NCBI GenBank assembly: GCA_965224085.1
Contig: CBDCYI010000011.1
Location: forward strand, 640,001 to 704,000
Origin: Candidatus Marinacidobacterales bacterium
Lineage (GTDB): Bacteria > Acidobacteriota > Vicinamibacteria > Marinacidobacterales > SMYC01
Length of the DNA stretch: 64,000 nucleotides
Reading direction: 5' to 3'
Shown here: piece after piece, positions 1 through 64,000 of the stretch
How positions within the stretch are numbered: position 1 is the first letter of the stretch
Layout of the letters: every line of letters starts with the position of its first letter
Made by a program: the position numbers and the translations under genes
Notes under the pieces: generated by a model
Databases searched by the model: none
Told to the model about the DNA's origin: nothing
The model's input: the letters and a program-made list of their open reading frames with translations, nothing else

Positions 1-419
1 GAGTCCCTCGAGCAACTCCACCGCGAACTGGAAGAGAGGAATCAGTCCGCGGCCTCTAGCCTCGAAGAGGGACTGGAGGAGACCCTGACGTTGCATCGTC
101 TCGGGGTGTACGGGGTGCTCGGTCACTCACTAAAGACGACGAACTGCATCGATTCCGTTAATGCGCTTGTCGAGGAACGTTGCTCGAAGGTCGATCACTG
201 GAAGACTTCGAACCAACGCCAACGCTGGCTCGCGACCGCGCTCGTAGACATCGAGCCGCGCCTTCGGAAGGTGATGGGTTATCGACACCTTCCAAAGCTA
301 CGCGAAGCGCTCAAGCGTGAACTGAAGATCGAGACCGCGAAAAAGATTACACCGAAAAAGAATGTTGCCTAAAACAATCGGGAGCCGTGAAGAGTTTCAC
401 CTAAGAATGGGCTTGACTC
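1..419 (+). mobile_element. IS256-family element, 3' part (transposase C-terminus ending at 372 plus probable right end)
   Basis: Frame open from the window edge: LEEGLEETLTLHRLGV...LKTTNCIDSVN...WKTSNQRQRWLATAL...LRKVMGYRHLPKL, typical of the IS256 C-terminus. An AT-rich end-like sequence follows at about 393-419. Confidence 0.8.
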
Positions 420-429
420 GGTTGAATTC

Positions 430-961
430 CTACTTCTCGTGGAAGCGGCTGTCGATGGGGACCATGATGTGAGCGTATGGTGTATCGGGCCACATGACCC
501 AAGGACCGCCATTGCGGTGATCCGTGGACATGTTCTTCAACAGGCTGTGGTCCGGCACCACGATCATCATGTGGGCGTGCAAGTTGGTGACCCAGTCCTC
601 AGGACCGGTGGGCGTGGTGGCGTAGGGGTCTTTGTTGCTGACAGGCGTGTCGCCGGCAAGCATGTAGGCGAACCCCATCTCCGTGTAGCTCGGCTCCGTC
701 TTGTTCACGTAGGCGTTCAAGAAGTTGAGCCACGGCTCGTTGACGCACCAGGGATCGACGCCCGGCGTGTCCGGCCGGTCGGGGAGGCAGGTCCACTCGT
801 TGCTGCCTTTGCGCAGCGTTTTCATGTTCCAGTCCTTGACGGTGGCATCGGCACTGATGGAATCGGGTCCCGCGCTCATCGCACTTTCGATGGCCTTGTC
901 CTTTTGTATCGTTAGAAAGGCCGACATAACGAGGGCACAGAAGCCCAAGAGTGACTTTCAT
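430..961 (-). CDS. Exported hypothetical protein with a 1-nt frameshift just after the start codon
   Basis: An AGGAGG RBS precedes ATG 961. Removing one A from ATGAAAG gives MKSLLGFCALVMSAFLTIQ..., in frame with ORF 430..948. Confidence 0.65.
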
Positions 962-1004
962 TGGTTTTTCCTCCTTTGAAACTCGATACTGAGACTAGCC
1001 CAAA

Positions 1005-1658
1005 TCAAGCCGCGCGCAACGTGCGCACGGCATCCTCGGTGCTCACGACGGCATTGGCGAGAAAGCCGAAGTTGGTGAGCGCCGCGGTGTAGCCATCGCC
1101 GAGCTCGGGATGCTTCGCGGCCGCGGTGGCGTCCTTGACGACGGAGACCTCGAAGCCTTGCTCCAAGAGCTCGCGCAGGTGGCTCTCGAGGCACAGATTG
1201 GCCGACATCCCGCAGAGCAGCACTTTGGAGATGCCGCGTTTGCGAAGTTGCAGCACGAGGTCATTGCTCTCGGGCCCGTACACCTTGTGCGGACTCACGA
1301 TGACGGTGTTGCCGTCGTCGATGTAGGGCTTGTACACCTCGAGCCAATCTGCGCCCGACCCCTCAAGGCCATCGACCGAAAGGGCCCCGACGCGATCGAA
1401 CATCTTGATCTCGTGCATCATCTTTTCGACGGTGCCGCCGAACTGCCAGCCGTGATCGGTCGGGTAGTAGTAGTGAGGCGAAACGAAGACCTCGCAGCCG
1501 GACTGCTTCGCCGCCTTCAAAAGCGCCTCGATGTGCTCGACCGTCCCGTTCTCCCGAACGCTCTCGCCGACGAGGCCCCACGTGACCCCCGAGGGACTGA
1601 GAAAATCGTTCTGCGGATCGGTGATGACGAGCGCGGTTGCCTTCCGATTCGTGTCCAT
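1005..1658 (-). CDS. Isochorismatase-family cysteine hydrolase
   Basis: ALVITDPQNDF, HKVYGP and GMSANLCLESH motifs (D-K-C triad); AGGAGG RBS before ATG 1658. Confidence 0.9.
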   Translation of the reverse strand: MDTNRKATALVITDPQNDFLSPSGVTWGLVGESVRENGTVEHIEALLKAAKQSGCEVFVSPHYYYPTDHGWQFGGTVEKMMHEIKMFDRVGALSVDGLEGSGADWLEVYKPYIDDGNTVIVSPHKVYGPESNDLVLQLRKRGISKVLLCGMSANLCLESHLRELLEQGFEVSVVKDATAAAKHPELGDGYTAALTNFGFLANAVVSTEDAVRTLRAA

Positions 1659-1808
1659 GACTCTCCTCCTTGGTTTGATTGACACTCTTGTGCTTTCGAC
1701 CATGGGGATACTGTGCCGGCAAGCATGTGCGATAGGGTCCGGATGACGTGCTAAATCGTCTCGATCCCGCGTGTTGAAACTCCACCCGTATTCGCATAGC
1801 ATGGCCGC

Positions 1809-2003
1809 ATGCTACTGGAGCGCCTCTTCGAGAATTTGGCACTGTCCGTCGAGCCCTTCGCCACCTGCCGGGTGGCTCCTGGTTGGAGGCTCCGCCTCCC
1901 ACTCCGTGACTGGGTGATTCTCCACTTCGTTTTGCAGGGCGAGGGCCGAACAACGCTGGCCTGTCACGCTCTTTCCGCGCTTCGTGTCATTCCGATGAGC
2001 TAA
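1809..2003 (+). pseudogene. N-terminal cupin fragment of an AraC-type regulator, divergent from the isochorismatase gene
   Basis: LSVEPFATCRVAPGWRLRLP..WVILHFVLQGEG, then similarity is lost; no HTH domain. Confidence 0.6.
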
Positions 2004-2041
2004 AATCGATGTCGAAGAGGAGTTACCCGGTAACACGGACT

Positions 2042-2278
2042 GTGAGTAAGACTTCGGCGTTTCCGTGGACTTAGGGCCAAAAACTCTGGGTTCATGTCTG
2101 AAGGCGGCAACTAATCGGGGTCGTCCTCCTCGGAGTCGCACTCGGGCTAATAGCACCTTTTGTCGACAAGTGGACGGATAGTCGGTTGTGGTTCTGGCTG
2201 GTTATGACGTTGACGTTTCTTCCGTTGTTTGTGATTACCCATGCCGTGGCCGACTATATTGTACGGAAGTTGTTCTAA
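2042..2278 (+). pseudogene. Small two-TM membrane protein with two in-frame stops
   Basis: Manual translation gives VSKTSAFPWT*GQKLWVHV*RRQLIGVVLLGVALGLIAPF...LWFWLVMTLTFLPLFVITHAV. Both stops (TAG, TGA) are one change from TGG. Confidence 0.4.
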
Positions 2279-2359
2279 CTGGGCCGCTCACCTCCTGACG
2301 TTATTTCGGCGCTACGAAATCGCGTTACTGATGTCTTTCCGAAGAGAGGCGTTCCCGCG

Positions 2360-2665
2360 ATGAGTGCTATGCGAGATCTCGTTAATCCGAGATGGATGTA
2401 CCTAAAAGCCGCGCTGCTGCTCGTAATATTGCTCTCCTGCTGTGTCCTGCTCTTGGTGGAGGCGCCAAGTTGGCGCGCCGCTCTGTTGCTTGCTCTCGTC
2501 GTCTGGGCATCCGCACGACTTTACTATTTCATGTTCTACGTGATCGAACGATACTTTGATCGGTCTTATCGCTTTTCCGGGATCGCTTCTGCGCTGTGGC
2601 ACCTCCTGAGTCGAAGTGCGAACCGGCCGGTAAAAGAGGCGGTGTCAAAAAGACCGGACAAGTAG
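2360..2665 (+). CDS. Small membrane protein of unknown function
   Basis: Two hydrophobic helices followed by ARLYYFMFYVIERYFD..YRFSGI. Confidence 0.65.
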   Translation: MSAMRDLVNPRWMYLKAALLLVILLSCCVLLLVEAPSWRAALLLALVVWASARLYYFMFYVIERYFDRSYRFSGIASALWHLLSRSANRPVKEAVSKRPDK

Positions 2666-3079
2666 TCGCGATTCAGGAGTGAGCGGCGTGCGTCTTGAGA
2701 GCAGCAGCGCCCCCACCCGCCGCTAAGGCGCGCAGGGTCAACCGTACTTCGCCCGCCGGTACGTCTGGCTATCAAAGCGCCCCGGGATGCAACCCACCTA
2801 GTCACGCCACCTCCGTATGCCTCCACATCAAGCCGCTTAATGGAAAGAGGTATCTCGTCCTTTCTAGGCTTCGAACCCGTGGCACGCGGCCCGCTGGCCG
2901 GTCCCGTCAGTACGTCGTGTGGTACCATCCCGCCTCGGCACTCGCGAGTCCCAGCATACGCGGTCCCATGAGGGAGGGCGGGATCATGCGCTTCGTACGG
3001 CGACACAAGGCTTTTTTCGCCTGTTGCTAACGTTGTCGTCGTTTCGCTGATTCGCCTGCTTCTCCGCGCCGCGCCCGCT

Positions 3080-3255
3080 ACCATCGCGATCTCTACCGCA
3101 ACCAGGGGCGGGGCTCGGGCAGCAGCTCGCGCGCATCCTGGAAGATCTGCCTGACCAACCTTTCGAGCACGTTGATGTGATGCCCTCGGGCGGGACCCAG
3201 GAGAACATCGACAGGCTTCTCGATGGGGAGGCGGACGTAGCCTTCGCTCGCCGAT
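3080..3255 (+). pseudogene. TAXI-family TRAP solute-binding protein, N-terminal remnant
   Basis: Manual translation: IAISTATRG...LGQQLARILEDL...VDVMPSGGTQENIDRLLDGEADVAFA. Confidence 0.55.
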
Positions 3256-3397
3256 CCCAATCTGGACGAGGGGACACGGCGTGAGCGGCTCGGGGCGCTC
3301 GAGAAGCGCATCTGGAGCTCGCTGGAGACAGGAGCGCTGGATTCGTCGCAGCATGCGATGTTCGCAGCTCTGCTGGAATGTGCGCAAGAGCTGCCAG

Positions 3398-3729
3398 TTG
3401 ACGCACGTTCGTCAACAGCTTGTCGATGGCCTGCTTCTTCCTGGGTGGGACGTACAAAGAGCATTGATGTCTTTCTCGAGAAGACGCCCGACGCGGTTCT
3501 CTTTGCTCACGCGGCCGAACAAGGACGCGTGTTTGCGACAAACGACGAGCCTTTGAGAGTGAGAGCCGACCAATGGCTCACGGAAGGCAAATCGTTCAAA
3601 GGACTCGTCACCTGGAAGCTCAAGCTTCATGACCGCTTGAGGGACGGCTGGTTTATCGAAAGGTTCGAGAGACTCGCTGACGAGGACGACGCCTTCTCCT
3701 ATCCCATCCGATACCTTACTAAAGACTAA
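3398..3729 (+). pseudogene. DUF5615 PIN-like protein, frameshifted and 5'-damaged
   Basis: HVRQQLVDGL...GWDVQRA in one frame joins IDVF.EKTPDAVLFAHAAEQGRVFATND in the next frame. Confidence 0.6.
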
Positions 3730-3820
3730 CACTCATGCGAAGGGCCTCTCAGAACCGGTGTGGATCCGTAAGCACCAGCTCACCGTACGCCGATCAGAGG
3801 CTCGTGATTGAATGTTGGCG

Positions 3821-4900
3821 CTATTGCGGGCCGCCGCCATGAACCGTGAACTTCTGGACGCGCCGGCCGGTGGACGCTTCCCCCACGTAGAGGTTGCCCT
3901 GCGAGTCGGCGCTCATACCGTGGGGACGCAGGAACTGGCCTAACTGCCGCCCGCCGCGACCGAACTCACCCACCACCTCCAGGTCTTCCCGCCGGAGCGT
4001 CCAGACCTTGTGATTCGTGCCGTCCGCCATGTAGAGCCACCGTTGGTCGGGATCGGGCGACAGTGCGAAGACGAAGGCGGACCCGGAGGCCAAGGTGGCA
4101 GGTGCGACGATCTTCTCCGCGACGAACGCGCCGCTGTGGTCGAAAACCTGGATGCGGTTCGCGCGGCGATCCGCGACGTAGATCCGTCCGTCTTTTGACC
4201 CGATGATGCCGTGGACGGTCGAGAACTGGCGCGGGGGAAGACCCTCCGGATCGCGGTTTTGGTAGTCGTACTCCTCGTCGTCATCCGGCGTCTCGCCATA
4301 GGCGCCCCAGTGACGGAGGTATTTGCCCGTCTCGCCTTCATAGACCACCACCCGGCGATTCCTGTAACCGTCCGTCCGCGATATAGGCCTCGTTCGTTTC
4401 AGGGTCCACCCAGATCCCTGCCGGTCCGCCCAGGAAGTCGGGGTCGTTGCTCCCGGCGTTCTTGTCGTACTCACCGATGGTCATCACGTGCTCGCCGTTC
4501 GGGTGAACTTCATGACCCGATGATGCCTGAAGGTACCCACCCAAACGTAGTCGTTGTGATCCACGAAAATCCCATGAGGGTTCCGGGGATAGTGGGACAT
4601 ATCCTCGGAGGGCTCTCCCCAAGCCTGCACGACCTCGCCCTGCGGGTCGAGCTCGATCACCACCGGCGCCGGTGCGCAGCATGTGCCTATTGGCGGCTCC
4701 TGAACAGCGGATGTCTCTTCGGGGGTCAACGTTTCTGGAAGGTGTGCGACCCAGACATGGTCCTTGGAATCCACGAAGACGGCAATCACGGAGCCGAGAA
4801 TCCAGTTGTTGGGCATCTCCCGGGGCCAGGTGGGGTCGACCTCGAACGTGGGTACCCCTCCATCCGTAGAGACGACGGGCGCCTCTCCGTCGCCTCCGGT
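3821..4900 (-). pseudogene. NHL-repeat beta-propeller (PAL-like) protein, multiply frameshifted
   Basis: FEVDPTWP.EMPNNWILG, NPHGIFVD, ADGYRNRRVVV, YVADRRANRIQVFD and PHGMSADSQGNLYVGE are spread over three frames. Confidence 0.8.
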
Positions 4901-5019
4901 GTGATGGAGGAATCGCCGGAGTTGCGTGCACTCCCTCGTTGAAGGGGTCGGGGCGATCTGACATGATAAGCGGCTGCGCGGGCTGTTGAGGTCTGGTCCG
5001 AACTCAGAGAATCAGCCAA

Positions 5020-5172
5020 GTGGAATCTGCATACAGTGTGTTTTTCAGCGGCATGGTCGGCGTTTTTGCCGGCATGGGGGCGCTTTACGTCACCATGAAG
5101 GTCAATGCTTTCGTAGCGGGCGTGGTCGCCCGGAAGCCGGCTAAGGCTGACAAAACTGAGAAGTCTGACTGA
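5020..5172 (+). CDS. OadG/GcdD-like small membrane subunit of the Na+-translocating decarboxylase (absent from the ORF track)
   Basis: Manual translation from GTG: MESAYSVFFSGMVGVFAGMGALYVTMKVNAFVAGVVARKPAKADKTEKSD*. Single TM with GM.VF motif; ends 2 nt before the beta subunit. Confidence 0.75.
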   Translation: MESAYSVFFSGMVGVFAGMGALYVTMKVNAFVAGVVARKPAKADKTEKSD

Positions 5173-5174
5173 CC

Positions 5175-6278
5175 GTGGCTTTTCTCGACCAGATCGGTTT
5201 TTCTTCCCTGACCCCCGGGATGGCGTTTACGGGCTTCATCGGGCTCGTGCTCATCTACCTGGCCATCCGCAAGCAATACGAGCCGCTTCTTTTGCTTCCG
5301 ATCGGCTTTGGTATCCTCGTCGCGAATCTTCCTCTCACGCATCTGATGGAACCTGGGGAGGGGCTTCTGTGGCGGTTTTATCACTACGGCATCGAGTGGG
5401 AGGTGATCCCGCCTCTGATCTTTCTTGGGCTTGGTGCCCACACGGATTTTGGGCCGCTTCTTTCGCAGCCTCGTCTCATCTTCCTGGGGGCTGCGGCGCA
5501 AGGCGGCGTGTACGTGACGTTTTTTGTCGCGCACGCGATGGGTTTCTCGTTGAAGGAAGCGGCCACGATCGGGATCATCGGCGGCGCGGATGGTCCCACG
5601 ACCATTTTTCTCGCGGCGCATATAGCGCCTCAGCTTCTCGGCGCCTGTGCCGTGGCCGCGTACTCTTACATGGCGCTCGTTCCCATCATTCAGCCGCCTA
5701 TCATGCGCGCTTTGACGACGGAGCACGAGCGAAAGATCCGGATGAAGAAGTCCCGCAAGGTGTCGCCGCTCGAAAAGCTTTTGTTTCCGATCGTCGCTAC
5801 CATCGTCATCGTGCTGCTCGTGCCCCAGTCGGCCGCGCTCATCTCCATGTTCATGTTAGGCAACCTCTTTCGCGAGTCCAAGGTTGTCGATCGACTGACG
5901 GACACGGTTCAGAACTCACTCATGAACATCGTGACCATCTTTCTAGGCATCAGCGTGGGCGCGACGATGAGCGCGGAGACGTTTTTGCGGCGCGATGTCA
6001 TGTTCATCTTTTTTCTCGGTTTATTCGCTTTCATGATCGGCACCGCCACGGGAATCCTTTTGGCGAAGCTCATGAATTTGTTCACCGAGGATAAAATCAA
6101 TCCGCTCGTGGGGGCCGCCGGGGTTTCGGCCGTCCCGATGGCCGCTCGCGTCGTGCACAAGGTGGGGGCCGAGGCGGACAAGAAGAATTACTTGTTGATG
6201 TTCGCTATGGGGCCCAATCTTGCCGGCGTGATCGGTACTGTGATCGCGGCGGGGATTTTTCTCACCCTTTTCAAGTAG
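5175..6278 (+). CDS. gcdB: Na+-translocating decarboxylase beta subunit
   Basis: YEPLLLLPIGFG, IGIIGGADGPT, AAYSYMALVPIIQPP, GVSAVPMAARV and AMGPN motifs. Confidence 0.95.
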   Translation: MAFLDQIGFSSLTPGMAFTGFIGLVLIYLAIRKQYEPLLLLPIGFGILVANLPLTHLMEPGEGLLWRFYHYGIEWEVIPPLIFLGLGAHTDFGPLLSQPRLIFLGAAAQGGVYVTFFVAHAMGFSLKEAATIGIIGGADGPTTIFLAAHIAPQLLGACAVAAYSYMALVPIIQPPIMRALTTEHERKIRMKKSRKVSPLEKLLFPIVATIVIVLLVPQSAALISMFMLGNLFRESKVVDRLTDTVQNSLMNIVTIFLGISVGATMSAETFLRRDVMFIFFLGLFAFMIGTATGILLAKLMNLFTEDKINPLVGAAGVSAVPMAARVVHKVGAEADKKNYLLMFAMGPNLAGVIGTVIAAGIFLTLFK

Positions 6279-6300
6279 CAGGTTCTTGGAGGTTTCAGTC

Positions 6301-6516
6301 ATGGCAGAAGAAGTTCGCGCACCTCTTTCCGGGATAGTGTTGTCCTTAGCGGCGGAGGTCGGCTCATCGGTGGAAGAAGACGACGAAGTATTGGTCCTCG
6401 AGGCTCTCAAGATGGAGACAGTCGTCTACGCACCTTGCGATGGTCGTTTGAAGGAATTCAGCGTCAAGGTGGGTGATCAGGTCGAAGAGGACGATGTGCT
6501 CGCCGTGATCGAGTAA
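6301..6516 (+). CDS. gcdC: Biotin carboxyl carrier subunit
   Basis: Biotinyl domain with LEALKME motif; GGAGG RBS. Confidence 0.9.
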   Translation: MAEEVRAPLSGIVLSLAAEVGSSVEEDDEVLVLEALKMETVVYAPCDGRLKEFSVKVGDQVEEDDVLAVIE

Positions 6517-6549
6517 CCGATTGCATCGGCAATTTTCAGTGGGGCGAAC

Positions 6550-7707
6550 ATGATTTTCGAGCTTAACGAAGAACAGAAACTGGTTCAGGACACGGCCAGG
6601 CAATTTGCGTTGGACGACATTGCGCCCACGCTCGAGGAAGAGGAAAAGAAGCAGGAATTTCGGACCGAGCGCGTCCGCAAGATGGGTGAGCTGGGCTTTT
6701 TCTCCTGCGCGCTCCCCGAGGAGCTCGGCGGAAGCGGGATGGGCTTCTTCGAGTCCGTTTTGATGGCCGAGCAGATCGCGAAGGTCTCCGCGTCGTGGCG
6801 TTTACCGTTCAACATGCAGAATCTAGGCCCCGCGGTAACCGTCACAAAGTTCGGCACTGAGGAGCAGAAGAAAAAGTACGTTCCCGGTTGGGTCGAGGGT
6901 ACACAGATCGGCTTTTTTGCCATGACGGAGCCCGATAGCGGCTCCGATGTGGCGAGCATGAAGACCGTAGCGCACGACCGGGGCGATCATTATGAGCTCC
7001 ACGGGACCAAGATCTGGGCATCCAACGCGGCGCAGGGCGACGCGGGGTTGCTCTATGTCTCGACGGATCCGGAGAAGAAGCACAAGGGCATGACGGCCTT
7101 CATCCTCGAGCCGAAACAACTCGAGAAATTCAGCGCCCGTAACATCGAGACGAAGCTCGGGCTCCATTGCGCACCGACCGGGGAGCTCGTCTTCAGCGGT
7201 ACGAAAATTCCCAAGGAAGCCGTTCTCGGTGAGCCCGGTCAGGGGTTCAAGATCTGTATGTGGCAGCTGAACAACACCCGTCTCGGCTGCGCGGCGGGGG
7301 CTCTGGGCGTGGCCGGAGGCGCTCTCGATTTGGCGATCAACTACGCCAACGAGCGTACTCAGTTCGGCAAGCCCATCTCGAAGCATCAGATGATCCAGGC
7401 TCAGATTGCAGAGATGACCGTCGAGCACGAAGCGGCGCGCCTTCTCGTCTACCGAGCCGCGTGGTTGAAGGACAACGGCAAACCCAATCAGTACGAAACG
7501 TCCATCGCCAAGTACCACGCTTCCGAGACCGCGGTGCATGCGGCCAACGAGTGCATGAAGATCTTCGGCTCGTACGGTTTCTCCTCGGAATATCCCGCTG
7601 AGCGCTTTTATCGCGACGCGAAGTCGCTGCAGATCGTGGAAGGGACGTCGAACGTGCAGAAGCTCATCATCTCCGGAATTGCCTGCGGGCACACGCCCAA
7701 TCGTTGA
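6550..7707 (+). CDS. Acyl-CoA dehydrogenase, probably non-decarboxylating glutaryl-CoA dehydrogenase
   Basis: FAMTEPDSGSD and ER.QFGKPI motifs; IVEG at the catalytic Glu (Val rather than Tyr); SWRLPFNM substrate region; located inside the gcd operon. Confidence 0.8.
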   Translation: MIFELNEEQKLVQDTARQFALDDIAPTLEEEEKKQEFRTERVRKMGELGFFSCALPEELGGSGMGFFESVLMAEQIAKVSASWRLPFNMQNLGPAVTVTKFGTEEQKKKYVPGWVEGTQIGFFAMTEPDSGSDVASMKTVAHDRGDHYELHGTKIWASNAAQGDAGLLYVSTDPEKKHKGMTAFILEPKQLEKFSARNIETKLGLHCAPTGELVFSGTKIPKEAVLGEPGQGFKICMWQLNNTRLGCAAGALGVAGGALDLAINYANERTQFGKPISKHQMIQAQIAEMTVEHEAARLLVYRAAWLKDNGKPNQYETSIAKYHASETAVHAANECMKIFGSYGFSSEYPAERFYRDAKSLQIVEGTSNVQKLIISGIACGHTPNR

Positions 7708-7714
7708 GGCTCGT

Positions 7715-9448
7715 ATGAAACCTTATTTCGAGAAAATGGACGGCTTCGGCAAGGAGCTGAAAGCGGGACGCGTCAAACGCGCGGCGAGAAGCGCTGAGGA
7801 ACTGCGCAAGGTCGAAGTCGCGATCGACGCCGAGAGTCAGAAGGTCCAGGAGGCTGGCTTTCCGACCGAGAAGATCAACAAGCGCGGCTTCATGACGGTC
7901 TGGCAGAGGCTCGAATATCTCGTCGACCCAGGGACCTGGCATCCGCTCCACACGCTCTATAACCCGCTCGATAATGTTGAGGGGACGACCAACGTCATCG
8001 ACGGTCTCGCGAAGATTTCGGGGCGCTGGGCTGTGGTGATTGGCTTCGACAACAAAGTCATGGCGGGGGCCTGGCTTCCCGGGCAGTCGGAGAATATTCT
8101 CCGCGTCACGGATTTAGCGAAGCGGCTCAACATCCCGCTCGTCTGGCTCGTGAACTGCAGCGGTGCGAAGCTGCCCGAGCAGGAGAAGTTCTACGCGAAC
8201 CGTCGCGGCGCGGGCACACCGTTTTTTCGTCACGCCGAGCTCCAGCAAGCGGGCGTCCCGGTGCTCGCGGGGATTTACGGCACCAACCCAGCCGGAGGCG
8301 GTTATCAAGGTATCAGCCCGACCATCTTGCTCGCGCATAAAGACGCGAACATCGCCGTGGGCGGTGTCGGGATCGTCTCGGGTATGGCGCCGAAAGGCGG
8401 GTTCGACGCGGAGATGCTCGAAGAGCTCATTGCCAAGACGCGCGAATTCACCGCTCGGCCTCCCGGCGATGTCGAAACGCATTACGAGCATACGGGCTTT
8501 TTCTCCCGCGTCTATGAAGAGGAGACCGGCGTTCTGGATGGCCTCAAGGAGTTCATGTTGGGCGTCCCGGCTTACGGGCCCGAGTTCTTTCAGGCGGCCG
8601 AGCCGGCCGAGCCCGAATTCTCCGGTGACGATCTCTATCACTTACTCCCGTTCAATCAGAAAGAGGTCTACGACTTCGACGAGGTCCTCGCCCGCCTCGT
8701 GGACGGCAGTGAAGGAATGGAGTTCCGTCCGGACTATGGCCCCGAGATGTATACGGGTCTTTGCAAGATAGACGGCAAGCTCATCGGCTGCATCGGCAAC
8801 CGGCAGGGCTATCTGGGGAAGGGATATCCGGAATACGCGGATTACCCGGGGATGGGGGGCAAGCTATACCGCCAAGGCCTCATCAAGATGAACGAGTTCG
8901 TCACCTTGTGCGGGCGCGATCGCGTTCCCGTCATCTGGTTCCAGGACACGTCGGGTATCGATGTCGGCGACGTCGCGGAGCGGGCTGAGCTTCTGGGTCT
9001 TGGGCAGTCGCTAATCTATTCCATTCAGCAAACCGATGTTCCGATGATGCTCGTCGTCTTGAGAAAAGGCACGGCCGCGTCGCATTACGTGCTCGGGGGA
9101 CCGACGGCCAATCGCCACAACGCCTTCACGTTGGGGACGGCCGCGACAGAGATCGAGGTGATGCACGGCGAGACAGCGGCCGTTGCCACTTACGCGCGCC
9201 GCGCGGTCAAAGAAAAAGACGCGAGCCGGCCTCTCGAGCCTGTGATCGAGAAGATGAACGAGCTCGTGAAGCGCTATTACGACACGTCACGTCCGGAATA
9301 TTGCGCGCGACATGGTTTCGTCGACGAAGTGGTGAAGCTCTCGGTCTTGCGCAGCTATCTGGCGGCGTTTGCGGGCGCGGCTTATCAGAATCCGAAATCG
9401 GTCTGCCCGCAGCACCAGATGGTTCTTCCCAGAATCATCAAGGGCTGA
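7715..9448 (+). CDS. gcdA: Glutaconyl-CoA decarboxylase alpha subunit (carboxyltransferase)
   Basis: MKPYFEKM N-terminus, NRRGAGTPFFR, GTNPAGGGY, AELLGLGQSLIYSI, VMHGETAA and C-terminal CPQHQMVLPR. Confidence 0.9.
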   Translation: MKPYFEKMDGFGKELKAGRVKRAARSAEELRKVEVAIDAESQKVQEAGFPTEKINKRGFMTVWQRLEYLVDPGTWHPLHTLYNPLDNVEGTTNVIDGLAKISGRWAVVIGFDNKVMAGAWLPGQSENILRVTDLAKRLNIPLVWLVNCSGAKLPEQEKFYANRRGAGTPFFRHAELQQAGVPVLAGIYGTNPAGGGYQGISPTILLAHKDANIAVGGVGIVSGMAPKGGFDAEMLEELIAKTREFTARPPGDVETHYEHTGFFSRVYEEETGVLDGLKEFMLGVPAYGPEFFQAAEPAEPEFSGDDLYHLLPFNQKEVYDFDEVLARLVDGSEGMEFRPDYGPEMYTGLCKIDGKLIGCIGNRQGYLGKGYPEYADYPGMGGKLYRQGLIKMNEFVTLCGRDRVPVIWFQDTSGIDVGDVAERAELLGLGQSLIYSIQQTDVPMMLVVLRKGTAASHYVLGGPTANRHNAFTLGTAATEIEVMHGETAAVATYARRAVKEKDASRPLEPVIEKMNELVKRYYDTSRPEYCARHGFVDEVVKLSVLRSYLAAFAGAAYQNPKSVCPQHQMVLPRIIKG

Positions 9449-10051
9449 GTGAAGACGCGAGAACCCGCAACGAAGACGCGTAGCCTAGTCGTGCGATTCG
9501 ACGACGAAACCGAAGAGGCTGTCGCTTCGCTTGCGTTCATCGGGAACGCACCGGCCGATATCCTCGAGAAGGGTATTCTGGCTGTGCAGACGGAGGTCGT
9601 GCAGGCGGCCACGCCGACCACGTAGTGTGCCAAAACTCGATCAACGCCGGATGCTGAGTGTTGGCAGGTCGTTGAAGCGTCCGGGAGCAAGCCTGCCGGA
9701 CTCGATGGGCGGCTAGAATCCGTGCCCATGCAAGCGTACCTCTGGCAGTTCTTCGTTATGGCCTTCGCCGGATGGTCAACCGGTTCCAACAGGACGTCGT
9801 CGTCCTCACTGCCGTTCGAGATCTGCTTGGTCCCTGCGCATCCGGCGAATGCGAAACATACGGAAACGATAAAAGCGCGTCGTATGGAAATCTCTCGAAA
9901 ACGGTGTGTTCTCGAAGAGAGACCCTACCACGCCGGCGGAGACGCTTTCCCCCACAACTCCGGGTGTGCTAGTTTCACCCTCGAAAGAACGGGCTCGTAC
10001 CTCGAAGCAAAAAGAGGCGTCTTCGCTCTTTCTCTAGGAGGACTCGGAATC

Positions 10052-10777
10052 ATGCGATACACAATCTTTTTAATCACCATTGCTGCCCTGGTGTGCTGCC
10101 AACTGGCCGAAGAAGCCGGCGAGCCCGCGGCTACCGAAGAGATGCCAGCGGACTCCCCTTCAGCAACGGAGCCGATGGACGCGACCGCGGTGGCGCCGGA
10201 TCACTACAAAGTCGAGTTCGAAAACGATCATGTGCGGGTGCTGCGAATCACCTACGCGGCCGGCGACGAGACGCCCCTGCACTCGCATCCAGATGGAGTC
10301 GTGGTCTTTCTGCAAGACGCCGACGCCGAGATGACGCTCCCGGACGGCACAACGCAGGCACGACCGGGAAAAGCCGGTGATGTTCTCTGGGCCGGCCAGG
10401 AGACGCACGGTGTCAAAGCTATCTCGGACATCGCGGTCGTCTTGGTAGAGCTCAAGGATGGCGGGGGCGACGTCGGCATGGCCGATCCCGACGCGGCCGA
10501 GGTGGCGCCGGATCACTACAAAGTCGAGCTCGACAACGATCATGTGCGGGTGCTGCGAATCACCTACGCGGCCGGCGACGAATCGGCCATGCACGCGCAT
10601 CCGGACGGAGTCGTGGTCGTCCTCCAAGATGGCAACGGCGAGATGACGTTAGCTGACGGTACGAAGCAAGAACGGCCAGGACAGGCGGGTGACGTTCGCT
10701 GGGCCGGCCACGAATCGCACGGCGTCAAAGCTCTCACCGATGTCGCAGTCGTCCTGGTAGAGCTCAAGGGCAGCTAA
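10052..10777 (+). CDS. Exported tandem-cupin protein (internal duplication)
   Basis: AGGAGG RBS, signal-like N-terminus ending in LVCC, and two near-identical VAPDHYKVE.ND.VRVLRITY...H.HPD modules. Confidence 0.8.
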   Translation: MRYTIFLITIAALVCCQLAEEAGEPAATEEMPADSPSATEPMDATAVAPDHYKVEFENDHVRVLRITYAAGDETPLHSHPDGVVVFLQDADAEMTLPDGTTQARPGKAGDVLWAGQETHGVKAISDIAVVLVELKDGGGDVGMADPDAAEVAPDHYKVELDNDHVRVLRITYAAGDESAMHAHPDGVVVVLQDGNGEMTLADGTKQERPGQAGDVRWAGHESHGVKALTDVAVVLVELKGS

Positions 10778-10790
10778 TCCCGGCCTCGCG

Positions 10791-10880
10791 TCAGCTCCCG
10801 GTCACGGCTTGCAGCACCCGCAGGAAGTTCTCGCCGAGAATTTTATCGATGTCGGCTTCGCTGTGGCCCCGCCCGATCAG
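10791..10880 (-). pseudogene. C-terminal scrap of a membrane dipeptidase (M19)
   Basis: LIGRGHSEADIDKILGENFLRVL. Confidence 0.6.
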
Positions 10881-11086
10881 GACTTCCGGACCCGAGTGGT
10901 GGTCCGGCTGAGTTGGCCGGTAGCCACGGCGATCCAGAAAATGATTGGCAGGAGAAGCGGGAGGGTGAAAGAGGTGATCGTCCACGGAAAACGCCACATT
11001 GGGATGTAGAAAAACCCAACTCCGACGAAGAAGTGCGTCACGCCGATCCCGATGCGAACCCACGCTCGCTCGCTGCCGCTGCTTCA

Positions 11087-12064
11087 TTACGCCGCCCCGG
11101 TGTTCCGCGCCATCGACGCGGCGCCCTCTCGCCACCGGTCCACGAGGTCCGTGACCGCGTTCGGCCAAGTCGGAAATTCGAACGGGAACCCCTCGTCGCG
11201 CAGACGCGAAGGAATCACGCGCCGACTCTTGAGGATCAGCTCGCTATCCGTCCGAAGGAAAAATGCACCGAGCTCGACCATCCACTTCGTCGCCGGCAAC
11301 CCGACGGGAGCGCCCCACGCGCGGCGCATCGCTGCCATGAAGTCGCGTTGCGGAAGCGGGTTCGGCGACGCGAGATTGACGGCACCATCGAGCTCCGTCT
11401 TCTCGAGGAGGAACTCGACAGCGCGCACGAAATCGTCGCCGTGGATCCATGAAACGAATTGGCCTCCGCCGGCAATCGCGCCACCGAGACCTAAACGCGT
11501 CAGCCGCGACAGGACATCGAAGATGCCACCGTGAACGGCGCTCATCACCATCGCCGTCCGGAGGGCGACCTTCCGAGTCTCAGGCGTCGCGGCATAGCGT
11601 TGCGCGCGCTCCCATGCGCGAGCGATGTCGACGCTGAACCTCCAATAGTCCGGCGCGTCCGGCTCATCGCCGCCGAGGAGCCCGCTCGCCTCATCATTGG
11701 CCGCGTCGAAGCGGTGCCCGTATATCGTGGCCGTGCTCATCTGGAGCCAGACGCGTGGAGGCCGGCTGGCTCTTTCGATCGCCTCGCCCACAGCCCGCGT
11801 CGAATCCACACGTGACGCCATCATCTGCAGCAAGTTGGTCTTGTTGTATCGACAGTCGACGCTTCGCCCGGCGAGGTTGATGACGGCATCGGCGCCGTCG
11901 ATCTCGCCTGCCCATTCGCCGACGGTGCGACCGTCCCACCCCACCACGCCGGCAGAAGCGTTCGCAACGCGACTGAGCACCACGACCCCATGACCCCGAT
12001 CGCGTAAGGCTGGGACCAATATCCTACCAATATGTCCTGTGCCCCCTGGTATGACCACTTTCAC
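11087..12064 (-). CDS. TIGR01777-family NAD-dependent epimerase/oxidoreductase (DUF1731)
   Basis: GGTGHIG Rossmann motif, VINLAG, SWIH.DD and SRRVIPSRL...GF.F.F. Confidence 0.9.
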   Translation of the reverse strand: MKVVIPGGTGHIGRILVPALRDRGHGVVVLSRVANASAGVVGWDGRTVGEWAGEIDGADAVINLAGRSVDCRYNKTNLLQMMASRVDSTRAVGEAIERASRPPRVWLQMSTATIYGHRFDAANDEASGLLGGDEPDAPDYWRFSVDIARAWERAQRYAATPETRKVALRTAMVMSAVHGGIFDVLSRLTRLGLGGAIAGGGQFVSWIHGDDFVRAVEFLLEKTELDGAVNLASPNPLPQRDFMAAMRRAWGAPVGLPATKWMVELGAFFLRTDSELILKSRRVIPSRLRDEGFPFEFPTWPNAVTDLVDRWREGAASMARNTGAA

Positions 12065-12118
12065 GGTTCGACCTCCATCGGTCTTGTTTGGCGGGGGTTA
12101 GCCTGGTATAAATAAGTA

Positions 12119-12130
12119 TAAACATGTTTA
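12119..12130. promoter_or_regulatory. Perfect palindrome TAAACATGTTTA over the TetR start codon; probable operator
   Basis: 12-bp palindrome in the AT-rich region between the divergent epimerase and TetR genes. Confidence 0.5.
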
Positions 12131-12849
12131 CTAAAAAAAGTAAAGTGGCTCCTGAGCCTCGGAAGCGCGGTAGGCCGCGGGGCCGTTCCGCCCAGGGTGA
12201 CCAGAGCCGGCGCCGCCTCTACCTCACGGCGATGAAAATGTTTTCGCAGCGGGGCTACGAGGCGACCACCCTTCGGGAAATCGCTCGCGTGGCCAGCGTC
12301 AGCCCTGGGCTTCTATACCGCTACTTCCCAAGCAAACGCGCCGTGGTCTTGGAGCTCTACGAGACGCTGTCGGCCGAGTATGCGGGACGGGCTCTCGAGA
12401 TGCCCGAGGGCAAGTGGCGCGACAGGTTTCGTTTCGCGCTCGACACGAGCCTCGAGGTGCTCGGCCCGCATCGAACGACGCTCGTGGCTCTCGTCCCCGT
12501 CCTCGTCGGAGACCTCGATGACGGCGTGTTCTCCGACAAAATGACTTTCTCCCGCCAACGCGTACAACGGGCTTTCACGGATGCCGTAGGCGCCGCGAAC
12601 GACGCCCCGTCAGCGGATATCGCGGCAGCGCTCGGTGGACTGCTCTACCTGATTCATCTCGCCATCATCCTCTGGTGGTTGCTCGACAAGAGTCCTGGGC
12701 AGCGCGCCACGGCCGGGCTCATCCGATTGGTCGGTCAAACTCTACCTCTCGCCGCAATGACGCTGAGGCTCCCGTCGGCGCGCTCGTGGGTGCTATCCGC
12801 GGAGGCGTTGGCGAGCGACGCGCTGCTCCACGAGGGACGCGACCTATAG
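12124..12849 (+). CDS. TetR/AcrR-family transcriptional regulator
   Basis: GYEATTLREIARVASVSPGLLYRYFPSK HTH. Confidence 0.95.
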   Translation: MFTKKSKVAPEPRKRGRPRGRSAQGDQSRRRLYLTAMKMFSQRGYEATTLREIARVASVSPGLLYRYFPSKRAVVLELYETLSAEYAGRALEMPEGKWRDRFRFALDTSLEVLGPHRTTLVALVPVLVGDLDDGVFSDKMTFSRQRVQRAFTDAVGAANDAPSADIAAALGGLLYLIHLAIILWWLLDKSPGQRATAGLIRLVGQTLPLAAMTLRLPSARSWVLSAEALASDALLHEGRDL

Positions 12850-12897
12850 AAAACACGGGTTGTGCCACGAGCTCCCATCCGCAATACGCTTCGTGGA

Positions 12898-13006
12898 GGT
12901 ACTGTCGAGTTGAGGGAGTCAAGCCCGATTCGACCCCAAGATACCGACGACGGCGCGTTTTCGAGTCCCACGATATTGTGGCGCGATTCGCGAACTCGAC
13001 AGTACC
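12898..13006. repeat. 109-bp MITE-like element, copy 1
   Basis: Perfect 14-bp terminal inverted repeats GGTACTGTCGAGTT/AACTCGACAGTACC; diverged second copy at 43484. Confidence 0.75.
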
Positions 13007-13111
13007 GCTGAACCGGCTCGTCCGGCCCGTTAACGAACTAGCTTTCCGTCTCACAGAATTTGAACGGTACATCCCTTGACGCGTATATGCGGTTATTGGT
13101 ATATACAAGTC

Positions 13112-13462
13112 ATGGAAACCGTTTTCAACGTGCTCGCCGAGCCCAACCGCCGGGAGATTCTGCGATTGCTCGTCGAGCGTGACCACTCCGTCGGCGAGCT
13201 CGAATCACAGCTCGATCGTCCCCAACCGACGATCTCCAAACACCTCCGCGTTCTGCGCGACGCGGGGCTCGTCGAATCGCGCACCGAAGCACAAAAACGC
13301 GTCTATCGACTTCGACCCGAGCCGCTTCAAGAGCTGAACGAATGGCTCGAGCCGTTCCGTCGCTTTTGGGCGGAGCATTTGGACGCGCTCGAGCGCCACC
13401 TCGATCGCATGCCGGATGTGCCCCAGAAGACTCAGAGGAAAAAGAAAGGACGCAAGCGATGA
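13112..13462 (+). CDS. ArsR/SmtB-family regulator, probably leaderless
   Basis: FNVLAEPNRREIL...SQ-like QPTISKHLRVLRDAGLV. TTGACG at 13076 and a TATATA-like -10 end a few nt before the ATG. Confidence 0.92.
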   Translation: METVFNVLAEPNRREILRLLVERDHSVGELESQLDRPQPTISKHLRVLRDAGLVESRTEAQKRVYRLRPEPLQELNEWLEPFRRFWAEHLDALERHLDRMPDVPQKTQRKKKGRKR

Positions 13463-13535
13463 AGCCCAAATACCAACCGGGCGGTGCGGGCGACGCCGAG
13501 GTGCGAACGGATGGCGGTCGATCGACGTTGGTCGC
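13459..13535 (+). pseudogene. N-terminal remnant of the gene coupled to ArsR (SRPBCC-like by context)
   Basis: ATGA overlap; MKPKYQPGGAGDAEVRTDGGRSTLV, then an abrupt AT-rich junction. Confidence 0.45.
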
Positions 13536-13578
13536 TTCTAAGGATAGACATTTAATTAAAAGGATAGTCGGTAGATAC

Positions 13579-15280
13579 CTATAGGTACGCGGCTCGGCTG
13601 CCAGCGCCTCTTCTCTTTCCGTCCCGATCCACCCAGACGAGCGTGCGGCTCTCTAGGCCGCGGCCCGAGACATAGACCAGAGACCCGGTGTCCGAGACGC
13701 TGAACTGTGCGGCCCCCGTTGTCGAACCAGCGGTCATGGCGCCCTCGGCCATGGGTCTGGGACCGCCCGTCACCTCGAGCGTGTCCACATCAAACGGCAC
13801 CGCCAAAAGCGTTCGACCCAAGTCACGAGCGTCGCCCCTCGATACAACGTAGACGAGGTGCCCCGTGGGAACGTAGCGGGCGTCTCTACCGCCTTCGATC
13901 AGAACCTTTCTCTCGTCGGTCTCGAGAGAATGCACCACGATCTGCGCGTCCTCCCAGTTCGCACCGTCCCCGAGCGTAAAGAGCAGGGTTTTTTCGCCCG
14001 GCAAGACCTGGGGGCCATGGCCAACCTTTTCGGTTCCCTCCAGCGGGATGAGAACCTCGGGCGTGCCTCCATCGGCGGACACGTGCATGATGCCCTCCGG
14101 TTGTCCGAAAACAATGGTGTCATCGGCTTCCCACCGAGCGCCCCACAAAGCTGTAGCTTCACATAGACGCACGGGTGCACCACCACGGATGGCGACCTTC
14201 TTGAGTTGGCCGTTTGTATAGAATCCTACCCACTCCCCGTCGGGAGAGAAAAAGGGACTTCGGGCACCGCCATCAGTGCCCCGGACGGGAGTCGCCTCCG
14301 TTTGGTCCATGGCGCGGAGGTAGAGCTGATTGTTCGCACTATAAACGAAGCGGGTACCGTCCGAAGAGAGAGCCACGACGTGACGATCCGTATATGACAG
14401 TGAGTCGCCCGAGGGCAACGGAAGCGAAGACCGTACGACGGGTCGTGGCGGTGGCTCGCGATACATTACGCTCCAAACCTGTTTCGGATATTTTTCCAAG
14501 CAGCGGGTGAGAAACATGCGAAGCGTGGGATCGAGATCCGCCGGTAACGCATCCCAGTCCGGCTCCTTCGTCAACACGTACGCGAGTGTGTCGGATACAT
14601 CCTCGCCCGCAAACGCACGCTTGCCCGTGAGCATCTTATACAGCACGACACCGAACGCCCAAACATCCGCCCTCTTATCGACCCGCTTGCCCTTTGCTTG
14701 TTCGGGGCTCATATACGCGGCGGTCCCAAGAATCACTCCAACTCGAGTCGCATCTCGTGTGAGTGTGGGTGACGTCGAGCTGTCGGCGTCAGCTGTTCCC
14801 TCCTGAAAGACTTTCGCCAAACCGTAGTCCAAAACCTTGATCTTGCGGTCCTCGGTCTGCTTTACGTTCGCGGGTTTTAGATCACGGTGAACGATCCCTC
14901 GTTCGTGCGCTTCCTCTAGCGCTTCGGCGATCTTGGTTGCGATGTCGAGAGCCTCTTCCAATGGGATGGGTCCTCGTAAGATCCGCTCCGCCAGAGTCTC
15001 TCCAGGAACGAGTTCGAGGACGAGGTAGTGCGTGTCGTCCGAGTGCTCTAGGCCGTAGATCGAGGCGATGTTCGGGTGGTTCAGCGAGGCAAGGATCTTC
15101 GCTTCTCGCTTGAATCGGGCTAGGCGTTGTTCGTTCTCGGCGAACTCGTCAGGCAAGACCTTGATCGCCACATCCCTACCAAGCTTCCCATCTCTTGCGC
15201 GATAGACCTCACCCTGTACGCTTGCCGATGGGCTCGAGGATCTCGTAATGGGCGAGGCGCGTTCCGGCGGCGAGTGATAT
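13579..15280 (-). pseudogene. Ser/Thr protein kinase with TolB-like propeller, degraded
   Basis: VAIKVL, HRDLKPAN, DYG and YMSPEQ motifs. The start codon reads ATA (SLAAGTRLAHYEILEPIG follows), the Gly loop is frameshifted, the linker/TM appears deleted and the 3' end is truncated. Confidence 0.85.
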
Positions 15281-15643
15281 CGAGAGAACGTAGCGGTTCG
15301 ACGGGGAAGTTGCAAGCCGTCACTGCTCCTTCGTAGCTCTGGGCGTAAAAAACCCTGCTGACCCTGAACTGACCCCGTGCTGGTGGCGCGCAGGGTCACA
15401 CCTGGCACTTAGACGCGCTGATAAACGCCGCAAGTTGTCGATTCTGTGACAAGAGTGATCCTGTGTGACACTATTTCCCAACCGCGTGACGACTGAATAT
15501 CTTCGCACATTTCTCGGACAGGGGGTGCGAAAAGTAGCTCTAGACGCGGCGATTCCTTCGCACACAGCTTTGCGAGGCCGGTGGTCCGCGAGTTGCGTCG
15601 CCCTAATCATCCGGGCGAGGTGGTAAACGTGGGCCGCTCTTTT

Positions 15644-16273
15644 CTACGGCGAGCGCATGCGCCGGATGCGTTCACAGCGACACCGGCGCTGAGCGAAGCC
15701 CAACAGCATGATCGCGCTCAATGAGAGCGTCGATGGCTCTGGCATCGTGGCGACGGGCGCGCGGCTTCCTTCGAGCCGAAACGCGGCGTCCTGGTCGGCG
15801 AACTGAAAGAACGTACCGTTTTGTCCGGACGCGTTGTCCGAATAGAGAATTCCGTCGGCGTAGCTGCCATTCAGCTCCCCGGCAAGCAGCCCCGCCTGAC
15901 TCGCGTAGGCGAAGTACTGCGTGTTCGGGTTCAAGATCACAAGCGGGTCGAACACATACTGGCCGGCGGCGATCCCCGTTGAATGACCTACGAACCCGAG
16001 GGTCGCAGCGCTCAGAGCAGCCGGCGTGCCAAGATATTCCTGATCCAAAAGCGTGAGCGTTCCAAACGCTGTTGGCATCGTAGTCGCGATATCGGAAAAC
16101 CAGTTGAACCTCAATTGGTTCCACCCCTACGGGCCCGGGGTCAGGAACGACTGCCCGGGAATGAACAGATTCTGCTGAAACACGGCCGATGGATGTTCGA
16201 CGATCACGACCGCGACGCTGTCTCTCGCGCCCAGCGCGCACGCGCCAATCACGACGAACTGAGCTATCTTCAT
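15644..16273 (-). pseudogene. PEP-CTERM sorting-domain protein with an in-frame TAG at codon 49
   Basis: Signal-like MKIAQFVVIGACALGA; PGQSFLTPGP*GWNQLRFNWF; C-terminal MPEPSTLSL..IMLLGFAQRR. Confidence 0.7.
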
Positions 16274-16589
16274 CGAAGAACGCATCGATCGTCCCCCTTC
16301 CCCGCGAGCAAGAAATCAAGCAAATACTATGCCGGTGACATAAGCTATTGGTTCAAAAAGAGTTCGTTCCTAACACCAATCGGTGCGACGACGCCAATGT
16401 GTAAGTTTTTCCGACACCGCGCGCGGTCGATCTCCGGCGTAAACTCTTGTCCTAGAGGCGTTACGTCGACCCAATCCACGCGGCACCTGTGTTGGCAGAG
16501 CTTACAACTTCGAAACCGCCCGCTCTTCTTGCTCCTCACTGGGAGGACCGCTTCGAAAAAGCTTTATGGGTATTGGCGCGGGTTCGTCG

Positions 16590-17092
16590 ACAACGTGGTA
16601 CTACGCTACCTTGACTGCGGGGTTCCAGAGGGAGGGGACCGGTGAAGCACGGCCGTTTCGCGATTCTGCCGCTACCGAGGGTGGGGCTCAGTTCTCACCA
16701 GATGGCCGCCTCCTGAGTTACGTGTCGGATGCGTCCGGCCAACGCGAGGTCTACGTCGCCGCCTACCCCGGACCCGGTGCGCTGTGGCAAGTCTCCACCG
16801 ATGGTGGAACGCAACCGGTCTGGAATCCTCGAGGCGGCGAGCTCTTCTACCGCGTGGACTTCCGGATGATGAGCGTGAAGGTCGGTGACTCTCCGGAGAC
16901 GACTCGAGGCCCGAGGTCGTGTTCGAGGGGGACTATTCGTACGGAGGAGCGCGCACGTTGCCCAGCTACGACGTTGCGGCCGACGGAGAACGATTCCTCA
17001 TGGTCAAGGACCTGTCCGCGAGTCGCGGGAACGTCCGTGTGGTGATCAACTGGTTTGAGGAGCTAAGGCGTCTCGTTCCAGCCGACCATTGA
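16590..17092 (+). pseudogene. C-terminal TolB-like fragment of another Ser/Thr kinase
   Basis: FSPDGRLLSYVSD.SGQREVYV, VSTDGGTQPVW; after a frameshift YDVAADGERFLMVK...VVINWFEELRRLVP. Confidence 0.8.
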
Positions 17093-17307
17093 GAGAATGT
17101 TTGTCGGTGGTGGTCAGAAAGGGAGCCAAAGTGGCGGGCCACGGGGACCGGTCCTGGCGCTGGTTAACGGCGGAAAAAAGGGAACCAGCTGCGACAGTGT
17201 CGCGACGTGAGCTAAAGTAGCGGGGCGTCCGCTAGCATAGAGACGCCTCGGAGAGGAACAAGCATTTCCTCTCCGAGACTTGAGCGTTCGGGAGTAAACC
17301 CACTCCC

Positions 17308-17798
17308 TTGGCCCCGCGACAAGATCCCCCAGCCCCAGCCAAAGATCAACCGCGTAGATCTGCGCAGAGCGGTCGAAGTCCGCGCAAGAGAAAGTGTTTG
17401 CTGAAGGGATGCGAGAAGTGGTTCCGCCCGGAGGAGGCGATGGAGCGGTATTGCGGTGAGAGCTGTCGGGAAGCGGCCCGGGCTTGGTCAGTGTTGAAGG
17501 CGCAGCACCGATATCGAAAAACGCAGAAGGGCAAAGAGAAACGTCGCGAGCAAAATCGTCGGCACCGACGACGTCGACAAGAACGACAAGAGGCGCGAAG
17601 TTCGGTTTCGGACGGCGTCGCGAGGGTGATCACCAGAGATTGTGGAGATTTTTTTTGTGTTGGTGTGATCGGCCCGGCTGCTATGAGTGGTTTTGCCGCA
17701 CGCGGCGGTCGCCGCTGCAGCGATTCTGCGCTAGAAGCTGCCGTCGAGCCGTGGAGAGAGTGCAAGAGCGTGAGAAGAAGTGGAAAAAGAGAAAGTAG
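17308..17798 (+). CDS. Basic double zinc-finger protein split by a -1 frameshift at a T8 run (start uncertain)
   Basis: Frame 0 has CLLKGCEKWF..ERYCGESC; the -1 frame has CDRPGCYEWF..QRFCARSC. The frames meet at T8, 17649-17656. Confidence 0.6.
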
Positions 17799-17967
17799 GC
17801 GAGAGAGTGAGTCGCGAAACTTGAAGCGAAGTTCGTCTGGACATATTGCCGAGAGCGAGAAGGGATCCTAAGGTGAGTTTGCCCGAGCAAGAAGAAGAGG
17901 GGATGCAGAGCACTTTGAGCTGTGCGTCCTCTCTTTTTCGATGGGGTTGTTTCTCGGAGCTAAGAAA

Positions 17968-18879
17968 ATGCTTTGCTGGTCGGAGGAAGTTCGCCTCGTT
18001 CCACTGGAAGATATCGGGGGTCACTACGCTCGATACCGTCTGTACTCGCCGGATGCCGAGCGAGCGATGTCGCGCTCGCTTCAGCGCTACGGGCAGCTAT
18101 CTCCTGTGGTGGTATGCGAGCGCTCGGGAAGACACGAGCTCATTGATGGATTCAAACGATTGGGAGCTGCACGCCAACTGGAAAGATTCGACAGACTCGA
18201 AGCTCGACTTCTGGAGGTGGACGAGCGAGGAGCGAAGGCGGCGATCTACGGGCTCAATCACGTTGGCGGTCGTACTCGAGAGCTCGAGGAGGCGTGGATC
18301 GTCCACGCCCTGGTGCGCGAAGACGGACTCACTCAGGTCGAAGTAGCCGAGCTATTGGGACGGCACAAAAGCTGGGTATGCCGTCGTCTGGCGCTCATCG
18401 AGAAACTCTGTGCCGAGGCTCGTGAGGAGCTTCGGGTCGGCTTATTGTCCGCCACCGCGGCGCGGCACTTGGTCCGGTTGCCCGAAGGCAACCAACCCCG
18501 GGTTTTGGAACTCATCCGCCGCGAAGCGCTTTCCACCGAGGAGCTCAGCCGGGTGGTGGACTTGTTGCTTCGCTCGGCCAATGCGACTGAGCAGCAATAC
18601 GTTCTTCACCAACCGCGCGAAGCGCTTTGTCAGTCAGACGGCGTTGAGCTTCCTCATCGGGACCCGAGGCTGAGCGTAGCCGGCAATCTGGTTTTCAAGC
18701 GCCTGGGCGCGCTGCTTGCCATGCTCTCGCGTATGGAGCAGTGGCTCCAGCATCAGGGTCGAAGCGGACTCACCGAGCAAGACCAAGCCTTTTTGTTTCC
18801 TCATTTCGCGAAACTCTCGCAAAGGGCTCAGCTGGTAGCAGGTCTAGCTCAGGATCTTGCCTCGGAGATGGGGCCATGA
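17968..18879 (+). CDS. ParB/RepB/Spo0J-like protein (ParB N-domain plus HTH)
   Basis: SLQRYGQLSPVVV, ELIDGFKR (GxxR) and HTH LTQVEVAELLGRHKSWVCRRLAL; ATGA overlap with istA. Confidence 0.9.
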   Translation: MLCWSEEVRLVPLEDIGGHYARYRLYSPDAERAMSRSLQRYGQLSPVVVCERSGRHELIDGFKRLGAARQLERFDRLEARLLEVDERGAKAAIYGLNHVGGRTRELEEAWIVHALVREDGLTQVEVAELLGRHKSWVCRRLALIEKLCAEAREELRVGLLSATAARHLVRLPEGNQPRVLELIRREALSTEELSRVVDLLLRSANATEQQYVLHQPREALCQSDGVELPHRDPRLSVAGNLVFKRLGALLAMLSRMEQWLQHQGRSGLTEQDQAFLFPHFAKLSQRAQLVAGLAQDLASEMGP

Positions 18880-20397
18880 ACGAGCGAACGCAAAACGAAG
18901 TCATCCGTTTGTTCTACACCAGAACCTCCCAGAGGCGGATCGCCAAGCTAGTCGGCATTAGTCGCAAGAGCGTCGCCAAGATTGTCGAAGCCCACCAGAA
19001 TCAAAGAGCGGGAATATCGGAACCCGCAAAATCAAAACGTCTCAGCTTGCTCGACTCCTTCGACGAAAAGCTCACCGAGCTTATCGAGCGCTATCCTGAT
19101 ATCACCGCCGTGAGACTACACGAGGAGCTGCGGCTTTCGGGCTTCACTGGCGGATACACCATCGTCAAAGAAAGACTCCGGCAGTTGCGCCCGAAGTCTC
19201 TCAAGCCCTTCGTCGAGCGTTTCGAAACCGGCCCGGGACTCCAGGCCCAGATGGACTACTCCATGTACCGCATCGACTTCACCGCCGAGGGGGCCCCGTA
19301 AGGTCTACGCATTCGGTTTGATCCTTGCCTTCTCTCGCCGTCAGTTCCTGCGCTTCGTGCAAAGCCAAGACCTACCCACCACCCTCAGAGAGCACCAGCG
19401 TGCCTTTGACTACTTTCAGGGAGTGCCCGCCACCTGCCTATACGACAACATGAAGGTGGTAGTGAGCGGTTTCGATGGCTCCCAACCCGTGTTCAATACC
19501 CGCTTTCTGGCCTTCGCTACCCACTACGGTTTTCAGCCACTTTTGTGTCGCCCCGCTCGGCCTCAAACCAAAGGCAAGGTCGAGAGACCCTTTCACTTCA
19601 TCGATAAAAATATCCTCAATGCACGTCGCTTCTCAGACTTGAACCATCTCAATGACGTCGCCGAACAATGGCTTGCCGAGGTCAGCGACAAGAGAGTTCA
19701 CCGTACCACCGGACAACCCCCCATCGACCGGTTTCAACAAGAACGCTCTCACCTGTTGGCTCTTCCCCACAAACCCTTCGATACCGCTGAAGTCCTCTAC
19801 CGCACCGTGGACGCCGAGGGATACGTCGCCTACCTGCAGAACTTCTACTCTGTTCCCTGGCAACGCACCGGCGAGTTTGTTCCGGTGCGAATCACCGACA
19901 ACGAGCTCGTCGTCTACGCTCCCAATATCAAGGAGATCGCGCGCCACAAACTCTTCGCTCGGTCGGTCTCGGACGAAAAAGCCACAGAGCAAAGCCATCG
20001 ATCCCCGCACTCGCTCAAGCAGCGCATCGAAGTACTCCGAAAACGCTTTGCCGAGTTCGGTGCCCTCGGAGAACGCTTTTTCGACGAACTGCTCCGCAAT
20101 CGGCGATTCGGCAAAGATGAAGCTCTCCGAATCCTCGCCCTTCACGCCTTTTATCGCTTCGACGACCTCAAGACTGCACTGGAGAGGGCCACTCGATACC
20201 GTGCCTTTTCCCGTTCTGCCATCGAGCGCATCCTCGCGGCTCAGGCTCAGCCCAAAACCACTTTCGAGTCTTTGAGTGAAACTGCACGACAAAGCCTCGA
20301 CGAGCTTCTGCGAAAACCCGCCGTGTCACCGCGGCCCGCATCCGAGTACCAACAACTGCTTGACGGATCTAAAACCGATGACGACGAACCACAATAA
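18876..20397 (+). CDS. istA: IS21 transposase IstA with a 1-nt frameshift in a G5 run near 19290
   Basis: GFTGGYTIVK, RFET.PGLQAQMD, LYDNMK and PQTKGKVER motifs. Removing one G gives EGPRKVYAFGLIL in frame. Confidence 0.9.
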
Positions 20398-21214
20398 ATC
20401 CAAGAGCCCCGATGAGCTCCGCGAGCGTTGTCTTGCTCACTTTGCCACCTTGAACATCCCCTTGCGCTCAGCTCAGCTCGACCAAGCCCTCGAAAAAGCT
20501 GACCACGATGCACTCTCTCACCTTGCTTTTCTCGAAAATCTCATCGGACACCAGGTCGACCAACGCCGTGAACGCTCCACCGAGCGACGCATTCGCCAAG
20601 TCAGATTCCAAGAACGAAAAACTCTCGAGACTTTCGACTGGAAGTTCAATCCAAAGGCTTTCGACAAATTACAGATCGAACAGCTCGCCTCCGCCGATTT
20701 CATTCGCCGACGCGCTAACTTGATTTTCGTCGGTCAATCCGGGGTGGGTAAATCTCACATCATGCAGGCCATCGGCATCAGGGCTTGCGCCCTGGGCTTT
20801 CGTCCCCTTGACCGAACCTCCGCCGATCTCATCGCCGATCTTACCGCCTCGCTCGCCGACAAAACTCTTCCTCAAAAACTCCGCCGATATAAAAGCCCCG
20901 ACCTGCTCATCATCGACGAGTTCGGCTTCGACAGAATCGAACGCTCCGAATGCCCCGAAGCCGCACATCTCCTCTACAAGATCATCGCTGCCCGACATCA
21001 GTACCGTTCCACCGCCCTCGTTACCAACGTCGACTTCGAAAAGTGGGCCGACTATCTCGCCGACGGACCCCTCGCCATGGCCTTTCTCGACATACTCGTT
21101 GAGGGCGCCATCATCCTCAAAATCAACGGCAAGTCCTTCCGCGCTCGGAGATCTCATACCGCCCACGCTAAAGACACTTCTTCTGACTCTCCTCGTTCCA
21201 CCACGCAACCGTAA
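20378..21214 (+). CDS. istB: IS21 helper AAA+ ATPase IstB
   Basis: KTLETFDW, Walker A GQSGVGKS, Walker B LLIIDEFG and GKSFR. Confidence 0.95.
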   Translation: MTTNHNKSKSPDELRERCLAHFATLNIPLRSAQLDQALEKADHDALSHLAFLENLIGHQVDQRRERSTERRIRQVRFQERKTLETFDWKFNPKAFDKLQIEQLASADFIRRRANLIFVGQSGVGKSHIMQAIGIRACALGFRPLDRTSADLIADLTASLADKTLPQKLRRYKSPDLLIIDEFGFDRIERSECPEAAHLLYKIIAARHQYRSTALVTNVDFEKWADYLADGPLAMAFLDILVEGAIILKINGKSFRARRSHTAHAKDTSSDSPRSTTQP

Positions 21215-21335
21215 GCCTGGATACCTTCCCGCCGCCACTTTGGCCTCCTTTTTCAACGCCACCGATAGAATGTTGGCACCACGTTGGCTTTTTCGTGGCG
21301 TCGGGGTTGGTTTGGCTCCGGGCTGCGAGCGCGAC

Positions 21336-22370
21336 TTACTGATACCCATGGTATCGACGACCGTCGGGCTGGTCGGCGGGCGGCTCCGGTCGTTGATAGC
21401 GGCCCGACTCCTGGTCGAACCATCGTTTGGTCAGCGCGTCGCCATAGGCTCCGAAGATCTCATCCGCATCGCCCCTGCTCCGAAGGACTTCCTGTAGCAC
21501 GCCCACGTACCCGATCGCGGCCAGTCCGACGATCTCGATAGTCCGTCGTACGCCTCGCGCATGTCGTTCGTCACGAAAGTGAACGTGTCATCGTGATAGT
21601 CGATACCGGGAATTCCAGCGAGGGATCGCAGGCTTGCCGGGGGCACGGCGTGCAGTGACGCGTAGATCGGGGTTGAGATCTTCATCACTTTCGCGGACGC
21701 CATGTTCTGAACGGCCCGTCTCGCGCCTTCGCGGAGTGCCGCCCGGGCCTCATTCACGGGGCGGGGAATCGTGTCGTCTGCGGCGGTCGCTTCCTTCACG
21801 GTCACGAACTCGATCCACGGCATCGTTTCGAGGTCGGCGGCGAGCCGGTCGTCTCCCGAGGCGAAGATCACCGGAACGCCCACACGTCCCCAGGAGAGGG
21901 CACCCAGCTCCGTTTCGGTGATGGATTGACCATTGATGAGTAGATCGACCCCGAGCGTGAACGTGTGCGATGCAAAGCCACCGCTCCCGGTCTTCGCATG
22001 CATTCCCACCACCGCCACGGCGTCGATTTCTTCCGATTCCGGGAGATCGAAATACGTGTCGTAGGGTTCGTCCCGGATGAGCTGGGTAGCCCGCTCGTCC
22101 AGGAGGTCCCGCCTAAAGTCGGGGTCCGGATTGCCGCTCCCGTGTCCGTCGGCGATGACCACCTCCGTCGCACCGCCGGCGAACAGCCCGTCCGCCACCG
22201 CATTCACGTCGGCGGCGAGCCATTCCTGCCCCGTGGGATACATCTCGGTACCGAAGTCGAACGAGCTGGGATCGCTCTGGCCCGCGAGGCCTTCCATATC
22301 GTGGATGATGAGAACCCGGATGCCGTTTTCCGAACGCGGTGTGAAGTCGGCGAGGGTCCACGCCCTTATT
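21336..22370 (-). pseudogene. M55 D-aminopeptidase (DppA-like), 5'-truncated with a 3' frameshift
   Basis: DMEG, ADGHGSG, VGMHAK..G..SHT and SGDD motifs; no start codon before the IS-end-like sequence at 22433. Confidence 0.8.
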
Positions 22371-22432
22371 AGTCGGCACAGAGTGTTGCGTCCCCCTTGG
22401 GCGGCGATAGTGAAACGGGCGGGATCGGGACC

Positions 22433-22476
22433 TGTCCCTCGTCAGAACTCGTCCACGTGTGAAATCAAGGACTTAC
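22433..22476 (+). repeat. Orphan IS-end-like sequence, inverted relative to the end at 26160
   Basis: TGTCCCTCGTCAGAACTCGTC..AATCAAGGACTTAC versus the reverse complement of the 26160 end, TGTCCCTCATCAAAACTCGTC..AATCAAACACTTAC. Confidence 0.7.
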
Positions 22477-22869
22477 AGACTGCCGTTGGTTACAAACATA
22501 TAACGTCGCTTCGGGCGCGTATCACGGGCGACGCGTAGAATCAAGCCCCGGTTCCTGCTTCACGGAGGATCTACGACGCGAGCAACACCATTGTCGCTGC
22601 CGATCTCCGCACTCACAGACCAACAAACTTTGTGCGGAAAACGCATGTCACTGCGTCCCATCCCCGCGAACCAGGGCTGCCGCGCCGCGCAAGATGCGGA
22701 GCAGTCGTTCTTGGGGACCCACGCTTGGCAGGCCGATTCACCCATCTCGTGCAGTTGAGCGCACCCACATCTGGGCGTTCGGGTGCTGTTTGTATGAAGC
22801 GCTCACCGGAAGAAAGCGTTCCAGGGCCAACCGGCTCAACTCCACCGAGTGACTATAGAGGCAATCGAT

Positions 22870-23124
22870 ATGGTAGAATATACGCAATTCAGCTTAAAAT
22901 TCGTCAAAGTCGGAGCCGTGATCATGGAACTCCGAGAGCTACTTCGCGAAGTAGATTCTCACGCTGTCGATATTCTAGGCGCTACGGCAGCACCTGATCC
23001 TGCTACAACCACTAATAGAGCGCTCCGAGCATCCCAAGCGATCGGACACATCACAGAATTGTGCCGCGATATCCATCTGTACGAAGAGATCCAAAAGCTG
23101 AAAATCCATGAAACGGTGGATTGA
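22870..23124 (+). CDS. Small helical hypothetical protein
   Basis: Lower-GC ORF with a GAGG upstream; stop overlaps the next start. Confidence 0.5.
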   Translation: MVEYTQFSLKFVKVGAVIMELRELLREVDSHAVDILGATAAPDPATTTNRALRASQAIGHITELCRDIHLYEEIQKLKIHETVD

Positions 23125-23342
23125 TGAAAGTAGATAAGGTAAAGCATCTTCTTAGGGAGTTGGATAGCTTCTTCCTGCTCTGCGAACGAGATCGCTCCGA
23201 AGTCTTCAGCTCGATCCTGCGAGGAGATTTGGGAGAGGCTACGAGGGTCTCCATGCGTCTCGACACGGCATGCTCTCATGTTCGATCGCTTGCAAAGGAG
23301 ATCGGAGAGCTCTTGCGCGCGAATAAGGAGCGAGTCCATTGA
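23124..23342 (+). CDS. Small helical hypothetical protein
   Basis: TGATG coupling with the previous ORF; shares LLRE(V/L)DS with it. Confidence 0.5.
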   Translation: MKVDKVKHLLRELDSFFLLCERDRSEVFSSILRGDLGEATRVSMRLDTACSHVRSLAKEIGELLRANKERVH

Positions 23343-23463
23343 TCGAGTTTGAGTTTCCAGATGCTTTACAGCCGAACGCTCGACAAGAAACGTCGTTCGG
23401 CTCGACCGAGGCACGGCATCCAGCTGTCGCTGGGGCATGCTTCCGTCGTCACGACGGAGAGGT

Positions 23464-26160
23464 TGTCCCTCGTCAATATTGATCGGGGCGGGGCTTAGCC
23501 CTATGCGAAACGACGAACGAAGGAACGAGCGTTCGACGCGTGCATGCAGTCGCTATGATCGCACCCACCGGTTCAGTGCGTTGAGTTCGTCGTTGAAGGG
23601 ATCGAGCTGAGCGACACGCGGCGACGAGAGCGGCTTACGCCGCTTCCCGCCATTCGTATCGGTGGTGAAGTCCGCCGACTCGCGGCAGCGCGACGACCTT
23701 CGCAGTGGGTGACGGTCTTGGGATGACCGGTCTTTTGTCTGGCGTGTCTTTGTCGAGTCCCAAGTGACCACGGTCCTCGTGATAGTAGTTGATGTATAGA
23801 CGTGCGAGCCGGACGAGATGCCGCTCGCCAAAGATGACCACGTGCTGGAGGAGCTCGCGCCGACAGTTCCCGATCCACCTTTCAGCGGTGCCGTTTTGCC
23901 ATTGGCTTCGAAACGAAGTGCGAATGGGCTCGATGCCGAGCGCCCGGACGCACTCGACGACGGCTGGGCTGAAGATGGCATCCCGGTCTAAAATCAAGTA
24001 TCGAAGCGTAGTATCGTAGGGAAACGCCTCGCGCAATTGCTGCATCACCCATGCCGCCGTCGGATTGAATGTGGCGTTGAAGTGCACGATGTGGCGACGG
24101 CCATGCTCGATGACGAAGAAACCGTATAGGAGCTGGAGCGACGCCGTCGGTACGGTGAACAGATCCATCGCCGCGATGTCGTCCTTGTGGTTGCGAAGGA
24201 ACGCCATCCATCGCTTCACTTGGTCCGGCTCGGCAGGTCGCCGCGGCAGATACCGTGACACCGTCACCTCCGACACGATGAAACCGAGCTTAGGGTCTGT
24301 TACATATTAATGTTGACAATACACTGTCATTGCTTCTATCCTCTGCTAGTTGCGAGACTATACGAGGATGGCAACCAATCGAAAGGTACCAGAGTCTGAA
24401 CGTCACTGGTTGAAGGTGCTGGGAGCGTTGAACGAAGCGCAAGCGCGTGTTTTTGTGGCTCAACGGGCGCTTGAAGAAGGTCGCGGTGGGATCAATCGGC
24501 TGTAGCGACTGACGGGGATGTCGCGCCCGACCATCATGAAGGGCGTGGCGGAGCTGAAGGGGAAAGCGCCGATTGTTGATAGCGAGAGCGCCCGAGTGCG
24601 CAAGCCCGGAGGGGGGAGAAAGCGGGTCGAGGAGTTAGACCCGAGAGTCGAGCGGGAGCTGAAGAAGATCCTCTACGAAAGAACCGCCGGCGACCCGATG
24701 AAGCATCTCAAATGGACGAACAAGTCCACGAGAGCGATGGCGGAGGAGCTTGAACGCAAAGGCCACGATGTCTCACACGTGACGGTTGCTCGACGCCTAG
24801 GAGAAATGGGTTACTCGCTGCAAGCTAATGTGAAGAGATTGGAAGGGGATCAGCACCCGGATCGGGACAAACAGTTTCGTTACATCAACAAGCAAGTAAG
24901 CAAGTTCATGCGAAGCAAGGATCCGGTCGTGAGCGTCGATACCAAGAAGAAGGAATTGATAGGAGCCTTTGAAAACAGGGGTAAAACGTGGAGGAAGCAG
25001 AAGGGCGGAGGTGAGCCGGTTGTTGTACACGACTTCCCCAGTATGGCTGAAGGCAAAGCAATTCCCTATGGGACTTACGATGTGTCTCGCGACGAAGCGC
25101 TGGTCAACGTCGGCATTACTCACGAGACTGCGGAATTCGCGGTAGAAAGCATCCGGAGATGGTGGCGCATACTCGGGAAGAAGTCTTATCCGACGGCGAA
25201 ACGTCTGCTTGTTTGCGCGGACGCCGGTGGAAGCAACGGAAACCGGCTGCGAGGTTGGAAGCTCCACCTCCAAAAGCTATCGGACCAACTGAAGATTCCC
25301 ATCACCGTATGCCACTATCCGCCGGGAACCAGCAAGTGGAACAAAATCGAACATCGACTATTCTCGTTTGTCAGCATGAACTGGAAAGGTCGGCCTCTCG
25401 TGAGCTACGAGGCGGTTGTCAATCTTATTGGCAACACCAAAACCCGAACTGGATTGAAGGTAAAGGCCATGCTGGACAAGAACTCCTACGAGACAGACCA
25501 AAAGGTCAGCGATGAAGAGATGCAGGAGCTTCGACTCAAAGCTCACCCCTTCCACGGCAACTGGAATTACACTCTACATCCCCGACGTGCTTGAATTGAG
25601 GGTATGCATCTTCTTGTATTTGTAAATATTATTGTGTAACATGCTCTTAGTGAACTCGGCATGGATACGCGGCGCTCCCCAGCCGTCCTGAGCCATCGTC
25701 CGGATCAATTGACGAATCTCGGCGTCAACCCGGGGACGACCCGGATGGCGTCGCCTCGATATCTTCGCCCAGTAGCGGCGGAATCTGTCGCGATTCCACT
25801 GGGCGACCGTGTCGGCCTTCACGAGGACCAGTCGATTCGCCCAGCCCGGCCATGAATTCCGAAGAGCGACCCAGAATGCTCGGTCCTTGTCATCGAGCGC
25901 CGGCCGTGGACGCTCTTTCTTCAGCGCTGTGACTTGCTGCCGCAGAGCCAGATTCTCCAGCACAAGGTTCGCGCGGCGACGGCACATCGCTCGGATTGCA
26001 TGCGCACCAACGGAAACGAGGAAAACGACGACGCGGAGCATAACGGCGGAGTTTGCCCTTCCCGGGCTGGGATCTCAAGTGACCAAGAGTCTTGAAGCGA
26101 CTCGAAGCCGGGGCTCGTAAGTGTTTGATTCTAGAAGCCGACGAGTTTTGATGAGGGACA
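23464..26160 (-). mobile_element. rve (integrase core) type IS; transposase 23635..26041 interrupted by an ISAzo13-family element
   Basis: LENLALRQQ, WGAPRIHAEFTK|LGFIVSEVTVSRY, AMDLFTV, LILDRD and QNGTAERW motifs; ends TGTCCCTCGTCAA (23464) and TTGATGAGGGACA (26160). Confidence 0.85.
24293..25646 (+). mobile_element. ISAzo13-family element (1354 bp); transposase 24368..25594 has an in-frame TAG at 24503
   Basis: IRs GGGTCTGTTACATATTAATGTTGACA and the reverse complement GAGCATGTTACACAATAATATTTACA; 3-bp TTA duplication; SVDTKKKEL and PPGTSKWNKIEHRLFS motifs. Confidence 0.92.
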
Positions 26161-26264
26161 GGTTGTTTCACGAGGTTTCACGCCGTTTCACGCCGTTTCG
26201 TCCTTGCGAATAGGTACATTTTACGAAACGAACCCAATCGAAAACAAGACAACGCCAAGACGCA

Positions 26265-26355
26265 CGCTTACCGGGACGGGACTCTCACCCGCTGGAGTAG
26301 TGCAGCTCGCAAACGGTAGCTCGTACTGACGCTCTTCGTCTGCTTCACGACGCAC
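26265..26355 (-). ncRNA. Probable 5' remnant (start of domain I) of a group II intron
   Basis: The minus strand reads ATG|GTGCG... then GCGGGTGAGAGTCCCGTCCCGGTAAG, matching the GUGYG 5' boundary and a GGUGARAGUCC-type hairpin. No RT or domain V was seen. Confidence 0.5.
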
Positions 26356-26481
26356 CATCGAGAGAATTTATCGATTCGACGGGGAAGTTACAACCGTGTC
26401 ACTGTGCGAAATAGCCTACGCGCGCCGGCAATCGCGGTCGCGTCGTTCTCTACTAAATAGGGAAGCACCTGGCAGGCTACA

Positions 26482-27744
26482 ATGGCGTGCATGACAAAGT
26501 CGCTCGATCAGGCCCAAGGGACCGGTCAGCTGCTGCGCTCGCTCTTCGAGGCTACCGCCGGCGAGACGGGCGATGATTTCTTTCGTGCGCTCGTGAAGCA
26601 GCTCGCCGTGCTGCTCGAGAGCCGGCACGCGTTCATCTCGGAGTTACTTCCGAGCGGCATGCGTGCCCGTTCGCTGGCCTATTGGGCGGACGGCCGGTAC
26701 CTCGACCCTTTTGAGTATGACCTGGCCGACAGCCCTTGCGAGACGGTGCTCGAGGGCAATATCGTGCACGTGCCGGACAACCTCCTCGTCCTGTACCCCA
26801 AAGACAAGATCCTGGCGAAGCTGGAGTTCGAGAGCTACCTCGGGATCCCGCTCCTATCGCGAGATGGGGTCGTGCTCGGTCACGTCGCAGCGACAGACGA
26901 CAAGCCGATGTTCGACAAGAGCAGGGACTACTCGACGTTCGAGGTATTTGCTTCGCGTGCGACTGCGGAGCTCGAGCGACGTCGCGCGGATGCCGCGCTC
27001 GCGAGAGTCCAGTCCAAGCTCCTCCAAACCGAGAAGTTGGCGAGCCTGGGTCAGCTCACCGCCGGTGTGGCGCACGAGATCAACACCCCCACTGGCATTA
27101 TCCAGAGCAACGCCGATCTGGCGAAGCGTCTGTTGGAGAAGCTACGCGGTTCCCTGGCAGGCATTGGGCTGAACGCTGAAGCCGAGAGGTATTTTGCTGC
27201 GCTTGTCGACGCGACCGAGGCGAGCTTCGCCGCGAGCGCCCGCATCACGGGTATCGTCTCGAACCTGAAGAAGTTCACTCGCGTAGACACCGCCCAATAT
27301 CAGGAGACCGACATTCGCGACTGTATCGAGAGCACTTTGGCGCTTCTCGAGCCTCAGTTGCGGGATGGCGTCGTGATCGACAGGAAGTACGGGGAGATCC
27401 CCAAGATTCACTCGCATCCCGCGGAGCTGAACCAGGTGTTCATGACGCTGTTGCAGAATGCCATCGAAGCCATCGACGGCGAAGGAACGATCACCATCAC
27501 GACCTCATCGGACGAAGAGCACGTTTACGCCGCCGTCGGTGATGATGGACCCGGCATTCCTCGGGAGACGTTTAACCATTTGTTCGAGATCGGTTTCTCC
27601 ACGAAGGGTGCACGCATAGGCATGCGCGTTGGTCTCTCCACCGCTCACAACATCATCAAGAACCACGACGGCGACATTTCCGTGGAGTGCGGGGAGGCCA
27701 GCGGCACGAAGTTCAAGATCGCCTTGCCGATACACCAGAACTAG
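26482..27744 (+). CDS. GAF-domain sensor histidine kinase (NtrB-like)
   Basis: EKLASLGQLTAGVAHEINTP H-box, NQVFMTLLQNA and DDGPGI; N-terminal GAF domain. Confidence 0.92.
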   Translation: MACMTKSLDQAQGTGQLLRSLFEATAGETGDDFFRALVKQLAVLLESRHAFISELLPSGMRARSLAYWADGRYLDPFEYDLADSPCETVLEGNIVHVPDNLLVLYPKDKILAKLEFESYLGIPLLSRDGVVLGHVAATDDKPMFDKSRDYSTFEVFASRATAELERRRADAALARVQSKLLQTEKLASLGQLTAGVAHEINTPTGIIQSNADLAKRLLEKLRGSLAGIGLNAEAERYFAALVDATEASFAASARITGIVSNLKKFTRVDTAQYQETDIRDCIESTLALLEPQLRDGVVIDRKYGEIPKIHSHPAELNQVFMTLLQNAIEAIDGEGTITITTSSDEEHVYAAVGDDGPGIPRETFNHLFEIGFSTKGARIGMRVGLSTAHNIIKNHDGDISVECGEASGTKFKIALPIHQN

Positions 27745-27754
27745 ACTAGACTCC

Positions 27755-28432
27755 TTATTCGCCGCGATTCCTCTCCGCCGCAAGCACACGCTCGACCAAA
27801 TCCGAGTAGCGGGACCCCTTCCGGATGTCTGCCTCTTTCGGAATCGATCTCAAGAGCGAGCGTACGCGTTCGATCTGGCGTGTCGTGAAAACAGCGTTTT
27901 CAATAAGCGAGAGGCAGGCGTCAGCCATGGTTACCGTCTCTTCTTCAGTCTTGTTGGGGACGTGAAAAAGTGATTCGTAGACCTCACGGTGGCGTGCAAT
28001 CCCTTGTTGCTGTTTTCGACATTCAACGCAGCGAACGCAATCGGATTCGAGTCCAAAGCCGAGCTGCTCGTACCAATGCTTCTGTTCTTCGGCAAAAAAG
28101 ATGAACGGGCAGTGGCAATCACGACATCTTCGTTCGAGGTCGAAGTAGTGGGTTACCGGAACCGTTGTGCGCGTCTGTTTGGTGAGGTCAGCAGCAATCG
28201 CCGTGTTTGCGATCCTTCTAGTGTGATTCAAATAAGCACCTGGATCGCCGTACGGCCACTGCGTTCCGGTGACGGCTTCGAACTGAGCAGCGATCTCGTG
28301 GTGCGTTGTTGCATTCCAATGCAGGTGAACACCTGGGTCCGTCGGACTTGGATTCAATCTGGTGAAGTTGGGTCGACGACCATATCTGGGGTGGTCGGCA
28401 AACATAGCGTATTTGTCGGACTTGCGTCTCAT
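27755..28432 (-). CDS. Zinc-ribbon (zf-trcl-like) domain protein
   Basis: D..RRCRDC..PFIFFAEEQK.WYE.LGF....VRC.EC. Confidence 0.75.
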   Translation of the reverse strand: MRRKSDKYAMFADHPRYGRRPNFTRLNPSPTDPGVHLHWNATTHHEIAAQFEAVTGTQWPYGDPGAYLNHTRRIANTAIAADLTKQTRTTVPVTHYFDLERRCRDCHCPFIFFAEEQKHWYEQLGFGLESDCVRCVECRKQQQGIARHREVYESLFHVPNKTEEETVTMADACLSLIENAVFTTRQIERVRSLLRSIPKEADIRKGSRYSDLVERVLAAERNRGE

Positions 28433-28678
28433 CGGTTGGCCAACCCTGTGCGTCGTCATTATTGATCCGACCAGGGACGTCCGTCGAAAACTAGCGACCA
28501 AGCGCGCGCGCCTGAACGACAAGGTCGAACACGATTGGCTTCATCGGACACCGCACACGTGGTTTCTTGTCGTCCTCATCCGTATCGCGCCCTGAGTTGT
28601 TCCAGGGGGACCGTGAATCCGGTTTCAACCGGGTCAAGTGCACTCAGTGCCGAACCTCCGCTCCCGGAACCCGCGGTA

Positions 28679-29985
28679 TCAACTCGGCGGAGTCCCCGCC
28701 ATCGCCTCGACGGTGCTCACGAGATCGTCGAAGCCGACCACGCCGCCGTGCACGGGTACGATCCGGTCCACGCCCAAGTTGCGACGTTGGACGTTCTCCA
28801 GCACGTTGGCTGCGAACGGCTGGTAGTCTCTTCCCGGGCTGTACGCATCGGCTTGAACGAGCAGTCGTTGCTGGGGGAAGTAGGCCATCAGCAGCGCGTC
28901 GCCGTGCGGATTGCCTTCGATGTGGTAGAGCTCGACTGTCATCGAGTCGTCCTCGTAGGTCCTGGCGTCGTCGACGGTCTCCAGAGACAGAGGCCGCGGA
29001 CTGTTTTCCAGGGCGTCGGGCTCGATGCTGCTCGACCGTTCCGCTAGATCCCGGTAGAAGGACTCGTTGGCGGCCTGAGTAATGATGGTGAGCCCTTCCG
29101 AGATGGCGGCGCGCACTCCGCCCGAATGATCGAAGTGATGGTGGGAGTTCACGAGCTGCGTGAGCGGTTTGTCCGGCACGAGCTCGCGCGCTTTTGCAAT
29201 CACCGCCAGGGTGCGAGCCTCGTTGGGCGCCTCGATGAGCATCAGGTGATCGCTGAACTCCACCAGAACGCAGTGATGTGATTCACCGGCCAAAAACCAC
29301 ACGCCATCGGCCACTTCCTCGGCTGTGACGTTCGCAGGAGGCGGTCCGGTGATCGGCGCCGCCGAGCGCGCCGCTTCCGGCGCCGACAAGTCTCCCACGT
29401 CGGCATTCAGGCTGTAGGACGTGATGCGAAAATCTCGAGCGTGGTAATCATCGATCGTGCCGGACATGCCCGTCGGGAGCATCAGCCCCTCCACTTCCTC
29501 GTAGTCGGAGACTCTCGTGCGCATCGAGACGTCGCGCAAGTTCGGATGGTTGACCAGCGAGGTTACGGAAGTTGGAAGGTGAGTCGTGGCATCGATCGCC
29601 AGCCTGAGCTCGACGCCGTCCGCCGTGGTGATATCCACGAGGCGCTCGCCCCCTTCCGTGCGTGCATTCGCCACGGTCGCTGCTGCGTCGAAGGCGGCTC
29701 GAACCGCCGAAAGCGGGTGATGATAATGTTCCAGCCGCATGTTGCGCGCGGTCGCGTTCGGCGCCCGACTCCCGCTGCCGTCCGTCGCCACGTTGTAGGC
29801 AATGTCGCCGTCGATGCCGAACGTCTGCTGCATCGGATCTCTGCCCCGAAAATAGTTGAAGTTTGGCGTGCGGGTTTGCTCGATCCGCGTGCTGCCCGTG
29901 GCGACATCGACGGATCGCCGGTAGTTGCTGATCGTGAAGGTCTGCCCGGTCGCCTCGGGCGTCATATCCTGGCCGATGTTTTTTG
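28679..29985 (-). pseudogene. MBL-fold metallo-hydrolase lacking its N-terminus
   Basis: NSHHHFDHSGG and PVHG motifs; abuts a protease fragment. Confidence 0.8.
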
Positions 29986-30378
29986 TTTCAGCTGCAGGAG
30001 GGCGACATCGGCGCCCCCTTCGCTGAAGAGTAGCGAAGCAGGCCGTAGCTCACCATCCTGGGTCTTGACGACGATGGCATCGGCGCCGTCCACGACATGC
30101 GGCGCCGTGAGAATGTGGCATTCGGGAGAAACGAGGACGCCACTGCCCACTCCTTGTTGCTCCTCTCTCCCGTTGTCGGTGAGACGCTGTTGGCGAGTGA
30201 AAACGGTGACGACGGCCGGGAGAACCCGCTCATAGAGCTCGGCCGCTCTCGCCTCTCGCCCCGAAAGATAACTCGGCGCCCGTCGAATCTTGGGGGCCGC
30301 GTGATCCTGCGCGGGGCTCGCAACGTTTTGAAACATAAGGGCGGCGCTCGCCGCACACATTAAGGACACCGCCCGCAT
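29985..30378 (-). pseudogene. Trypsin-like (HtrA/DegP) protease, N-terminal fragment
   Basis: Signal peptide, GVGSGVLV, ILTAPHVV and DVALL; the catalytic Ser region is missing. Confidence 0.8.
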
Positions 30379-30490
30379 ATTGCCACTCCTCTCGGCCCGG
30401 GTATCGGCATCTGTAGGCTAGCGCGGGCTCGGATACCGCGACGTGAAAGACACCACTTCAGGACGAAAAACGGTGCGCGGCCTTCGCTTT

Positions 30491-31207
30491 TTAGACCAAA
30501 CGGCTCAAAACCGTCAAGAACTCCGGCAGCATCCGGCCCATCAACTCGAAATAGGACGCAAGCACGGGCACTCTCTCGTTTGGTCGGTAGAAAACTCTCT
30601 CGGTAAACCCGGCGCGGCGAATGATTTTGCCAGTGCTTCCGTCGATGAAGTAAAACTCCGCCGATAGTGCATAGCCGACCCTCTCCTCGAATGCCGAGTC
30701 GCGAACGAGTCGCGGCGCACCTGCTTCGTCCTGCACGTAACGGTTCCGTAGCATGAAGCCGGAGTGAAACACTTTGGCGAAGTGCAGCTTTCCGCTGACG
30801 ATGAGCGGTGCGTGATACGTGGCGCCGAGCTTTCGCCAATAATCATCGTCGTTCAGGTGCTTGTCTCGATCCAGATCCATCCATTCTTGACGCGAGATTT
30901 CAGGTCCTGCCGACGATGCTTTTGCCTCCAGATGGTCGAGCTTCTCTTCCTTGTCCGATACGACGTGAGCCGAGCGAGCGCGAAGCTGATTCCGAAGAAT
31001 GCGCACCGTCTCCAAATCCAGGTCCAGCTCCTCATCCGTCCGAGCTACGAAGCTCGTGACCAAAACGCGTTCGAATCTCGAAGCCGCCGGCCCGGGGTCG
31101 ACGGGCGCCGCGACCGAGATCTCGTGGGAGCTCCCGCAAGAGACGAAAGCGCCCGCCTCAAGCAGGACAATGAACGCTCCGGCCAGTCTACCGTTGAATT
31201 CTCGCAT
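30491..31207 (-). CDS. Putative lipoprotein of unknown function
   Basis: Hydrophobic N-terminus ending FVSCG; co-oriented 33 nt downstream of the GWxTD gene. Confidence 0.65.
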   Translation of the reverse strand: MREFNGRLAGAFIVLLEAGAFVSCGSSHEISVAAPVDPGPAASRFERVLVTSFVARTDEELDLDLETVRILRNQLRARSAHVVSDKEEKLDHLEAKASSAGPEISRQEWMDLDRDKHLNDDDYWRKLGATYHAPLIVSGKLHFAKVFHSGFMLRNRYVQDEAGAPRLVRDSAFEERVGYALSAEFYFIDGSTGKIIRRAGFTERVFYRPNERVPVLASYFELMGRMLPEFLTVLSRLV

Positions 31208-31239
31208 TTGTCACCTACCAGGAGTCCGGGTCTCCGCGA

Positions 31240-33609
31240 TCAGTTCATGTGCAGCGTGATAGACCGGCTCGTGATTTCCCCAGTCTCCAGATCATGAACG
31301 GTGACTTGGATCGTGTGCACTCCCTTGTCGAGCTCGCTCAAATCCGTTTCCAAGGATTCCAGGATGGTGTCCTCCGCGGGTCTCTCGACGACGCGCTTGG
31401 TGACAAGGTCTTCGTTTCCAGAATATTCTGAAAGGAACAAGCCCTGTGCTGCTGCAGCGGCGGCGGTATAGATAGGGAAAAATGCACCCGCCATTTGTGA
31501 TCCCATGTGGGCGAGATTCGACCAGACGCTAGGCTTCTTGTGGAGAGTCACCACGCGCTCCTCAATCTCGTAGCAGGCAAGGCCGTCCTCGTTGACCTCG
31601 GGGTTGTAGAGCTCGAAGTAGATGCGCGAGGGACTCGATTTTTTGATCACTCGAGTGGGCACGGGGTGCCACAGGATATTCTCATCGGGCGTTGCGAGCT
31701 TTGCATTTGGAGCGTCGCCGTCGCGCTTCGAATCTTTCTGATCCCCCATCTGGAGAAACAAATCGCTCAGCCCCAAGTCGCCCGAAGGAAGGTTGGTCGC
31801 AAGATGGCTGCCACGGGCGAGGCCGTACCGGTCGGTATCGGGCTGGTGAAGCTCGACGGCGATGCGGTACTCCGCGGGCTCCAGATCGTAGATCTTCATG
31901 CTGGCCATGAAGACCTTGGGCCCCTTGGAGCGGATGTCTCCCAGCCGGAAGCGTTGCTCGTACCGCCTTTCTACCTTTTCCCACTCGTCATCGTAGACGA
32001 GAACCGTAACCTCTAGCTCGGATTCTGGAGAAAGCTTCTCGTCGTCCAAGCTGGCAAGGTCGGTGGCGAAATCGACTTCGATGGCGGGCTGTCCCTCCGC
32101 ATAAAAGCTGGAGATGGAGACCGACAGCGGGAGGATGTTCTCGCTGGAGTAGAAGTCGGAGGAATCCTGCGCCATGGCCACCTTGACGGATTGCGCCATC
32201 AGATGGCTCTCCTCGACAAGCTGCCGTCCCAGATCCCTGTAGGAGCCGAGAAGGAACCGCTGGTACAGGGGGAGGAACATTTGCCGGCTGGTGTACAGGT
32301 CGCCCAAAGCCCTCGTCCGGTATGCGAGGACTCTCCGGGGATCGTCGGGCGCCGAGGGCCTGGTGGAGGCGACGCCCAAGTTCAAGGCCAGGGTCCACTC
32401 ACCCACCCAGGGGCGCCTTACGAAGTGAAAGGCAAGAGGCTCGGAACCTAATCTCGTTATCTGCCAGGATTCCGTCTTGTCGCTTCCCGAGTAGTAGCGT
32501 TCGGGGATTCGCCTGTCGGGAACGCCATGCCGGAGAAAGACAACGCCCCGATGGTCCACCCAATGGCGGCTGCGTTGCGCCAGCTTGAAAAACTCCAGTG
32601 AATCGTAGTAGGGAAGCTGGGGCGACAGCGATAGAAACTCGTCCTTGTCGGTGAAGTAGCCTCTACCCGTCGATTGAAGCGGATAATCCGTGACGGCTCT
32701 GGCTAGACGACGGTAGTGTCCGGCGATTCGTGGGTTGTCGTCTCGAGTCGGTACTGGATCTCGTCTTTTCCAGAACCGTCGGAAGAAATCCTTTCTCTCG
32801 TCGGTGTCCCAGAGATCCGGGTACTCCTCCCATTCCGAGCTCGAAGCGATGGAGGAGATGTCGCGGAATAGCCTCTCAGCCGTTTGGGGCTCCAACCGCT
32901 CCAGGACGCCCCGGTAGTAGCTCTCACCTTCTTCGTCCAATTTCATTTCGAACAGGGCACGAGCTTGAGTGAGGTCCAGGAGATTTCGAAGCCACCCTGT
33001 TGGTTCGGTGACGGCGACGTCTCGAAGCTCTTCGAGCGCCGCTTTGGGTTTTTCGAGCCTGAGTTGGATCTCGGCGCGCTGCCAGGCGGCGACGGGACCC
33101 GGGTGCGAAGCGATGACTTTCGCATGACTTTTCAGCTCCTTTTTGCTGGGGTTGAGAGCGAGCCAGAGATCGAAGACCTCGTCACCAAGAGAGGTGAGCT
33201 CCAATAACTCCGCCCTCAGATCCTTGAACTTCACTTTCGGCTCCGCTCTGAGCTCCAAGAGCACGCGGGCATAACGAAGCTTTGGAGAATCCGGTCCGCT
33301 TCGCGCAACCTCGAGGGCCTCCTCGTTTCTTCCAAGCTGGGAGAGAGTGACGGCAAGGCCGAGGCGAGCTTCGGCGTGAGTATCCAAGATGCTCTGGAAA
33401 GCGCCCTCCGCGAGGCCCCAGTCACCGGAGGCCGCATTCACGTATGCTTCCTCGAGACCTGGAGCGGCGGCCGAGGCATCGTCGAGCTCGAGCAAACTCA
33501 CGAGCCGATCGGGTTCGAGACCGATGTAGTGGGCCTCGGTGGTCGTCGATATAAAAAACGCCAGGCTCGCCAGGCTCGCGAGTCGGGACTCCCATCGATT
33601 TCTGCTCAT
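31240..33609 (-). CDS. Exported TPR plus GWxTD-like domain protein
   Basis: FFRRFWKRRDP.PT..NP...HYRR...A and HWVDHRGVVFLRHGVPD; TPR-like N-half; signal peptide. Confidence 0.8.
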   Translation of the reverse strand: MSRNRWESRLASLASLAFFISTTTEAHYIGLEPDRLVSLLELDDASAAAPGLEEAYVNAASGDWGLAEGAFQSILDTHAEARLGLAVTLSQLGRNEEALEVARSGPDSPKLRYARVLLELRAEPKVKFKDLRAELLELTSLGDEVFDLWLALNPSKKELKSHAKVIASHPGPVAAWQRAEIQLRLEKPKAALEELRDVAVTEPTGWLRNLLDLTQARALFEMKLDEEGESYYRGVLERLEPQTAERLFRDISSIASSSEWEEYPDLWDTDERKDFFRRFWKRRDPVPTRDDNPRIAGHYRRLARAVTDYPLQSTGRGYFTDKDEFLSLSPQLPYYDSLEFFKLAQRSRHWVDHRGVVFLRHGVPDRRIPERYYSGSDKTESWQITRLGSEPLAFHFVRRPWVGEWTLALNLGVASTRPSAPDDPRRVLAYRTRALGDLYTSRQMFLPLYQRFLLGSYRDLGRQLVEESHLMAQSVKVAMAQDSSDFYSSENILPLSVSISSFYAEGQPAIEVDFATDLASLDDEKLSPESELEVTVLVYDDEWEKVERRYEQRFRLGDIRSKGPKVFMASMKIYDLEPAEYRIAVELHQPDTDRYGLARGSHLATNLPSGDLGLSDLFLQMGDQKDSKRDGDAPNAKLATPDENILWHPVPTRVIKKSSPSRIYFELYNPEVNEDGLACYEIEERVVTLHKKPSVWSNLAHMGSQMAGAFFPIYTAAAAAAQGLFLSEYSGNEDLVTKRVVERPAEDTILESLETDLSELDKGVHTIQVTVHDLETGEITSRSITLHMN

Positions 33610-33921
33610 GATGAACCCTCTATGATGTTTACTTGTCAGGCCATGTACGGATTGTTGGTTCGGGGTGCTAGGCGTGTTCGCCAGCGCGCTCCTGTCACTC
33701 GGGTGTGATCCCAACACACGTCAGAAGTCCGAAAGCCAGTGAAGAGCCTCGTGTGTGGTGCGAACGTTCCCGTGCTCCGTTTTCTCATTTTCATGGGAGC
33801 ACCTCCTGTCAGGCTGTCCGCGCTTCGGTTTCTGTAGACTTCCAGCGTAGCTCGCCGAGGGAGCTCCTCCCGTGAAGCACTGCACAAGAGACGGAACCAC
33901 GGAGCGCTACGATGCGAACGT

Positions 33922-35340
33922 ATGCTTATTTTTTCGAAGCGACGCGATGCGGTGTATGGACGAGCACAGTCTGTTGCCCGGGACACGCTTCTGCTCGCCG
34001 CCTTGACACTGATGGCGACGCCGACGACGGCGAGTTTCAGCTTCCTGTCTGCGCGACCCCTGTTCTACCCGTCGCTCGCTTCACAACAAGCGAGCGCGAC
34101 GGCGGAGAAAGAGAAATCCGTCGGAGAGACGCGTCGCGGTACGGAAACGGATGAAGAGAATAGGACTGGCCTCGACGACGAACTAGGCGCGACGTTGAGG
34201 GAGCTCGATGAGCTCCTGCTGCGTGAGCAAGAGCTGCTGGAGGAGAGTCGGGAGGCCGCGGAGTCGAGCTCTTCGGATAGCGGTAGCGCCGAAGAAGGGG
34301 AAGAAGACTCGGCCCGCGACGGTGAGAGTGAGGGTGAGGATAGTGCCCGCACGCCCGGTGGTGGCTCGAGTGGAGGATTCCCCGATGCGCCACCCGCTGT
34401 GCCCCTACCGCCGCCTGCCGGCATGCTCGCGGGCGGGGAACGGACGCAAACGACAATCGGTCGCGCGCCACCGCCACCGGACGTCAGCGACGGCGGAGAG
34501 ACGCGTCGCGGTGCGGAAACGGATGAAGAGAAAAGGGCTGGCCTCGACGACGAACTAGGCGCGACGTTGAGGGAGCTCGATGAGCTCCTGCTGCGTGAGC
34601 AAGAGCTGGCTGAGGAGAACCGTGAGGCCGCGGAGTCGAGCTCTTCGGATAGCGGTGGCGCCGAAGAAGGGGAAGAAAACTCGGCCCGCGTCGGTGAGAG
34701 TGAGGGTGAGGATAGTGCCCGCACGCCCGGTGGTGGCTCGGGCGGAGGATTGCCCGATGCGCCACCCGGTGTGCCCCTACCGCCGCCTGTCGGCATGCCC
34801 GCGGGCGGGGAACGGACGCAAACGACAATCGGTCACGCGCCACCGGACATCGGCGACGTCGGAGAGACGCATCGCGGTACGGAAACGGATGAAGAGAAAA
34901 GGGCTGGCCTCGACGACGAACTGCGCGCGACGTTGAGGGAGTTCGATGAGCTCCTGTTGCGTGAGCAAGAGCTGGTGGAGGAGAGCCGGGAGGCCGCGGA
35001 GTCGAGCTCTTCGGATGGCGGTGGCGCCGAAGGCGGGGGAGAAGACTCGGGCGCGAGCGCCGCGGACGACCGCGAGGGTGAAGATAGTGCCGGCACGCCT
35101 GATGGTGGCGCTGCCGGAGGATTGCCCGATGTGCCCCTACCGCCGCCGACGGGCACTCCCGCGGGTGGCGCGACAACCGGTCGTGCACCACGTCCACCGG
35201 ACGTCGGCGACGGTCGTGATGACGATATCGTGGCACGGCAACTCCGTGAGGCCGCGCAGAATGAAAAAGATCCCGCGCTGCGTGAAAAGCTGTGGGACGA
35301 GTACCGCGCCTACAAGCACGGAGCCAGCGTCAACAAGTAA
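33922..35340 (+). CDS. Exported acidic/Pro-rich protein with three ~122-aa repeats; first gene of the envelope operon (start uncertain)
   Basis: Repeats of ETDEE.R.GLDDEL.ATLRE.DELLLREQE; unique C-terminus DDDIVARQLREAA..EKDP.LREKLWDEYRAYK. Confidence 0.75.
   Translation: MLIFSKRRDAVYGRAQSVARDTLLLAALTLMATPTTASFSFLSARPLFYPSLASQQASATAEKEKSVGETRRGTETDEENRTGLDDELGATLRELDELLLREQELLEESREAAESSSSDSGSAEEGEEDSARDGESEGEDSARTPGGGSSGGFPDAPPAVPLPPPAGMLAGGERTQTTIGRAPPPPDVSDGGETRRGAETDEEKRAGLDDELGATLRELDELLLREQELAEENREAAESSSSDSGGAEEGEENSARVGESEGEDSARTPGGGSGGGLPDAPPGVPLPPPVGMPAGGERTQTTIGHAPPDIGDVGETHRGTETDEEKRAGLDDELRATLREFDELLLREQELVEESREAAESSSSDGGGAEGGGEDSGASAADDREGEDSAGTPDGGAAGGLPDVPLPPPTGTPAGGATTGRAPRPPDVGDGRDDDIVARQLREAAQNEKDPALREKLWDEYRAYKHGASVNK
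34123..35200 (+). repeat. Intragenic tandem triplication (periods 372 and 366 bp)
   Basis: GGAGAGACGC..CGCGGT.CGGAAACGGATGAAGAGAA starts at 34123, 34495 and 34861. Confidence 0.9.
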
Positions 35341-35381
35341 CCGGGCAATCATTGAATGACGATAAATGAAGGAGGACAGCG

Positions 35382-36615
35382 ATGCGGAGCCCAGATTTGA
35401 TTCTTCGGTGGACCGTCATCTGTATTTTCGCGGGAGGGCTTTTAGCTCCGTCTCTTTCGGCCAGAGAGAACCGGCAAGTGGACGCCATCCAAGCCCATTC
35501 CGAGATCCCGGAAGAAAGTCTCTTGGACGTAGGGATTCTCGTCTTCGATCCGGGACTGCCAGAAGACGAAGAGGAGGTCTACGATTTGGAAGCAAAGGGC
35601 GTCTTCGAAGGTGTCCGCAAGGCCGAGGCACGCTACATAGCAATCCAGCTCCAGCGGACTCTGGAGTCCACCGGTAACTGGGGCGCCGTGCGCGTCGTCC
35701 CGGCCGCGAATCGAGTGGACGTGAAAGTGTCGGGGCGCATCGTCACCTCGACGGGAAAGACTCTGGTCGTGAAGCTCCGCGTGGTGGATGCCCGCGGCCG
35801 CATTTGGCTGAACAAAAAATACAAGGGCAAGGCGAATGTAGGCTCCTATAGGCGTAAGGAAAGGTGACCGGCGGGATCCCTTTCAAAGCCTCTACAACCG
35901 AGTCGCCAACGACATGCTGAAGTTTCGCGACAAGAAACTCGACGCGGAGGATTTTCGGCAAGTGCGCATGGTCTCCCGCCTCGAGTTCGCCGGTGATCTT
36001 GCTCCCACCATCTTTGCCGACTATCTGCGCGTGGATAGGAAGGGACGCCGTTTCATCGAAAAACTGCCGGCGGAAAACGATCCCATGATGGAGCGGATCG
36101 CCGAGATTCGCGAACGGGATCGGATGTTCGTCGATACTCTCAACGAGCATTATGCCGACTTCTACACGAAGATGGATGAACCCTATGACAGTTGGCGATC
36201 CTTCGCCTACGAAGAGCAGAGAGAGCTCGACAGCCTGAAGAAAAAATCGAAGTGGGCGAAGATTCTAGGGACGGCGGCCGTCATCGGCGGTGCCGTGGCG
36301 GCCGCGAAGGGCGGAGCAGGAAGCTTTGCCGGACAAGCGGGTATCGGTGGCGGGATCGCCGCGATTACCTATGGGATGAAGCAGTCGGGGGATATCAAGA
36401 TGCACCTCGAGGCCATGCGTGAGCTCGGGGCCTCGCTCGATACCGACGTCTCCCCGATGGTGATCGACGTGGAAGGCGAGGTCACGAAGCTCAGCGGCTC
36501 TGTGGACATCAAGTACGCCACGTGGCGCCGGTTATTGCGGGAGATCTTCGCCGCCGAAACGGGGATTCCCATCGACCCCAACACGGAGGTCGATCTGGGC
36601 GCCCCGAGCAACTGA
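35382..36615 (+). CDS. Exported protein with a glycine-zipper segment; 1-nt frameshift near 35860
   Basis: AGGAGG RBS and signal peptide. ORFs 35382..35867 and 35914..36615 join if one A is removed from GAAAGG. Contains GTAAVIGGAVAAA..G...GIGGGIAA. Confidence 0.7.
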
Positions 36616-36710
36616 GTCGTTCGCGACACCTGCACCAGCGTCATGTATGCGCTAGTGCAAGGTCAATCGCTCCATCGAAGGTTGACGTGAGTCAGAGAGA
36701 GGTGTGGCTG

Positions 36711-37895
36711 ATGCAATATCAGGAAAGTTCGGAACGCGCGGTGGCCACGCGTGCCGAGAAGTTCAAGCTCAGGCCTCCGCCGCGTGTGACGGTGAAACCC
36801 ATTCCGCTGGAATCAAAACGCCGGGTCAACGAGCTTCAGGGCGGAAAAAGTGGCGTCGGGTGGATCACGGTGACGGCCCTCGTCATCCTTCTCCTGATGG
36901 CGTTCTCGGTTTTCTTCGTCCTGCCGACGTGGGTGCACGACCGTTCGGCCCAAGCGGCGTTCATTGTCGAGCCTGTTGAGAGTGCCGAGCCTGTCGAGCC
37001 TGTTGAGCGTGTTGAGCCCGTCGAGCGTGCAACCGACGTTGCGGTAGCGTCCGCTGCGCCATTGCCCGTCACGGCGATCGAGAGCTCGCGGGCGCCGGCG
37101 TCTCCCAAAGATGAAGCGGAGCCTGCGCGGGAGCGCGCGACGGCCTCCCAACACGAAGCCGCGGCCGTCGGTCCGGTGGACGGGACGACCACCGAGCAGG
37201 CCTTTATCGAGGTCATGTCCCAAGGGATGGCGGCGCTCGAACGCGGAGACTACCGTGCCGCACGGGATGCTTTCCAGCGAGCCAACAGAATGCGACCAGC
37301 GGCGGCACAAGTCGCCGATGGACTGGCGCAGGCCGAGCAAGGCCTGAATCTTGAGGCGATGGCCGCCCTTCGCCAAAAGGCGCTCGCCTTCGAGGCGCGG
37401 GAGGCGTGGCGGGAGGCGTCGAAGCACTATCAAGCGGTGCTGGAGCTGGACCCGGCGATTCGCTTCGCTCAGCAAGGAAAGGCGCGGTCTCTAGAGCGAG
37501 CCGAGCTCTCCAAGCTGCTGGAGTTTCAACTGAAAAACCCATCGCGACTGTCCGATGACAAAGTGCTCGAAGAGGCGTCCGCGCTCCTCAGCACCTCTTC
37601 GGGAATCGAGCCCGCCGGTCCCGAGCTCCGGCGGCAGTTGAGCGCGCTCGAAGCGCTCATCGCCAAGGCCTCGATGCAGGTACGCGTCGCTTTCGAATCC
37701 GACGACTTGACCGAGGTCGTGATCTACAAAGTGGGCCGCCTGGGAAAATTCGCTCACCGGGAGCTGGACCTTCGTCCTGGCACTTACACGGTCGTGGGTA
37801 GCCGGCGCGGCTACCAGGACGTGCGGCGGCAACTCGTCGTCGCGGCGGGCGTCGGGCCCGAGCGCGTGGTGGTGCGCTGCGAGGTGAAGATTTGA
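36711..37895 (+). CDS. Bitopic membrane protein: TM, Pro/Glu linker, TPR-like helices and C-terminal PEGA-like domain
   Basis: TM WITVTALVILLLMAFSVFFVLP; GDYRAARDAFQRA; LRPGTYTVVGSRRGYQDVR. Confidence 0.75.
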   Translation: MQYQESSERAVATRAEKFKLRPPPRVTVKPIPLESKRRVNELQGGKSGVGWITVTALVILLLMAFSVFFVLPTWVHDRSAQAAFIVEPVESAEPVEPVERVEPVERATDVAVASAAPLPVTAIESSRAPASPKDEAEPARERATASQHEAAAVGPVDGTTTEQAFIEVMSQGMAALERGDYRAARDAFQRANRMRPAAAQVADGLAQAEQGLNLEAMAALRQKALAFEAREAWREASKHYQAVLELDPAIRFAQQGKARSLERAELSKLLEFQLKNPSRLSDDKVLEEASALLSTSSGIEPAGPELRRQLSALEALIAKASMQVRVAFESDDLTEVVIYKVGRLGKFAHRELDLRPGTYTVVGSRRGYQDVRRQLVVAAGVGPERVVVRCEVKI

Positions 37896-40324
37896 CGTCA
37901 CCGATCTACATCGAGGATGTTCGAGGCAGCCGCGTCGTCGCGGCTGGTGCGTTCCCCTTGACGCTGGGCGGGCCGGATGCTGACGTGGAGCTTCCAGGCG
38001 TTCACGCTCCCGAGCCCGTGGGCTACCTCGGTCTCTCGGAGGGAGAGCTCTTCGCACAGCCCGCAGAGACCGGCCCAGGGCTGGTCGGTAACGGCGCCCG
38101 TGTGTCGACGTCTCAGTGGCTCCACCCCGGTGACGTTCTCGTCATCGGTCACGCCCGGATCGTCGTCGAGCATGATGGGACGCTCACCCGATTGCGAGTG
38201 GAAGCAAACGGCGTGGAGAACAAAACGGACCCGCCCGAGGTGGTTTCTGCAGCGGCGCCACCGAAGCTCCATGCCGAGCTTTCCTCGAGCACGATCAAAC
38301 CCGTCGCTTTCGAGCCCGCTTCCATCACCACCGGACGTGGCAAGCGGCGCGCCCCTCGTCCTGCGGTGCTCGCGTTTTGGACCTCCGTGGTGCTTCTCGT
38401 CGCTTTCGGCTGGCTCGTCTTCAGCACACGATCCATCGAGGTTCGGATCGAGCCGCCAGCGGAGAGAGTCTTCTTCGAGGGCGGTCTTTATGCTCTCGAG
38501 CTGGGCGGCCGGCATCTCGTGCGCTCCGGGAGCTATACCCTCGTCGCGGAGAAAGAAGGTTATCGAAAACTGGAGGCTCGAGTCACGGTGACGAGTGAGG
38601 GCGGTCAAGTCTTCCGCTTCACCCTGCAGGAGCTCCCGGGTCGTCTCACCGTCGAGACGCCGGTGGATGGCGCCGTTATATGGATCGACGGCGAGAAGGC
38701 CGGGGTGACGCCGCTCGATCCGGTAGAGCTCCCAGCGGGCGAGCACGAGGTGCGGATTCGAGCCGAGCGCTATCAGGAATTCTCCACCCGGGTGAGCATC
38801 CAGCGTCGTGGCGTCGAAATATTGAAGGCCGAGTTCGTACCACGCTGGGCGCCCATCACGTTCCGCTCGGCGCCTGAGGGCGCCATCGTGCGCGTCGATG
38901 GCAAGAATCTGGGCACAACCCCCATCACGGTGGATCTCTTGGAGGGAGCTCATGCATACGAGCTGAGCGTGCGGGGGCGCAAACCACACCGAGGCCGGGT
39001 CACCGTCGTGGCCCGCGAAGAAAAAACTCTGCCCACGATGAGCCTTGCCCTCGTCGATGGGAATCTGCATCTCGAATCCAGCCCCGCGGAGGCCAATGTA
39101 ACCATCGACGGCGTCTACCAGGGTCAGACCCCATTGGACGTGGATCTTTCGCCCGGGGACGAACACGAGATGGGTGTGTCACGAGCCGGCTACGAGTCCC
39201 AATCGCGCCGAGTGCGGATCGACTCGGGCGTGAGCCAAACTCTGCGTGTCGATCTCGCCGTTCAACTCGGCGAGCTCGCGATCGCGGCCGACCCGCCCAC
39301 CGCCGAGTTCTTCGTCAACGGCGAGCCTCGCGGCCAGGCTAGCCAGCTCATTCGCCTTCCCGCCGTGGCGCAGCAGATCGAGATTCGGAAGGCGGGCTAC
39401 GAATCCTTCACCACAAACATCACTCCGCGGCCCGGATTCCCGCAAAGCATCGAGGTCACTCTCAAAACGTTGGAGGAGGCCATCACGGATGCCAGACGAC
39501 CCGTCATCAAAAGCGCTCAAGGACACGAGCTGCGGCTCATCGCCCCGCGCCGCTTCCAGATGGGCGCCTCGCGCCGCGAGCCGGGACGGCGGGCCAACGA
39601 GGCCATCCGGGACGTCGAGCTCACCCGCTATTTCTATCTCGGGACCAAGGAAGTCACCAACCGAGAGTTTCGCGCCTTCAAACCGGAGCACCGCTCGGGC
39701 TCGGTGAGAGATATCAATTTGGAGGGTGACCTTCTCCCCGTGGTTCGCGTGACCTGGGAAGAAGCGGCCGCGTACTGTAACTGGCTGAGCGATCGGGATT
39801 CACTCCCCCACGCCTACGTCCAGAAGGGAGCGACGCTGGCGCCGGTAACGCCTCCGAACACCGGTTACCGGCTGCCCACGGAAGCGGAATGGGCGCGGGC
39901 GGCGCGCTATCCCGATGGGGAGCGCGGGCGCAAATACCCTTGGGGTGGCGCGCTGCCAGTAGCCCCGGGCTCGGGAAATTATGCCGATGCCTCCGCCCAG
40001 GCATTGGTGGCCGCCATCCTGCCGAAATATAACGACGGGTTTGCGGCGACGGGCCCCGTGGATAGCTTCGACCCCAACCCGATGGGTCTTTTCAACCTGG
40101 GAGGAAACGTCGCGGAGTGGATCCAGGATCTTTATACGATCCGCCCATCGGGCACATCCAAGCTCGTACGGGATCCGCTGGGCCCCACGCAAGGGAAGTT
40201 TCATGTCATTCGGGGGTCGAGCTGGATGCACGGCCGAGTGACTGAGCTCCGTCTGAGCTTCCGCGACTACGGAAATAAGAAGCGGCCCGATGTGGGGTTC
40301 CGCATTGGGAGATACGCCGAATAG
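37892..40324 (+). CDS. FHA-like, TM, multiple PEGA and C-terminal FGE/sulfatase-modifying-factor domain protein
   Basis: FPLTLGG...L.PGDVLVIG (FHA-like fold), a TM, repeated S.P.GA.V.IDG..G.TP, then EVTNREF, PVVRVTWEEAAAYCNWL, YRLPTEAEW and GNVAEW. Confidence 0.9.
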   Translation: MTSPIYIEDVRGSRVVAAGAFPLTLGGPDADVELPGVHAPEPVGYLGLSEGELFAQPAETGPGLVGNGARVSTSQWLHPGDVLVIGHARIVVEHDGTLTRLRVEANGVENKTDPPEVVSAAAPPKLHAELSSSTIKPVAFEPASITTGRGKRRAPRPAVLAFWTSVVLLVAFGWLVFSTRSIEVRIEPPAERVFFEGGLYALELGGRHLVRSGSYTLVAEKEGYRKLEARVTVTSEGGQVFRFTLQELPGRLTVETPVDGAVIWIDGEKAGVTPLDPVELPAGEHEVRIRAERYQEFSTRVSIQRRGVEILKAEFVPRWAPITFRSAPEGAIVRVDGKNLGTTPITVDLLEGAHAYELSVRGRKPHRGRVTVVAREEKTLPTMSLALVDGNLHLESSPAEANVTIDGVYQGQTPLDVDLSPGDEHEMGVSRAGYESQSRRVRIDSGVSQTLRVDLAVQLGELAIAADPPTAEFFVNGEPRGQASQLIRLPAVAQQIEIRKAGYESFTTNITPRPGFPQSIEVTLKTLEEAITDARRPVIKSAQGHELRLIAPRRFQMGASRREPGRRANEAIRDVELTRYFYLGTKEVTNREFRAFKPEHRSGSVRDINLEGDLLPVVRVTWEEAAAYCNWLSDRDSLPHAYVQKGATLAPVTPPNTGYRLPTEAEWARAARYPDGERGRKYPWGGALPVAPGSGNYADASAQALVAAILPKYNDGFAATGPVDSFDPNPMGLFNLGGNVAEWIQDLYTIRPSGTSKLVRDPLGPTQGKFHVIRGSSWMHGRVTELRLSFRDYGNKKRPDVGFRIGRYAE

Positions 40325-40351
40325 GAAGAACTTGGACTAAGGAGGCCTGAG

Positions 40352-40544
40352 ATGAGATTCGTTCTATATGCGCTCTTGGCATTGACTCTTTTGGGAGCTC
40401 GTCTGGCATCGACGATGACCGTTACGAGTGGACAAAGCAAACAGAAACAAGACGAGCTTCCCACGTTGAGACGAGCTTCCCACGTTCACCCCTACGGAGA
40501 AAGTACCCGCGGGCATTGCTGTCTCGTTTCCCGCGGATATCTAA
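40352..40544 (+). pseudogene. 57-aa exported peptide ending SFPADI, frame broken by a 19-bp tandem duplication
   Basis: AAGGAGG RBS. Removing one copy of the repeat at 40450-40486 gives ...QDELPTFTPTEKVPAGIAVSFPADI*, ending 4 nt before the MotA-like start. Confidence 0.7.
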
Positions 40545-40548
40545 GTAA

Positions 40549-41346
40549 ATGAAAAAAAACTACCCGGTCGAATTCATGTATCAGGCGTTCTCGTTGCTCG
40601 TGGCGGTGATCCTCGTCCACGCGGTCTACGTGTTGCTGGTGAGGCCGAAAGCGGATGTCGTCCTGGCCACCGCGCAGGCGTTCATGGAGGTCGAGAAGGG
40701 CTACGTCCAGGAGCGATCCTTCTGGGTCATCGTCCGCGATATCGAACAGGAATCCTGCTTCATCCTCATGTTCTGGGCGCTGGCCATCATCGCGTATAAG
40801 GGTGTGCTGGCCTCTCGCGAGCACCAGCTTCTGCAGAAGGACCTCGTGCCGCTCGCCGCAGGCTCGAAGGTCCTTCCCGAGGACGCCCGGGAATATGCCC
40901 GGCAGATCCAGTCGCTTCCCGATATCGAGCGAAGCCGCTTATTGCCGCGCGCTCTTCTGTCGGCGCTCGGCCGCTTCCGAGCCACGCGCAACATTCAGGA
41001 CGTTTCCGCCACCGCCCACGCGGTGTGCGCCTCGGAATCGGATCGGCTCGAGTCGGAGCTTTCCATGGTGCGCTATATCGCCTGGGCCATTCCTTCCATA
41101 GGCTTCATCGGAACCGTCCGCGGCATCGGCGAGGCCCTCGCCCAGGCCCACAAGGCGGTGGAAGGCGACATCGCCGGGGTTACCCAGAGCTTGGGTGTCG
41201 CCTTCAACTCCACTTTCGTCGCGCTCCTCATCAGCATCTTGCTGATGTTCGTCCTGCATCAGCTTCAGCTTCAACAGGATCGACTCGTTCTGGAGACGGA
41301 CAACTATCTCGACGGCCGCCTCATCGAGCATCTTCAGGTCTCCTAG
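40549..41346 (+). CDS. MotA/TolQ/ExbB proton-channel family protein
   Basis: AIPSIGFIGTVRGI and GVAFNSTFVALL motifs; four hydrophobic segments. Confidence 0.92.
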   Translation: MKKNYPVEFMYQAFSLLVAVILVHAVYVLLVRPKADVVLATAQAFMEVEKGYVQERSFWVIVRDIEQESCFILMFWALAIIAYKGVLASREHQLLQKDLVPLAAGSKVLPEDAREYARQIQSLPDIERSRLLPRALLSALGRFRATRNIQDVSATAHAVCASESDRLESELSMVRYIAWAIPSIGFIGTVRGIGEALAQAHKAVEGDIAGVTQSLGVAFNSTFVALLISILLMFVLHQLQLQQDRLVLETDNYLDGRLIEHLQVS

Positions 41347-41376
41347 CGATCGAGGTTTTCACTATTTTGGATTCTC

Positions 41377-42468
41377 ATGGCGCGCAGCACACCTAATGTT
41401 TTAAGCCTGTCCTTTCTGGACGCGATGACCTGCGGGTTCGGCGCCGTGGTGCTGCTCTTCATGATCCTCAGCGCCGGCTTCGGCGAGCGCTCGGGGAAAA
41501 TGAGCGGGGAGCTTCAAGGTGAGGTCGACCGTCTGCACAAGGAGGTTTTGGAGGGTTATCAGAACCTGGTGGTGCTCCGAAACTCCGTCACGGAGATCGA
41601 TCGGGAAAACGTCGTCACCGCGGGTCTTTCGAAGCGGCTCCTCGAGACCCTCGAGACGATTCGAGTCGAGCTGGCCAATGACGAGAACGAGACGCTGGCG
41701 CGACGAGAGCACGTCAACAAGCTCAAGGCGGATCTCAAATCGCTCGAGGAGGATGTCAAACGCCTTTCCGCGGCGGCCCCGAGCGAAGAGACGCCGGGCG
41801 ACAAGCTTCTGAGCTTCGTGGGAAGCGGGGACCGGCAGTACCTCACCGGCCTGAAGGTCGGCGGAAGACGTATTCTCGTGCTCGTCGACACCTCGGCGAG
41901 CATGCTGGGGGAGACCATCGTCAACATCATTCGCCGGCGCAACATGCCCGACGAGGCGAAGATCCGCGCCGCGAAATGGCAGCAGACCCTTTCGACGGTG
42001 AACTGGATCGCCACTCAGATCCCCCCCGCGAGCAGCTTTCAAATCTATACGTTCAACACTCGAGCAGGCGCCGTGGTGGCGGGGACCGACGGGACGTGGC
42101 TGAACGGGGGCAACCGTGGGGATCTCGACAAAGCAGTCCAGGCCTTCCGACGCGTGGTTCCGGAGGGCGGCACCAATCTCTATCAGGCCTTCAAGGCCAT
42201 CGAGACGCTGCGCCCGGCGCCGGACAATATCTTTCTTCTCACCGACGGGCTCCCCACACAAGGGAGGAAGCCGCCCCGTGGCCGTACCGTGTCCGGTAAG
42301 GATCGCGCCAAGTTTTTCAACGAAGCTCTCTCCAAGCTCAGCGGTAGAACCCCCGTCAACGTGATCCTCTTCCCCATAGAAGGCGATCCCCAGGCGCCCA
42401 GTGCCTTTTGGAAGCTGGCCGTCTCCTCGGGAGGCGCCTATGTGAGCCCTTCGGAGGACTGGCCATGA
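41377..42468 (+). CDS. vWA protein 1 with ExbD/TolR-like N-terminal anchor and coiled coil
   Basis: SLSFLDAMTCGFGAVVLLF; heptad-rich linker; MIDAS DTSAS...GGT...LTDG. Confidence 0.88.
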   Translation: MARSTPNVLSLSFLDAMTCGFGAVVLLFMILSAGFGERSGKMSGELQGEVDRLHKEVLEGYQNLVVLRNSVTEIDRENVVTAGLSKRLLETLETIRVELANDENETLARREHVNKLKADLKSLEEDVKRLSAAAPSEETPGDKLLSFVGSGDRQYLTGLKVGGRRILVLVDTSASMLGETIVNIIRRRNMPDEAKIRAAKWQQTLSTVNWIATQIPPASSFQIYTFNTRAGAVVAGTDGTWLNGGNRGDLDKAVQAFRRVVPEGGTNLYQAFKAIETLRPAPDNIFLLTDGLPTQGRKPPRGRTVSGKDRAKFFNEALSKLSGRTPVNVILFPIEGDPQAPSAFWKLAVSSGGAYVSPSEDWP

Positions 42469-42496
42469 AGAGAGCTCCCGGCGCGGTGGTGTAGAA

Positions 42497-43474
42497 GTGT
42501 TCAGCCTCTCTTTCCTGGACGTCATCTGTTGCGGCTTTGGCGCCATCATCCTACTTCTCGTATTGGTCAAGATTGGTGAGCCGAGGGCACTCGAAGCCGC
42601 TCAGGCGGAACGGATAGGCCTGGTGGCAAAGCTGCAAGAAGAGCTATACGAGATCCGGGGGGAGACGAACGTGCTCAACCGCAAGCTCGTGACGAAACGG
42701 GAGCAAGTCTCCGAGGAGACGGTCAAGGTTGCCAGGCTCCGGGGCGACCTCAGCAAGATCCAAGGACAATTTGCCGCCAGCGCGCAGCTCTCCCAAGTCA
42801 GCGACATCGTCGAGGGGAGGTTGTTGGCCGCGCAGCAGGAGCTGAGCGAAGAACAGAAGCGCCTTCGCGGCAAGCGCTCTCGGCCGCGCCCGAAAGACGC
42901 TCCCATCGGCGGGATCCCCGTGGACAGCGAGTACATCATCTTCATCATCGACACCTCGGGCAGCATGAAGAGATTCGCCTGGCCTCTGGTGATGAAGAAG
43001 CTAGTGGAGACGCTGAGCATCTACCCCAAAGTGAAGGGCATCCAGGTGATGAACGATATGGGGCAGTACCTGTTCAAGAGCTACTCGGGAAAGTGGATTC
43101 CCGACACGTCCGGCCGGCGCAAAGTGATTCTGGACCGGCTGCGTGGCTGGGCCCCGTTCAGCAACTCGAGCCCGGTGGAGGGGATCACCCGCGCCATACG
43201 AACCTACGCCAGCCGGGACCACAAGGTGAGTCTCTACATCTTCGGCGACGAGTTCACGGGAGATTCCATCGATGCGGTGGTGGAAACGGTGGATCGGATC
43301 AACCGGAAAGATGCCGATGGCCATCGTTTGGTGAGAATCCACGCCATCGGTTTCCCCACCGTGTTCTCGAATGCTGGATTTTCGCAGAACACCGGGATCC
43401 GCTTCGCCACCTTGATGCGCATCCTCGCCCGCAAAAACGGCGGCGCCTTCGTGGGACTGAGCCGGGCTCGGTAG
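42497..43474 (+). CDS. vWA protein 2 with ExbD/TolR-like N-terminal anchor and coiled coil
   Basis: SLSFLDVICCGFGAIILLL, DTSGSM and FGDE. The coupled ATG at 42465 is out of frame by 1 nt. Confidence 0.88.
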   Translation: MFSLSFLDVICCGFGAIILLLVLVKIGEPRALEAAQAERIGLVAKLQEELYEIRGETNVLNRKLVTKREQVSEETVKVARLRGDLSKIQGQFAASAQLSQVSDIVEGRLLAAQQELSEEQKRLRGKRSRPRPKDAPIGGIPVDSEYIIFIIDTSGSMKRFAWPLVMKKLVETLSIYPKVKGIQVMNDMGQYLFKSYSGKWIPDTSGRRKVILDRLRGWAPFSNSSPVEGITRAIRTYASRDHKVSLYIFGDEFTGDSIDAVVETVDRINRKDADGHRLVRIHAIGFPTVFSNAGFSQNTGIRFATLMRILARKNGGAFVGLSRAR

Positions 43475-43483
43475 CTCGTCGAC

Positions 43484-43592
43484 GGTATTGTCAAGTTGAG
43501 GGCTTCAAGGCCGATTCGACCCCAAGGTATGGGTTGACGGCGTGTCCTCGAGCCCCACGATATTGGGGCGCGATTCGACAACTAATAAGAAA
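43484..43592. repeat. MITE-like element, copy 2 (right end degenerate)
   Basis: Colinear with 12898-13006: GGTA.TGTC.AGTTGAGGG...CCGATTCGACCCCAAG...CCCACGATATTG.GGCGCGATTCG. Confidence 0.75.
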
Positions 43593-43804
43593 CTCAGGGT
43601 GTAGCGTTTGGGGGCAGTGACGTCAAAACCGAGCTCCCTCAGGCGTCGTGTTGAGCCGGTGCCACCTCCAGAGACTACCGCGTTTCATTCATTCGGGGTG
43701 GCCGTCAGGCCGTGGAAAACTTGACAGCAATGGTACCGCCCGCGTGGGCGGAGGTCATCGGGGAGTGACCGAAATCGTTCGTTCACTCGAAAGTACCTGA
43801 TGGC

Positions 43805-46202
43805 CTAACCTGTCGATGCCAGCGCTTTGAGCCGCTGCTCCGCATCCGCGGCTAGCCCATGTTTCCCTTTTAGGTCTCTAAGTCATCATAAACAAAGGAC
43901 TGAGATCCGCGGTTTGTCTCTACGCTGACAGCACCTCCTCGGAGAAGGCTGGCGGGTCGCGTTCAACGATTCCGAGTGCAGTCAGGATCGAGTTGGCGCG
44001 AGCGGTGCCGCGCGTGACGACGCGCTTGGTCCGCCCAGAACCCAGCTGTAAGTCGACGAGCCGGACCGAGCGTAGCGCTTGTAGTGCCTCGGTTGCGGAC
44101 AGGTCGAGTTCGGCGACCTTGAGCTTTTTCTCAAGAGCCCGATGCACAAGGAAGGCCAGCGTAGCTACGAAAAGATGTGCCTCCACACGCTCATCGGTCT
44201 GGTGGTAAACGGGACGCATCTCAATGACATCCTTAAGGCATGAGAAGGCTCGCTCGACCTCGTTTAGGTCCTTGTAAAGGCGCACGGCGTCGACCGGAGA
44301 GAGGTTTTGCTCCTCGGTTTGAATAACGTACTTACCCTCGTAGGCTTGCTCGCGCTTGAGGTTGACCGGGTGCTCGAAGAAGCGGAAGCGAGCGTTTTTG
44401 TACTCCCAGTCGTAGTAACGGTGACCGTGGTGGCGTGCCTGTATGCGCGCGGCGGCGGCACCGATTTTCTCGGGGGCTTTCAATCGTCCCTCGCGCACGC
44501 GGCGCTCAAGGGCCTCGAATGCCGCACGGGCACGTCCCATGGCCCGCAGCCTCTGCCCGCGCTCGTAGGCGAGCCTTTCGTCGCTGTGAACGACGAAGAT
44601 GCGCACGCCAGACTGCTCGGAGCGGACTTCTTGCACACGAGTCTTAGGTGGCTCGGCTTTTTCGCTCACCGTGATGCCACCAGGGCAGTCGATCCACTCT
44701 CCGCTGGCGCGCTCGATGTAACGATAGACCTCCTCGCGCCGTCGTCTTTGCAGCCCGACGAGATAGCCCTGCTTGCGCGAGCGCACCACCGCCAGGCTGT
44801 CGCTCGTTACCATCCCTCGGTCGCCGACAAAAACCACGCGGTGCAAACCGAATCGTTCGTTGAGATCGTTGAGCACCTGCGGCACCGTTTTCGCGTCACG
44901 CCAGTTGCCGGCGAAAACATGGTGGGCGATCGGCCAACCGTCCACCATCACCAGACCGACAAGCACTTGCCGGTTACGCGGTCTGCGGTCGCGACTGTAG
45001 CCGTGGGCGCCGAGCCCCGGAGGGCCTTGACCTTCGAAGTACGTCGACGTCAGGTCGTAAAACACCATGTCAACCTCAAGCGAAAACAGATCCCGCAAGC
45101 GCAAAAACAGCTCTTTCTCGATCTGTTCTTTGCGGGCATGCAGCTGGTCGAGCGTTCGGTACCATTGCTTGAGTTGGCAAAACTCCACGCGAACCCGCGG
45201 GGAGCGACTCGCTCGCCGCTCCCCATCATCGCGCCACTGCGGCACCCACCGCCGCCCCTGCCGGTCGCAGACGAAGTCGGTCTCGAGCCAGCGCGCCAGA
45301 CCGTGCTCGCTTGACGGAGCACATAGCCGGTTGGCGACCAGCACCAAAGCTCGCTCGCTTAGCGCCACTCCGTCGCGCTTGCCGCGGCCTCCGAGCCGGT
45401 CGAGAATCTGCTCCAGTCCGAGCTCGCGCCACAGCGTCGCCGTCACCACCATCGGACCCCAATCCCACGCGTCTGCCCCCGCGATCTGCTCGGCTGCTCG
45501 CTCGGTGTCGGCCGGTTCACCGGCCCCAAGCAACCGATTGAGGGAGTCGAGATTGGCAACTAGGAGATCCTTGCGCCCCAAGTTGCACACTACGCGTTGC
45601 TTCGGCTTGCCGTGCTCCCGATACGACTCGACCAGGCGGACATACTCATGTTGAACCCCTTTGCCGCCTGCGGCCCGAACGATGCGGAAGAACATAACCT
45701 GTCCTCACGCATACTACATATCATTGTCCACGATTACAACGTATTAATGGCGCTCAAAGCACAATATCTGTCTCTACGTTTTGGGCAAATTCAACCCCCG
45801 TTCCTTTGAATTCAGTCACTTACGAGCGTTAGGGTGCCCATAAAGGGTAAACATGGGCTAGTTCCCGGGTCAGATCGCCGGCGCCGATTTCGCGGCCGAG
45901 ACTGCCGCCTGTCCCGACCACAGCGAAGAGAAATCGCTGGACCCTGCCGCCTCCGCTTTTGCTTTCAGCGGCGCCAGGGCCCTGCCAGCCGTCGGGAACG
46001 CTGGCGCCCGGTCCGACATCGGCCCGACCTCCCGCATGACTCGATTCATCAGCCCCCGCGACGGTCTGCCGGAAAACACGTTGGTCCATGCAGTTTGGTC
46101 GTCACGCGCGGCGCGTAGTGCAGCGCGGTGTAGATCCGTGATCAACGACTCCGGCGTGAAAAGGTAAGCGGTGCCGATTTGAGCACCTGCCGCGCCGAGA
46201 GC
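43805..46202 (-). pseudogene. Nitronate monooxygenase C-terminal remnant split by IS1634
   Basis: GAQIGTAYL, TNVFSGRPSRG and SSLWSGQ motifs. DLTRE|LAADAEQRLKALASTG* resumes at 43855-43805 across the IS. Confidence 0.8.
43856..45857 (-). mobile_element. IS1634-family element (2002 bp) with an intact transposase at 43920..45695
   Basis: VFYDLTSTYFEG, GYSRD, VFVGDRGM and Y..L.EVERAF..LK motifs; IRs CCCATGTTT.CC.TT; CTAG on both flanks. Confidence 0.92.
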
Positions 46203-47688
46203 TGCTGCTCACACAGACCTCACGGACAATTGCGAGCAGGTTTTCGACGAGCCCCTGTTCTGGCGACACTCCAGACAGCAGGGCCGGCGCGTGAAGAGTT
46301 GTAGCGATAGCAACTCACTGCTCGATTGGCCGCGCTCCTGACCTGCTGCGCCCTCTTGCGGTGCTCGGAGAGCCGCTCTAGCAGATTCTCCTCACGGCCG
46401 AAGTACACCTCGTCTGGTGTACGACCGCCGAGAACGGCGCGCGCGATCTTTTCATTGTGCTCACCGACGTAGAAGGCGACGAGACGCCGTACCGCCGCCG
46501 TACTGTCGAGGGCGTTCAGGAAGAGCCATGCGTGCTTCAATTGTCGCCAAAACGCTTCGATCAAAGAGTTCGAGCAGACTATGTCGATTTGCGCGAGCAC
46601 GCGACTGAGAGAACTTGAATCCTTGAGAAGTTGATCTACCTCGCCGAAGTTCTCCGAACCGCCGTCGGTGACGACAAGCACGCTGGCGTTCGCTGCGGCG
46701 ACAGGGACGTTCTCTGAGGCCTCAATGAGCAGCTCGCGTGTTGTTGCCGAGCTCAGAGCGTCGCTCACCCGCCAAGCAAGAATCCTTCGGCTGAAGTTGT
46801 CGATGACCGCTTGGAGGTAGATTCGGATGCCGGTCGTCAGCCGGAGCACGGTTGTGTCGATTTGCCAATACTCGTTGGGCCGCGTTGCTCGGAGGCCTTC
46901 TTTGGGCTTCGCGGGATGCACCCGCCTTCGAGGACGCTTCCAGCTGCGCTCGTGGATCATCTTGTACCAAGTGCTCACACAGGCGAAGAGCTTGCCAAGG
47001 CGCTGCACGTAGAGAGCCACGTTCTGGATCGCTATATGACGATATGTCTCGGCCTCGACAAAATCCCTCATCGTGGAGACTTCGTCACGCGTGAGCTGGC
47101 TGGGAAAGGATTTCGGACAGCTCGATTGATCGTCAAGCCCGCAGCCCTCTTCTTTGCGTCGCCAAGCGTGATAACGCGCCGATGAGATGCCTACGATCTG
47201 AAGTGCGGTGCCCAGCGACAGCAGGCCGGTCGCCGACGCGATCGCGCGCAGAACGGCGGATTGTTTTGCACCATCGGGAAGGCGATCGCCGTCGAGTTTA
47301 CCGCCACGGAGATTCAACAGCCGCACCAGTAATCCGATGATCGCCGACTGCACTCTCGCTCGCTGACATAGTTTATCGACCTGCTCCAACAGTTCGTAGA
47401 CCTCTAGCTCAACGTCGACCGCAGCGACCACTGGACGCACCTCGCCACGTGCCCATGTGCGCCGCGTCGAGGCCGGGATGGAAACGTCCCGGAACAGGTC
47501 CGCGTTACCGGTCGCGGCGATGGCATCGCGCAGCCTATGGTCGTAGGTTTGTCGAACTCGGAGGCTTCCTTCCATGCCCAAGCATGGCAGGCAGCTATTC
47601 ACATGGCCAGCCGGCCACTCATAGAAGTCTGCGAACGATCCTGTCGAACGTTCGCTCTCCTTACTCCAGAATGATCGTGCGAGTAGCA
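46203..47688 (-). mobile_element. rve/DDE-type IS (IS3/IS481-like); transposase ORF 46220..~47560
   Basis: PNEYWQIDTT, VIDNFSRRILAW, TDGGSEN and NSLIEAFW motifs; imperfect IRs TGCT(G/A)CTC(A/G)CAC; no target duplication seen. Confidence 0.8.
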
Positions 47689-47926
47689 CTGCAGCGAAGC
47701 ACCAGGCCTTTGTCGGAACCGGCTACTTTGATGCCGTACAGAGCACGATCACCGGCGGCAAAGCATCGATAACCGCGATGCGAGGCAGCACGGAAGAAGC
47801 ACAGTTCTCCCTGCGAGAGGTCGACGAGTCGAACGAAGCGACCCGAACGTCGCCGACACTGGCGGCGCCATGATTGCGGGTCGTAGTGCCAACGACAGCT
47901 GAAGTCATTGCGGAACGGCTACACGG

Positions 47927-49633
47927 CTACGCTTTCGAATGAACCGTCTTGCCGCCGACGACCGTGCGCACGATTTCGATCTCCTTGATCGTGTCCGGGT
48001 CCGCCTCGCCGGGGTTTTGTCCGAGGACCACGAAGTCGCCGAATTTGTTCGGGCTAATCGATCCTTTGACGTCCTCTTCGAACGAGGCGTAGGCGCCGTT
48101 TACAGTGCAGATGCGGATGGCCTTCTCGACGCTGACCGCCTGGTTCGCACCCCATACCCTGCCTTCGACGTCCTTGCGCGTGACCATACTCTGGATGGCC
48201 ATCATCGGCTCGTAGGGGCCGGGTACGTAATCCGAGGCCCCGGCGACGCGAATGCCGTAATCGAGGAATGATTTGTGGGCGAACATCCATTTCATCTTCT
48301 CTTGACCGTACTCCTCCCACTTGCGGCCGTGGTAGTGGACGTAGGTGTAGAACGGCGTCGGGATGGATCCGGTGTCGCGAATGCGCGTTAGCAGGTCGTG
48401 GTTTACGAGAGAGCAGTGCTCGAGGCGATGGCGTGCGTCGGCGCGAGGCCATTTTTCGAGCACGCGCTCATAGGCGTTCAGCACCATGTCGATGGCGAGG
48501 TCGCCGTTCGCGTGGATACCGACCTGAAAGTCGTGGCGATGGGCATCCTCGACGGCTTCGTGTATTTCTTCTTGCGTCATCGTGAGGATGCCGTGGTCGT
48601 CGGGGCGTCCTTCATAGGGCGTGCTCATCGCCATCGTGCGGCCCGAGGCGGACCCGTCGGCGCCGAATTTAACGCCGCCCACTTTCAGCATGTCGTCGCC
48701 GAAGCCGGTATAGATACCGGCGGTCTTGCAGCCTTCGAACATCTCGCCCCGCACCATCATGTAAATGCGCATCTTGAGCTCGCTGTTGTGGTAGGCGTCC
48801 TGATAGGCGACGGCGGAGTCGGTGCCGCAGCCCGCGTCGTGCACCGTGGTCAGCCCGGATGAGGTCATCATCTCCGAGATGAGCTTGACGCCGGCGCGGC
48901 GCTGCTCGCGGGTGCTCCCGGAAGGCGTCACTTTGTTGAAGAAGGCGCTGGCGCGCTCGGCGACTTTGCCGAGTAGCTCGCCGTTGTCATCCTTATAAAT
49001 ATGCCCGCCGGGAGGGTCGGGCGTCTGTGCGGTGACGCCCGCGGCTTGGGCGGCTTTGGTGTTGAACCAATAGACGTGGCCGCCTCGGTGGGAGACGTAA
49101 ACGGGGTGGTTCGGTGCCGCTTCGTCGAGGTCCTTCCGATTGATCTGCCGGCCTTCGCGGACTTTCGTGTCGTCATATTTGAAGCCCATCACCCATTCGC
49201 CCGGAGGCGTTTTGGCGGCGCGCTCGCGGATCGCATCCTTGATGGCGTCGATGCTCCGGAGGTCGAGGTTCACGCTCACGATCTCGCGGACGCCGCCCGA
49301 GGCGGGATGCGAGTGCGCGTCGATGAATCCGGGCGTGACCATGAGCCCTTCGGCGTCGATCACCTCGGTACTGTGGTCGATGATGTTGCGGATGTCGTCG
49401 TTCGAGCCGATGGCGACGAAGCGGCCGTTCTTGACGGCGAAAGCTTCGGCGCTCGCGAGTTCGTCGTCCATCGTCATCACACGGCCGTTCACGAGTGCCA
49501 AGTCCGGTTTGGTGGCGTCGAGGGTGCCGCTTGATTGTGCGGCGGCTTTCGCGCCGTACATTCCGAAGGGGCCGACGCCTGCTGCCGCCGCGCCGGTCAT
49601 GCGTAGAAACTCAGAACGTGTGTACCTAGCCAT
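47927..49633 (-). CDS. Amidohydrolase_3 (YtcJ-like) with a Tat-like leader
   Basis: PGFIDAHSH, K..ADGS, HANGD, RLEH and ASD motifs; leader TRSEFL has one Arg of the twin-Arg motif. Confidence 0.9.
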   Translation of the reverse strand: MARYTRSEFLRMTGAAAAGVGPFGMYGAKAAAQSSGTLDATKPDLALVNGRVMTMDDELASAEAFAVKNGRFVAIGSNDDIRNIIDHSTEVIDAEGLMVTPGFIDAHSHPASGGVREIVSVNLDLRSIDAIKDAIRERAAKTPPGEWVMGFKYDDTKVREGRQINRKDLDEAAPNHPVYVSHRGGHVYWFNTKAAQAAGVTAQTPDPPGGHIYKDDNGELLGKVAERASAFFNKVTPSGSTREQRRAGVKLISEMMTSSGLTTVHDAGCGTDSAVAYQDAYHNSELKMRIYMMVRGEMFEGCKTAGIYTGFGDDMLKVGGVKFGADGSASGRTMAMSTPYEGRPDDHGILTMTQEEIHEAVEDAHRHDFQVGIHANGDLAIDMVLNAYERVLEKWPRADARHRLEHCSLVNHDLLTRIRDTGSIPTPFYTYVHYHGRKWEEYGQEKMKWMFAHKSFLDYGIRVAGASDYVPGPYEPMMAIQSMVTRKDVEGRVWGANQAVSVEKAIRICTVNGAYASFEEDVKGSISPNKFGDFVVLGQNPGEADPDTIKEIEIVRTVVGGKTVHSKA

Positions 49634-49646
49634 GTCTTACTTCTTT

Positions 49647-51677
49647 TCAGTTGCTGGGCGACGTGGTGCTCGCCGTCCCGTTTCCAATACGATATTTCTC
49701 GAACCATGCCAAGACGTATTCGACCTTCGCGATGAGCTGGCTCGGTCGCCGCACGATGTTATGTGATGCACCGGGAATGCGCACGAGGGCGGTGTCGATG
49801 CGCCGAAGCTTGAGCGCGTGGAAGAACTGCTCGGACTCCGAGAGCGGCGTTCTCAAGTCAGCGTCGCCCGTCAGCATCATCGTCGGCGTCGTAACGTTTC
49901 CGACGAGCGAGATGGGGGAGAACTTCATATACGCTTCCGGGTTTTCCCAGGGCGAGCCGGGGTAGCGGTAGTTGTGGTAGCCGTAATAGTTGTCGGCGAC
50001 GAGCACCTTGCTGTACCAGTTGATGACGGGCTTCGCCGCGACGGCGGCGCGGAAGCGGTCCGTCTTCCCGACGATCCATGCCGTCATGATGCCGCCAGCG
50101 CTTCCTCCTGTCACGAAAAGGTTGCGCGTGTCGATGGTGCCGCGGTCGATGACGGCGTCGACGCCCGACATCAAGTCGTCGTAATCTTGGCCGGGGTAGT
50201 CATGGTAGAGAAGGTCGCCGAACGCGGCGCCGTAGCTCGTGCTTCCCCGCGGATTCGCGTAGAGAACGACGTAGCCCGCGGTCGCGTAAAGTTGGATCTC
50301 GGAGGAGAAACGGTCGCCGTAATTCGAAACGGGGCCGCCGTGGATTTCGAGGAGGAGAGGATACTTTCGGCTCGGGTCGAAATCCGGCGGCGTCACGATC
50401 CAGCCTTGTATCCTGCGCTTGTCGAACGAGGACTCCCACCAAATCTCTTCGACGTTGCCAAGTGTCTTGTTTGCCAGGAGGTCGTTGTTCAGAAAGGTGA
50501 TGCGCTTGATACCCGCCTCATCGCGTGCACCGACGGCGACGTCGCCAGGATGTTCCGGCCGCGTCACCGTGAACGCGACTCGGCCGTCGTCGGAGGTCGA
50601 GAACGATCCGCCGCCATACGGACGACCATAGGAAGTCCCGCCGACATTATCGGCGAGCACGCGGACTTCGCCTTCGTGCGTGACGTGGGCGACCTTCGTG
50701 TTCCCCTCGTCGTCATATTGGAAAAAGATGCCGCGGCCGTCGAGTGCCCAAGCTGGGTTCGAGACAGAGCGGTCGAGGTCTTGGGTGAGAAGGCGCTTTC
50801 CGCTGCCATCCGCGCTCATCACGTAGAGCCCGGTCACTTGGTAGGTCCGAATATGATCGTCGTAGCCGAGATAGGCGATCTGGCGTCCATCGGGCGAAAC
50901 GGTGGGGCTTGTGTCCGGGCCGTTCCTGTCGGTGAGCGCTTGGACCGTGCCGTCGGCGACGGAGACCTTGTAGATCTCGGAGTTCCGGAACTCGTATTCC
51001 CAGTCTTCATTGCGGTTCGCGGAGAAGACGAGCGCTTGGCTGTCGGGCGTCCATACCGGTGCGTCTCGATGATGAAAGGGTCCCGAGGTCACTTGGCGCG
51101 GCGTCCCGCCTTCGACCGGAAGCACGAACAAGTGGTAATAGCCATGGTCGAGATAGCCGACGCCGTCGGCGCGGTTTTTCAAGCGTGTGATGAGCTTCGG
51201 GGGGTCGGCCCACTTGGCACCTTCGGGCTTTTTCGGGAGGGTCGCGAGATGCGGCGGCGGCTCGGGAACGAGCATCGACAACGCGATGTGCCGGCCGTCA
51301 GGCGACCATGCGACGGCGCGCGGCGATTCGGTGAACTGCGTGAGCTTGGCGGTGGCGCCGGTGTCCATCCAGCGCAAGTGGATTTGCGAGCCGTCGATAT
51401 AGGCGAGCTTCGTGCCGTCGGCGGACCAGCGAGCGGCGCTTCCGTTCGAAATCCGCCGGTGGTCGGTGCCATCGGTGTTCACGATCCAGAGCTCGCGGCG
51501 GCTTTTGTCCTCCATGATGTCCATGGAGTTTCTTTCGTAGAGGACCCGGCTTCCGTCCGGTGAGATCTGCGGGTTCGACGCCCACTCGAGCTCGAAAACG
51601 TCCATCGGCTCGAAGTGGCTTTGCGCGGCGACGCTGGCGGCGCACAGGATGGTGAGCGCAGCGATTAAGGGTCTCAT
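49647..51677 (-). CDS. S9 prolyl oligopeptidase/acylaminoacyl peptidase
   Basis: Signal peptide, TolB-like propeller, HGGP, GGSAGG, D.RTP and GASH. Confidence 0.95.
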   Translation of the reverse strand: MRPLIAALTILCAASVAAQSHFEPMDVFELEWASNPQISPDGSRVLYERNSMDIMEDKSRRELWIVNTDGTDHRRISNGSAARWSADGTKLAYIDGSQIHLRWMDTGATAKLTQFTESPRAVAWSPDGRHIALSMLVPEPPPHLATLPKKPEGAKWADPPKLITRLKNRADGVGYLDHGYYHLFVLPVEGGTPRQVTSGPFHHRDAPVWTPDSQALVFSANRNEDWEYEFRNSEIYKVSVADGTVQALTDRNGPDTSPTVSPDGRQIAYLGYDDHIRTYQVTGLYVMSADGSGKRLLTQDLDRSVSNPAWALDGRGIFFQYDDEGNTKVAHVTHEGEVRVLADNVGGTSYGRPYGGGSFSTSDDGRVAFTVTRPEHPGDVAVGARDEAGIKRITFLNNDLLANKTLGNVEEIWWESSFDKRRIQGWIVTPPDFDPSRKYPLLLEIHGGPVSNYGDRFSSEIQLYATAGYVVLYANPRGSTSYGAAFGDLLYHDYPGQDYDDLMSGVDAVIDRGTIDTRNLFVTGGSAGGIMTAWIVGKTDRFRAAVAAKPVINWYSKVLVADNYYGYHNYRYPGSPWENPEAYMKFSPISLVGNVTTPTMMLTGDADLRTPLSESEQFFHALKLRRIDTALVRIPGASHNIVRRPSQLIAKVEYVLAWFEKYRIGNGTASTTSPSN

Positions 51678-51686
51678 GGTTACCTC

Positions 51687-52991
51687 CTACAAAGTGCGTG
51701 ACTTCGCGTTCCATTGGCGCTCCAGGTTGGCGATGAGCTGCTCGCTCAAGTGGCAATAGGCCTGCTCGCGCGCGTAGGTCGCCATGTAGCGCCGGAAAAT
51801 GTCGAAGGGCTCCGCCTGGACCCGGATGGCTTTGCGGTTGCCGGAGGCGCTCACCATCCCCGCGCCCACCGCGTTTTGTAATGCGCTCTCGACGGCAGCG
51901 TCGAGCTCTTCGGGAGGATGGACTTCGTTGATGAGCGCTTTCGCTTCGGTGCTTTCTACGGGAAATCGACGGTCGAACATAATGGCGTCGCGCGCGAGGC
52001 CTTCGCCCAGAAAGCGCGGAAGCCGCAAGTTGGCGGCTCCCGGGATAATACCTTCTTTGCGTGCGGGGAGGTTGAAATAGGCCCCCGCCTCGGCGATGAC
52101 GTAGTCGACGACGAGAAGGAGCTGACAACCGCCGCCAATCGCGAAGGCTTCGACGACGGCCATCCACGGTTTCTCGAGCGTCGTCTCTGGCTCGTCGGGA
52201 TGATAGGGCTCCTGTGCGAGGCCGCGATAGAGTTTGTGGACGAGCCCTAGGTCGCGCACGAGGTAGAAAAGGTACGAGACCTTGCCGTGGTAGATCTTTG
52301 TGAGATTGATGCCGGCCGAGAAGATGCGGCGGTCTTTGTATTTCGGGTGCTCGACTGGGTCGCCGCGGAGGACCCCCATTTTCACGTCAGGGTGGAGCAA
52401 TACGAGGTCGATCGCGACCTCCAGAGGGCCAAGAGTTTCGTCATCCTCCGCGTTCAGGTAGCGCGGGTTGCTCATGTACACATAGCCGACTTCGCCGTCG
52501 ACCTCGACGCGAGCGCCGCCTAGATCGACGGCGCCTTTGTCGACGAGCTCGTCGACACGGCTTCGTGCCTCCGCCGTCGGCGCGAGCATGCTTGTCACGA
52601 GATGCGCGCCGATCTCGGGGTCGCTCAGCATCTCCGAGAGGAAGATCCCTTGCTGGATCTCGCGGCCGTCTTTGTCTGCCTGCATCCGCTCGGCTTCTTC
52701 CGAGACTTCGGCAGCAGTCGGGACGAGCTCGGGCCAGAGCTCGGCGGCGCGCCAGACGAGCTCGTCGACGCGCACGGAGCACGTCCTGCCGTCGGTCAGG
52801 CGATCGTAGATTTCGCGCCGATGCGTGCGGCAAAGGCTCGAGCAGAGCTTGGCCATCTCGCGGACGCGCTGGGCGCCGCGGGCCTTATCGGCGTCGTTTC
52901 GGGTGGAGCGGGGAGGGAAGCTCGCGAGCTCGCGCCAGCCGCGGGCGAAGACTTCGCGGGCGTGAGAGGCCTCCTGTTCCAATGCGCTCAA
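51687..52991 (-). CDS. dpgC: DpgC-like crotonase-fold protein (3,5-dihydroxyphenylacetyl-CoA 1,2-dioxygenase homolog)
   Basis: LVPT.AE...E...QADKDGREI.QGIF, LNAED, FSAGINL, AIGGGCQLLLV.D and EGIIPGAANLRL. Confidence 0.8.
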   Translation of the reverse strand: MSALEQEASHAREVFARGWRELASFPPRSTRNDADKARGAQRVREMAKLCSSLCRTHRREIYDRLTDGRTCSVRVDELVWRAAELWPELVPTAAEVSEEAERMQADKDGREIQQGIFLSEMLSDPEIGAHLVTSMLAPTAEARSRVDELVDKGAVDLGGARVEVDGEVGYVYMSNPRYLNAEDDETLGPLEVAIDLVLLHPDVKMGVLRGDPVEHPKYKDRRIFSAGINLTKIYHGKVSYLFYLVRDLGLVHKLYRGLAQEPYHPDEPETTLEKPWMAVVEAFAIGGGCQLLLVVDYVIAEAGAYFNLPARKEGIIPGAANLRLPRFLGEGLARDAIMFDRRFPVESTEAKALINEVHPPEELDAAVESALQNAVGAGMVSASGNRKAIRVQAEPFDIFRRYMATYAREQAYCHLSEQLIANLERQWNAKSRTL

Positions 52992-53084
52992 GGGACTTCC
53001 GGCGAATTGTAATGCAGATGGTTGAACGAGAGAAACAGAGCGCTCATGAATGACACCTGACGTCGGGGATTTTACTAGACTCCG

Positions 53085-53990
53085 CTATCCGATGACGTCC
53101 GCGTAGAGCCGATAAAGATTTTTCCCCCCGATTTGTTCGACGGCGTCTTCCTTGTAACCGCGCTTCTCGAGCCCTTGCAACACGACTTCCATGCGGCGCG
53201 GTCCGTTCAGCTCCGACACGTAGAGCGGCCAGTGCTCGGGTTGGAACTGCGCGCCTTCTTCTTCTTGTAGGATGCGGATCTCTTCGGGATTGTCTTCGAT
53301 CACGCGGTGGTCGCGGTCGCTTCCGATGCAGACGTGCTCGAGGCCAGCGATGTTGACGGCGTGGTCGATGTGGTCGAAATAGCTGCTGAGGTTGTCGCTC
53401 GTCTCGTCGGTGATGAACGGGCGGATCTGGCAGATGCCCACGACACCGCCTTTGTCGGCGAGTTTCTTGAGGTTCTCGTCCGTCGTGTTGCGCACGTGGT
53501 GGTGCACGCTCTCGCAGCACGTGTGCGAGATGATGATGGGCGAGCGCGAGAGCTCGATCGCGTTCATGCACTCGATGAGCTCAGCTCCGAAGGCACTGAT
53601 GTCACCGCCGCGATTGTCACGCTCGCGGCAGCCCGAGCCGACGTAATTCTGGTAGTTGTAGGTGAGCTGAATGTTGCGAATGCCGAGGTTTTTTAGAAGC
53701 TCTACGCGGTCGAGGTCTCTTTGGATGGGTGTCGCGTTTTGAAGCTGATAGAAGATCGAGAGCCGGTTCTCTCGCATGGCGGGCTCGATCTCGTTCACCG
53801 ACGTAACCTTCGCGACATATTCTACGGCTTTGATCGTCTCGTCGAAGGCAGCCTCACCGTAGGTCTTGGGGTCGCAGAGGGTCACGGAGATGTTGTTCGT
53901 CCCGCTGTCGAGGATTTCCGCGATGAGATCCATGGTGTGGGTCAGTCGGATCTCGCCGAGGGCGTCGAGAATCATCATGGGGCGGATCAT
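53085..53990 (-). pseudogene. Membrane dipeptidase (M19) with an apparent in-frame internal deletion
   Basis: QLTYNYQN, ISHT..RN.TD and IGSD are present; the usual IVDLSH segment is absent between ECMN and AIELS. Confidence 0.75.
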
Positions 53991-54009
53991 AACCTCGTTT
54001 GGCGGAACG

Positions 54010-54305
54010 GAGTGCCTCGAAGGGCGTATGGAGTGTGTCGTCACCGAGCTCTCGAAACCCGTACTTCTCGTAGAAGCGTTTCGCGGAGTCGTTCTTGGCA
54101 TCACTTCCATGGCAAACGAACCGACTTCCTCGCTGGCACGCAGGCTGCGCCCAAGCCCATCGACGAGTAGAAACTCTCCGAGCCCCTTGCGGCTTTCACC
54201 TCTGTGAACGGCGAGTCGAGCGAGGTGAACGATAGGCACACGATATCGCGGCAGCTTCTTGGACTCGTCTTTTGGCAGATCACCGCACGCGATCTCGCCT
54301 GCAGT
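54010..54305 (-). pseudogene. GNAT acetyltransferase (TacT/AtaT-like toxin) remnant
   Basis: LP...KKLPRY.VP.VHLARLAV.....KGLGEFLL.DGL; after a frameshift DAKNDSAKRFYEKYGF. Confidence 0.7.
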
Positions 54306-54550
54306 ATGCTGAGGAGCTTGGGCTCGATGCGAATCAGTTCCCAAAAGACTCGGTCGATCCCGAGAATCACAAGCGGATGAACGCCGATATTGCGGAGGCT
54401 CGCTCCCTTGGTGTGACAGGGACACCGGGCTTTTTCGTCAACGGACGTTTCCTCCGGGGGCCAAGCCGTTCGAGGATTTCGCGAAGGTCATCAACGTAGA
54501 ACTCACGAAGAAGAACATCCCCATCCCGGCGGGGCACCGACGGCTTAGGA
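54299..54550 (+). pseudogene. DsbA/thioredoxin-fold protein, C-terminal remnant
   Basis: YAEELGLD...ARSLGVTGTPGFFVNGRFLRG, then PFEDFAKVI after a frameshift. Confidence 0.75.
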
Positions 54551-54892
54551 ATTGACGGTGCGCTTCTTGCTAAAGCTAGCAAGGTGAAGCTAAAAGCTGG
54601 CCCGGGCGCACCCCCTCGCTTCGCTCGTCGACCTCTCAACGATGGAGAGGTTGCACGAGGCGGGTCTCGGAACGCTCTCGAGACCGCCTCGTCCTTGCTG
54701 TTGAACACCCAGCTCATCGAGGATGATCTGGACGTGGCTTCTCATGGTGAAGACACTCAGAGCGAGCTCGCGACCTCTTCGTTGTTTTGACCGTTGGCGA
54801 GGAGTCGTAATACCGCTTGGCGGCCGGTGAGCTCCGGTATGAGCTATTCGTGCATCAAAGCCCACTTGCGCGCGAGAAATCCGAATTTCCGG

Positions 54893-54950
54893 TTGACAGG
54901 GAAATTTGTATATACCACTATTAAGATGTATCAACTACTAGTATCACCAC
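54893..54950 (+). promoter_or_regulatory. Sigma70-like promoter with a GntR-type palindrome; original downstream gene start lost
   Basis: TTGACA-17 bp-CACTAT, with TTGTATATACCA in the spacer; AT-rich island. Confidence 0.5.
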
Positions 54951-54959
54951 CTGAACCGC

Positions 54960-55868
54960 TTGGGGGCTCTCGGCTATCGGCACCTCGAGCGCGAGCTCGG
55001 CGGCGACCTTCAAGTGCAATGGGGCGGGAGCCTCGAATGGTACGGCGTCCCGGATCGGGCGCGTTGGCTGCGCCAGCAAGTTGCGAGCAAGCAAGCGTGG
55101 GGCTATCCGGCGCGCTTGATTGACGTCGCCGAGTTCGAGAAGCTCGAAAGTGGCGTCGTGCCGGGCGACGTGCTAACCGCCTCGTATAGCGAGCAAGACG
55201 GGAGCATCGACCCCGTCCAAACGACGGAAGTGCTGCTCGATCACGCCAAAGCTCGAGGTGCTGAGATCCTCTTTCCCTGCGAAGTGACTGGGCTCGACTT
55301 GAAATGGGGACGGCTTAAGGGCGTTGCGACGACCCAAGGCGATTTCGAGCTCGATGTCCTCGTGATTGCTGCGGGCGTAGATACGCCGAAGCTCGCCGCG
55401 ATGGCCGGGCTCAAAGTGCCGCTGGTGGAGTCTCGTGGCGTTCTCGCGCATACGAAGCCCGCCGAGCGACTCATTGACCGAGTCGTGTTGTCGCCGGGTG
55501 CGCACATGAAACAAAAGCTTGACGGCCGCCTCGTCGCGGGCATGGGATTCGGCTCGGCGCCGGTCACCGAGGCGACGGAGGCCGAAGGCGAGAAGGTGCT
55601 CGCCTCGGGGAAGAACTATCTTCCCGGAATCGGTAAGCTCGAGCTCGAGCGCGTCACGCTCGGCTATCGGCCTTTGCCGCGCGACGGTTTTCCCGTGATC
55701 GGTTTTTCCGAAGGGGTCCCGGACGTCTATCTCTCGGTCATGCATAGCGGTGTGACCTTGTGTCCGGTGGTCGGCCGTTTGGCCGCGCTCGAGATTCTGG
55801 ACGGGATCGAGGTCGAGCTACTCGATCGCTACCGCTACGGCCGCTTCGAGAAGAAGAGGTCCAGCTGA
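54960..55868 (+). pseudogene. FAD-dependent oxidoreductase (DAO/glycine oxidase-like) lacking the N-terminal Rossmann motif
   Basis: DG.IDP, VIAAG, GYRPLPRDGFPVIG and HSGVTL are present; no GxGxxG. Confidence 0.8.
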
Positions 55869-55934
55869 GCTACCGCTAGCAAGAAGTAGGGCGAACGGTG
55901 TTTCAGGCAAGAGCTTCCACTCGACAATGACGTA

Positions 55935-56070
55935 TCAATAGACAAAAACCACAGGGCGCACTCGCATTCCGTCTCCGTCTTTGACGTTGAGTGGAACGCC
56001 GACAAAAACCATCCGCTCGTTACCCAGAAGCTTGTCTATTTTGAACGCGACTTCGTGCTCGTCCCCGAAT
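55935..56070 (-). pseudogene. C-terminal scrap resembling a cyclase/kynurenine formamidase family protein
   Basis: FVGVPLNVKDGDGMRVRPVVF. Confidence 0.5.
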
Positions 56071-56240
56071 CGAACGCCGATAAGAGTCGTGCCGTTTACG
56101 GCGACGCGCGGCGGTGCATTGAGGGATGGGGGGCTGCACAGGTAATACTCGCCAACAGGACCCACCCTGAGAAGCGTTTCATACGAACCCCTACGGTATT
56201 CGGAGCGCGACCTCGTGTCATATACTTCGGGGCCACTAAC

Positions 56241-56765
56241 ATGCGCTTTCTCACGCTTCTGGTCGGAAGCCTACTCCTGGTCATCGTGGCCGTCGCCCTG
56301 CTTCTCTCGACGCCCGAGCTCGGTGACGTGGGCGGAAAGCCGCACGAGCGTTTCTCCACGATGGCGAGTGGCGGGTCGGGAAGCGCCCGCCACGCCAACG
56401 TGTTGTGGCTCGGTGGACTCTTCGGCGCTGCTGCGCTCGTTTACTGCGTGGCGCTCATGGCTTTCGGTGCGCGTAAGGACTCGTCGCTCCGAGGATTAGG
56501 CAAGCCCCTCGCCGCAAGCCTCGGGGTCTCTCTCGCGTTCTGGGTTTGGCTTCTCGTGAGCTACGCACGCGCCATAGACGGTGGCGCCGTGTCGTTTTTT
56601 CTGACGCTCCCCGGACCGTCGGCGATCGTGCTCTACGGTCTCTTCCCCGTGACGATCCTCTTCAATCTGCTATACGTGATCGGCTACAACCGCTGGATTC
56701 TCAGCGCGGACGACTACCAGGAATACAAGCGGCTGGTCGAAAGAATCCGGAGCCGGTCGTCGTGA
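56241..56765 (+). CDS. Four-TM membrane protein coupled to the symporter
   Basis: Four hydrophobic segments; GTGA overlap with the next gene. Confidence 0.75.
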   Translation: MRFLTLLVGSLLLVIVAVALLLSTPELGDVGGKPHERFSTMASGGSGSARHANVLWLGGLFGAAALVYCVALMAFGARKDSSLRGLGKPLAASLGVSLAFWVWLLVSYARAIDGGAVSFFLTLPGPSAIVLYGLFPVTILFNLLYVIGYNRWILSADDYQEYKRLVERIRSRSS

Positions 56766-58258
56766 GCGAGCTCCGAAGCCCGATCATTCTCGGAATCGTC
56801 GGGCTTTATATGGGACTCTGTATCGTCGTCGGCTTCTGGGCGATGCGGCGGACTCATTCGGCGAAAGATTTTTTCATGGCCGGGCGTCAGCTCGGCATCA
56901 TGATCACGGGCATCGCCATTTTCTCGAGCACGATGAGTGGCTTCGGTTTCGTCGGTGGGCCGGGACTCGTCTACTCGCTCGGGATGAGCTCGGTGTGGAT
57001 GGTGATCTCGGTGTCCACGAGCTATGCGGTCGCCGACTTTCTGCTCGGAAAGCGATTGCGATTGCTCGCGGGTGCTTTCGACTCGATCTCGCTTCCCGAC
57101 GTCGTCGCAGCGCGCTACGGGAGCGAGGCGACCCGCTTTCTCACCGCGATCGCGATTCTTCTCGGCATCCTCGGCTACCTCGCGACGCAGACACTCGCGA
57201 TGGCGACCGTATTACAGAATATTCTCGTGAACACGAGATACTTTCCCGAGGTCAGCCTCGTGACCTGTGTCGTGATCTCGTCTTCCGTTCTCGTCTTCTA
57301 CTGTGTGACCGGCGGCATCCTGGCTTCCGTCTATTCCGACATGTTTCAAGGCGTCGTGATGGTCGTCGCCGGATTTCTCGTGTTCCTCACGACGCTTATC
57401 GCATTCGACGGCGGCGCTACGGCGGCGGTAGCAACGATATTGACAGATGATGCCGAGGCGGCCGGCCCATGGGGCACCGTGGGGATGATTGGCTGTCTTT
57501 CGTGGTATTTCATGTTTACCGTGGGCGCGGCCGGGCAGCCTCAGATTCTCACGAAGGGGATGATGATCGCGCGCGTTCAGAACTATCGATGGGTACCGCT
57601 GGTCACTGTCTTCGGCTATACGCTCACGGCACTTCTGTGGGTGAGCATTGGCCTCGTCATGCGTGCGCTCGTGCTCTCGGGGGCGCATCCAGAGCTCGCC
57701 GGCGCCGACGCGGCCGCGCCGGCGTTCCTGCAACACTACGCGCATCCGGTGCTCGCGGGTATCGTCTTCGCGGGACTCTTCGCCGCCATCATGTCGACGG
57801 CGGATAGCTTTCTCAATATCGGCGCCGCGGCCCTCGTACACGACATCCCGAAAGCACTTACCGGACGCTCGCTCACAAACGAGCTTATCTGGGCACGCAT
57901 CGGCACCGTGGCCCTTGCGGTGCTCGCGGCGCTCTTCGCGCTCTATTCGCACTACGAGAACGCGCGGCTGGTGGCACTTCTCGGCGCGTTCGGATGGGGA
58001 ACCTTCGGCGCCGCGCTCGTGCCGGCGATCGGGATCGGTTTCAACTGGAAGCGTGCCACCCCCCTCGCTGCGAGCGTTGCGATCGCGGTAAGCTTGGTCT
58101 TGAATTTCATCATCGAAGTGTTCGATATCCGGCTGCCCCACAACATCCACGGCGGCACGGTGTCGCTTCTCGCTTCGACGACGATTTTCTTTCTGATCTC
58201 GTTCCTGTCACGCCCTCCCGTTCTCGACTCGGACGTCGAGGCGATCATGGAGATTTGA
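56762..58258 (+). CDS. Sodium:solute symporter (PutP/PanF family)
   Basis: DFFMAGR.LG, SGFGFVGGPG, GQPQ and AAIMSTADS motifs. Confidence 0.93.
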   Translation: MSELRSPIILGIVGLYMGLCIVVGFWAMRRTHSAKDFFMAGRQLGIMITGIAIFSSTMSGFGFVGGPGLVYSLGMSSVWMVISVSTSYAVADFLLGKRLRLLAGAFDSISLPDVVAARYGSEATRFLTAIAILLGILGYLATQTLAMATVLQNILVNTRYFPEVSLVTCVVISSSVLVFYCVTGGILASVYSDMFQGVVMVVAGFLVFLTTLIAFDGGATAAVATILTDDAEAAGPWGTVGMIGCLSWYFMFTVGAAGQPQILTKGMMIARVQNYRWVPLVTVFGYTLTALLWVSIGLVMRALVLSGAHPELAGADAAAPAFLQHYAHPVLAGIVFAGLFAAIMSTADSFLNIGAAALVHDIPKALTGRSLTNELIWARIGTVALAVLAALFALYSHYENARLVALLGAFGWGTFGAALVPAIGIGFNWKRATPLAASVAIAVSLVLNFIIEVFDIRLPHNIHGGTVSLLASTTIFFLISFLSRPPVLDSDVEAIMEI

Positions 58259-58271
58259 TTGCGCCTTTGGC

Positions 58272-58790
58272 TTGTTGAAGGTTCACGAAGGCGAAGACGC
58301 GGATATCTGGGATTTCGTCCAGCGCGAGATCTACAGAGCCGTCGGTATCCCGCACGCACCCATCAACAAGACTCTAGAACCGGGCGGATCGGACGAGCTG
58401 CCGCTCATCGCCGGCGGCTATTATCCGACGCTCGAAGACCTCGCGCGTATCGCGACGTTGATTCACAACGACGGCGCTCACGACGGGCGCCAAATCCTCC
58501 ATCGTGAAAAGCTCGCTGAGATGATGTACGAAACGGATGTGCGCGGGCTCGGCTTCGGGACGTCGGGCGGCACCTATCACATGGGGATGTGGCATCGGCC
58601 TTTCGAAGTTTCACCGGAGTGCCAGATCGAGCTCCACTCGATGTCGGGGTGGGGCGGTCACCGGGTGTTGATGCTTCCGAACGGACTCACGGCCATCCAC
58701 ATCTCGAGAGAAGATCCGGCGGCCAGATCGAGCGGCGGTCTGAGCGAGATGGCTGCCGTCGCACACGCCATTCGGCCGCTATGCCCCTGA
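58272..58790 (+). pseudogene. Serine hydrolase/beta-lactamase-like C-terminal fragment
   Basis: T..DLARIA.L....G..DGRQIL and MSGWGGH; no SxxK motif or signal peptide. Confidence 0.6.
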
Positions 58791-58810
58791 TGGAGGGGCG
58801 AGGGGGAGCC

Positions 58811-60418
58811 ATGACCGCAACGCGAGCTCTACTTTGGGTGATTGCCGTGCTCGTCTCGAGAGCGCTAGGAGCGCAAGATTTTCCGCCCGGCTATCTCGAC
58901 CCCGAGCCCGTGCTGCGCGCGGCTGAGCGGGCCATCGGTGCGGACCGACTCCATTGCGTCACGATCGGCGGCACGGCGCAGGTAGCGGTCGTCGGCCAGC
59001 AACGCCTGCACGGGTATGAAGTGGACTGGCCGGACGCTCAGCCGCTTCGGAACTATGTCCGCATGATGAATTGGGAAGACGGCACCATGAAAGAAGTGTT
59101 CGATCGCGAGCCTGGACAAAATCCGGCATCTTGGAAATACGGGCTCGGGTGGCGGGGGGGAGAGCCGCTGCAAGAGCACGAACGTCAGAACTTCATAGTC
59201 AAAGGCAGGCGCGGCTGGTATCAGGACGGCGTCGAGTCCGAGCCCGTGGCGGCGCGGCCCGAGGACGCGGAACGCTGGCAGCTCGACTTGTGGATCAACC
59301 CGCACGGATTTCTCAAAGCGGCGCGACTTCCTGGAGCGAACCCGAAAGCTGTCTGGCGTTGGGAGCTCGGCGAAATGGGGCGGGACGGCGCCACGACGAA
59401 GCCCGAGAGGGTGACGATTGTTTCGATCAACGCGCTCGGGAAATACCGCGTGGACGCGACCATCAACCAGGAAAACCTTCTGCAGCGGATTCACACATGG
59501 GTGCCTGACCCCGTTCTCGGTGACATGAACTACGAGCACGAGTTCACGAATGCCAGCTATGTCGACTTGGGAAACGGTATTCGCTTTCCGACAGGATGGC
59601 ACCATCACGAGGGCTGGGACGACAACTACCAAGCGCAGAGCGCAAACGCGGGTCACAACGCGTTCGGCGGCGCGCTCGACGACATCGAGCCCAACGTCTG
59701 TGGCGATCCCTTCGAGATACCGGAGTCAGTGCGTCTCGCCGCTTTCCCGACGCGTGTCGAAACGGAGGAGCTGGCCGACGGCGTGTGGCTTCTCGGCGGC
59801 GTGTCGCATAATAGTGTTGCCGTGGAGTTCGAGGAATACATCGTAGTGATCGAAGCGCCGCTCGACGAAGCGCGCAACTTGGCGGTGATCGAAGAGGTCG
59901 TGAGGCTCGCGCCGGACAAACCGATCCGCTTTGTCGTCAACACGCATCAGCATCACGACCATATCGGTGGCCTCCGCACCTATATGCATCTCGGCACGAC
60001 GATCATCACGCACTGGAAGAACTACGACTTCTACACGCGGGATGTGCTCACCTATGCTCCGCGAACATTGGCGCCCGACATGGTGTCGCTCTGGCCGCCG
60101 ACCGAGCTCGCCGAGGGCTACCAATACGAGACCGTCCGCGAGAACTACTGGATCGATGATGGAACGAGGTCGATGCACATCTCCTATGTCCATCCGCTCC
60201 GACATGTCGAAGGCATGTTGATCGCCTACCTGCCCGCGGAGAAGATCCTGATCGAGGCGGATCTCTACGACCCGCCCGCCGCAAACGCGAACGACGCGCA
60301 TCGAAGTTTTTACCGGCACGTCGAGCGGCTCGGCTTGGATGTCGAGACGATCATTCCCATTCATGGCCGTCCCGTTCCGTGGCGTGCATTTCTCGCGCTG
60401 GTGGAACGTTCCGAATAG
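58811..60418 (+). CDS. Exported MBL-fold metallo-hydrolase
   Basis: Signal peptide; NTHQHHDHIGG, EADLY and PIHG motifs. Confidence 0.9.
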   Translation: MTATRALLWVIAVLVSRALGAQDFPPGYLDPEPVLRAAERAIGADRLHCVTIGGTAQVAVVGQQRLHGYEVDWPDAQPLRNYVRMMNWEDGTMKEVFDREPGQNPASWKYGLGWRGGEPLQEHERQNFIVKGRRGWYQDGVESEPVAARPEDAERWQLDLWINPHGFLKAARLPGANPKAVWRWELGEMGRDGATTKPERVTIVSINALGKYRVDATINQENLLQRIHTWVPDPVLGDMNYEHEFTNASYVDLGNGIRFPTGWHHHEGWDDNYQAQSANAGHNAFGGALDDIEPNVCGDPFEIPESVRLAAFPTRVETEELADGVWLLGGVSHNSVAVEFEEYIVVIEAPLDEARNLAVIEEVVRLAPDKPIRFVVNTHQHHDHIGGLRTYMHLGTTIITHWKNYDFYTRDVLTYAPRTLAPDMVSLWPPTELAEGYQYETVRENYWIDDGTRSMHISYVHPLRHVEGMLIAYLPAEKILIEADLYDPPAANANDAHRSFYRHVERLGLDVETIIPIHGRPVPWRAFLALVERSE

Positions 60419-60656
60419 ACGCTCCTGTGTTCAAGCTGCCCGGTGCGTACAAACGAACATCCTAGATGCGATGCCTGAAGCCGACCTCCACGTCTACGCT
60501 ATTATCAGTCGGGAGAAAGAGCGCCTGCTCCGAAATTTGGAGCGAGCGTTGTCGCGCCGACCATAATCTTGGGCCAGCGACTGGCCGGTCCGGCCGCTCC
60601 CGGAAGTCGCGACTCGGCAGGCTCATACTGTAACATTGAGCTGACGTGCTGCTCGC

Positions 60657-62057
60657 ATGACGAGACGACTTGCGATTTTCGGTGGAAGCTTCAATCCGCC
60701 TGGTCTGCACCACCGCGCCATCGCCGAAGAGCTCAGCCGCTACTTCGATGAGGTCGTCGTCGTTCCTTGCGGGCCGCGGCCCGACAAGCCTGCGACCAAC
60801 GAAGTCGACACCGTCGCGCGCGCGACCATGGTCGATGCTACGTTCCGGAAGCTCGCCGGCGTCCGTGTCGATCTCTTCGACCTCGAGCAAGCCACGTTCA
60901 CCCTCACCCACCGCCTCGACGAGATCTATCGCGGCGAGGGTGAGGTTTGGCACGTCGTCGGGACCGATTTGACCGAGCCAGGCGAGGACGGTCTTTCTTT
61001 CATTCAGCGAAGCTGGGTGAAGGGAGCGGAGATCTGGAGCTCGCTGCGCTTCGCGATTTTCGTGCGGCCAGGCTACGATGCTTCCAAGAGCGAGCTGCCG
61101 CCTCACCACGAGCTCTTCCCGATGCAGGGGACCGGCGCGAGCGCGACGATACGCGAGCGCGTCTTCAAGCACGAGCCGATCGCAGACCTTGTGACGGAAG
61201 AGGTCACGGCCTATATCGAACGATACGGACTCTACCGCGGCGCGGTGATGCGGCGTCGGGCACGGCTCGATCTCGAAACGCCACGCCCGTTCGTCGTGGT
61301 GGACGACCGCAACGCGCGCGCGACGGCTATTGCAGCGCGCTTCGAGCGGCGCTTTGGTGGCGTTGGGCTCGATGCCGCAAACCTCATCGTCGTGATTGGT
61401 GGCGACGGATCGATGCTGCACGCGATCCGGAAGCACTGGCGCAGCCGCTTTCCGTTTCTGGGAGTGAACGCGGGGCATCGGGGCTTTCGCTTGAATGGCG
61501 ATCCTGGGCTCGAGAACGGCGAAATCCCGATTGCCAATCTCACGATTCAGCATTCTCCGCTTCTCTACGTCGAAACCTGCTCGGTGGTGGGCGAGAGGAG
61601 GACCGCGCTCGCGTTCAACGACGCGTGGGTCGAGCGAGCTTCCGGCCAGACGGCTTGGCTGGAAGTGAAGGTCAACGACGACGAGCGCCTGCCGCGACTC
61701 ATCGGCGACGGCGCCCTCGTATCGACGGCGGCGGGCTCCACGGCTTATGCACGGGCGATGGGTGCGACGCCGCTTCTCGTGGATACACCGGCGCTCGTGC
61801 TCGTCGGCTCGAACGTGATGGAGCCCCCCGGTTTCAAGTCGGCGCTCTTATCGTTGGATGCTCGCGTGAGCCTCCGCACGCTCGAAGCGTCCAAGCGGCC
61901 GGTCGCCGCTTTCGCCGATGGCGTGCCTCTCGGAGAGGTCGTTTCTTTCGAAGCGAGAGTGAGTCGGATCGCCGCTGTCGAGCTCGTGTTCACGCCCGGC
62001 CATGACATGGCCGAGAAAATCGCGCAGATCCAGTTCCCTGGCTTGAGTGGACAGTAA
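60657..62057 (+). CDS. Fusion of a NadD-like nucleotidyltransferase and an NAD kinase
   Basis: N-half: AIFGGSFNPPGLHH, VVG.D, SAT.IRE, V..YI....LY. C-half: GGDG, GVNAG.RGF, ND, GDG..VST.AGSTAY. Confidence 0.88.
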   Translation: MTRRLAIFGGSFNPPGLHHRAIAEELSRYFDEVVVVPCGPRPDKPATNEVDTVARATMVDATFRKLAGVRVDLFDLEQATFTLTHRLDEIYRGEGEVWHVVGTDLTEPGEDGLSFIQRSWVKGAEIWSSLRFAIFVRPGYDASKSELPPHHELFPMQGTGASATIRERVFKHEPIADLVTEEVTAYIERYGLYRGAVMRRRARLDLETPRPFVVVDDRNARATAIAARFERRFGGVGLDAANLIVVIGGDGSMLHAIRKHWRSRFPFLGVNAGHRGFRLNGDPGLENGEIPIANLTIQHSPLLYVETCSVVGERRTALAFNDAWVERASGQTAWLEVKVNDDERLPRLIGDGALVSTAAGSTAYARAMGATPLLVDTPALVLVGSNVMEPPGFKSALLSLDARVSLRTLEASKRPVAAFADGVPLGEVVSFEARVSRIAAVELVFTPGHDMAEKIAQIQFPGLSGQ

Positions 62058-62105
62058 CTCGAAAGCGGAAGAAAAAGGGGGACAGGTACATTTTTCCTTC
62101 ATTCC

Positions 62106-63686
62106 TCAGTTGACGCCCCCGACCCAGAGGACGGTCGTGCCTGCCTCGAACGATCCGCGGCTCTCTTCGTGTCCCGTCGGCCACGTCACGCGAATTTCTT
62201 CGACGCGGGCTTCGTCTCCGAGGCCAACATGCACCACGTGCTCGCTTTGCGAGAGATAGCTCGTGGCCGCGGCTGACTCGAACCGCCGAGACCCAGCTTC
62301 GATCACCGCACCGGTGCCATCGCGATTCGCCTGTCGGCCGACGAGGTGTACGCGTAGCGAGCCTCCGCCTTCGGTGTCGTTTCGCAGAATCTCCGGGGCC
62401 GCTCCCGAGCTCGAAATGGCTACATCGAGATCGCGGTCGCCGTCCCAGTCCGCGACAGCAAGGCCTCGGCTCACGCGTGGGGCGCCCAGGTCGGTGGCCG
62501 AGAAAATGCCTCCGCCGTCGTTGTGGTAGACCTGATTCGTTTGAGCGTAGTCGCTGCCGTGGAGTACTTCCGCGTTGTCGAGCACGTGGCCGTTGGCGAC
62601 GATGAGGTCGTCCAGTCCGTCATTGTCGAGGTCTGCGAACACGGTGCCGAATCCTAGCCGGTGCAAGGATGGCCGGCCGACGCCGGCGCGCATCGCGATG
62701 TCGGTAAAGAATCCGTTCGCCTCGTTTCGATAGAGGGTGTTCGATTCACCTTCGAAGTTCGTGACGAAGAGATCCAAATCGCCGTCGCGATCGTAGTCGC
62801 TTCGATCGACACCCATGCCGGCGAGCGCGTTACCGTCGGCATCGTAGGAGACACCAGTAATAAGCCCGATCTCCTCGAACGCGAGGTCGCCACGATTCCG
62901 GAAGAAGAAATTGGGCATCGTATCGTTCGCAACATAGAGGTCGAGGAGCCCGTCGTGGTCGTAGTCGAGGCTCACCACCCCGAGGCCTTTACCGCTCGGA
63001 AGGGCGATCCCGGCTGGACTTCCCGCCGATTCAAAAGTGCCGTCGCCCCGGTTGCGGTAGATCTCGTCAGGTACGCCGCCAAACGCGTCCGGCAGGCAAT
63101 AGGCGCGAATTACGGTCCCGTCTCGCGTCTGGCTGCAGTTCGGGTTGTTCGTGAGGCTGAAGTCCACATAGTTCGTCACGTAGAGATCGAGATGGCCGTC
63201 GTTGTCGAGATCGGCCCAGGTCGCGCTCGCGCTCCACTGGGCGTTCCCTACGCCGGCCTCGGTGGTGACGTCGCTGAACGTGCCGTCGCCGTTGTTGCGA
63301 AACAAAACGTTGGGTCCGTAATGCGTCACGTAGAGATCGGCGTCGCCGTCGTTGTCATAGTCGCCGGCGGTCGCTCCCATCCCGTATCCAAGGTGCTCGA
63401 CGCCAGCCGTTAGCGACACGTCGGTGAAACTCCCTTGCCCGTCGTTACGATAAAGTGTCGCAGCGGAAATCGACAAGGCCCGCCCTCCGGTCGGATCGCC
63501 TCCATTGATGAAGAGCAGGTCGGGATTGCCGTCCGCGTCGTAATCGAAGAACACGACGCCCGCCCCCATCGTCTCCGTCATGTACTTCTCACCCGTGGCA
63601 CCGGTCTCATGGCGAAATTCGACGCCGCTTTCGCTCGTCACGTCGACGAGTCGGATTGCAGCCGCGAGGATGGCGGTTGCGATCAT
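62106..63686 (-). CDS. CRTAC1/ASPIC-UnbV FG-GAP repeat protein
   Basis: Repeated DYDNDG..DL motifs; C-terminal SYLSQS...H.GLG....V.WP.G. Confidence 0.92.
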   Translation of the reverse strand: MIATAILAAAIRLVDVTSESGVEFRHETGATGEKYMTETMGAGVVFFDYDADGNPDLLFINGGDPTGGRALSISAATLYRNDGQGSFTDVSLTAGVEHLGYGMGATAGDYDNDGDADLYVTHYGPNVLFRNNGDGTFSDVTTEAGVGNAQWSASATWADLDNDGHLDLYVTNYVDFSLTNNPNCSQTRDGTVIRAYCLPDAFGGVPDEIYRNRGDGTFESAGSPAGIALPSGKGLGVVSLDYDHDGLLDLYVANDTMPNFFFRNRGDLAFEEIGLITGVSYDADGNALAGMGVDRSDYDRDGDLDLFVTNFEGESNTLYRNEANGFFTDIAMRAGVGRPSLHRLGFGTVFADLDNDGLDDLIVANGHVLDNAEVLHGSDYAQTNQVYHNDGGGIFSATDLGAPRVSRGLAVADWDGDRDLDVAISSSGAAPEILRNDTEGGGSLRVHLVGRQANRDGTGAVIEAGSRRFESAAATSYLSQSEHVVHVGLGDEARVEEIRVTWPTGHEESRGSFEAGTTVLWVGGVN

Positions 63687-63771
63687 TTCTCGAGCTCGCG
63701 CGCGGCTTCGTCCTCGCTGAGCCGTCCACCTCGTCCGAGGGAGCCGTTCGCTCGGTTGAGCATTTTCTTCG

Positions 63772-64000
63772 TCAACCCGCGCGATTGATCGCGTAGCTGG
63801 TGCGCTTCGAGAAGGGGAGGAAGAGCATGCTGGGTAAACGGTTGCAGAGCGACGGGTCGCGGAGGCCGCGAAGGCCGATCGTCATGGCTTCGTGGCCTGC
63901 TCTTGGCTGCGCGCGGTAGGTGGCGAAGAGTCGATCCCACCACGGGAGGCTGAAGCCAAAATTCGTATTGGCCTCGTCGACTTCGACCGAGTGATGCACG
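63772..64000 (-). CDS. Sterol desaturase/fatty-acid hydroxylase family protein, C-terminus (runs off the window)
   Basis: HHS...EANTNFGF.LPWWDRLFATY. Confidence 0.85.
   Translation of the reverse strand, partial: VHHSVEVDEANTNFGFSLPWWDRLFATYRAQPRAGHEAMTIGLRGLRDPSLCNRLPSMLFLPFSKRTSYAINRAG

Follow-up and report, generated by a model that had tools for sequence, protein, structure and literature searches.

What is a ParB-like gene doing inside a transposase operon? The question is raised by a locus in a 64,000-nucleotide stretch of a Candidatus Marinacidobacterales genome (the window, whose positions are used throughout), in which four genes, all on the + strand, follow one another in the order zinc-ribbon gene, ParB-like gene, istA, and istB. 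IS21 elements are a structural model for transposases under the control of an AAA+ partner and are generally taken to require no proteins beyond IstA and IstB; canonical members are about 2 to 2.7 kb in length, compared to about 4.2 kb here. We conclude that this locus belongs to a large subgroup of the IS21 family, apparently not described before, in which the zinc-ribbon and ParB-like genes always lie upstream of the transposase genes. No published description of a four-gene IS21 element was found in the literature searched.

Boundaries, gene content, and defects of the element

Aligned with its relatives, the element extends from 17102 (TGTCGG...) to 21267 (...CCGATA). An inverted-repeat search and the alignment place the left terminal repeat, which begins TGTCGG, at 17102 to 17137 (+ strand) and the right one at 21232 to 21267 (- strand). 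Within these, 17104 to 17137 pairs with 21232 to 21265 (34 nt, 82% complementary), the longest such pair in the interval 16800 to 21600. Relatives begin TGTTAGCGGCGG... at the left end, and an internal repeat, GGGAACCAGCTGCG (approximately 17181 to 17194), lies after the left terminal repeat and resembles it. The unstranded heptamer GAATGTT occurs at 17095 to 17101 and again at 21268 to 21274. Thus, the claim in an earlier note on this DNA that inverted repeats and a 7-bp target duplication surround all four genes is correct. The genome also contains a truncated copy of the element, which ends on the identical base next to a different flank and so fixes the right boundary. Among the 26 relatives with flanks, nine have exact duplications of 6 to 9 bp and one has a 7-bp duplication with a single mismatch; the ten exact duplications (these nine plus that of the window) share no target sequence. 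The whole four-gene unit moves as one transposed element.

The ParB-like gene was first read as 17941 to 18879; relatives begin at the methionine of MLRW, which corresponds to the ATG at 17968 and leaves 303 codons (17968 to 18879) for an N-terminal domain with the motif DGFKR, a helix-turn-helix (HTH), and a C-terminal domain. Its stop codon (TGA, 18877 to 18879) shares bases with the istA start (ATG, 18876 to 18878) in the sequence ATGA. The N-terminal part of istA (18876 to 19301) ends at a premature TAA and matches positions 7 to 124 of NF033546 (82.8 bits; cut-off, 160). The catalytic and C-terminal part resumes in the +1 frame (19285 to 20397), with 183.2 bits for the same profile, 44 bits for rve, and 49 bits for Mu-transpos_C_2. 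The break is one extra G in the G5 run at 19289 to 19293: a related copy in run X10 is one letter shorter at 19289, and contigs of X1, X5, and X6 match the window, which confirms the extra base in three studies. The istB gene (20378 to 21214), encoding the AAA+ helper ATPase, is intact (IstB_IS21, 168 bits versus a cut-off of 24.1; NF038214, 193.5 bits, slightly below the cut-off of 200). No other open reading frame lies inside the element, and thus there is no ParA gene; the neighbors of the ParB-like gene are always the zinc-ribbon gene and istA.

The copy in the window, recently disabled, is dead or crippled: it has the extra G in istA, a right end in TA where all 28 complete relatives (TGT...CA) have CA, and a T-run in the zinc-ribbon gene that is one T over the norm. 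The genome contains no intact copy. The earlier note described the ParB-like gene as translationally coupled to istA. The overlap of stop and start is as described, but because istA is broken this copy has no working transposase to couple to; the note mentioned neither that break nor the two frames of the zinc-ribbon gene.

A DDE-type IstA, an IstB gene directly 3' of it, and the 7-bp duplication are all IS21-family features. As in canonical elements (IS21 and IS5376), IstA combines an HTH, an rve domain, and a Mu-transposase C-domain and is overlapped by istB downstream; target duplications of 4 to 8 bp are also shared. Relatives have the TG..CA ends with repeated subterminal sites, whereas the copy in the window has TG at its left end and TA at its right. 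The canonical form has istA and istB only. In contrast, this element has two extra genes within the inverted repeats, a first gene that is probably recoded, and an istA coupled to an upstream gene. Because four genes lie inside the repeats, we file it as a variant subgroup of IS21 rather than as a canonical member.

Co-inheritance of the ParB-like gene with the transposase

IS21 transposes with IstA and IstB alone, according to published abstracts, so the additional genes could be passengers without a function in the element, whether cargo or selfish hitch-hikers, for example, a remnant partition gene acquired once. Cargo is normally variable, whereas the arrangement here is not. The family is large (of 8000 proteins scored, 5213 reach E<=1e-3; 409 loci in contigs from one genome per species and at least 578 in metagenomes), with element lengths of about 4.15 to 4.35 kb and many contigs of about 4.2 to 4.4 kb. 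In genome loci with enough flanking DNA, the ParB-like gene is present in fixed order beside the zinc-ribbon gene (74/74) and istA (74/74), with istB in 54 of 56; in metagenome loci, istA adjoins it in 67 of 68 and the zinc-ribbon gene in 71 of 73. The 4-nt parB/istA overlap (ATGA or GTGA) is kept in 72 of 78 loci. Pairwise ParB and IstA distances are correlated (Mantel r=0.893, a value reached in 0 of 2000 permutations), as expected from the co-phylogeny that the earlier note had suggested as a check. Purifying selection on ParB is stronger than on IstA (mean distances, 0.212 and 0.271, respectively), and the arrangement persists across families whose IstA proteins are about 30% identical. 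ParA is absent, and so is a plasmid context, a search of 72,556 plasmids having given 0 close matches. We consider a passenger origin very improbable. The flank counts, the overlap, and the correlated distances bear out the earlier view that the ParB-like gene is not cargo; it is an integral component inherited together with the transposase.

The ParB-like gene has limits within IS21. The earlier note would have abandoned its proposal if the closest IstA relatives mostly lacked parB; this test does not refute it, as all IstA proteins above 55% identity are accompanied by ParB. Among the next-nearest IstA loci (29 to 41% identity), it is absent in 19/19, of which 15 have sufficient upstream DNA to judge, and IstA is at most 42% identical to those of the nearest two-gene elements among those sampled. 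On a quick IstA tree, presence of ParB requires 2 changes, versus 8.5 with shuffled labels. Distant full-length matches to the ParB-like protein are followed by istA and istB in 7/7 cases, compared to 0/7 for partial matches that resemble canonical ParB. These 19 ParB-less loci, and the separation of the two extra genes in some clades, are what a passenger reading can draw on. Some ParB-containing elements (L117-L119 and L123) lack the zinc gene, and thus joint action of the two accessory proteins is not obligatory; judged by sequence, the genes are separable modules across IS21 clades. One ParB-less IS21 element has a small winged-helix-like open reading frame in the same position, which suggests that the place upstream of istA serves as an accessory DNA-binder slot, filled with different proteins in different IS21 clades.

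The two-frame zinc-ribbon gene

The zinc-ribbon protein (about 160 amino acids) consists of two zinc-ribbon-plus-helix repeats whose coding halves lie in different frames and are joined at a T-run. Frame A (17308 to 17658) encodes the first Cys motif, a basic helix, and ARVIT, as far as the run; frame B (17646 to 17798) encodes the second Cys motif, CDRPGCY..FCARSC, and ends at TAG (17796 to 17798). Two hairpins lie upstream. The first (17247 to 17277), conserved 5' of the gene, has a perfect 12-bp stem (CTCGGAGAGGAA / TTCCTCTCCGAG) and a 7-nt loop. In the second (17290 to 17310), GGGAG at 17290 to 17294 pairs with CTCCC at 17303 to 17307, adjoining the TTG start codon (17308 to 17310). Its closing pair covaries with the first base of the start (U-A in 21 and C-G in 6 of 35 sequences), and we infer that this hairpin occludes the start codon and may throttle translation of the first gene.

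The family norm at the junction is T6 or T7 followed by CGA or TGA, which needs a +1 shift; the window has T8 (17649 to 17656), which needs -1 (T_TTT_TTT). A +1 shift is required at 54 of 67 unique genome junctions (-1/+2 at 9, none at 4) and at 54 of 56 unique metagenome junctions (2 and 0 in the other classes), so that the geometry UUU_UUU_CGA/UGA to UUU_UUC_GA is found in 108/123 over both collections. Frame A reaches a stop 9 to 19 codons past a conserved 14-nt motif in 36 of 54 cases, and frame B has no start codon, often with TAA directly upstream. The sequence features of a programmed +1 frameshift site are thus present: both frames are conserved, the second lacks a start codon, and the junction puts a slippery codon that allows +1 re-pairing into the P-site and a slow codon or a stop into the A-site. 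The junction codons are in the minority (TTT, 30% of Phe codons; CGA, 7% of Arg codons), and the identical site is kept in a second family, with an IstA only 31% identical, and in a ParB-less IS21 element. Where the two halves are naturally fused in frame, they are spaced exactly as in the predicted recoded product; as in-frame forms make up at least 66 among the best 120 database matches, recoding is not universal. Taken together, the junctions argue strongly that the halves are joined by recoding at the U-run, through programmed frameshifting or transcriptional slippage.

The alternative is that the gene is split without recoding, its T-run being an on/off phase-variation tract, its second half dead, or its frames separated by sequencing errors. 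The run does vary from 6 to 9 T's with three frame states, in-frame versions exist, and many loci come from long-read metagenome-assembled genomes. Against this, the +1 geometry recurs in both collections, mostly in short-read contigs, and conservation is equal in the two halves. A T7 run results when the base before T6 is substituted rather than when a T is inserted. The T8 of the window is confirmed in contigs of three studies. Five identical copies in one genome, which must therefore have been recently active, are all in the +1 state. We regard an unrecoded gene as improbable.

In recoding, the P-site tRNA-Phe would slip over a slow A-site codon or stop, so that the usual UUU_UUU_CGA or UUU_UUU_UGA is read on as UUU_UUC_GA; alternatively, RNA polymerase slippage could lose one U. 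T6 is short for efficient polymerase slippage. The RF2 gene prfB has a +1 site at CUU_UGA with a Shine-Dalgarno (SD)-like element 3 nt upstream. The TGA variants here are similar, with a P-site UUU that could shift its pairing by one base while a stop occupies the A-site, and with an SD-like GAGGG upstream. They differ in that most elements have CGA, the GAGGG is about 17 nt 5' of the shift site, farther than in known +1 frameshift stimulators, and no autoregulatory logic is evident. No conserved RNA structure was found flanking the site. In the IS1 and IS3 families, too, the first gene spans two frames linked at a homopolymer or slippery site, and programmed frameshifting yields a short regulator and a long product in a set ratio (abstract of Baranov et al. 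2005), and IS1447 uses +1 transcriptional slippage on an A-run, according to its abstract. Here, in contrast, the gene concerned encodes an accessory zinc protein rather than a transposase, and the +1 site is a U-run before CGA or UGA. The parts consulted of the recoding review of Atkins et al. 2016 do not mention IS21.

The 14-nt motif (GCGAGGGTGATCAC, 17620 to 17633, + strand) has the invariant family form GCG[A/T]GGGTNATCAC and occurs once per element. It is a quasi-palindrome in coding DNA, contains AGG, a rare codon for Arg (3% of the total for this amino acid), and encodes the peptide ARVI, itself conserved. In one sub-clade (L078, L080, and L081), it lies in the second frame and a different shift is needed. 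In terms of protein families, the zinc-ribbon protein reaches only sub-threshold Pfam matches (NinG N-terminus, 24.6 bits versus a cut-off of 25.4; zf-CGNR), and structure comparison found no fold match. TniQ/TnsD, the target selectors of Tn7-like elements and Tn5053, are likewise zinc-finger DNA-binding accessory proteins whose genes adjoin those for a Mu-like DDE transposase and an AAA+ regulator. This likeness is one of arrangement, as sequence or fold similarity to the zinc-ribbon protein was not found.

The ParB-like protein and its possible role

The ParB-like protein (about 305 amino acids in the family) has a ParB/Srx-like N-domain, a ParB HTH, and a C-terminal two-helix hairpin. HTH_ParB scores 41.4 bits (cut-off, 22.6) and the KorB Pfam domain 24.2 (cut-off, 22.3), whereas ParB_N, at 17 to 19 bits, stays under its cut-off of 26.3. 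A profile matches Myxococcus xanthus ParB (MxParB) in the PDB at E=9e-22 over positions 7 to 204, and the top Foldseek matches of the structure model (pLDDT, 75.5) are ParB-CTP, Noc, and KorB (probability 1.00 to 7bnr, 7nfu, 6sdk, and 8qa9). DGFKR is invariant in 23/23 sequences, and its D, G, and R are kept in 46/46 relatives. The earlier note called the GxxR motif and the HTH intact; both are present, but the two catalytic residues of MxParB are replaced here. In the residue alignment with MxParB (22 to 24% identity), box II GERRWRA aligns with DGFKRL(R/G)A, where only G, K/R, and R remain, and box III ENLQR aligns with (L)N(R)xx. R24, G61, R64, and N97 are invariant and align with MxParB R54, G92, R95, and N127, which are required for nucleotide binding or ring closure; of the catalytic residues, E93 (in GERR) is replaced by Phe and Q52 by a variable residue (MxParB roles from the portion consulted of bioRxiv 10.1101/2021.05.05.442810). 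Equivalents of E126 and R130 are not kept either. We infer, less firmly, that this is a ParB fold without the residues for CTP hydrolysis, and the alignment gives no support to the earlier labels of CTPase and CTP-dependent sliding clamp.

Could the protein nevertheless act directly as a CTP-dependent sliding clamp, loading at a site in or near the ends and sliding from there, in target choice or exclusion (immunity) or in end synapsis with IstA and IstB? Both the fold comparison and the profile search match ParB-CTP structures best, and the nucleotide and ring-closure residues are invariant. The same preprint text reports that MxParB without catalytic activity can still close and has a longer residence on DNA, so that loss of Q52 and E93 equivalents is compatible with a long-lived clamp. 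The istA overlap and the greater conservation of ParB than of IstA also fit. On the other side are the loss of E126 and R130 equivalents and the ten exact duplications without common sequence. No palindromic parS-like loading site was recognized: the 14-nt motif is the sole invariant non-terminal motif, and although it takes the form of a 10-bp palindrome in the window (GGTGATCACC), this symmetry is absent from the family consensus. Copies lie 1.3 to 2 kb apart, tail to tail, and three occur within 40 kb, which argues against strong immunity. The winged-helix-like frame of the ParB-less element suggests that what this position requires is DNA binding rather than a clamp. We think a directly acting clamp possible but unlikely.

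We favor a regulatory role. KorB of RK2 and VirB of Shigella are, from titles and abstracts, ParB-family regulators; like them and Noc, the protein pairs a ParB/Srx N-domain with an HTH and lacks a ParA partner, and KorB and VirB also reside on mobile elements. It differs from these three at the catalytic positions and those of E126 and R130, in its two-helix C-domain, and in the location of its gene inside a transposase operon, and from ParABS partition systems in having no ParA ATPase gene beside it. It may bind DNA site-specifically through its HTH, as proteins of the KorB/VirB/Noc type do. With the residues for CTP hydrolysis lost, it would be a clamp locked by its nucleotide or else a plain binder. 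Within the element, it would set parB-istAB expression from a promoter-like site in the spacer between the zinc-ribbon gene and parB, occupy donor DNA, or both. That site (TTGCCG-N17-TAAGGT, 17846 to 17874, + strand; TTGA[C/T]C-N17-TACATT in aligned relatives) is a consensus resemblance, as the window version fails a simple consensus scan. Translational coupling would ensure that IstA is made only together with the ParB-like protein, in cis. Because of recoding at the U-run, each element would make a short one-ribbon and a long two-ribbon zinc protein in a set ratio; these could modulate end binding, as do the OrfA/InsA-type short products of IS3 and IS1. Together, the two proteins would hold transposition at a low rate and make it depend on the state of the element itself. 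For this explanation as a whole, including the element's structure, the recoding, and the regulatory roles, we put the chances slightly above even.

A bolder and rather unlikely version makes the non-hydrolyzing ParB an obligatory third IS21 subunit, made in cis with IstA through translational coupling and loaded as a long-lived clamp on the element's own DNA. It would mark the donor, or the DNA surrounding it, so that IstB and IstA can tell self from target, and would be tuned by a zinc-ribbon partner with long and short forms set by programmed +1 frameshifting. If true, a transposon would recognize itself, or be immune to itself, by means of a clamp, for which no counterpart has been described.

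The lineage is very abundant in soil and sediment, with thousands of protein clusters, mostly in Acidobacteriota, and its zinc-ribbon and ParB-like proteins are as conserved as the transposase. It would provide an example of conserved +1 recoding at a U-run outside the usual bacterial models, none being on record for IS21 in the literature searched. In annotation, these elements now appear as "ParB/Spo0J partition protein" plus hypothetical fragments, a label under which mobile DNA is mistaken for chromosome-partition genes. Based on its sequence, the family appears to offer a natural example of a ParB fold put to use in a transposon operon instead of in partition.

Structure, distribution and copies of the element

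The element lies on the forward strand of the window from 17102 (TGTCGG) to 21267 (CCGATA), with ends set by comparison with relatives. The ends carry inverted repeats of 34 nt (17104-17137 and 21232-21265; 82% complementary), the longest pair found in a search of 16800-21600, and the target duplication GAATGTT flanks the element on both sides (17095-17101 and 21268-21274). The insertion sits between convergent host genes. The upstream one ends at 17092, with the element region beginning 3 nt after its stop, and the downstream one encodes an M55 D-aminopeptidase on the opposite strand. Inside the repeats are four genes, all on the forward strand: a zinc-ribbon gene (start codon, TTG 17308), a ParB-like gene, istA and istB, with the parB stop overlapping the istA start as ATGA (18876-18879). 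The istB product matches IstB_IS21 at 168 bits. The ParB-like protein contains HTH_ParB (41.4 bits; cut-off, 22.6) and KorB (24.2 bits; cut-off, 22.3) domains and matches nucleoid_noc at an E value of 7.6e-17, yet with a score far under the model cut-off. These coordinates bear out the earlier note's description of a four-gene IS21-type element with inverted repeats, a 7-bp duplication and an ATGA overlap.

The transposing unit is all four genes. The 28 complete elements are 4150 to 4343 bp long and all have TGT...CA ends, and five identical element copies occur in one 9.9-Mb genome, that of locus L034. Among 26 flanked elements, target duplications are exact in 9 (6 to 9 bp), 7 bp long with one mismatch in 1, and absent from 16. 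The duplications at L038 and L062 (GTTAGT and TGCCGAC) resemble element ends (TGTTAG.. and ..CCGACA), which may reflect chance or a preference for end-like targets. Tail-to-tail pairs (L051/L062 and L068/L045) do not represent a composite transposon: their spacers have nothing in common, an IS3-like fragment filling the first and a CRISPR array the second. The former, a 1.3-kb spacer at L051:4251-5579, contains fragments resembling IS3-family OrfA/OrfB and represents nested mobile DNA. The latter, at L068:8704-10366, comprises 23 repeats of 36 nt (AATTCCGCGAGCGCGCGCTCGCGGCCTCATTGAAGC) with a period of about 72, and one element's right end lies ~15 nt from the last spacer.

Relatives of the ParB-like protein are numerous: 5213 of 8000 database proteins scored match at E ≤ 1e-3, and clustering at 50% leaves 345 representatives with E ≤ 1e-30. 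The top 120 proteins have a length of about 305 aa, are mostly 60 to 73% identical to the window protein, and are often encoded on contigs of 4.2 to 4.4 kb. Contigs from one genome per species contain 409 loci with a relative, of which the 80 best are mostly from Acidobacteriota MAGs (Bryobacteraceae and Terriglobia), with a few labelled Verrucomicrobia, Planctomycetaceae, Gemmatimonadaceae, Chloroflexota or Acetobacteraceae and one from a Bathyarchaeia bin. The contig in that archaeal MAG (L042, 4355 bp) is, over its whole length, a complete element; because the contig is of repeat length, a binning artefact is more likely than an archaeal host.

The window copy is defective. Its istA runs into a TAA at 19299-19301, and the rest of the gene is in the +1 frame. 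The gene is uninterrupted, at 511 to 523 codons, in 37 loci with distinct ParB, a count that kept only frames of 490 to 540 codons and so left out interrupted relatives, of which L012, L025, L064 and L078 are examples. Over 17258-19928, contigs from three studies (X1, X5 and X6), one of which may be the window's own source, match the window with no difference or gap. Both the additional G of the G5 run (19289-19293) and the zinc gene's T8 run are therefore real in the strain. A related copy from a brine metagenome (X10) has one letter fewer at 19289, which restores the istA frame. The right terminus is TA, versus CA in 28 of 28 complete relatives.

No second full copy was found in the window's genome (6.87 Mb, 12 contigs). 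A remnant of the same element lies at C4:1864491-1865963 (about 1500-2975 of L002, minus strand), where element positions 103-207 are fused directly to 2798-4166 and 208-2797 are missing. Its left end is absent, its right terminus is TA, as in the window copy, and the joint is also seen in X1, X5 and X6 contigs. Two older IstA C-terminal fragments, about 50% identical and in opposite orientation, are at C5:704576-705060, and C9:861514-861820 carries an isolated ORF for the first half of the zinc gene (102 aa; 39 bits against the zinc-gene profile).

The ParB-like gene as a component of the element

In agreement with the earlier note, we conclude that the ParB-like gene is an integral component of the element and not cargo, given its fixed linkage, its 4-nt overlap with istA, its covariation with IstA, and its presence beside the closest IstA relative. 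Among the best 80 genome loci, IstA comes after ParB in all 74 that extend 450 nt or more beyond it, the zinc gene lies ahead of ParB in all 74 that extend 650 nt or more upstream, and IstB follows in 54 of the 56 that reach 2.5 kb or more downstream, the two exceptions, L050 and L060, being truncated. In 80 metagenome loci, sampled independently, IstA neighbors ParB in 67/68 and the zinc gene does so in 71/73. Of 78 loci, 72 have a 4-nt overlap between the parB stop and the istA start (ATGA in 68, GTGA in 4), and the remaining 6 have one of 86 to 92 nt. Co-inheritance, which the note had asked to see, is evident over 30 elements, where pairwise ParB and IstA distances correlate at r = 0.893 (0 of 2000 permutations as high), a value inflated by kinship among the sequences, with a clear effect size. 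ParB varies less than IstA does (mean distance, 0.212 versus 0.271).

The note would have taken a lack of parB in most of the nearest IstA relatives as refuting its reading. IstA matches at E ≤ 1e-10 occur in 93 of 401 genomes of the window's phylum, a tally that takes in one unpublished genome, G049. Only one of the 401, outside the window's own genome, has a close match (56% identity), and it is accompanied by the zinc and ParB genes. Both genes are absent from the 19 next-best IstA loci (29 to 41% identity) by tblastn and profile search, 15 of these loci having enough upstream DNA to judge.

More distant relatives were sought with a profile built from 46 diverse ParB-like proteins, which matches at E ≤ 1e-25 in 25 of 301 same-phylum genomes, counting the unpublished G454, whose locus lies outside the fetched set. 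All 7 fetched full-length distant matches are followed by IstA and IstB, and all 7 partial matches (N-domain and HTH only, resembling canonical ParB) have neither downstream. In a quick IstA tree of 33 rows, ParB-bearing elements form two strongly supported clades and one long branch, and the ParB label requires 2 changes versus 8.5 with shuffled labels; the deep nodes fit either one or several gains of ParB.

Frame junction of the zinc gene and other conserved signals

The zinc gene is split between two frames. The first half encodes a Cys motif (CLLKGC..F..YC..C), a long basic helix and then ...ARVIT..FF; the second (CDRPGCY..F..FCS..CRRA..) is in a different frame. With fixed anchors and unique junctions only, the change is +1 in 54 of 67 genome junctions, -1/+2 in 9 (including the T8 of the window) and none in 4, and it is +1 in 54 of 56 metagenome junctions, -1/+2 in 2 and none in 0. 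By tblastn over 78 genome loci, duplicates counted, the figures are 65, 10 and 3, respectively. Three of the four "none" cases (L078, L080 and L081) are a sub-clade with the anchor motif in the second frame and still require a shift when read by homology; the fourth, L023, has a genuinely in-frame zinc gene.

At the usual site the first frame runs ...GCG AGG GTN ATC ACN NNN NNN TTT TTT CGA, the final CGA being replaced in some elements by the stop TGA, and the +1 frame continues as T TTT TTC GAN. The first frame terminates 9 to 19 codons past the motif in 36 of 54 junctions; the second lacks a start codon at this point and is often closely preceded by a TAA. TTT (30% of Phe codons) and CGA (7% of Arg codons) are minority codons in these elements, and the invariant AGG makes up 3% of Arg codons. 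Natural in-frame fusions occur, with at least 66 of the best 120 database matches carrying both motifs, and the spacing at their junction (e.g., ARVITKDFFDHCCDR) is exactly that of the predicted +1 product. The window's T8 forms a T_TTT_TTT heptamer and would require a -1 shift instead.

We read the junction, from its sequence, as probable programmed recoding. Either the ribosome would slip by +1, with tRNA-Phe moving from UUU to UUC/UUU over a slow CGA or stop, or RNA polymerase would drop one U at the U run. The prfB gene is an analogue of such +1 slippage. For the polymerase route the analogue is IS1447, which is reported to slip on a run of seven A's. RNAalifold on 30 sequences found no conserved RNA structure flanking the site, apart from a helix of 5 pairs within the Cys motif that shows no compensatory change.

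An AlphaFold model of a natural fusion (pLDDT, 79.7) has two units of zinc knuckle plus helix. Foldseek against the PDB returned no solved relative at E ≤ 0.001; the nearest of the weak matches were to eL24-type, YacG and FCS fingers. A wide VIA-align search gave Z < 5, with matches to long helices only, and the Atlas gave only a NinG-like lead (0.87).

Two hairpins lie upstream of the zinc gene. In the second, GGGAG pairs with CTCCC adjoining the start codon, the closing pair covaries with the first base of that codon (of 35 sequences, 21 have U-A and 6 have C-G), and an outer helix changes from C-G to U-A in 4 sequences. This fits a putative translational throttling of the first gene. The spacer between the zinc and parB genes conserves a promoter-like TTGA(C/T)C-N17-TACATT; the window version, TTGCCG-N17-TAAGGT (17846-17874), fails a simple consensus promoter scan. 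The interval 17870-17967, leading from the promoter-like site to the start of parB, holds a purine-rich AAGAAGAAGAGGGGA and its complement TCCTCTCTTTTTC, and the long-spacer relatives L008, L010, L016 and L020 have the same pairing, which may be a second translational hairpin, ahead of parB.

A 14-nt motif, GCG[A/T]GGGTNATCAC, is present once per element in all 78 loci holding the zinc region, and the peptide it encodes (ARVI) is also conserved. As its rare codons are fixed and it lies in the other frame in one sub-clade, these features point to a probable role at the nucleotide level. Outside the element, GGGTNATCAC is not enriched in the 64-kb window (9 matches versus 10.7 expected).

Type of ParB and its possible role

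A ParB-fold HTH DNA-binding protein is well supported by sequence profiles and structure prediction. The AlphaFold model (pLDDT, 75.5) and profile search match ParB-CTP structures across the N-terminal and HTH domains, including Myxococcus xanthus ParB (MxParB; 7o0n, E = 9e-22), Spo0J, Noc and KorB; the C-terminal ~100 residues are modeled as two long helices. The element contains no ParA gene. A tblastn search of 72,556 plasmids recovered no close relative, only 6 records, all partial and below 33% identity.

The alignments do not support the earlier note's "CTPase" with an intact motif. The study in bioRxiv 10.1101/2021.05.05.442810 describes Q52 and E93 of MxParB as catalytic, their alanine variants as binding nucleotide, closing the ring and staying far longer on DNA, R95 and R130 as needed for nucleotide binding, and R54, R94, E126 and N127 as needed for ring closure. 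In our alignments, GERRWRA of MxParB lies opposite DGFKRL(R/G)A of the element family, ENLQR opposite (L)N(R)xx, and the Q of DQPR opposite a variable residue. R54 (R24), G92 (G61), R95 (R64) and N127 (N97) are retained and R94 is conservatively changed to K63; Q52, E93 (to Phe), E126 and R130 are lost. The catalytic positions are replaced, and "CTPase" is thus unsupported. That the protein acts directly as a clamp, in target choice, immunity or synapsis, seems to us the less likely reading. A structure prediction of IstA with ParB scored 0.00 and was given no weight.

The gene set varies in deeper lineages. Family 2 (L107:3565-7462, also L108, L109 and L121), of which the 9.9-Mb genome with the L034 element carries five identical copies, keeps the order Zn(+1)-ParB-IstA-IstB and the shift site at 35% (ParB), 31% (IstA) and 32% (IstB) identity to the window. 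Its ParB (368 aa) has a long low-complexity tail overlapping istA, and a conserved fifth ORF of 111 aa, without a Pfam match, follows istB. L117-L119 and L123 have ParB with no zinc gene in the about 2 kb upstream examined. L088:2456-3536 (minus strand) belongs to a different IS21 clade (IstA, 34% identity; 628-aa ORF) and lacks ParB, but has a two-frame zinc gene and a +1 site (CTT TTT CGC to TTT TTC GCC); the ParB position is filled by a 116-aa ORF that looks, from its sequence, like a winged-helix protein. It seems that a DNA binder is required in the position ahead of istA and that clades differ in the one they use.

The literature searched contains no report of ParB-like or zinc genes, or of recoding, in IS21, although a database entry with no accompanying paper may exist. 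In PMC3469429, on Acidobacteria mobile elements, IS21 appears only in a reference, and the passages of PMC7371123 consulted describe no such element. We tentatively favor a regulatory or architectural mechanism over a direct clamp, with the rest of the probability going to other roles. Under this tentative mechanism, the ParB-like protein would bind its own element, in the manner of KorB or VirB, and would control parB-istAB expression and/or occupancy of the donor ends. The two zinc-protein isoforms would modulate the process, like the short products of IS1 and IS3, and coupling would let IstA be made only together with the ParB-like protein.

Follow-up and report, generated by a model that had tools for sequence, protein, structure and literature searches.

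The window, by which we mean the whole 64,000-nucleotide stretch of DNA analysed here, carries at 33922-43474 a run of co-directional, tightly packed genes whose ORFs sit on the + strand where an earlier note on this DNA had placed them (Table 1), with gaps of 27-92 nt or else overlaps between neighbours. That note had described an eight-gene operon; the genes are real, but what it took for a single 'glycine-zipper' gene is present as two ORFs, so that nine proteins are encoded as assembled. The ORF translations of g3, g4, g6, g7 and g8 contain no internal stops.

Table 1. Coordinates of the operon genes and of the flanking mobile-element genes in the window
Feature	Position	Strand	Description
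g1	33922-35340	+	472 aa; r1 family, exported, acidic (ORF call)
g2	35382-36615	+	r2 family; two ORFs, 35382-35867 and 35914-36615; signal peptide, Gly-rich 'zipper' near C-terminus
g3	36708-37895	+	TM - TPR - PEGA-like; C-terminal half of r3
g4	37892-40324	+	810 aa; r4; cytoplasmic N-domain - TM - PEGA x5 - FGE-like
g5	40352-40552	+	small exported peptide; 66 aa as assembled
g6	40549-41346	+	four-TM MotA/TolQ/ExbB-family channel subunit
g7 (vWA1)	41377-42468	+	TM helix with Asp15 - coiled coil - vWA with full MIDAS
g8 (vWA2)	42497-43474	+	g7 paralogue; TM helix with Asp8, coiled coil, divergent vWA
Flank transposase/integrase genes	43920-45695 (DDE_Tnp_1), 46220-47689 (rve)	-	domain scan

Proteins encoded upstream of the channel gene

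The first gene, g1, is built of three tandem repeats of ~370 nt (~123 aa each) followed by a conserved, helix-rich C-terminal motif, and profile scans matched it to no Pfam or NCBIfam family. Its homologues lie upstream of r2 in relatives, where both r1 and r2 are often lipoprotein-like; a lipobox-like signal is found in 23 of 38 g1 homologues whereas the window g1 has none. The r2 family, for which no Pfam or PDB match was obtained, is a single gene of 404-475 aa in relatives, and the ORF pair in the window matches one gene of ~410 aa split where an AAA run at 35860-35862 contains one base too many, the two tblastn pieces, in different frames, joining at 35858/35863. This 1-base frameshift is common to the contigs of runs X19, X22 and X23, and is absent from X1, where a ~97% relative lacks the extra base and has an r2 that is not frameshifted. 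The glycine-zipper exported protein of the earlier note therefore keeps its signal peptide and Gly-rich segment but not its integrity, as a frameshift leaves two ORFs where relatives have one gene.

Likewise, the exported peptide of 57 aa that had been proposed is indeed a small exported peptide, but its ORF is 66 aa long and places the conserved C-terminus out of frame, owing to a 19-nt tandem duplication at 40450-40486; the stop as assembled is at 40550-40552, and that of the conserved frame at 40542-44. Because these 19 bases are absent from the contigs of X19, X22 and X23, leaving the peptide gene intact in three of three runs, the breakage is confined to the present assembly. Of 71 loci, 67 have a conserved C-terminal motif that ends in FPV(D/N)I, and so do 10 of 10 distant loci.

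The next protein, g3, consists of a TM helix, TPR repeats (best E 6e-6, under the Pfam cut-offs) and a weakly PEGA/CarboxypepD_reg-like C-terminus (CarboxypepD_reg E 0.036). With the r3 protein of locus L003 as reference, g3 aligns to residues 542-793 only; in L003 a Pkinase domain (2e-31) is fused at the N-terminus, and this Ser/Thr kinase domain, found in the closest relatives of g3, is missing from g3 itself. The kinase-less junction is a shared one, as a contig of X1 spans 36369-36747 without a gap.

In g4, five PEGA repeats (Pfam, 6e-49) precede an FGE-sulfatase domain (8e-42) whose top PDB matches are human FGE (6.5e-19) and PorK (1e-15 over 195 residues). In the alignment to human FGE, non-Cys residues occupy both catalytic Cys positions, and the domain is probably catalytically dead; with the cysteine pair absent, g4 was rejected as a formylglycine-generating enzyme. 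It was also rejected as a PorK/GldK protein, since it falls below the equivalog cut-off (GldK model TIGR03525, E 3e-30, 105.7 bits against 350) and its TM helix is internal, behind a cytoplasmic N-domain, with no lipobox. The suggested FGE/GldK likeness thus holds insofar as the FGE-sulfatase match is clear, but g4 is no nearer to GldK or PorK than to FGE itself. The proposal that its N-terminus is FHA-like is not borne out by Pfam profiles, among which no FHA or YscD-type model matches even at E<=5; the N-terminal 133 aa hit zero Pfam families at that threshold, as do the N-termini of the L003 protein and of the copy on contig C5 discussed below.

The channel gene and the vWA pair

At the downstream end of the operon, the channel and the two Asp-anchored vWA proteins that had been recognised from the letters alone are borne out. 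The g6 protein matches PF01618 (MotA_ExbB) at 3.8e-14, with 53 bits against a cut-off of 22.9, and no ExbD/TolR/MotB gene adjoins it. Because its scores against the tolQ and exbB equivalog models lie far under their cut-offs, it is a member of the PF01618 family that is neither TolQ nor ExbB proper, and its PDB matches are weak (MotA 0.014, TolQ 0.02). The motifs P..G..GT in TM3 and NST in TM4, which include the Thr of TM3 (GT) and of TM4 (ST), are kept in 58 relatives.

The two genes that follow encode paralogous single-TM proteins. In g7, which matches VWA_2 at 27.4 bits for a cut-off of 27, all 31 of the relatives aligned share the TM-helix residue D15. The MIDAS residues, D171/S173/S175 (the DxSxS motif at 171-175), T266 and D290, are invariant as well; residues 40-153, a coiled coil of ~100 residues, have only coiled coils as PDB matches. 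It has at least 7785 homologues, and it matches proteins from Idiomarina sp. (P0419, full-length, 28% identity, E 2e-45) and I. loihiensis (P0460, partial, 1e-32). No Pfam vWA model matches g8, and it is from its paralogy with g7 (23-31% identity, also put at ~28-30%) that we infer a vWA fold; at least 90% of 41 relatives keep its TM-helix D8 and its DTSGS motif (DxSxS), and vWA2 is always the next gene after vWA1 in loci that reach that far.

Neither g7 nor g8, nor any other of the nine operon proteins, matches PF02472 (ExbD/TolR) or OmpA. When the vWA1 helix is compared with the genome's own ExbDs by hhalign, the Asp residues align, over 16 columns and at a non-significant E of 0.2; the window g7 and g8 helices contain no His. 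Of the four MotA_ExbB genes in the genome, two encode canonical channels and two are vWA-linked; its three ExbD genes all adjoin the former pair, and none lies beside the latter. Among the 18 flanking ORFs scanned there is no TonB, TolA/B, Pal, OmpA or flagellar domain, in agreement with the earlier note.

An Idiomarina-seeded study (PMC12204202; Mol Biol Evol 2025) predicts a motor composed of a TolQ-like protein and a heterologous pair of Asp-bearing 'transpore-helix' (TPH) vWA proteins, without TolR/ExbD, and the AF3 model in its section 8 places such helices inside a pentamer of the TolQ-like protein, where Thr residues encircle the Asp. The core of the window operon is thus already in print as a prediction rather than being undescribed. 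As in the TPH-vWA motors presented there, a tolQ-like gene is followed by a heterologous vWA gene pair with no tolR, exbD or motB gene adjoining, the N-terminal helix has a conserved Asp and lacks the SHLS/His motif of TonB/TolA, and the channel helices have conserved Thr (here at the level of sequence); moreover, vWA1 of the window has a homologue in Idiomarina (the E of 2e-45 above), possibly not the seed used in PMC12204202. The taxa reported there are Proteobacteria and Verrucomicrobia, whereas the family considered here also includes Acidobacteriota, Thermodesulfobacteriota and Myxococcota, and the main text of PMC12204202 makes no mention of r1, r2, the TM-TPR and PEGA-FGE proteins, the micro-peptide or the kinase and FHA components ('kinase' and 'sulfatase' occur 0 times). 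The claim that the machine had no functional description stands to the extent that our literature searches found no functional study of the cluster, but its core is not new. What is new is that the channel-vWA core is always accompanied by r1, r2, TM-TPR and TM-PEGA-FGE-like proteins and the FPV(D/N)I micro-peptide, which is true as well of loci that match cultured Pseudoalteromonas and Mariprofundus.

Conservation of the cluster and state of the window copy

Gene order is conserved in other genomes and across phyla: the 80 related loci fetched, from Acidobacteriota, Thermodesulfobacteriota, Pseudomonadota and Myxococcota, all share gene order and strand over the stretch that each contig covers. 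This is also true of a 30%-identity subfamily that has a minimal gene set, naturally without the kinase and the FHA gene, and that includes cultured members. Of 53 loci, 35 have the kinase; kinase and FHA protein occur in most Acidobacteriota and in one clade of Proteobacteria. The vWA1 gene adjoins that of the channel in 70 of 70 loci, directly or with the FHA gene between, and an FHA gene occupies that position in 70 of 70 comparable loci and in the C5 copy; in the window it is absent, g6 ending at 41346 and g7 starting at 41377. Sampling found the cluster in 5 of 301 Acidobacteriota and in 19 of 401 Pseudomonadota. Of the 24 carriers among related genomes, 23 have a single copy, and the tree of vWA1 is largely in line with the phyla, needing 6 changes where shuffling gives a mean of 27.4.

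The exception in copy number is the present genome (G000), the only one of 31 related genomes with two copies: an intact one on contig C5, with its FHA gene, and that in the window, without the Ser/Thr kinase domain and without the FHA gene. The window locus is a stripped-down second copy of a widespread cluster, and the earlier view of the operon as a system in its own right is to be amended accordingly: the channel/vWA core stands, but in a reduced second copy that lacks the kinase and the FHA protein. In the vWA1 tree the window protein does not group with its same-genus orthologues and has a long end branch (0.32, against a median of 0.05). The transposase/integrase pair marks the downstream edge of a strain-specific stretch, and the gene next downstream of it has orthologues of 94-95% in same-genus genomes; the upstream gene g0 is absent from four of four same-genus genomes, and the window copy of the operon was not found there either. 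These features suggest that the window copy was probably acquired laterally. In our preferred reading, which we hold to be reasonably likely, a conserved envelope system with a channel and vWA-pair engine is present in this genome for a second time, in streamlined form and probably through lateral transfer.

How far this copy still works is a separate matter. With a conserved position defined, for each gene family, as one kept in at least 95% of relatives, the seven retained families keep from 17/19 (89%, g1) to 25/25 (g3), the six other than g1 reaching 96-100% (47/48 in g2, 97/99 in g4, 96/98 in g6 and 95/99 in g8), and the retained genes thus appear to be still under constraint. The copy may nevertheless depend on the intact one on C5, or be only partly functional; indeed, the locus itself may be non-working, because r2 is frameshifted and two components that are constant or usual in its closest relatives are missing.

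It could be argued that the window locus is simply a decaying, non-functional duplicate on its way to loss, with the C5 copy doing all of the work. The frameshift in r2, which the window shares with the contigs of X19, X22 and X23, would fit such a history, as would deletion of the kinase domain and of an entire FHA gene that is otherwise universal in comparable loci, the long end branch, the adjoining transposases, and a g1 that is repeat-expanded and without the lipobox-like signal common in relatives. Nevertheless, we consider this rather unlikely, given the retention of conserved positions in all seven families and the lack of internal stops in five genes; furthermore, the ~97% relative, whose r2 is not frameshifted, has the same junctions without kinase and FHA gene, the minimal gene set suffices for a whole subfamily with cultured members, and the peptide gene is intact in three of three runs.

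Possible mechanism and related machines

If the window carries such a streamlined copy, the gene content, conservation, motifs, distribution and copy state of the system, all observed here, invite a model whose stoichiometry, rotation, binding partners and output are our proposals. The channel would presumably be a pentamer, with the vWA1/vWA2 pair taking the place of MotB, TolR or ExbD, each member providing an Asp-bearing TM helix, a coiled coil of ~100 residues and a MIDAS vWA head. Ion flow through the channel would turn or pull the vWA1/vWA2 stalk, and the vWA heads could, on the periplasmic side, hand this work on to partners from the same cluster: the inner-membrane-anchored PEGA x5 protein with a dead PorK/FGE-like domain at its tip, the TM-TPR protein, the exported r1 and r2 (often lipoproteins) and the micro-peptide with its nearly invariant C-terminus. 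The most likely role of the system would be to transmit force, in the manner of Tol and Ton, to the outer part of the envelope, although its output is a guess since the conserved cluster encodes no outer-membrane barrel, peptidoglycan-binding domain or obvious substrate.

Close mechanical parallels are the 5:2 ion-driven motors TolQR-TolA, ExbBD-TonB and MotAB, with which the window core shares a PF01618 channel with the P..G..GT of TM3 and the Thr of TM4, and a partner with one TM helix and an Asp near its periplasmic end. The partner in the window differs from theirs in having neither an ExbD/TolR domain nor an OmpA-like peptidoglycan anchor, and in that it consists of two unlike proteins, each with a long coiled coil and a vWA head; unlike the TolA and TonB systems, no third subunit of that type adjoins the core. 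Canonical TolQR and ExbBD sets are present elsewhere in the genome.

A more specific proposal is that of a gliding or secretion motor with a ring, analogous to PorLM-PorKN of the T9SS or to Agl-Glt, in which the PEGA-FGE protein would form a PorK-like ring under the outer membrane driven by the vWA stalk. Like PorLM(GldLM)-PorK(GldK), the system proposed here would combine an ion-driven inner-membrane motor and a long periplasmic dimeric stalk with an FGE-fold pseudo-enzyme domain, the PorK and GldK matches of g4 being those given above, and several components are lipoprotein-like. The motor proteins are, however, unrelated in sequence, the GldK score is far below its cut-off, human FGE matches better than PorK, the FGE-like domain sits at the end of a PEGA x5 protein that is anchored by a TM helix, rather than in a lipoprotein, and the conserved cluster contains no PorN, Sov, barrel or other T9SS gene. 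The Agl-Glt machinery of Myxococcus has a TolQ-like channel with two different stator-partner subunits (AglQ/AglS, in AglRQS), TPR and FHA components and a vWA adhesin, CglB. The present cluster resembles it in pairing a channel with two different partners and in its TPR, FHA and vWA parts, but it is a far smaller cluster, in which no Glt homologues were seen and in which the stator-partner helices themselves carry the vWA domains; its hosts include groups not known to glide. We therefore regard a gliding or secretion motor as improbable.

More doubtful still is a Zorya-type conflict or defence system, in which the MotA-like channel would sense envelope perturbation and signal inward through the kinase and FHA protein, for while g6 has a weak PADLOC match to ZorA (2.7e-5), many members have the kinase/FHA signalling module, the distribution is patchy and the window copy lies in a strain-specific stretch with transposases, the other eight of the nine proteins have no PADLOC match (on which ground membership of ZorAB was rejected), g6 is 265 aa long and lacks the long ZorA tail, its match covering 102 of 505 model positions, the conserved cluster has no nuclease, protease, NTPase effector or ZorC/D-like gene, and the tree by phyla and single copies per genome speak against it.

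The T6SS has a threonine-phosphorylation pathway, PpkA-Fha1, which the full system resembles in that an FHA protein and a membrane machine are accompanied by a membrane Ser/Thr kinase whose periplasmic part is a sensor; T6SS genes are absent, however, and the window copy lacks both kinase and FHA protein. Where present, the kinase and FHA protein presumably serve to regulate assembly.

Gene order and distribution

The gene order proposed in the earlier note was kept, on one strand and as far as the contigs extend, in all 80 loci of a neighbourhood survey seeded on relatives of g7, the gene for the first vWA protein (vWA1). These loci were retained from 95 confirmed relatives in a scan of species-representative genomes, are all from MAGs, and belong to Acidobacteriota, Desulfobacterales and other Thermodesulfobacteriota, Gammaproteobacteria (including Ca. 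Rariloculaceae), Rhodospirillaceae and Polyangiaceae. A large protein collection holds at least 7785 homologues of g7 at E<=1e-3, the best 95% identical and many at 60-75%. Among 301 sampled Acidobacteriota, five genomes carry a vWA1 gene, including that of the window (G000), and the occurrence of the system is sporadic.

The operon genes had been described as co-directional and closely spaced or overlapping, which the ORFs bear out (table below). The earlier note also saw no TonB, TolA/B, Pal, OmpA-type MotB domain or flagellar gene in the window, and a scan of 18 flanking ORFs found none of these domains; three of the 18 are transposases or integrases. A promoter and terminator scan gave counts no higher than in shuffled sequences, and the sole PADLOC match among the operon proteins was a weak one to ZorA for g6, the channel. 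Because of its three tandem repeats, g1 is 472 aa long, against about 300-350 aa in relatives.

Features of the window, of the same genome (G000, contigs C5 and C11) and of related loci (L-numbers)
Feature	Position	Strand	Remarks
DDE_Tnp_ISAZ013 transposase	24518-25594	+	3e-138
g0	31240-33717	-	825 aa; weak TPR match; divergent, upstream of operon
Tight ORF series	33922-43474	+	gaps 27-92 nt or overlapping genes
g1		+	472 aa; acidic, exported
g1 repeats	34119-35156		three tandem copies of ~370 nt; 100, 94 and 71% identity over 300-nt reference copy
r2 pieces	35382-35867 and 35914-36615	+	two ORFs after g1
Extra base	35860		in AAA run
g3	from about 36708	+	TM helix; TPRs (best E 6e-6); weak PEGA/CarboxypepD_reg-like end
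g4		+	810 aa; five PEGA domains (6e-49), FGE-sulfatase domain (8e-42)
Small-peptide ORF	between g4 and g6	+	66 aa as assembled
19-nt tandem duplication	40450-40486		
g6	directly after small ORF	+	MotA_ExbB channel, 3.8e-14, above cut-off
g7 (vWA1)	after g6	+	VWA_2 match at cut-off
g8 (vWA2)	after g7	+	23-31% paralogue of g7; no Pfam match
DDE_Tnp_1 transposase	43920-45695	-	domain scan
rve integrase	46220-47689	-	domain scan
Complete copy	C5:167571-178635		intact r2, kinase, FHA gene
FHA protein of intact copy	C5:169681-171090 = L151:5672-7090	- (L151)	~370-residue N-terminal part
Canonical channel set	C11:1283507-1285459		TolQ-like, ExbD/TolR-like, Pro/Glu-rich 247-aa protein
Canonical channel set	C5:1311333-1312954		ExbB-like, two ExbD-like genes
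Channel and FHA genes in one frame	L067:7798-9993		single 731-aa ORF; channel match in two pieces
Two overlapping small ORFs	L012:6266-6725		72 and 83 aa, between r4 and peptide gene; Olavius-associated Delta 1 bacterium

The window holds a reduced copy, without the kinase and the FHA gene that are present in L003, a complete related locus, and in the C5 copy of the same genome. In L003, r2 is a single 408-aa gene, r3 (793 aa) carries a Ser/Thr kinase domain (2e-31) ahead of its TM-TPR part, and between the channel and vWA1 there is a 487-aa gene whose product ends in an FHA domain (2e-9). The FHA gene occurs in 70 of 70 loci that have both channel and vWA1. Of the 53 loci with enough sequence, 35 have a kinase domain upstream of r4, either within a fusion or encoded separately. 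In locus L067 the channel match falls into two pieces, which points to a frameshift or else to a genuine fusion.

The channel and the vWA pair

Ion-driven 5:2 motors power flagella, Ton-dependent uptake, the Tol-Pal system, gliding, the T9SS and Zorya. To our knowledge, a branch of such motors with a pair of vWA proteins as stator partner has been published only as a prediction. The conserved gene set and motifs described here show, at the level of sequence, a fit to such a 5:2-type motor, in which vWA1 and vWA2 would replace MotB, TolR or ExbD. Both proteins open with a helix that follows the pattern S-x-S-F-L-D; its Asp is found in every one of 31 vWA1 proteins and in at least 90% of 41 vWA2 relatives. 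The MIDAS motif DxSxS...T...D is invariant in vWA1; in vWA2 only its DTSGS part is seen, which at least 90% of the 41 share. The channel retains the TM3 P..G..GT and TM4 N-S-T motifs and shows weak similarity to the MotA and TolQ structures (E 0.014-0.02). Residues 40-153 of vWA1 found coiled coils only among PDB structures, and an hhalign profile comparison of vWA1 with the ExbD proteins of G000 aligned the two Asp residues at a non-significant E of 0.2. The label 'DUF2884', returned by a Protein Atlas search of g7 and r2, is automatic and lacks Pfam support, and was set aside; the search otherwise gave own-family clusters only.

There are four MotA_ExbB genes in G000, of which two adjoin the only three ExbD genes of the genome and the two vWA-linked channels have none. 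The Pro/Glu-rich 247-aa protein encoded beside the TolQ-like channel on C11 may be TonB- or TolA-like.

The earlier note knew of no functional description of this system; its core had already been predicted in PMC12204202. There, a TM-tethered vWA family is described as associating 'extremely tightly' with tolQ homologues, without tolR or exbD and mostly as heterologous pairs; its transpore helix has a conserved Asp, which AF3 places in a pentamer, ringed by Thr, and the family, seeded on Idiomarina, is assigned no function there (PMC12204202). Since the window vWA1 has a full-length alignment to a protein of Idiomarina sp. (E 2e-45), and also matches a partial I. loihiensis protein (1e-32), the window core belongs to the kind predicted there. 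Neither a kinase nor a sulfatase-like protein nor a small peptide is mentioned in the main text of that paper, and our literature searches turned up nothing published on the cluster as a whole; two leads were discarded, a Ferrigenium preprint, which deals with CbbO and Tol-Pal, and Treponema proteomes, which are unrelated. What is new beyond the earlier prediction is that, in at least four phyla, the engine is accompanied by a fixed complement of partner genes, and that one of these partners is a micro-peptide, not noted before, whose C-terminus is nearly invariant.

Two copies in one genome

G000 (6.87 Mb in 12 contigs) carries a complete copy of the cluster on C5 in addition to that of the window. 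A vWA1 homologue was found in 24 of 31 related genomes, a tally that includes G000 and the unpublished G027; two full copies were found solely in G000. The vWA1 tree groups the C5 copy with those of the same genus (98% to its counterpart at locus L029), whereas the window copy stands alone, within the order-level clade, with a long terminal branch of 0.32 (median 0.05). The upstream gene g0 was not found at E<=1e-20 in four of four same-genus genomes and does not belong to the cluster conserved among the 80 loci. Of these four genomes, two contain orthologues, at 94-95%, of the gene beyond the two downstream transposases; together these findings place the window copy in strain-specific DNA. 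The reading we prefer is that it is an additional, acquired copy. Three mobile-element genes lie in a 25-kb part of the window.

The window copy is a reduced one, apparently under sequence constraint, with r2 broken in this strain. It retains nearly all positions that are at least 95% conserved in relatives (r1 17/19, r2 47/48, r3 25/25, r4 97/99, channel 96/98, vWA1 82/84 and vWA2 95/99). The glycine-zipper gene of the earlier note is present as r2, but in two ORFs, split by the extra base. Contigs from three sequencing runs of three studies (X19, X22 and X23) share that base and agree letter for letter with window 35300-43500, except that all omit 19 bases at 40450. There the window has a tandem duplication that puts the conserved end of the small peptide out of frame; its absence from the three runs makes it an assembly feature or a rare variant. 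The runs bear the labels of three different coded organisms, and relatives at ~97% occur in sediment metagenomes. One such relative, in the sediment run X1, lacks the extra r2 base; its cover around 40450 (depth 3.7) is too thin to judge the duplication. The X1 contigs span the r2-g3 (36369-36747) and g6-g7 (41188-41427) junctions without gaps, from which it follows that the layout without kinase and FHA gene is common to a lineage and no one-off. Being reduced and partly broken, the window locus is unfit as a reference for the system.

A naturally simpler form exists elsewhere. In 401 sampled genomes of Pseudomonadota, 19 had a match, 16 of them in a subfamily ~30% identical to the window vWA1. 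Ten of its loci read r1-r2-r3 (with no kinase)-r4-peptide-channel-vWA1-vWA2 and have no FHA gene, which makes the kinase/FHA module accessory and the window gene set one of this minimal type. A Pseudoalteromonas xiamenensis protein is 99% identical to that of one of these relatives (L142); other named proteins in or near the subfamily are from P. luteoviolacea, Alteromonas, Alishewanella, Aliidiomarina, Glaciecola, Thalassomonas, Idiomarina sp., I. loihiensis, Mariprofundus sp. NF and Mariprofundaceae MAGs. With NCBI-named proteins near-identical or homologous in cultured Pseudoalteromonas, Alteromonas, Idiomarina and Mariprofundus, the system is open to direct experiment.

Partner proteins, micro-peptide and possible function

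The FGE-like domain of r4 had been linked to GldK. The FGE fold stands, but the score with the GldK model, 105.7, is below its cut-off of 350, and human FGE (6.5e-19) is closer than PorK (1e-15). Both catalytic cysteine positions are occupied by other residues, and the r4 tip is a predicted non-enzymatic FGE-fold domain ending five PEGA domains. The FHA-like N-terminal domain that the earlier note gave to g4 was not recovered, there being no FHA match. By a simple pattern, a lipobox-like signal is present in at least 23 of 38 r1 relatives and in 30 of 55 r2 relatives; it is absent from g1 of the window. A Pfam scan of 35 r2 members at E<=1 gave no consistent family, and neither Pfam nor the PDB contains a relative of r2. 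In the FHA protein, the ~370 N-terminal residues likewise match no Pfam family (50 members, E<=1); weak Hsp70/actin-like PDB matches (E 0.009-0.35) suggest that this part may be an actin/Hsp70-fold ATPase.

Immediately before the channel gene, 67 of 71 loci and all ten distant ones encode a small exported peptide; of the four misses, three are at contig ends and L012 is unmatched by the pattern. Its universal part is the last residues only, F-P-V/I-D/N-I. Many columns in several partner proteins track the D/N position, a co-variation that is not discriminating because the N state is nearly confined to one clade.

For the cellular output we favour a Tol/Ton-like force transducer that would act on the outer envelope. 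This output, like rotation, stoichiometry, what the vWA heads bind and what the peptide does, is what we infer from genes and motifs. A bolder reading, tentative and in our estimate rather unlikely, is that the TolQ-like channel and vWA pair would be only the engine of an unrecognised trans-envelope machine of eight to ten genes. Its fixed parts would be two exported, often lipoprotein, proteins, a TM-TPR protein, a TM protein with five PEGA domains tipped by a dead FGE/PorK-like domain, and a secreted micro-peptide of roughly 15-40 residues when mature, whose invariant C-terminus FPV(D/N)I might serve as ligand, clutch or assembly key. That terminus would act on one periplasmic domain, be it the vWA MIDAS, the TPR or the FGE groove, and one clade would hold the machine under Ser/Thr-kinase/FHA control. 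If this were true, genomes like G000 would run a regulated and an unregulated copy side by side.

Two smaller points concern the peptide. Its xPSx stretch was considered as a mimic of the FGE substrate motif, an idea dropped on finding that xPSx is not conserved in the minimal subfamily. The 72-aa and 83-aa ORFs that precede the peptide gene in L012 resemble an antitoxin/toxin pair.

Follow-up and report, generated by a model that had tools for sequence, protein, structure and literature searches.

Two paralogous membrane-anchored vWA proteins encoded beside a MotA/ExbB/TolQ-family channel gene are probable partner subunits of a proton-channel motor

Introduction

Flagella, TonB-dependent uptake, the Tol-Pal system, gliding and type IX secretion are all driven by ion-powered 5:2 motors, and to our knowledge the function of every such motor is set by its dimeric partner. 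ExbD, TolR and MotB work as homodimers. In Myxococcus gliding, one TolQ-like channel, AglR, is combined with two different TolR-like partners, AglQ and AglS, which are thought to form a heteromeric axle and are small proteins without a coiled coil or a vWA head. GldL-GldM and PorL-PorM are 5:2 motors with a periplasm-spanning dimeric partner that works with a ring of GldK or PorK, proteins of the FGE-sulfatase fold. Bat operons, which encode other membrane-anchored vWA proteins, are accompanied by MoxR and DUF58 genes, and we know of no conserved Asp-bearing helix in Bat proteins.

vWA pairs linked to such channels have been described in PMC12204202 (Mol Biol Evol 2025, msaf138; section 8, Fig. 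4c-d), a paper from which the retrieved portions of text are used here. They report "TPH-vWA" pairs beside tolQ-like genes: the helix carries a conserved Asp and no SHLS motif, the channel carries Thr residues, and tolR, exbD and motB are absent. An equal motor model was proposed there with AlphaFold 3 5:2 predictions for another species, placing the helices inside the pentamer and the Asp beside the Thr ring. The taxa named are Proteobacteria and Verrucomicrobia, with Idiomarina as the exemplar, and a separate vWA family with an SHLS motif is described as binding the pentamer from outside, as TonB and TolA do. Searches of the retrieved text for an FHA domain, PEGA, Hsp70 and Acidobacteria found no match (the sole FHA match is FhaC). 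Another paper, on conflict systems (PMC7159879, eLife 2020), covers other vWA systems, and its retrieved portion contains no mention of MotA or TolQ.

Here we describe a vWA pair in the window, that is, the whole stretch of 64,000 nucleotides analysed (Candidatus Marinacidobacterales bacterium, assembly GCA_965224085.1, contig CBDCYI010000011.1, positions 640,001 to 704,000). It resembles TPH-vWA, as portrayed in those portions of PMC12204202, in that a single N-terminal helix tethers a C-terminal vWA domain, the pair is heterologous, a tolQ/exbB/motA-like gene is tightly linked, tolR, exbD and motB are lacking, and the helix Asp and channel Thr residues are present; the likeness is one of described features, not of comparison with the Idiomarina exemplar sequence. 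It differs from TPH-vWA in that the window copy lacks an Hsp70-like/FHA gene and the tail of partner 2. The motor reading of vWA pairs is already in print as a prediction (PMC12204202, 2025, as retrieved), so what the present locus contributes is one more member together with its surroundings, and no new principle. New here are the context of a cluster of ~10 genes, a second copy of it without the Hsp70-like/FHA gene, the lost partner 2 tail and the purifying selection acting on that copy.

Results

Two paralogous proteins combine a membrane helix, a coiled-coil stalk and a vWA head

The two genes, referred to as partner 1 and partner 2, and their parts are as follows (positions count from the first letter of the window).

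41377..42468, + strand: vWA partner 1, 363 aa, ATG start; short tail, trans-pore-type helix, coiled coil, vWA head
41398..41469, + strand: membrane helix of partner 1 (residues 8-31; hydropathy segment 8-37)
41470..41772, + strand: coiled-coil stalk of partner 1 (residues ~32-132; AF2 helices, heptad-spaced contacts of 39-102 with partner 2)
41854..42465, + strand: vWA domain of partner 1 (residues ~160-363; pLDDT 88-96, Foldseek matches)
42497..43474, + strand: vWA partner 2, 325 aa, GTG start; helix, coiled coil, vWA head
42497..42568, + strand: membrane helix of partner 2 (residues 1-24; conserved residues in 59 sequences)
42914..43471, + strand: vWA domain of partner 2 (residues ~140-325; AF2 strands/helices 146-320, Foldseek matches)

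Both genes encode membrane-anchored coiled-coil proteins with vWA heads and form a real pair at this site. The N-terminus of partner 1 is MARSTPNVLSLSFLDAMTCGFGA and that of partner 2 is MFSLSFLDVICCGFGA. The initial annotation had taken them, from their near-identical membrane segments (SLSFLDxxxCGFGA), for two paralogous anchors, and the paralogy was borne out by BLASTP of partner 1 against partner 2 (E 8e-11, 30% identity, 177 columns) and, at family level, by hhalign (probability 99.5%, E 1.7e-22). The codons of the helix Asp and Cys lie at 41419-41421 (Asp15) and 41431-41433 (Cys19) in partner 1 and at 42518-42520 (Asp8) and 42530-42532 (Cys12) in partner 2.

AlphaFold2 predicted a long helix in partner 1 (8-101 and 107-132) and a single helix in partner 2 (6-125), each followed by an alpha/beta domain. 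Foldseek matched both heads to solved vWA domains, the head of partner 1 to CLCA1 (6pyo, E 9e-7) and also BatB (3ibs), and that of partner 2 to ITIH1 (6fpz, E 3.5e-7), integrin I domains and again BatB; the matches also include 4jdu, a further vWA protein related to aerotolerance. Pfam VWA_2 reached 27.4 bits on partner 1 (cut-off 27). The Pfam scan gave no vWA match for partner 2, the head of which is assigned as a vWA domain on the fold matches and the family-level hhalign match to partner 1. The MIDAS motif reads DTSAS in partner 1 (residues 171-175, at 41887-41901) and DTSGS in partner 2 (residues 152-156, at 42950-42964). It is complete in partner 1, with DxSxS (D171, S173, S175) and the downstream T266 and D290; partner 2 has D152, S154, S156 and D251, and FSNSSP occupies the usual downstream-Thr region. 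The long helices, the fold matches and the two motifs agree with the order noted from the letters, a coiled coil of ~100 aa followed by a MIDAS vWA domain in both proteins.

The helix Asp is invariant across the family

Non-redundant orthologues from Acidobacteriota, Desulfobacterota, Gamma- and Alphaproteobacteria and one Polyangiaceae MAG were aligned for partner 1 (A1, 56 sequences) and partner 2 (A2, 59 sequences). The helix Asp is present in 56/56 sequences of A1 and 59/59 of A2, and GxG is invariant to the same extent (56/56 and 59/59). The invariant helix residues are F13, D15, C19, G20, G22 and L26 in all 56 sequences of partner 1, and L4, F6, L7, D8, C12, G15, L19, L20 and V22 in all 59 of partner 2. 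In the heads, D171, S173, S175 and D290 of partner 1 are invariant and T266 is kept in at least 90% of A1; D152, T153, S154, S156, S222, S224 and D251 of partner 2 are invariant in A2. Each paralogue also has an invariant linker of its own, GDGDRQYLTG-like in partner 1 and GGIPVDSEY in partner 2.

The family is large, with 7785 matches at E ≤0.001 among 8000 candidates scored, falling into 1337 clusters at 50% identity. We inspected 150 representatives of the 50%-identity clusters, 34 of which are truncated or fused calls without the helix region. Asp and Cys occur together in 110 of the 150, and Asp without Cys in 5. Where an N-terminal helix region is present (116 representatives), the Asp is found in 115, the remaining one having an odd N-terminus. 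Invariance of the Asp, named in the initial annotation as a check, extends from the two alignments to 115/115 representatives that carry the motif region. The Cys noticed in both membrane segments is indeed common to them, but it is not strictly invariant: A, N, V, S and V replace it in 5/115 representatives, so it is near-invariant and not essential.

The helix has no profile match to ExbD or TolR

By hhalign, the N-terminal 45 residues and the full-length families were compared with 27 ExbD/TolR proteins from the host and 12 related genomes. Probabilities were 0.1-2.4%, and below 1% for helix-only profiles. Pfam found nothing relevant on the first 40-50 residues of the vWA partners. Neither partner was matched by the ExbD/TolR profile PF02472, which includes the periplasmic ExbD domain, and neither had a Pfam match to the MotB plug region or the OmpA-like peptidoglycan-binding domain. 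The idea that the segments would align as ExbD-like membrane helices is not supported at the level of sequence homology, and the accompanying statement, that a coiled coil and a vWA domain stand where an ExbD or OmpA domain would be, agrees with the Pfam scans of both partners. Without a profile match, "ExbD-like" denotes an analogy, and an Asp in a membrane helix is the sole sequence-level likeness to ExbD/TolR.

The channel gene has vWA proteins in place of an ExbD or MotB neighbour

40549..41346, + strand: MotA/ExbB/TolQ-family channel protein, 265 aa (Pfam PF01618, E 3.8e-14)

The channel gene ends 30 bp upstream of partner 1, and its product is presumed to be the pentameric part of the motor. 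PF01618 scored 53 bits (cut-off 22.9), and NCBIfam TolQ just 29.7 bits against a cut-off of 221. A hydropathy scan marked segments 5-39, 69-89 and 213-242. Two channel motifs, RYIAWAIPSxGFxGTVRGIG (with T189) and AFNST (with T222), are invariant in 46/46 orthologues.

The host genome holds four MotA_ExbB genes and three ExbD genes. All three ExbD genes adjoin two canonical channels and lie ~600 kb or more from the vWA cluster, and the other two MotA_ExbB genes each adjoin a vWA pair; at either of these vWA-linked genes there is no ExbD or MotB neighbour. MotB_plug (PF13677) is absent from the genome (95.3% complete), and the cluster genes gave no exbD, tolR or motB Pfam matches. Against PDB sequences, a profile of the MotA-like family had 0 matches at E 0.01, and a profile of partner 2 retrieved coiled-coil proteins only, above E 0.02. 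A reading as a defence system is not adopted: PADLOC gave a weak ZorA match for the channel (E 2.7e-5) and none for the vWA proteins.

The two partners are predicted to pair along their whole length

Folding of partner 1 with partner 2 gave ipSAE values of 0.80, 0.79 and 0.80, and the best of three controls gave 0.00. The mark used is reached by 116/157 solved complexes and 2/215 mismatched pairs, figures that apply only roughly here because the alignments were custom-made for the fold. The runs share at least 59% of contacts, with a partner pLDDT of at least 71. Coiled coils can score high in folding programs, and the controls were unrelated proteins, not coiled coils. Residues 21, 24 and 28 of the membrane helix of partner 1 contact 14, 17-18 and 21 of partner 2; the stalks touch at heptad-spaced positions (39-102 with 32-95); and the heads meet through C-terminal strands, 351-362 in partner 1 and 315-323 in partner 2. 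These strands hold the invariant G353, W362 and P363 of partner 1 and N314, G316, F318 and L321 of partner 2. The initial annotation had proposed a comparison of heterodimer and homodimer scores; the fold covered the heterodimer combination, with the high score given above.

The pair lies in a conserved cluster, of which the window holds a second copy

33922..36615, + strand: three upstream cluster genes, syntenic in relatives
36522..37895, + strand: membrane-anchored TPR protein, helix 108-140 (sub-threshold TPR matches, hydropathy)
37892..40324, + strand: 810-aa envelope protein with a cytoplasmic N-domain, a single membrane helix (154-184), PEGA repeats (five) and a GldK-like domain of the FGE-sulfatase fold (Pfam, syntenic in relatives)
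40352..40545, + strand: small secreted protein gene, signal-peptide part in one frame and C-terminal peptide in the +1 frame

About ten genes around the vWA pair form a conserved cluster that includes a PEGA/FGE-sulfatase protein, a small secreted protein and an Hsp70-like/FHA protein. In loci all collected with partner 1 as bait, the second paralogue is immediately downstream of partner 1 in 106/106 with enough flank, and a MotA-like gene is upstream in 92/92 related loci. An Hsp70-like/FHA gene separates partner 1 from the channel gene in 92/92 other loci and is absent in the window, which holds a second copy of the cluster without this gene; the other cluster, on contig C5, does encode an Hsp70-like/FHA protein.

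The 810-aa protein matched Pfam PEGA (E 6e-49, five stretches) and FGE-sulfatase (E 7.7e-42). Its best NCBIfam match was GldK (E 3.3e-30), at 105.7 bits against a cut-off of 350, and it has only the FGE-sulfatase fold family in common with GldK/PorK (TIGR03525). An FHA domain in its N-domain stays a weak lead, being a sub-threshold match (E 0.017) in one of three orthologues. The C-terminal half of the TPR protein is syntenic in relatives, and its true start is probably downstream of 36522. The three upstream genes have no Pfam family; the 472-aa product of the first contains three acidic/Pro-rich repeats and is conserved at its C-terminus, that of the second (161 aa) has an N-terminus resembling a signal peptide, and that of the third (233 aa) includes a Gly-rich stretch.

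The small secreted protein gene encodes a conserved C-terminal peptide, FTPTEKVPAGIAVSFPADI, followed by a stop. The motif FxP[ST]E..A[DE]....FP[VA][DN]I, which includes acidic residues, lies at the very end and is found just 5' of motA in 88/91 loci. In the window, a 19-bp tandem duplication (40450-40486) splits the frames of this gene.

Three lesions suggested at first that the window copy is decaying, a view rejected on several grounds. In comparison with the nearest relatives dN/dS is 0.18-0.20, and an outgroup shows no acceleration of the rate; between the window copy and contigs of a related population, 12 codon changes are synonymous and 10 non-synonymous; and otherwise identical contigs of three runs (X19, X20, X21) do not have the 19-bp duplication. 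Run X1 spans the stretch in short pieces only, and the parts that it leaves uncovered are given no weight. The window copy is still under purifying selection.

The N-terminal tails are basic in relatives and reduced in the window

42465..42494, + strand: out-of-frame ATG mini-ORF, relic of the basic cytoplasmic tail of partner 2 (sequence; relatives' in-frame tails)

In relatives, partner 2 carries an in-frame tail of ~10 residues in which the median number of Lys/Arg is 4, as it does in frame in L120, the nearest relative, and the tail of partner 1 has a median of 3 Lys/Arg. The median net charge of the N-terminal tail is +3 for partner 1 and +2 for partner 2, and after the helix it is 0 and -2, a positive-inside pattern that the vWA pair has in common with ExbB-ExbD, TolQ-TolR and MotA-MotB. 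In the window, an ATG at 42465 overlaps the stop of partner 1, lies one base out of frame with partner 2 and opens a mini-ORF that ends at a stop at 42492-42494; contigs from three runs, which belong to three studies, have the same letters. The short basic tail that had been ascribed to both proteins is found on both partners in relatives, but in the window partner 2 is tail-less as encoded and the tail of partner 1 has a single Arg. Since the GTG of partner 2 stands directly before the helix without a charged tail, its insertion or orientation could differ.

Discussion

Computation shows two paralogous proteins of one architecture, with an invariant helix Asp, conserved synteny, no ExbD or MotB neighbour and a heterodimer fold. 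The vWA pair most likely replaces the usual partner subunit of the adjacent proton-channel motor, and we judge, with some confidence, that the two genes probably encode the halves of a heterodimeric axle for the upstream TolQ/ExbB/MotA-type channel. The earlier motor interpretation is supported, sequence homology to ExbD excepted. We infer the topology, pore insertion, ion coupling and client. Each partner would be inserted N-in, C-out, with its helix taking the place of the ExbD/TolR/MotB helix inside the channel pentamer, and the invariant Asp would sit near the cytoplasmic end of the helix, adjoining the Thr residues that are invariant in the channel. Across the periplasm, both chains would run in parallel as a coiled coil of ~100 residues, and the heads would be packed together via their conserved C-terminal strands. 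The MIDAS sites could then grip an acidic residue of a client, for which the PEGA/FGE-sulfatase protein, the TPR protein and the C-terminal peptide of the small secreted protein are candidates, and proton flow may rotate the pentamer against the dimer so that the client is pulled or turned.

The fold matches to BatB (3ibs) and 4jdu, together with the lack of ExbD sequence homology, would also suit plain membrane-anchored vWA proteins of a periplasmic assembly or adhesion type like BatA/BatB, with the Asp serving helix packing and the MotA-like protein independent or a scaffold. Membrane-anchored bacterial vWA domains are indeed a feature shared with BatA/BatB. We consider this reading unlikely: a membrane-helix charge invariant across several phyla and the strict adjacency to a MotA/ExbB/TolQ gene lacking any other partner are hard to explain by it, Pfam scans found no MoxR or DUF58 among the neighbours, and the MotA-like neighbour belongs to the window pair and not to Bat, whose operon partners differ. 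If the N-terminal segments were cleaved signal peptides, as was once named as a way to refute the annotation, the mature proteins would be soluble periplasmic vWA proteins. Small residues do follow the hydrophobic N-terminus in some lineages, such as NAKSAA in Desulfobacterales, but the segment of ~24 residues is predicted to run unbroken into the stalk helix and holds an invariant Asp, Cys and GxGA, and the flanking "cleavage" residues differ between lineages. A helix that keeps D, C and GxG while the residues after it vary is unlike a cleaved signal peptide, and cleavage seems scarcely credible.

Among readings that keep the motor, each paralogue might be homodimeric, so that two kinds of 5:2 motor share one channel protein. 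ExbD, TolR and MotB are established homodimers, and our fold covered the heterodimer alone; against this, both paralogues stand side by side in 106/106 loci, each with its own invariant linker, and the heterodimer fold passed with conserved-residue contacts along the whole length, which makes separate homodimers quite unlikely in our view. The vWA proteins might also be force transducers outside the pentamer, like TonB and TolA, with the axle coming from elsewhere, and the separate SHLS-motif family in the retrieved portions of PMC12204202 offers a precedent. Neither helix contains a His or SHLS, the cluster has no exbD, tolR or motB, and the three ExbD genes sit beside canonical channels ~600 kb or more away; we hold such a transducer role to be very improbable.

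As the proposed axle of a motor, the pair has features of several known systems. It shares with ExbB-ExbD, TolQ-TolR and MotA-MotB a channel gene followed by genes for single-helix N-in proteins whose Asp lies close to the cytoplasmic end. It departs from them in its periplasmic part, made up of a coiled coil and a vWA domain, and in that two different paralogues would replace one homodimer. One TolQ-like channel with two different partners is reminiscent of AglR-AglQ/AglS, and the periplasm-spanning partner and the FGE-sulfatase-fold 810-aa neighbour resemble GldL-GldM/GldK, from which, as from PorL-PorM, the system differs in a partner ending in vWA domains and a GldK match far under the cut-off.

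More tentatively, and with considerable doubt, the vWA pair may be the moving part of an undescribed trans-envelope machine of ~10 genes present in several phyla. Such a machine would comprise a TolQ-like 5:2 motor whose heterodimeric stalk spans the periplasm and bears two MIDAS heads, a TPR anchor, and an inner-membrane protein in which five PEGA repeats are combined with a GldK-like domain of the FGE-sulfatase fold; the C-terminal peptide of the small secreted protein might be the MIDAS ligand, and the cytoplasmic Hsp70-like/FHA protein might gate the motor. In layout it would be a counterpart to GldLM-GldK of type IX secretion, with no relationship between the two. The window copy could be a natural "ungated" variant, or the Hsp70-like/FHA protein may be supplied in trans.

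Among the conserved cluster neighbours there are specific candidates for client and regulator, and the window variant offers a natural comparison between clusters with and without the Hsp70-like/FHA gene. A heterodimeric coiled-coil vWA partner, if true, would be a further way to transmit energy through the periplasm, and its grip on the client would depend on metal.

A divergent channel gene is followed by two vWA paralogues

The two adjacent plus-strand ORFs of the initial annotation were recovered at the same coordinates. They form the end of a conserved gene cluster encoded on one strand.

Genes of the cluster
33922-36615, same strand as the pair: three proteins without a family match
36522-37895, same strand as the pair: membrane-anchored TPR protein
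Between the TPR and small-protein genes: 810-aa protein (single membrane helix, five PEGA repeats, FGE-sulfatase-fold domain)
40352-40545, upstream of the channel gene: small secreted protein (counterpart at 7344-7760 of related locus L001)
40549-41346, plus strand: channel gene, 265 aa, 30 bases upstream of partner 1, Pfam MotA_ExbB
41377-42468, plus strand: partner 1, 363 aa, ATG start (ORF call)
42497-43474, plus strand: partner 2, 325 aa, GTG start (ORF call)
Other loci, L001 8578-10020 and source genome (G000) contig C5:169678-171090: examples of the Hsp70-like/FHA gene

The channel protein matches Pfam MotA_ExbB (PF01618; E 3.8e-14, 53 bits, cut-off 22.9) and reaches only 29.7 bits against the NCBIfam TolQ model (cut-off 221), which makes it a divergent member of the MotA/ExbB/TolQ family. 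Two of its stretches, RYIAWAIPSxGFxGTVRGIG (T189) and AFNST (T222), are invariant in 46 orthologues. Going by the published description, these would be placed at the TolQ/ExbB-type threonines that face the partner's Asp.

The source genome (6.87 Mb in 12 contigs, 95.3% complete) contains four MotA_ExbB genes and three ExbD genes, and no MotB_plug was found in it at that completeness. All three ExbD genes directly adjoin the genome's two canonical channels, at C11:1.284 Mb and C5:1.312 Mb, and the remaining two channel genes, in the window and on contig C5, each have a vWA pair directly after them. The canonical ExbB/TolQ-type loci span C11:1283849-1284686 and C5:1311375-1312723, one with a single ExbD/TolR and the other with two in tandem. 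Partner 2 follows partner 1 in 106/106 related loci whose downstream flank reaches 1.3 kb or more, and a MotA-like gene lies upstream in all 92 whose upstream flank reaches 3.3 kb or more; since every locus was retrieved with partner 1 as bait, these counts describe neighbourhood conservation within the family, not frequency in bacteria.

Partner 1 scores barely above the Pfam VWA_2 cut-off (27.4 bits against 27), and partner 2 gave no vWA match in Pfam. They are paralogous: the two align by BLASTP with 30% identity over 177 columns (E 8e-11), and their orthologue families align by hhalign with a probability of 99.5% (E 1.7e-22). AlphaFold2 models (mean pLDDT 76.8 and 78.7) contain a long helix, spanning residues 8-101 plus 107-132 of partner 1 and 6-125 of partner 2, that leads into an alpha/beta domain. 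For both alpha/beta domains Foldseek returned vWA domains of known structure, with E values from 1e-6 to 1e-7 (CLCA1, ITIH1, BatB, integrin I domains), and the MIDAS signature DxSxS occupies residues 171-175 and 152-156, respectively. The proposed architecture of helix, coiled coil and vWA/MIDAS head thus holds for both partners.

The membrane helix is conserved and resembles ExbD in position and context

Orthologues were collected from 80 genome loci, 80 metagenome loci and related genomes. All 99 partner-1 and all 91 partner-2 N-termini listed contain FLD...CG or a conservatively changed form of that motif (such as LLD or FID). In the non-redundant alignments, whose record titles name Acidobacteriota, Desulfobacterota, Gamma- and Alphaproteobacteria and one Polyangiaceae MAG, the invariant residues are F13, D15, C19, G20, G22 and L26 of partner 1 (56/56 sequences) and L4, F6, L7, D8, C12, G15, L19, L20 and V22 of partner 2 (59/59). 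Deeper relatives were sampled through clusters at 50% identity, of which the best 150 representatives (34-67% identity to partner 1) were used: 110 have both the Asp and the Cys, five keep the Asp with the Cys replaced by A, N, V, S or V, one has an aberrant N-terminus, and in 34 the gene call is truncated or fused and does not include the helix region. The Asp is therefore invariant wherever it is visible. The Cys is nearly invariant yet replaceable.

In partner 1, the median net charge is +3 in the tail before the helix and 0 in the 15 residues past it; the corresponding values of partner 2 are +2 and -2. Under the positive-inside rule, this bias predicts a cytoplasmic N-terminus and a periplasmic stalk and vWA head, the orientation that ExbD, TolR and MotB also adopt. 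The residues past the helix vary among lineages; taken with the invariant residues within it, this would argue, by inference, against a cleaved signal peptide.

Both anchors had been called ExbD-like. As a claim of sequence homology this did not stand: hhalign of the vWA N-termini or full families against 27 ExbD/TolR proteins from the source genome and 12 relatives gave probabilities of just 0.1-2.4%, and Pfam found neither ExbD nor MotB_plug in the first 40-50 residues. The likeness to ExbD lies in position and context, without demonstrable common descent.

The two partners are predicted to form a parallel heterodimer

Full-length partners 1 and 2 were submitted to complex prediction with their orthologue alignments in three runs. 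The ipSAE values were 0.80, 0.79 and 0.80, compared with 0.00 for the best of three unrelated-protein controls; at that mark a benchmark retains 116/157 solved complexes and 2/215 mismatched pairs, a rough guide only, since custom alignments were used here. Contact agreement among the runs was at least 59%, and partner pLDDT was 71 or higher. In the confident contacts the two chains lie parallel and in register: residues 21, 24 and 28 of the partner 1 helix meet 14, 17-18 and 21 of partner 2, heptad-spaced contacts join 39-102 with 32-95, and the heads touch through C-terminal strands 351-362 and 315-323, which include invariant residues of both families (G353, W362 and P363 of partner 1; N314, G316, F318 and L321 of partner 2). 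The model supports binding between the partners and falls short of demonstrating it. Each paralogue also has its own invariant linker motif, in keeping with two non-redundant halves.

Conserved genes accompany the channel and vWA genes

The first cluster gene (33922-35340) encodes three near-identical acidic, Pro-rich repeats of ~120 aa each; in relatives, conservation is limited to its last 45-150 residues. The listed ORFs 35914-36615 and 36522-37895 share 94 bases. Matches of relatives to the TPR protein begin no earlier than residue ~70 and mostly at 150-280, so its true start probably lies well downstream of 36522. The top NCBIfam match of the 810-aa protein is GldK, far under the cut-off.

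No family name was found for the small secreted protein, whose gene in the window falls under the default ORF-listing length. Its N-terminus resembles a signal peptide and is followed by a variable linker, acidic and rich in Pro in some lineages. The 19 C-terminal residues show strong conservation from phylum to phylum (FxP[ST]E..A[DE]....FP[VA][DN]I, then stop). In 88/91 loci an ORF that ends in FP[VA][DN]I immediately precedes the channel gene, by a pattern picked after examples had been viewed. Such a conserved C-terminal peptide with acidic residues would suit a MIDAS as a ligand; its link to the vWA heads is speculation.

An Hsp70-like/FHA gene separates the channel gene from partner 1 in 92/92 other loci (gap 1033-2180 nt). 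Its product, 465-480 aa in the loci read, carries a C-terminal FHA domain (Pfam E 4.5e-10 to 3.4e-7). The N-terminal 300 residues match Hsp70-family nucleotide-binding domains in the PDB weakly (E 2.6e-4 to 1.6e-2), a lead short of a fold assignment.

The window copy is a variant of the cluster

The relatives search gave a match in 24 of 31 genomes, a tally that includes the unpublished genome G027. The source genome has two clusters, and that on contig C5 is of the usual type, the sole type found in four genomes of the same genus. Proteins of the window copy share 52-75% identity with the C5 copy and are closest to sister-family genomes (70-72%). Two transposase genes on the minus strand lie directly downstream, at 43920-45695 and 46220-47689 (DDE_Tnp_1; rve integrase core), which fits a second copy that arrived or moved as mobile DNA.

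In the window copy the Hsp70-like/FHA gene is missing, and only 30 bases (41347-41376) lie between the channel gene and partner 1, although its nearest metagenomic relatives (85% and 83% identity) retain it. In addition, the ATG at 42465, which overlaps the partner 1 stop, is offset by one base from the partner 2 reading frame, so partner 2 as encoded starts at the GTG at 42497 and lacks the basic tail of its relatives. The absence of this tail, which had been ascribed to both proteins, from partner 2 here is the one exception to an observation otherwise confirmed.

The missing gene and the out-of-frame ATG are both unchanged in contigs from three sequencing runs of three studies, which span 40300-42600 without other differing letters; a contig from a fourth run (sediment metagenome, ~97.5% identity) bridges the short junction of the channel gene with partner 1. 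One of these runs may be the assembly's source. The small secreted protein gene is frameshifted and split by a perfect tandem duplication of 19 bp (40450-40486, 1.9 copies). None of the three runs has it in contigs that match the window everywhere else over 2.3 kb, so it is either specific to this assembly or an assembly error. Decay of the vWA genes is ruled out by dN/dS values against the nearest relatives of 0.19 and 0.20 (partner 1) and 0.18 (partner 2), compared with 0.23 between those relatives, and by a dN to the outgroup (0.207) no different from theirs (0.208 and 0.224). Codon changes relative to the related population, small in number, comprise 12 synonymous and 10 non-synonymous. 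The simplest reading is that the window encodes a predicted working second motor that either runs without the Hsp70-like/FHA protein or borrows that of the other cluster.

Relation to predicted TolQ-linked vWA systems

A motor axle formed by the vWA pair is the best-supported interpretation, on a wholly computational basis, and is already in print as a prediction (Mol Biol Evol 2025, msaf138; PMC12204202). That article describes helix-tethered vWA proteins (TPH-vWA) with a conserved Asp in the helix and without the SHLS motif; they co-occur tightly with tolQ homologues, without tolR or exbD, and mostly in heterologous pairs. AlphaFold 3 places their helices within the TolQ-like pentamer, beside a Thr ring, and phenotypes are stated as not known. 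The exemplar is an Idiomarina species, and the taxa named are Proteobacteria and Verrucomicrobia. A term search of the article returned no PEGA, Hsp70 or Acidobacteri- and FhaC as the sole FHA match; its figures and Zenodo files may show more of the neighbourhood. A literature search on the combination of channel, vWA, FHA and PEGA returned no paper on this cluster. The locus is a slightly unusual, newly found representative of these predicted systems, and the surrounding cluster names candidate client and regulator proteins that can be tested.
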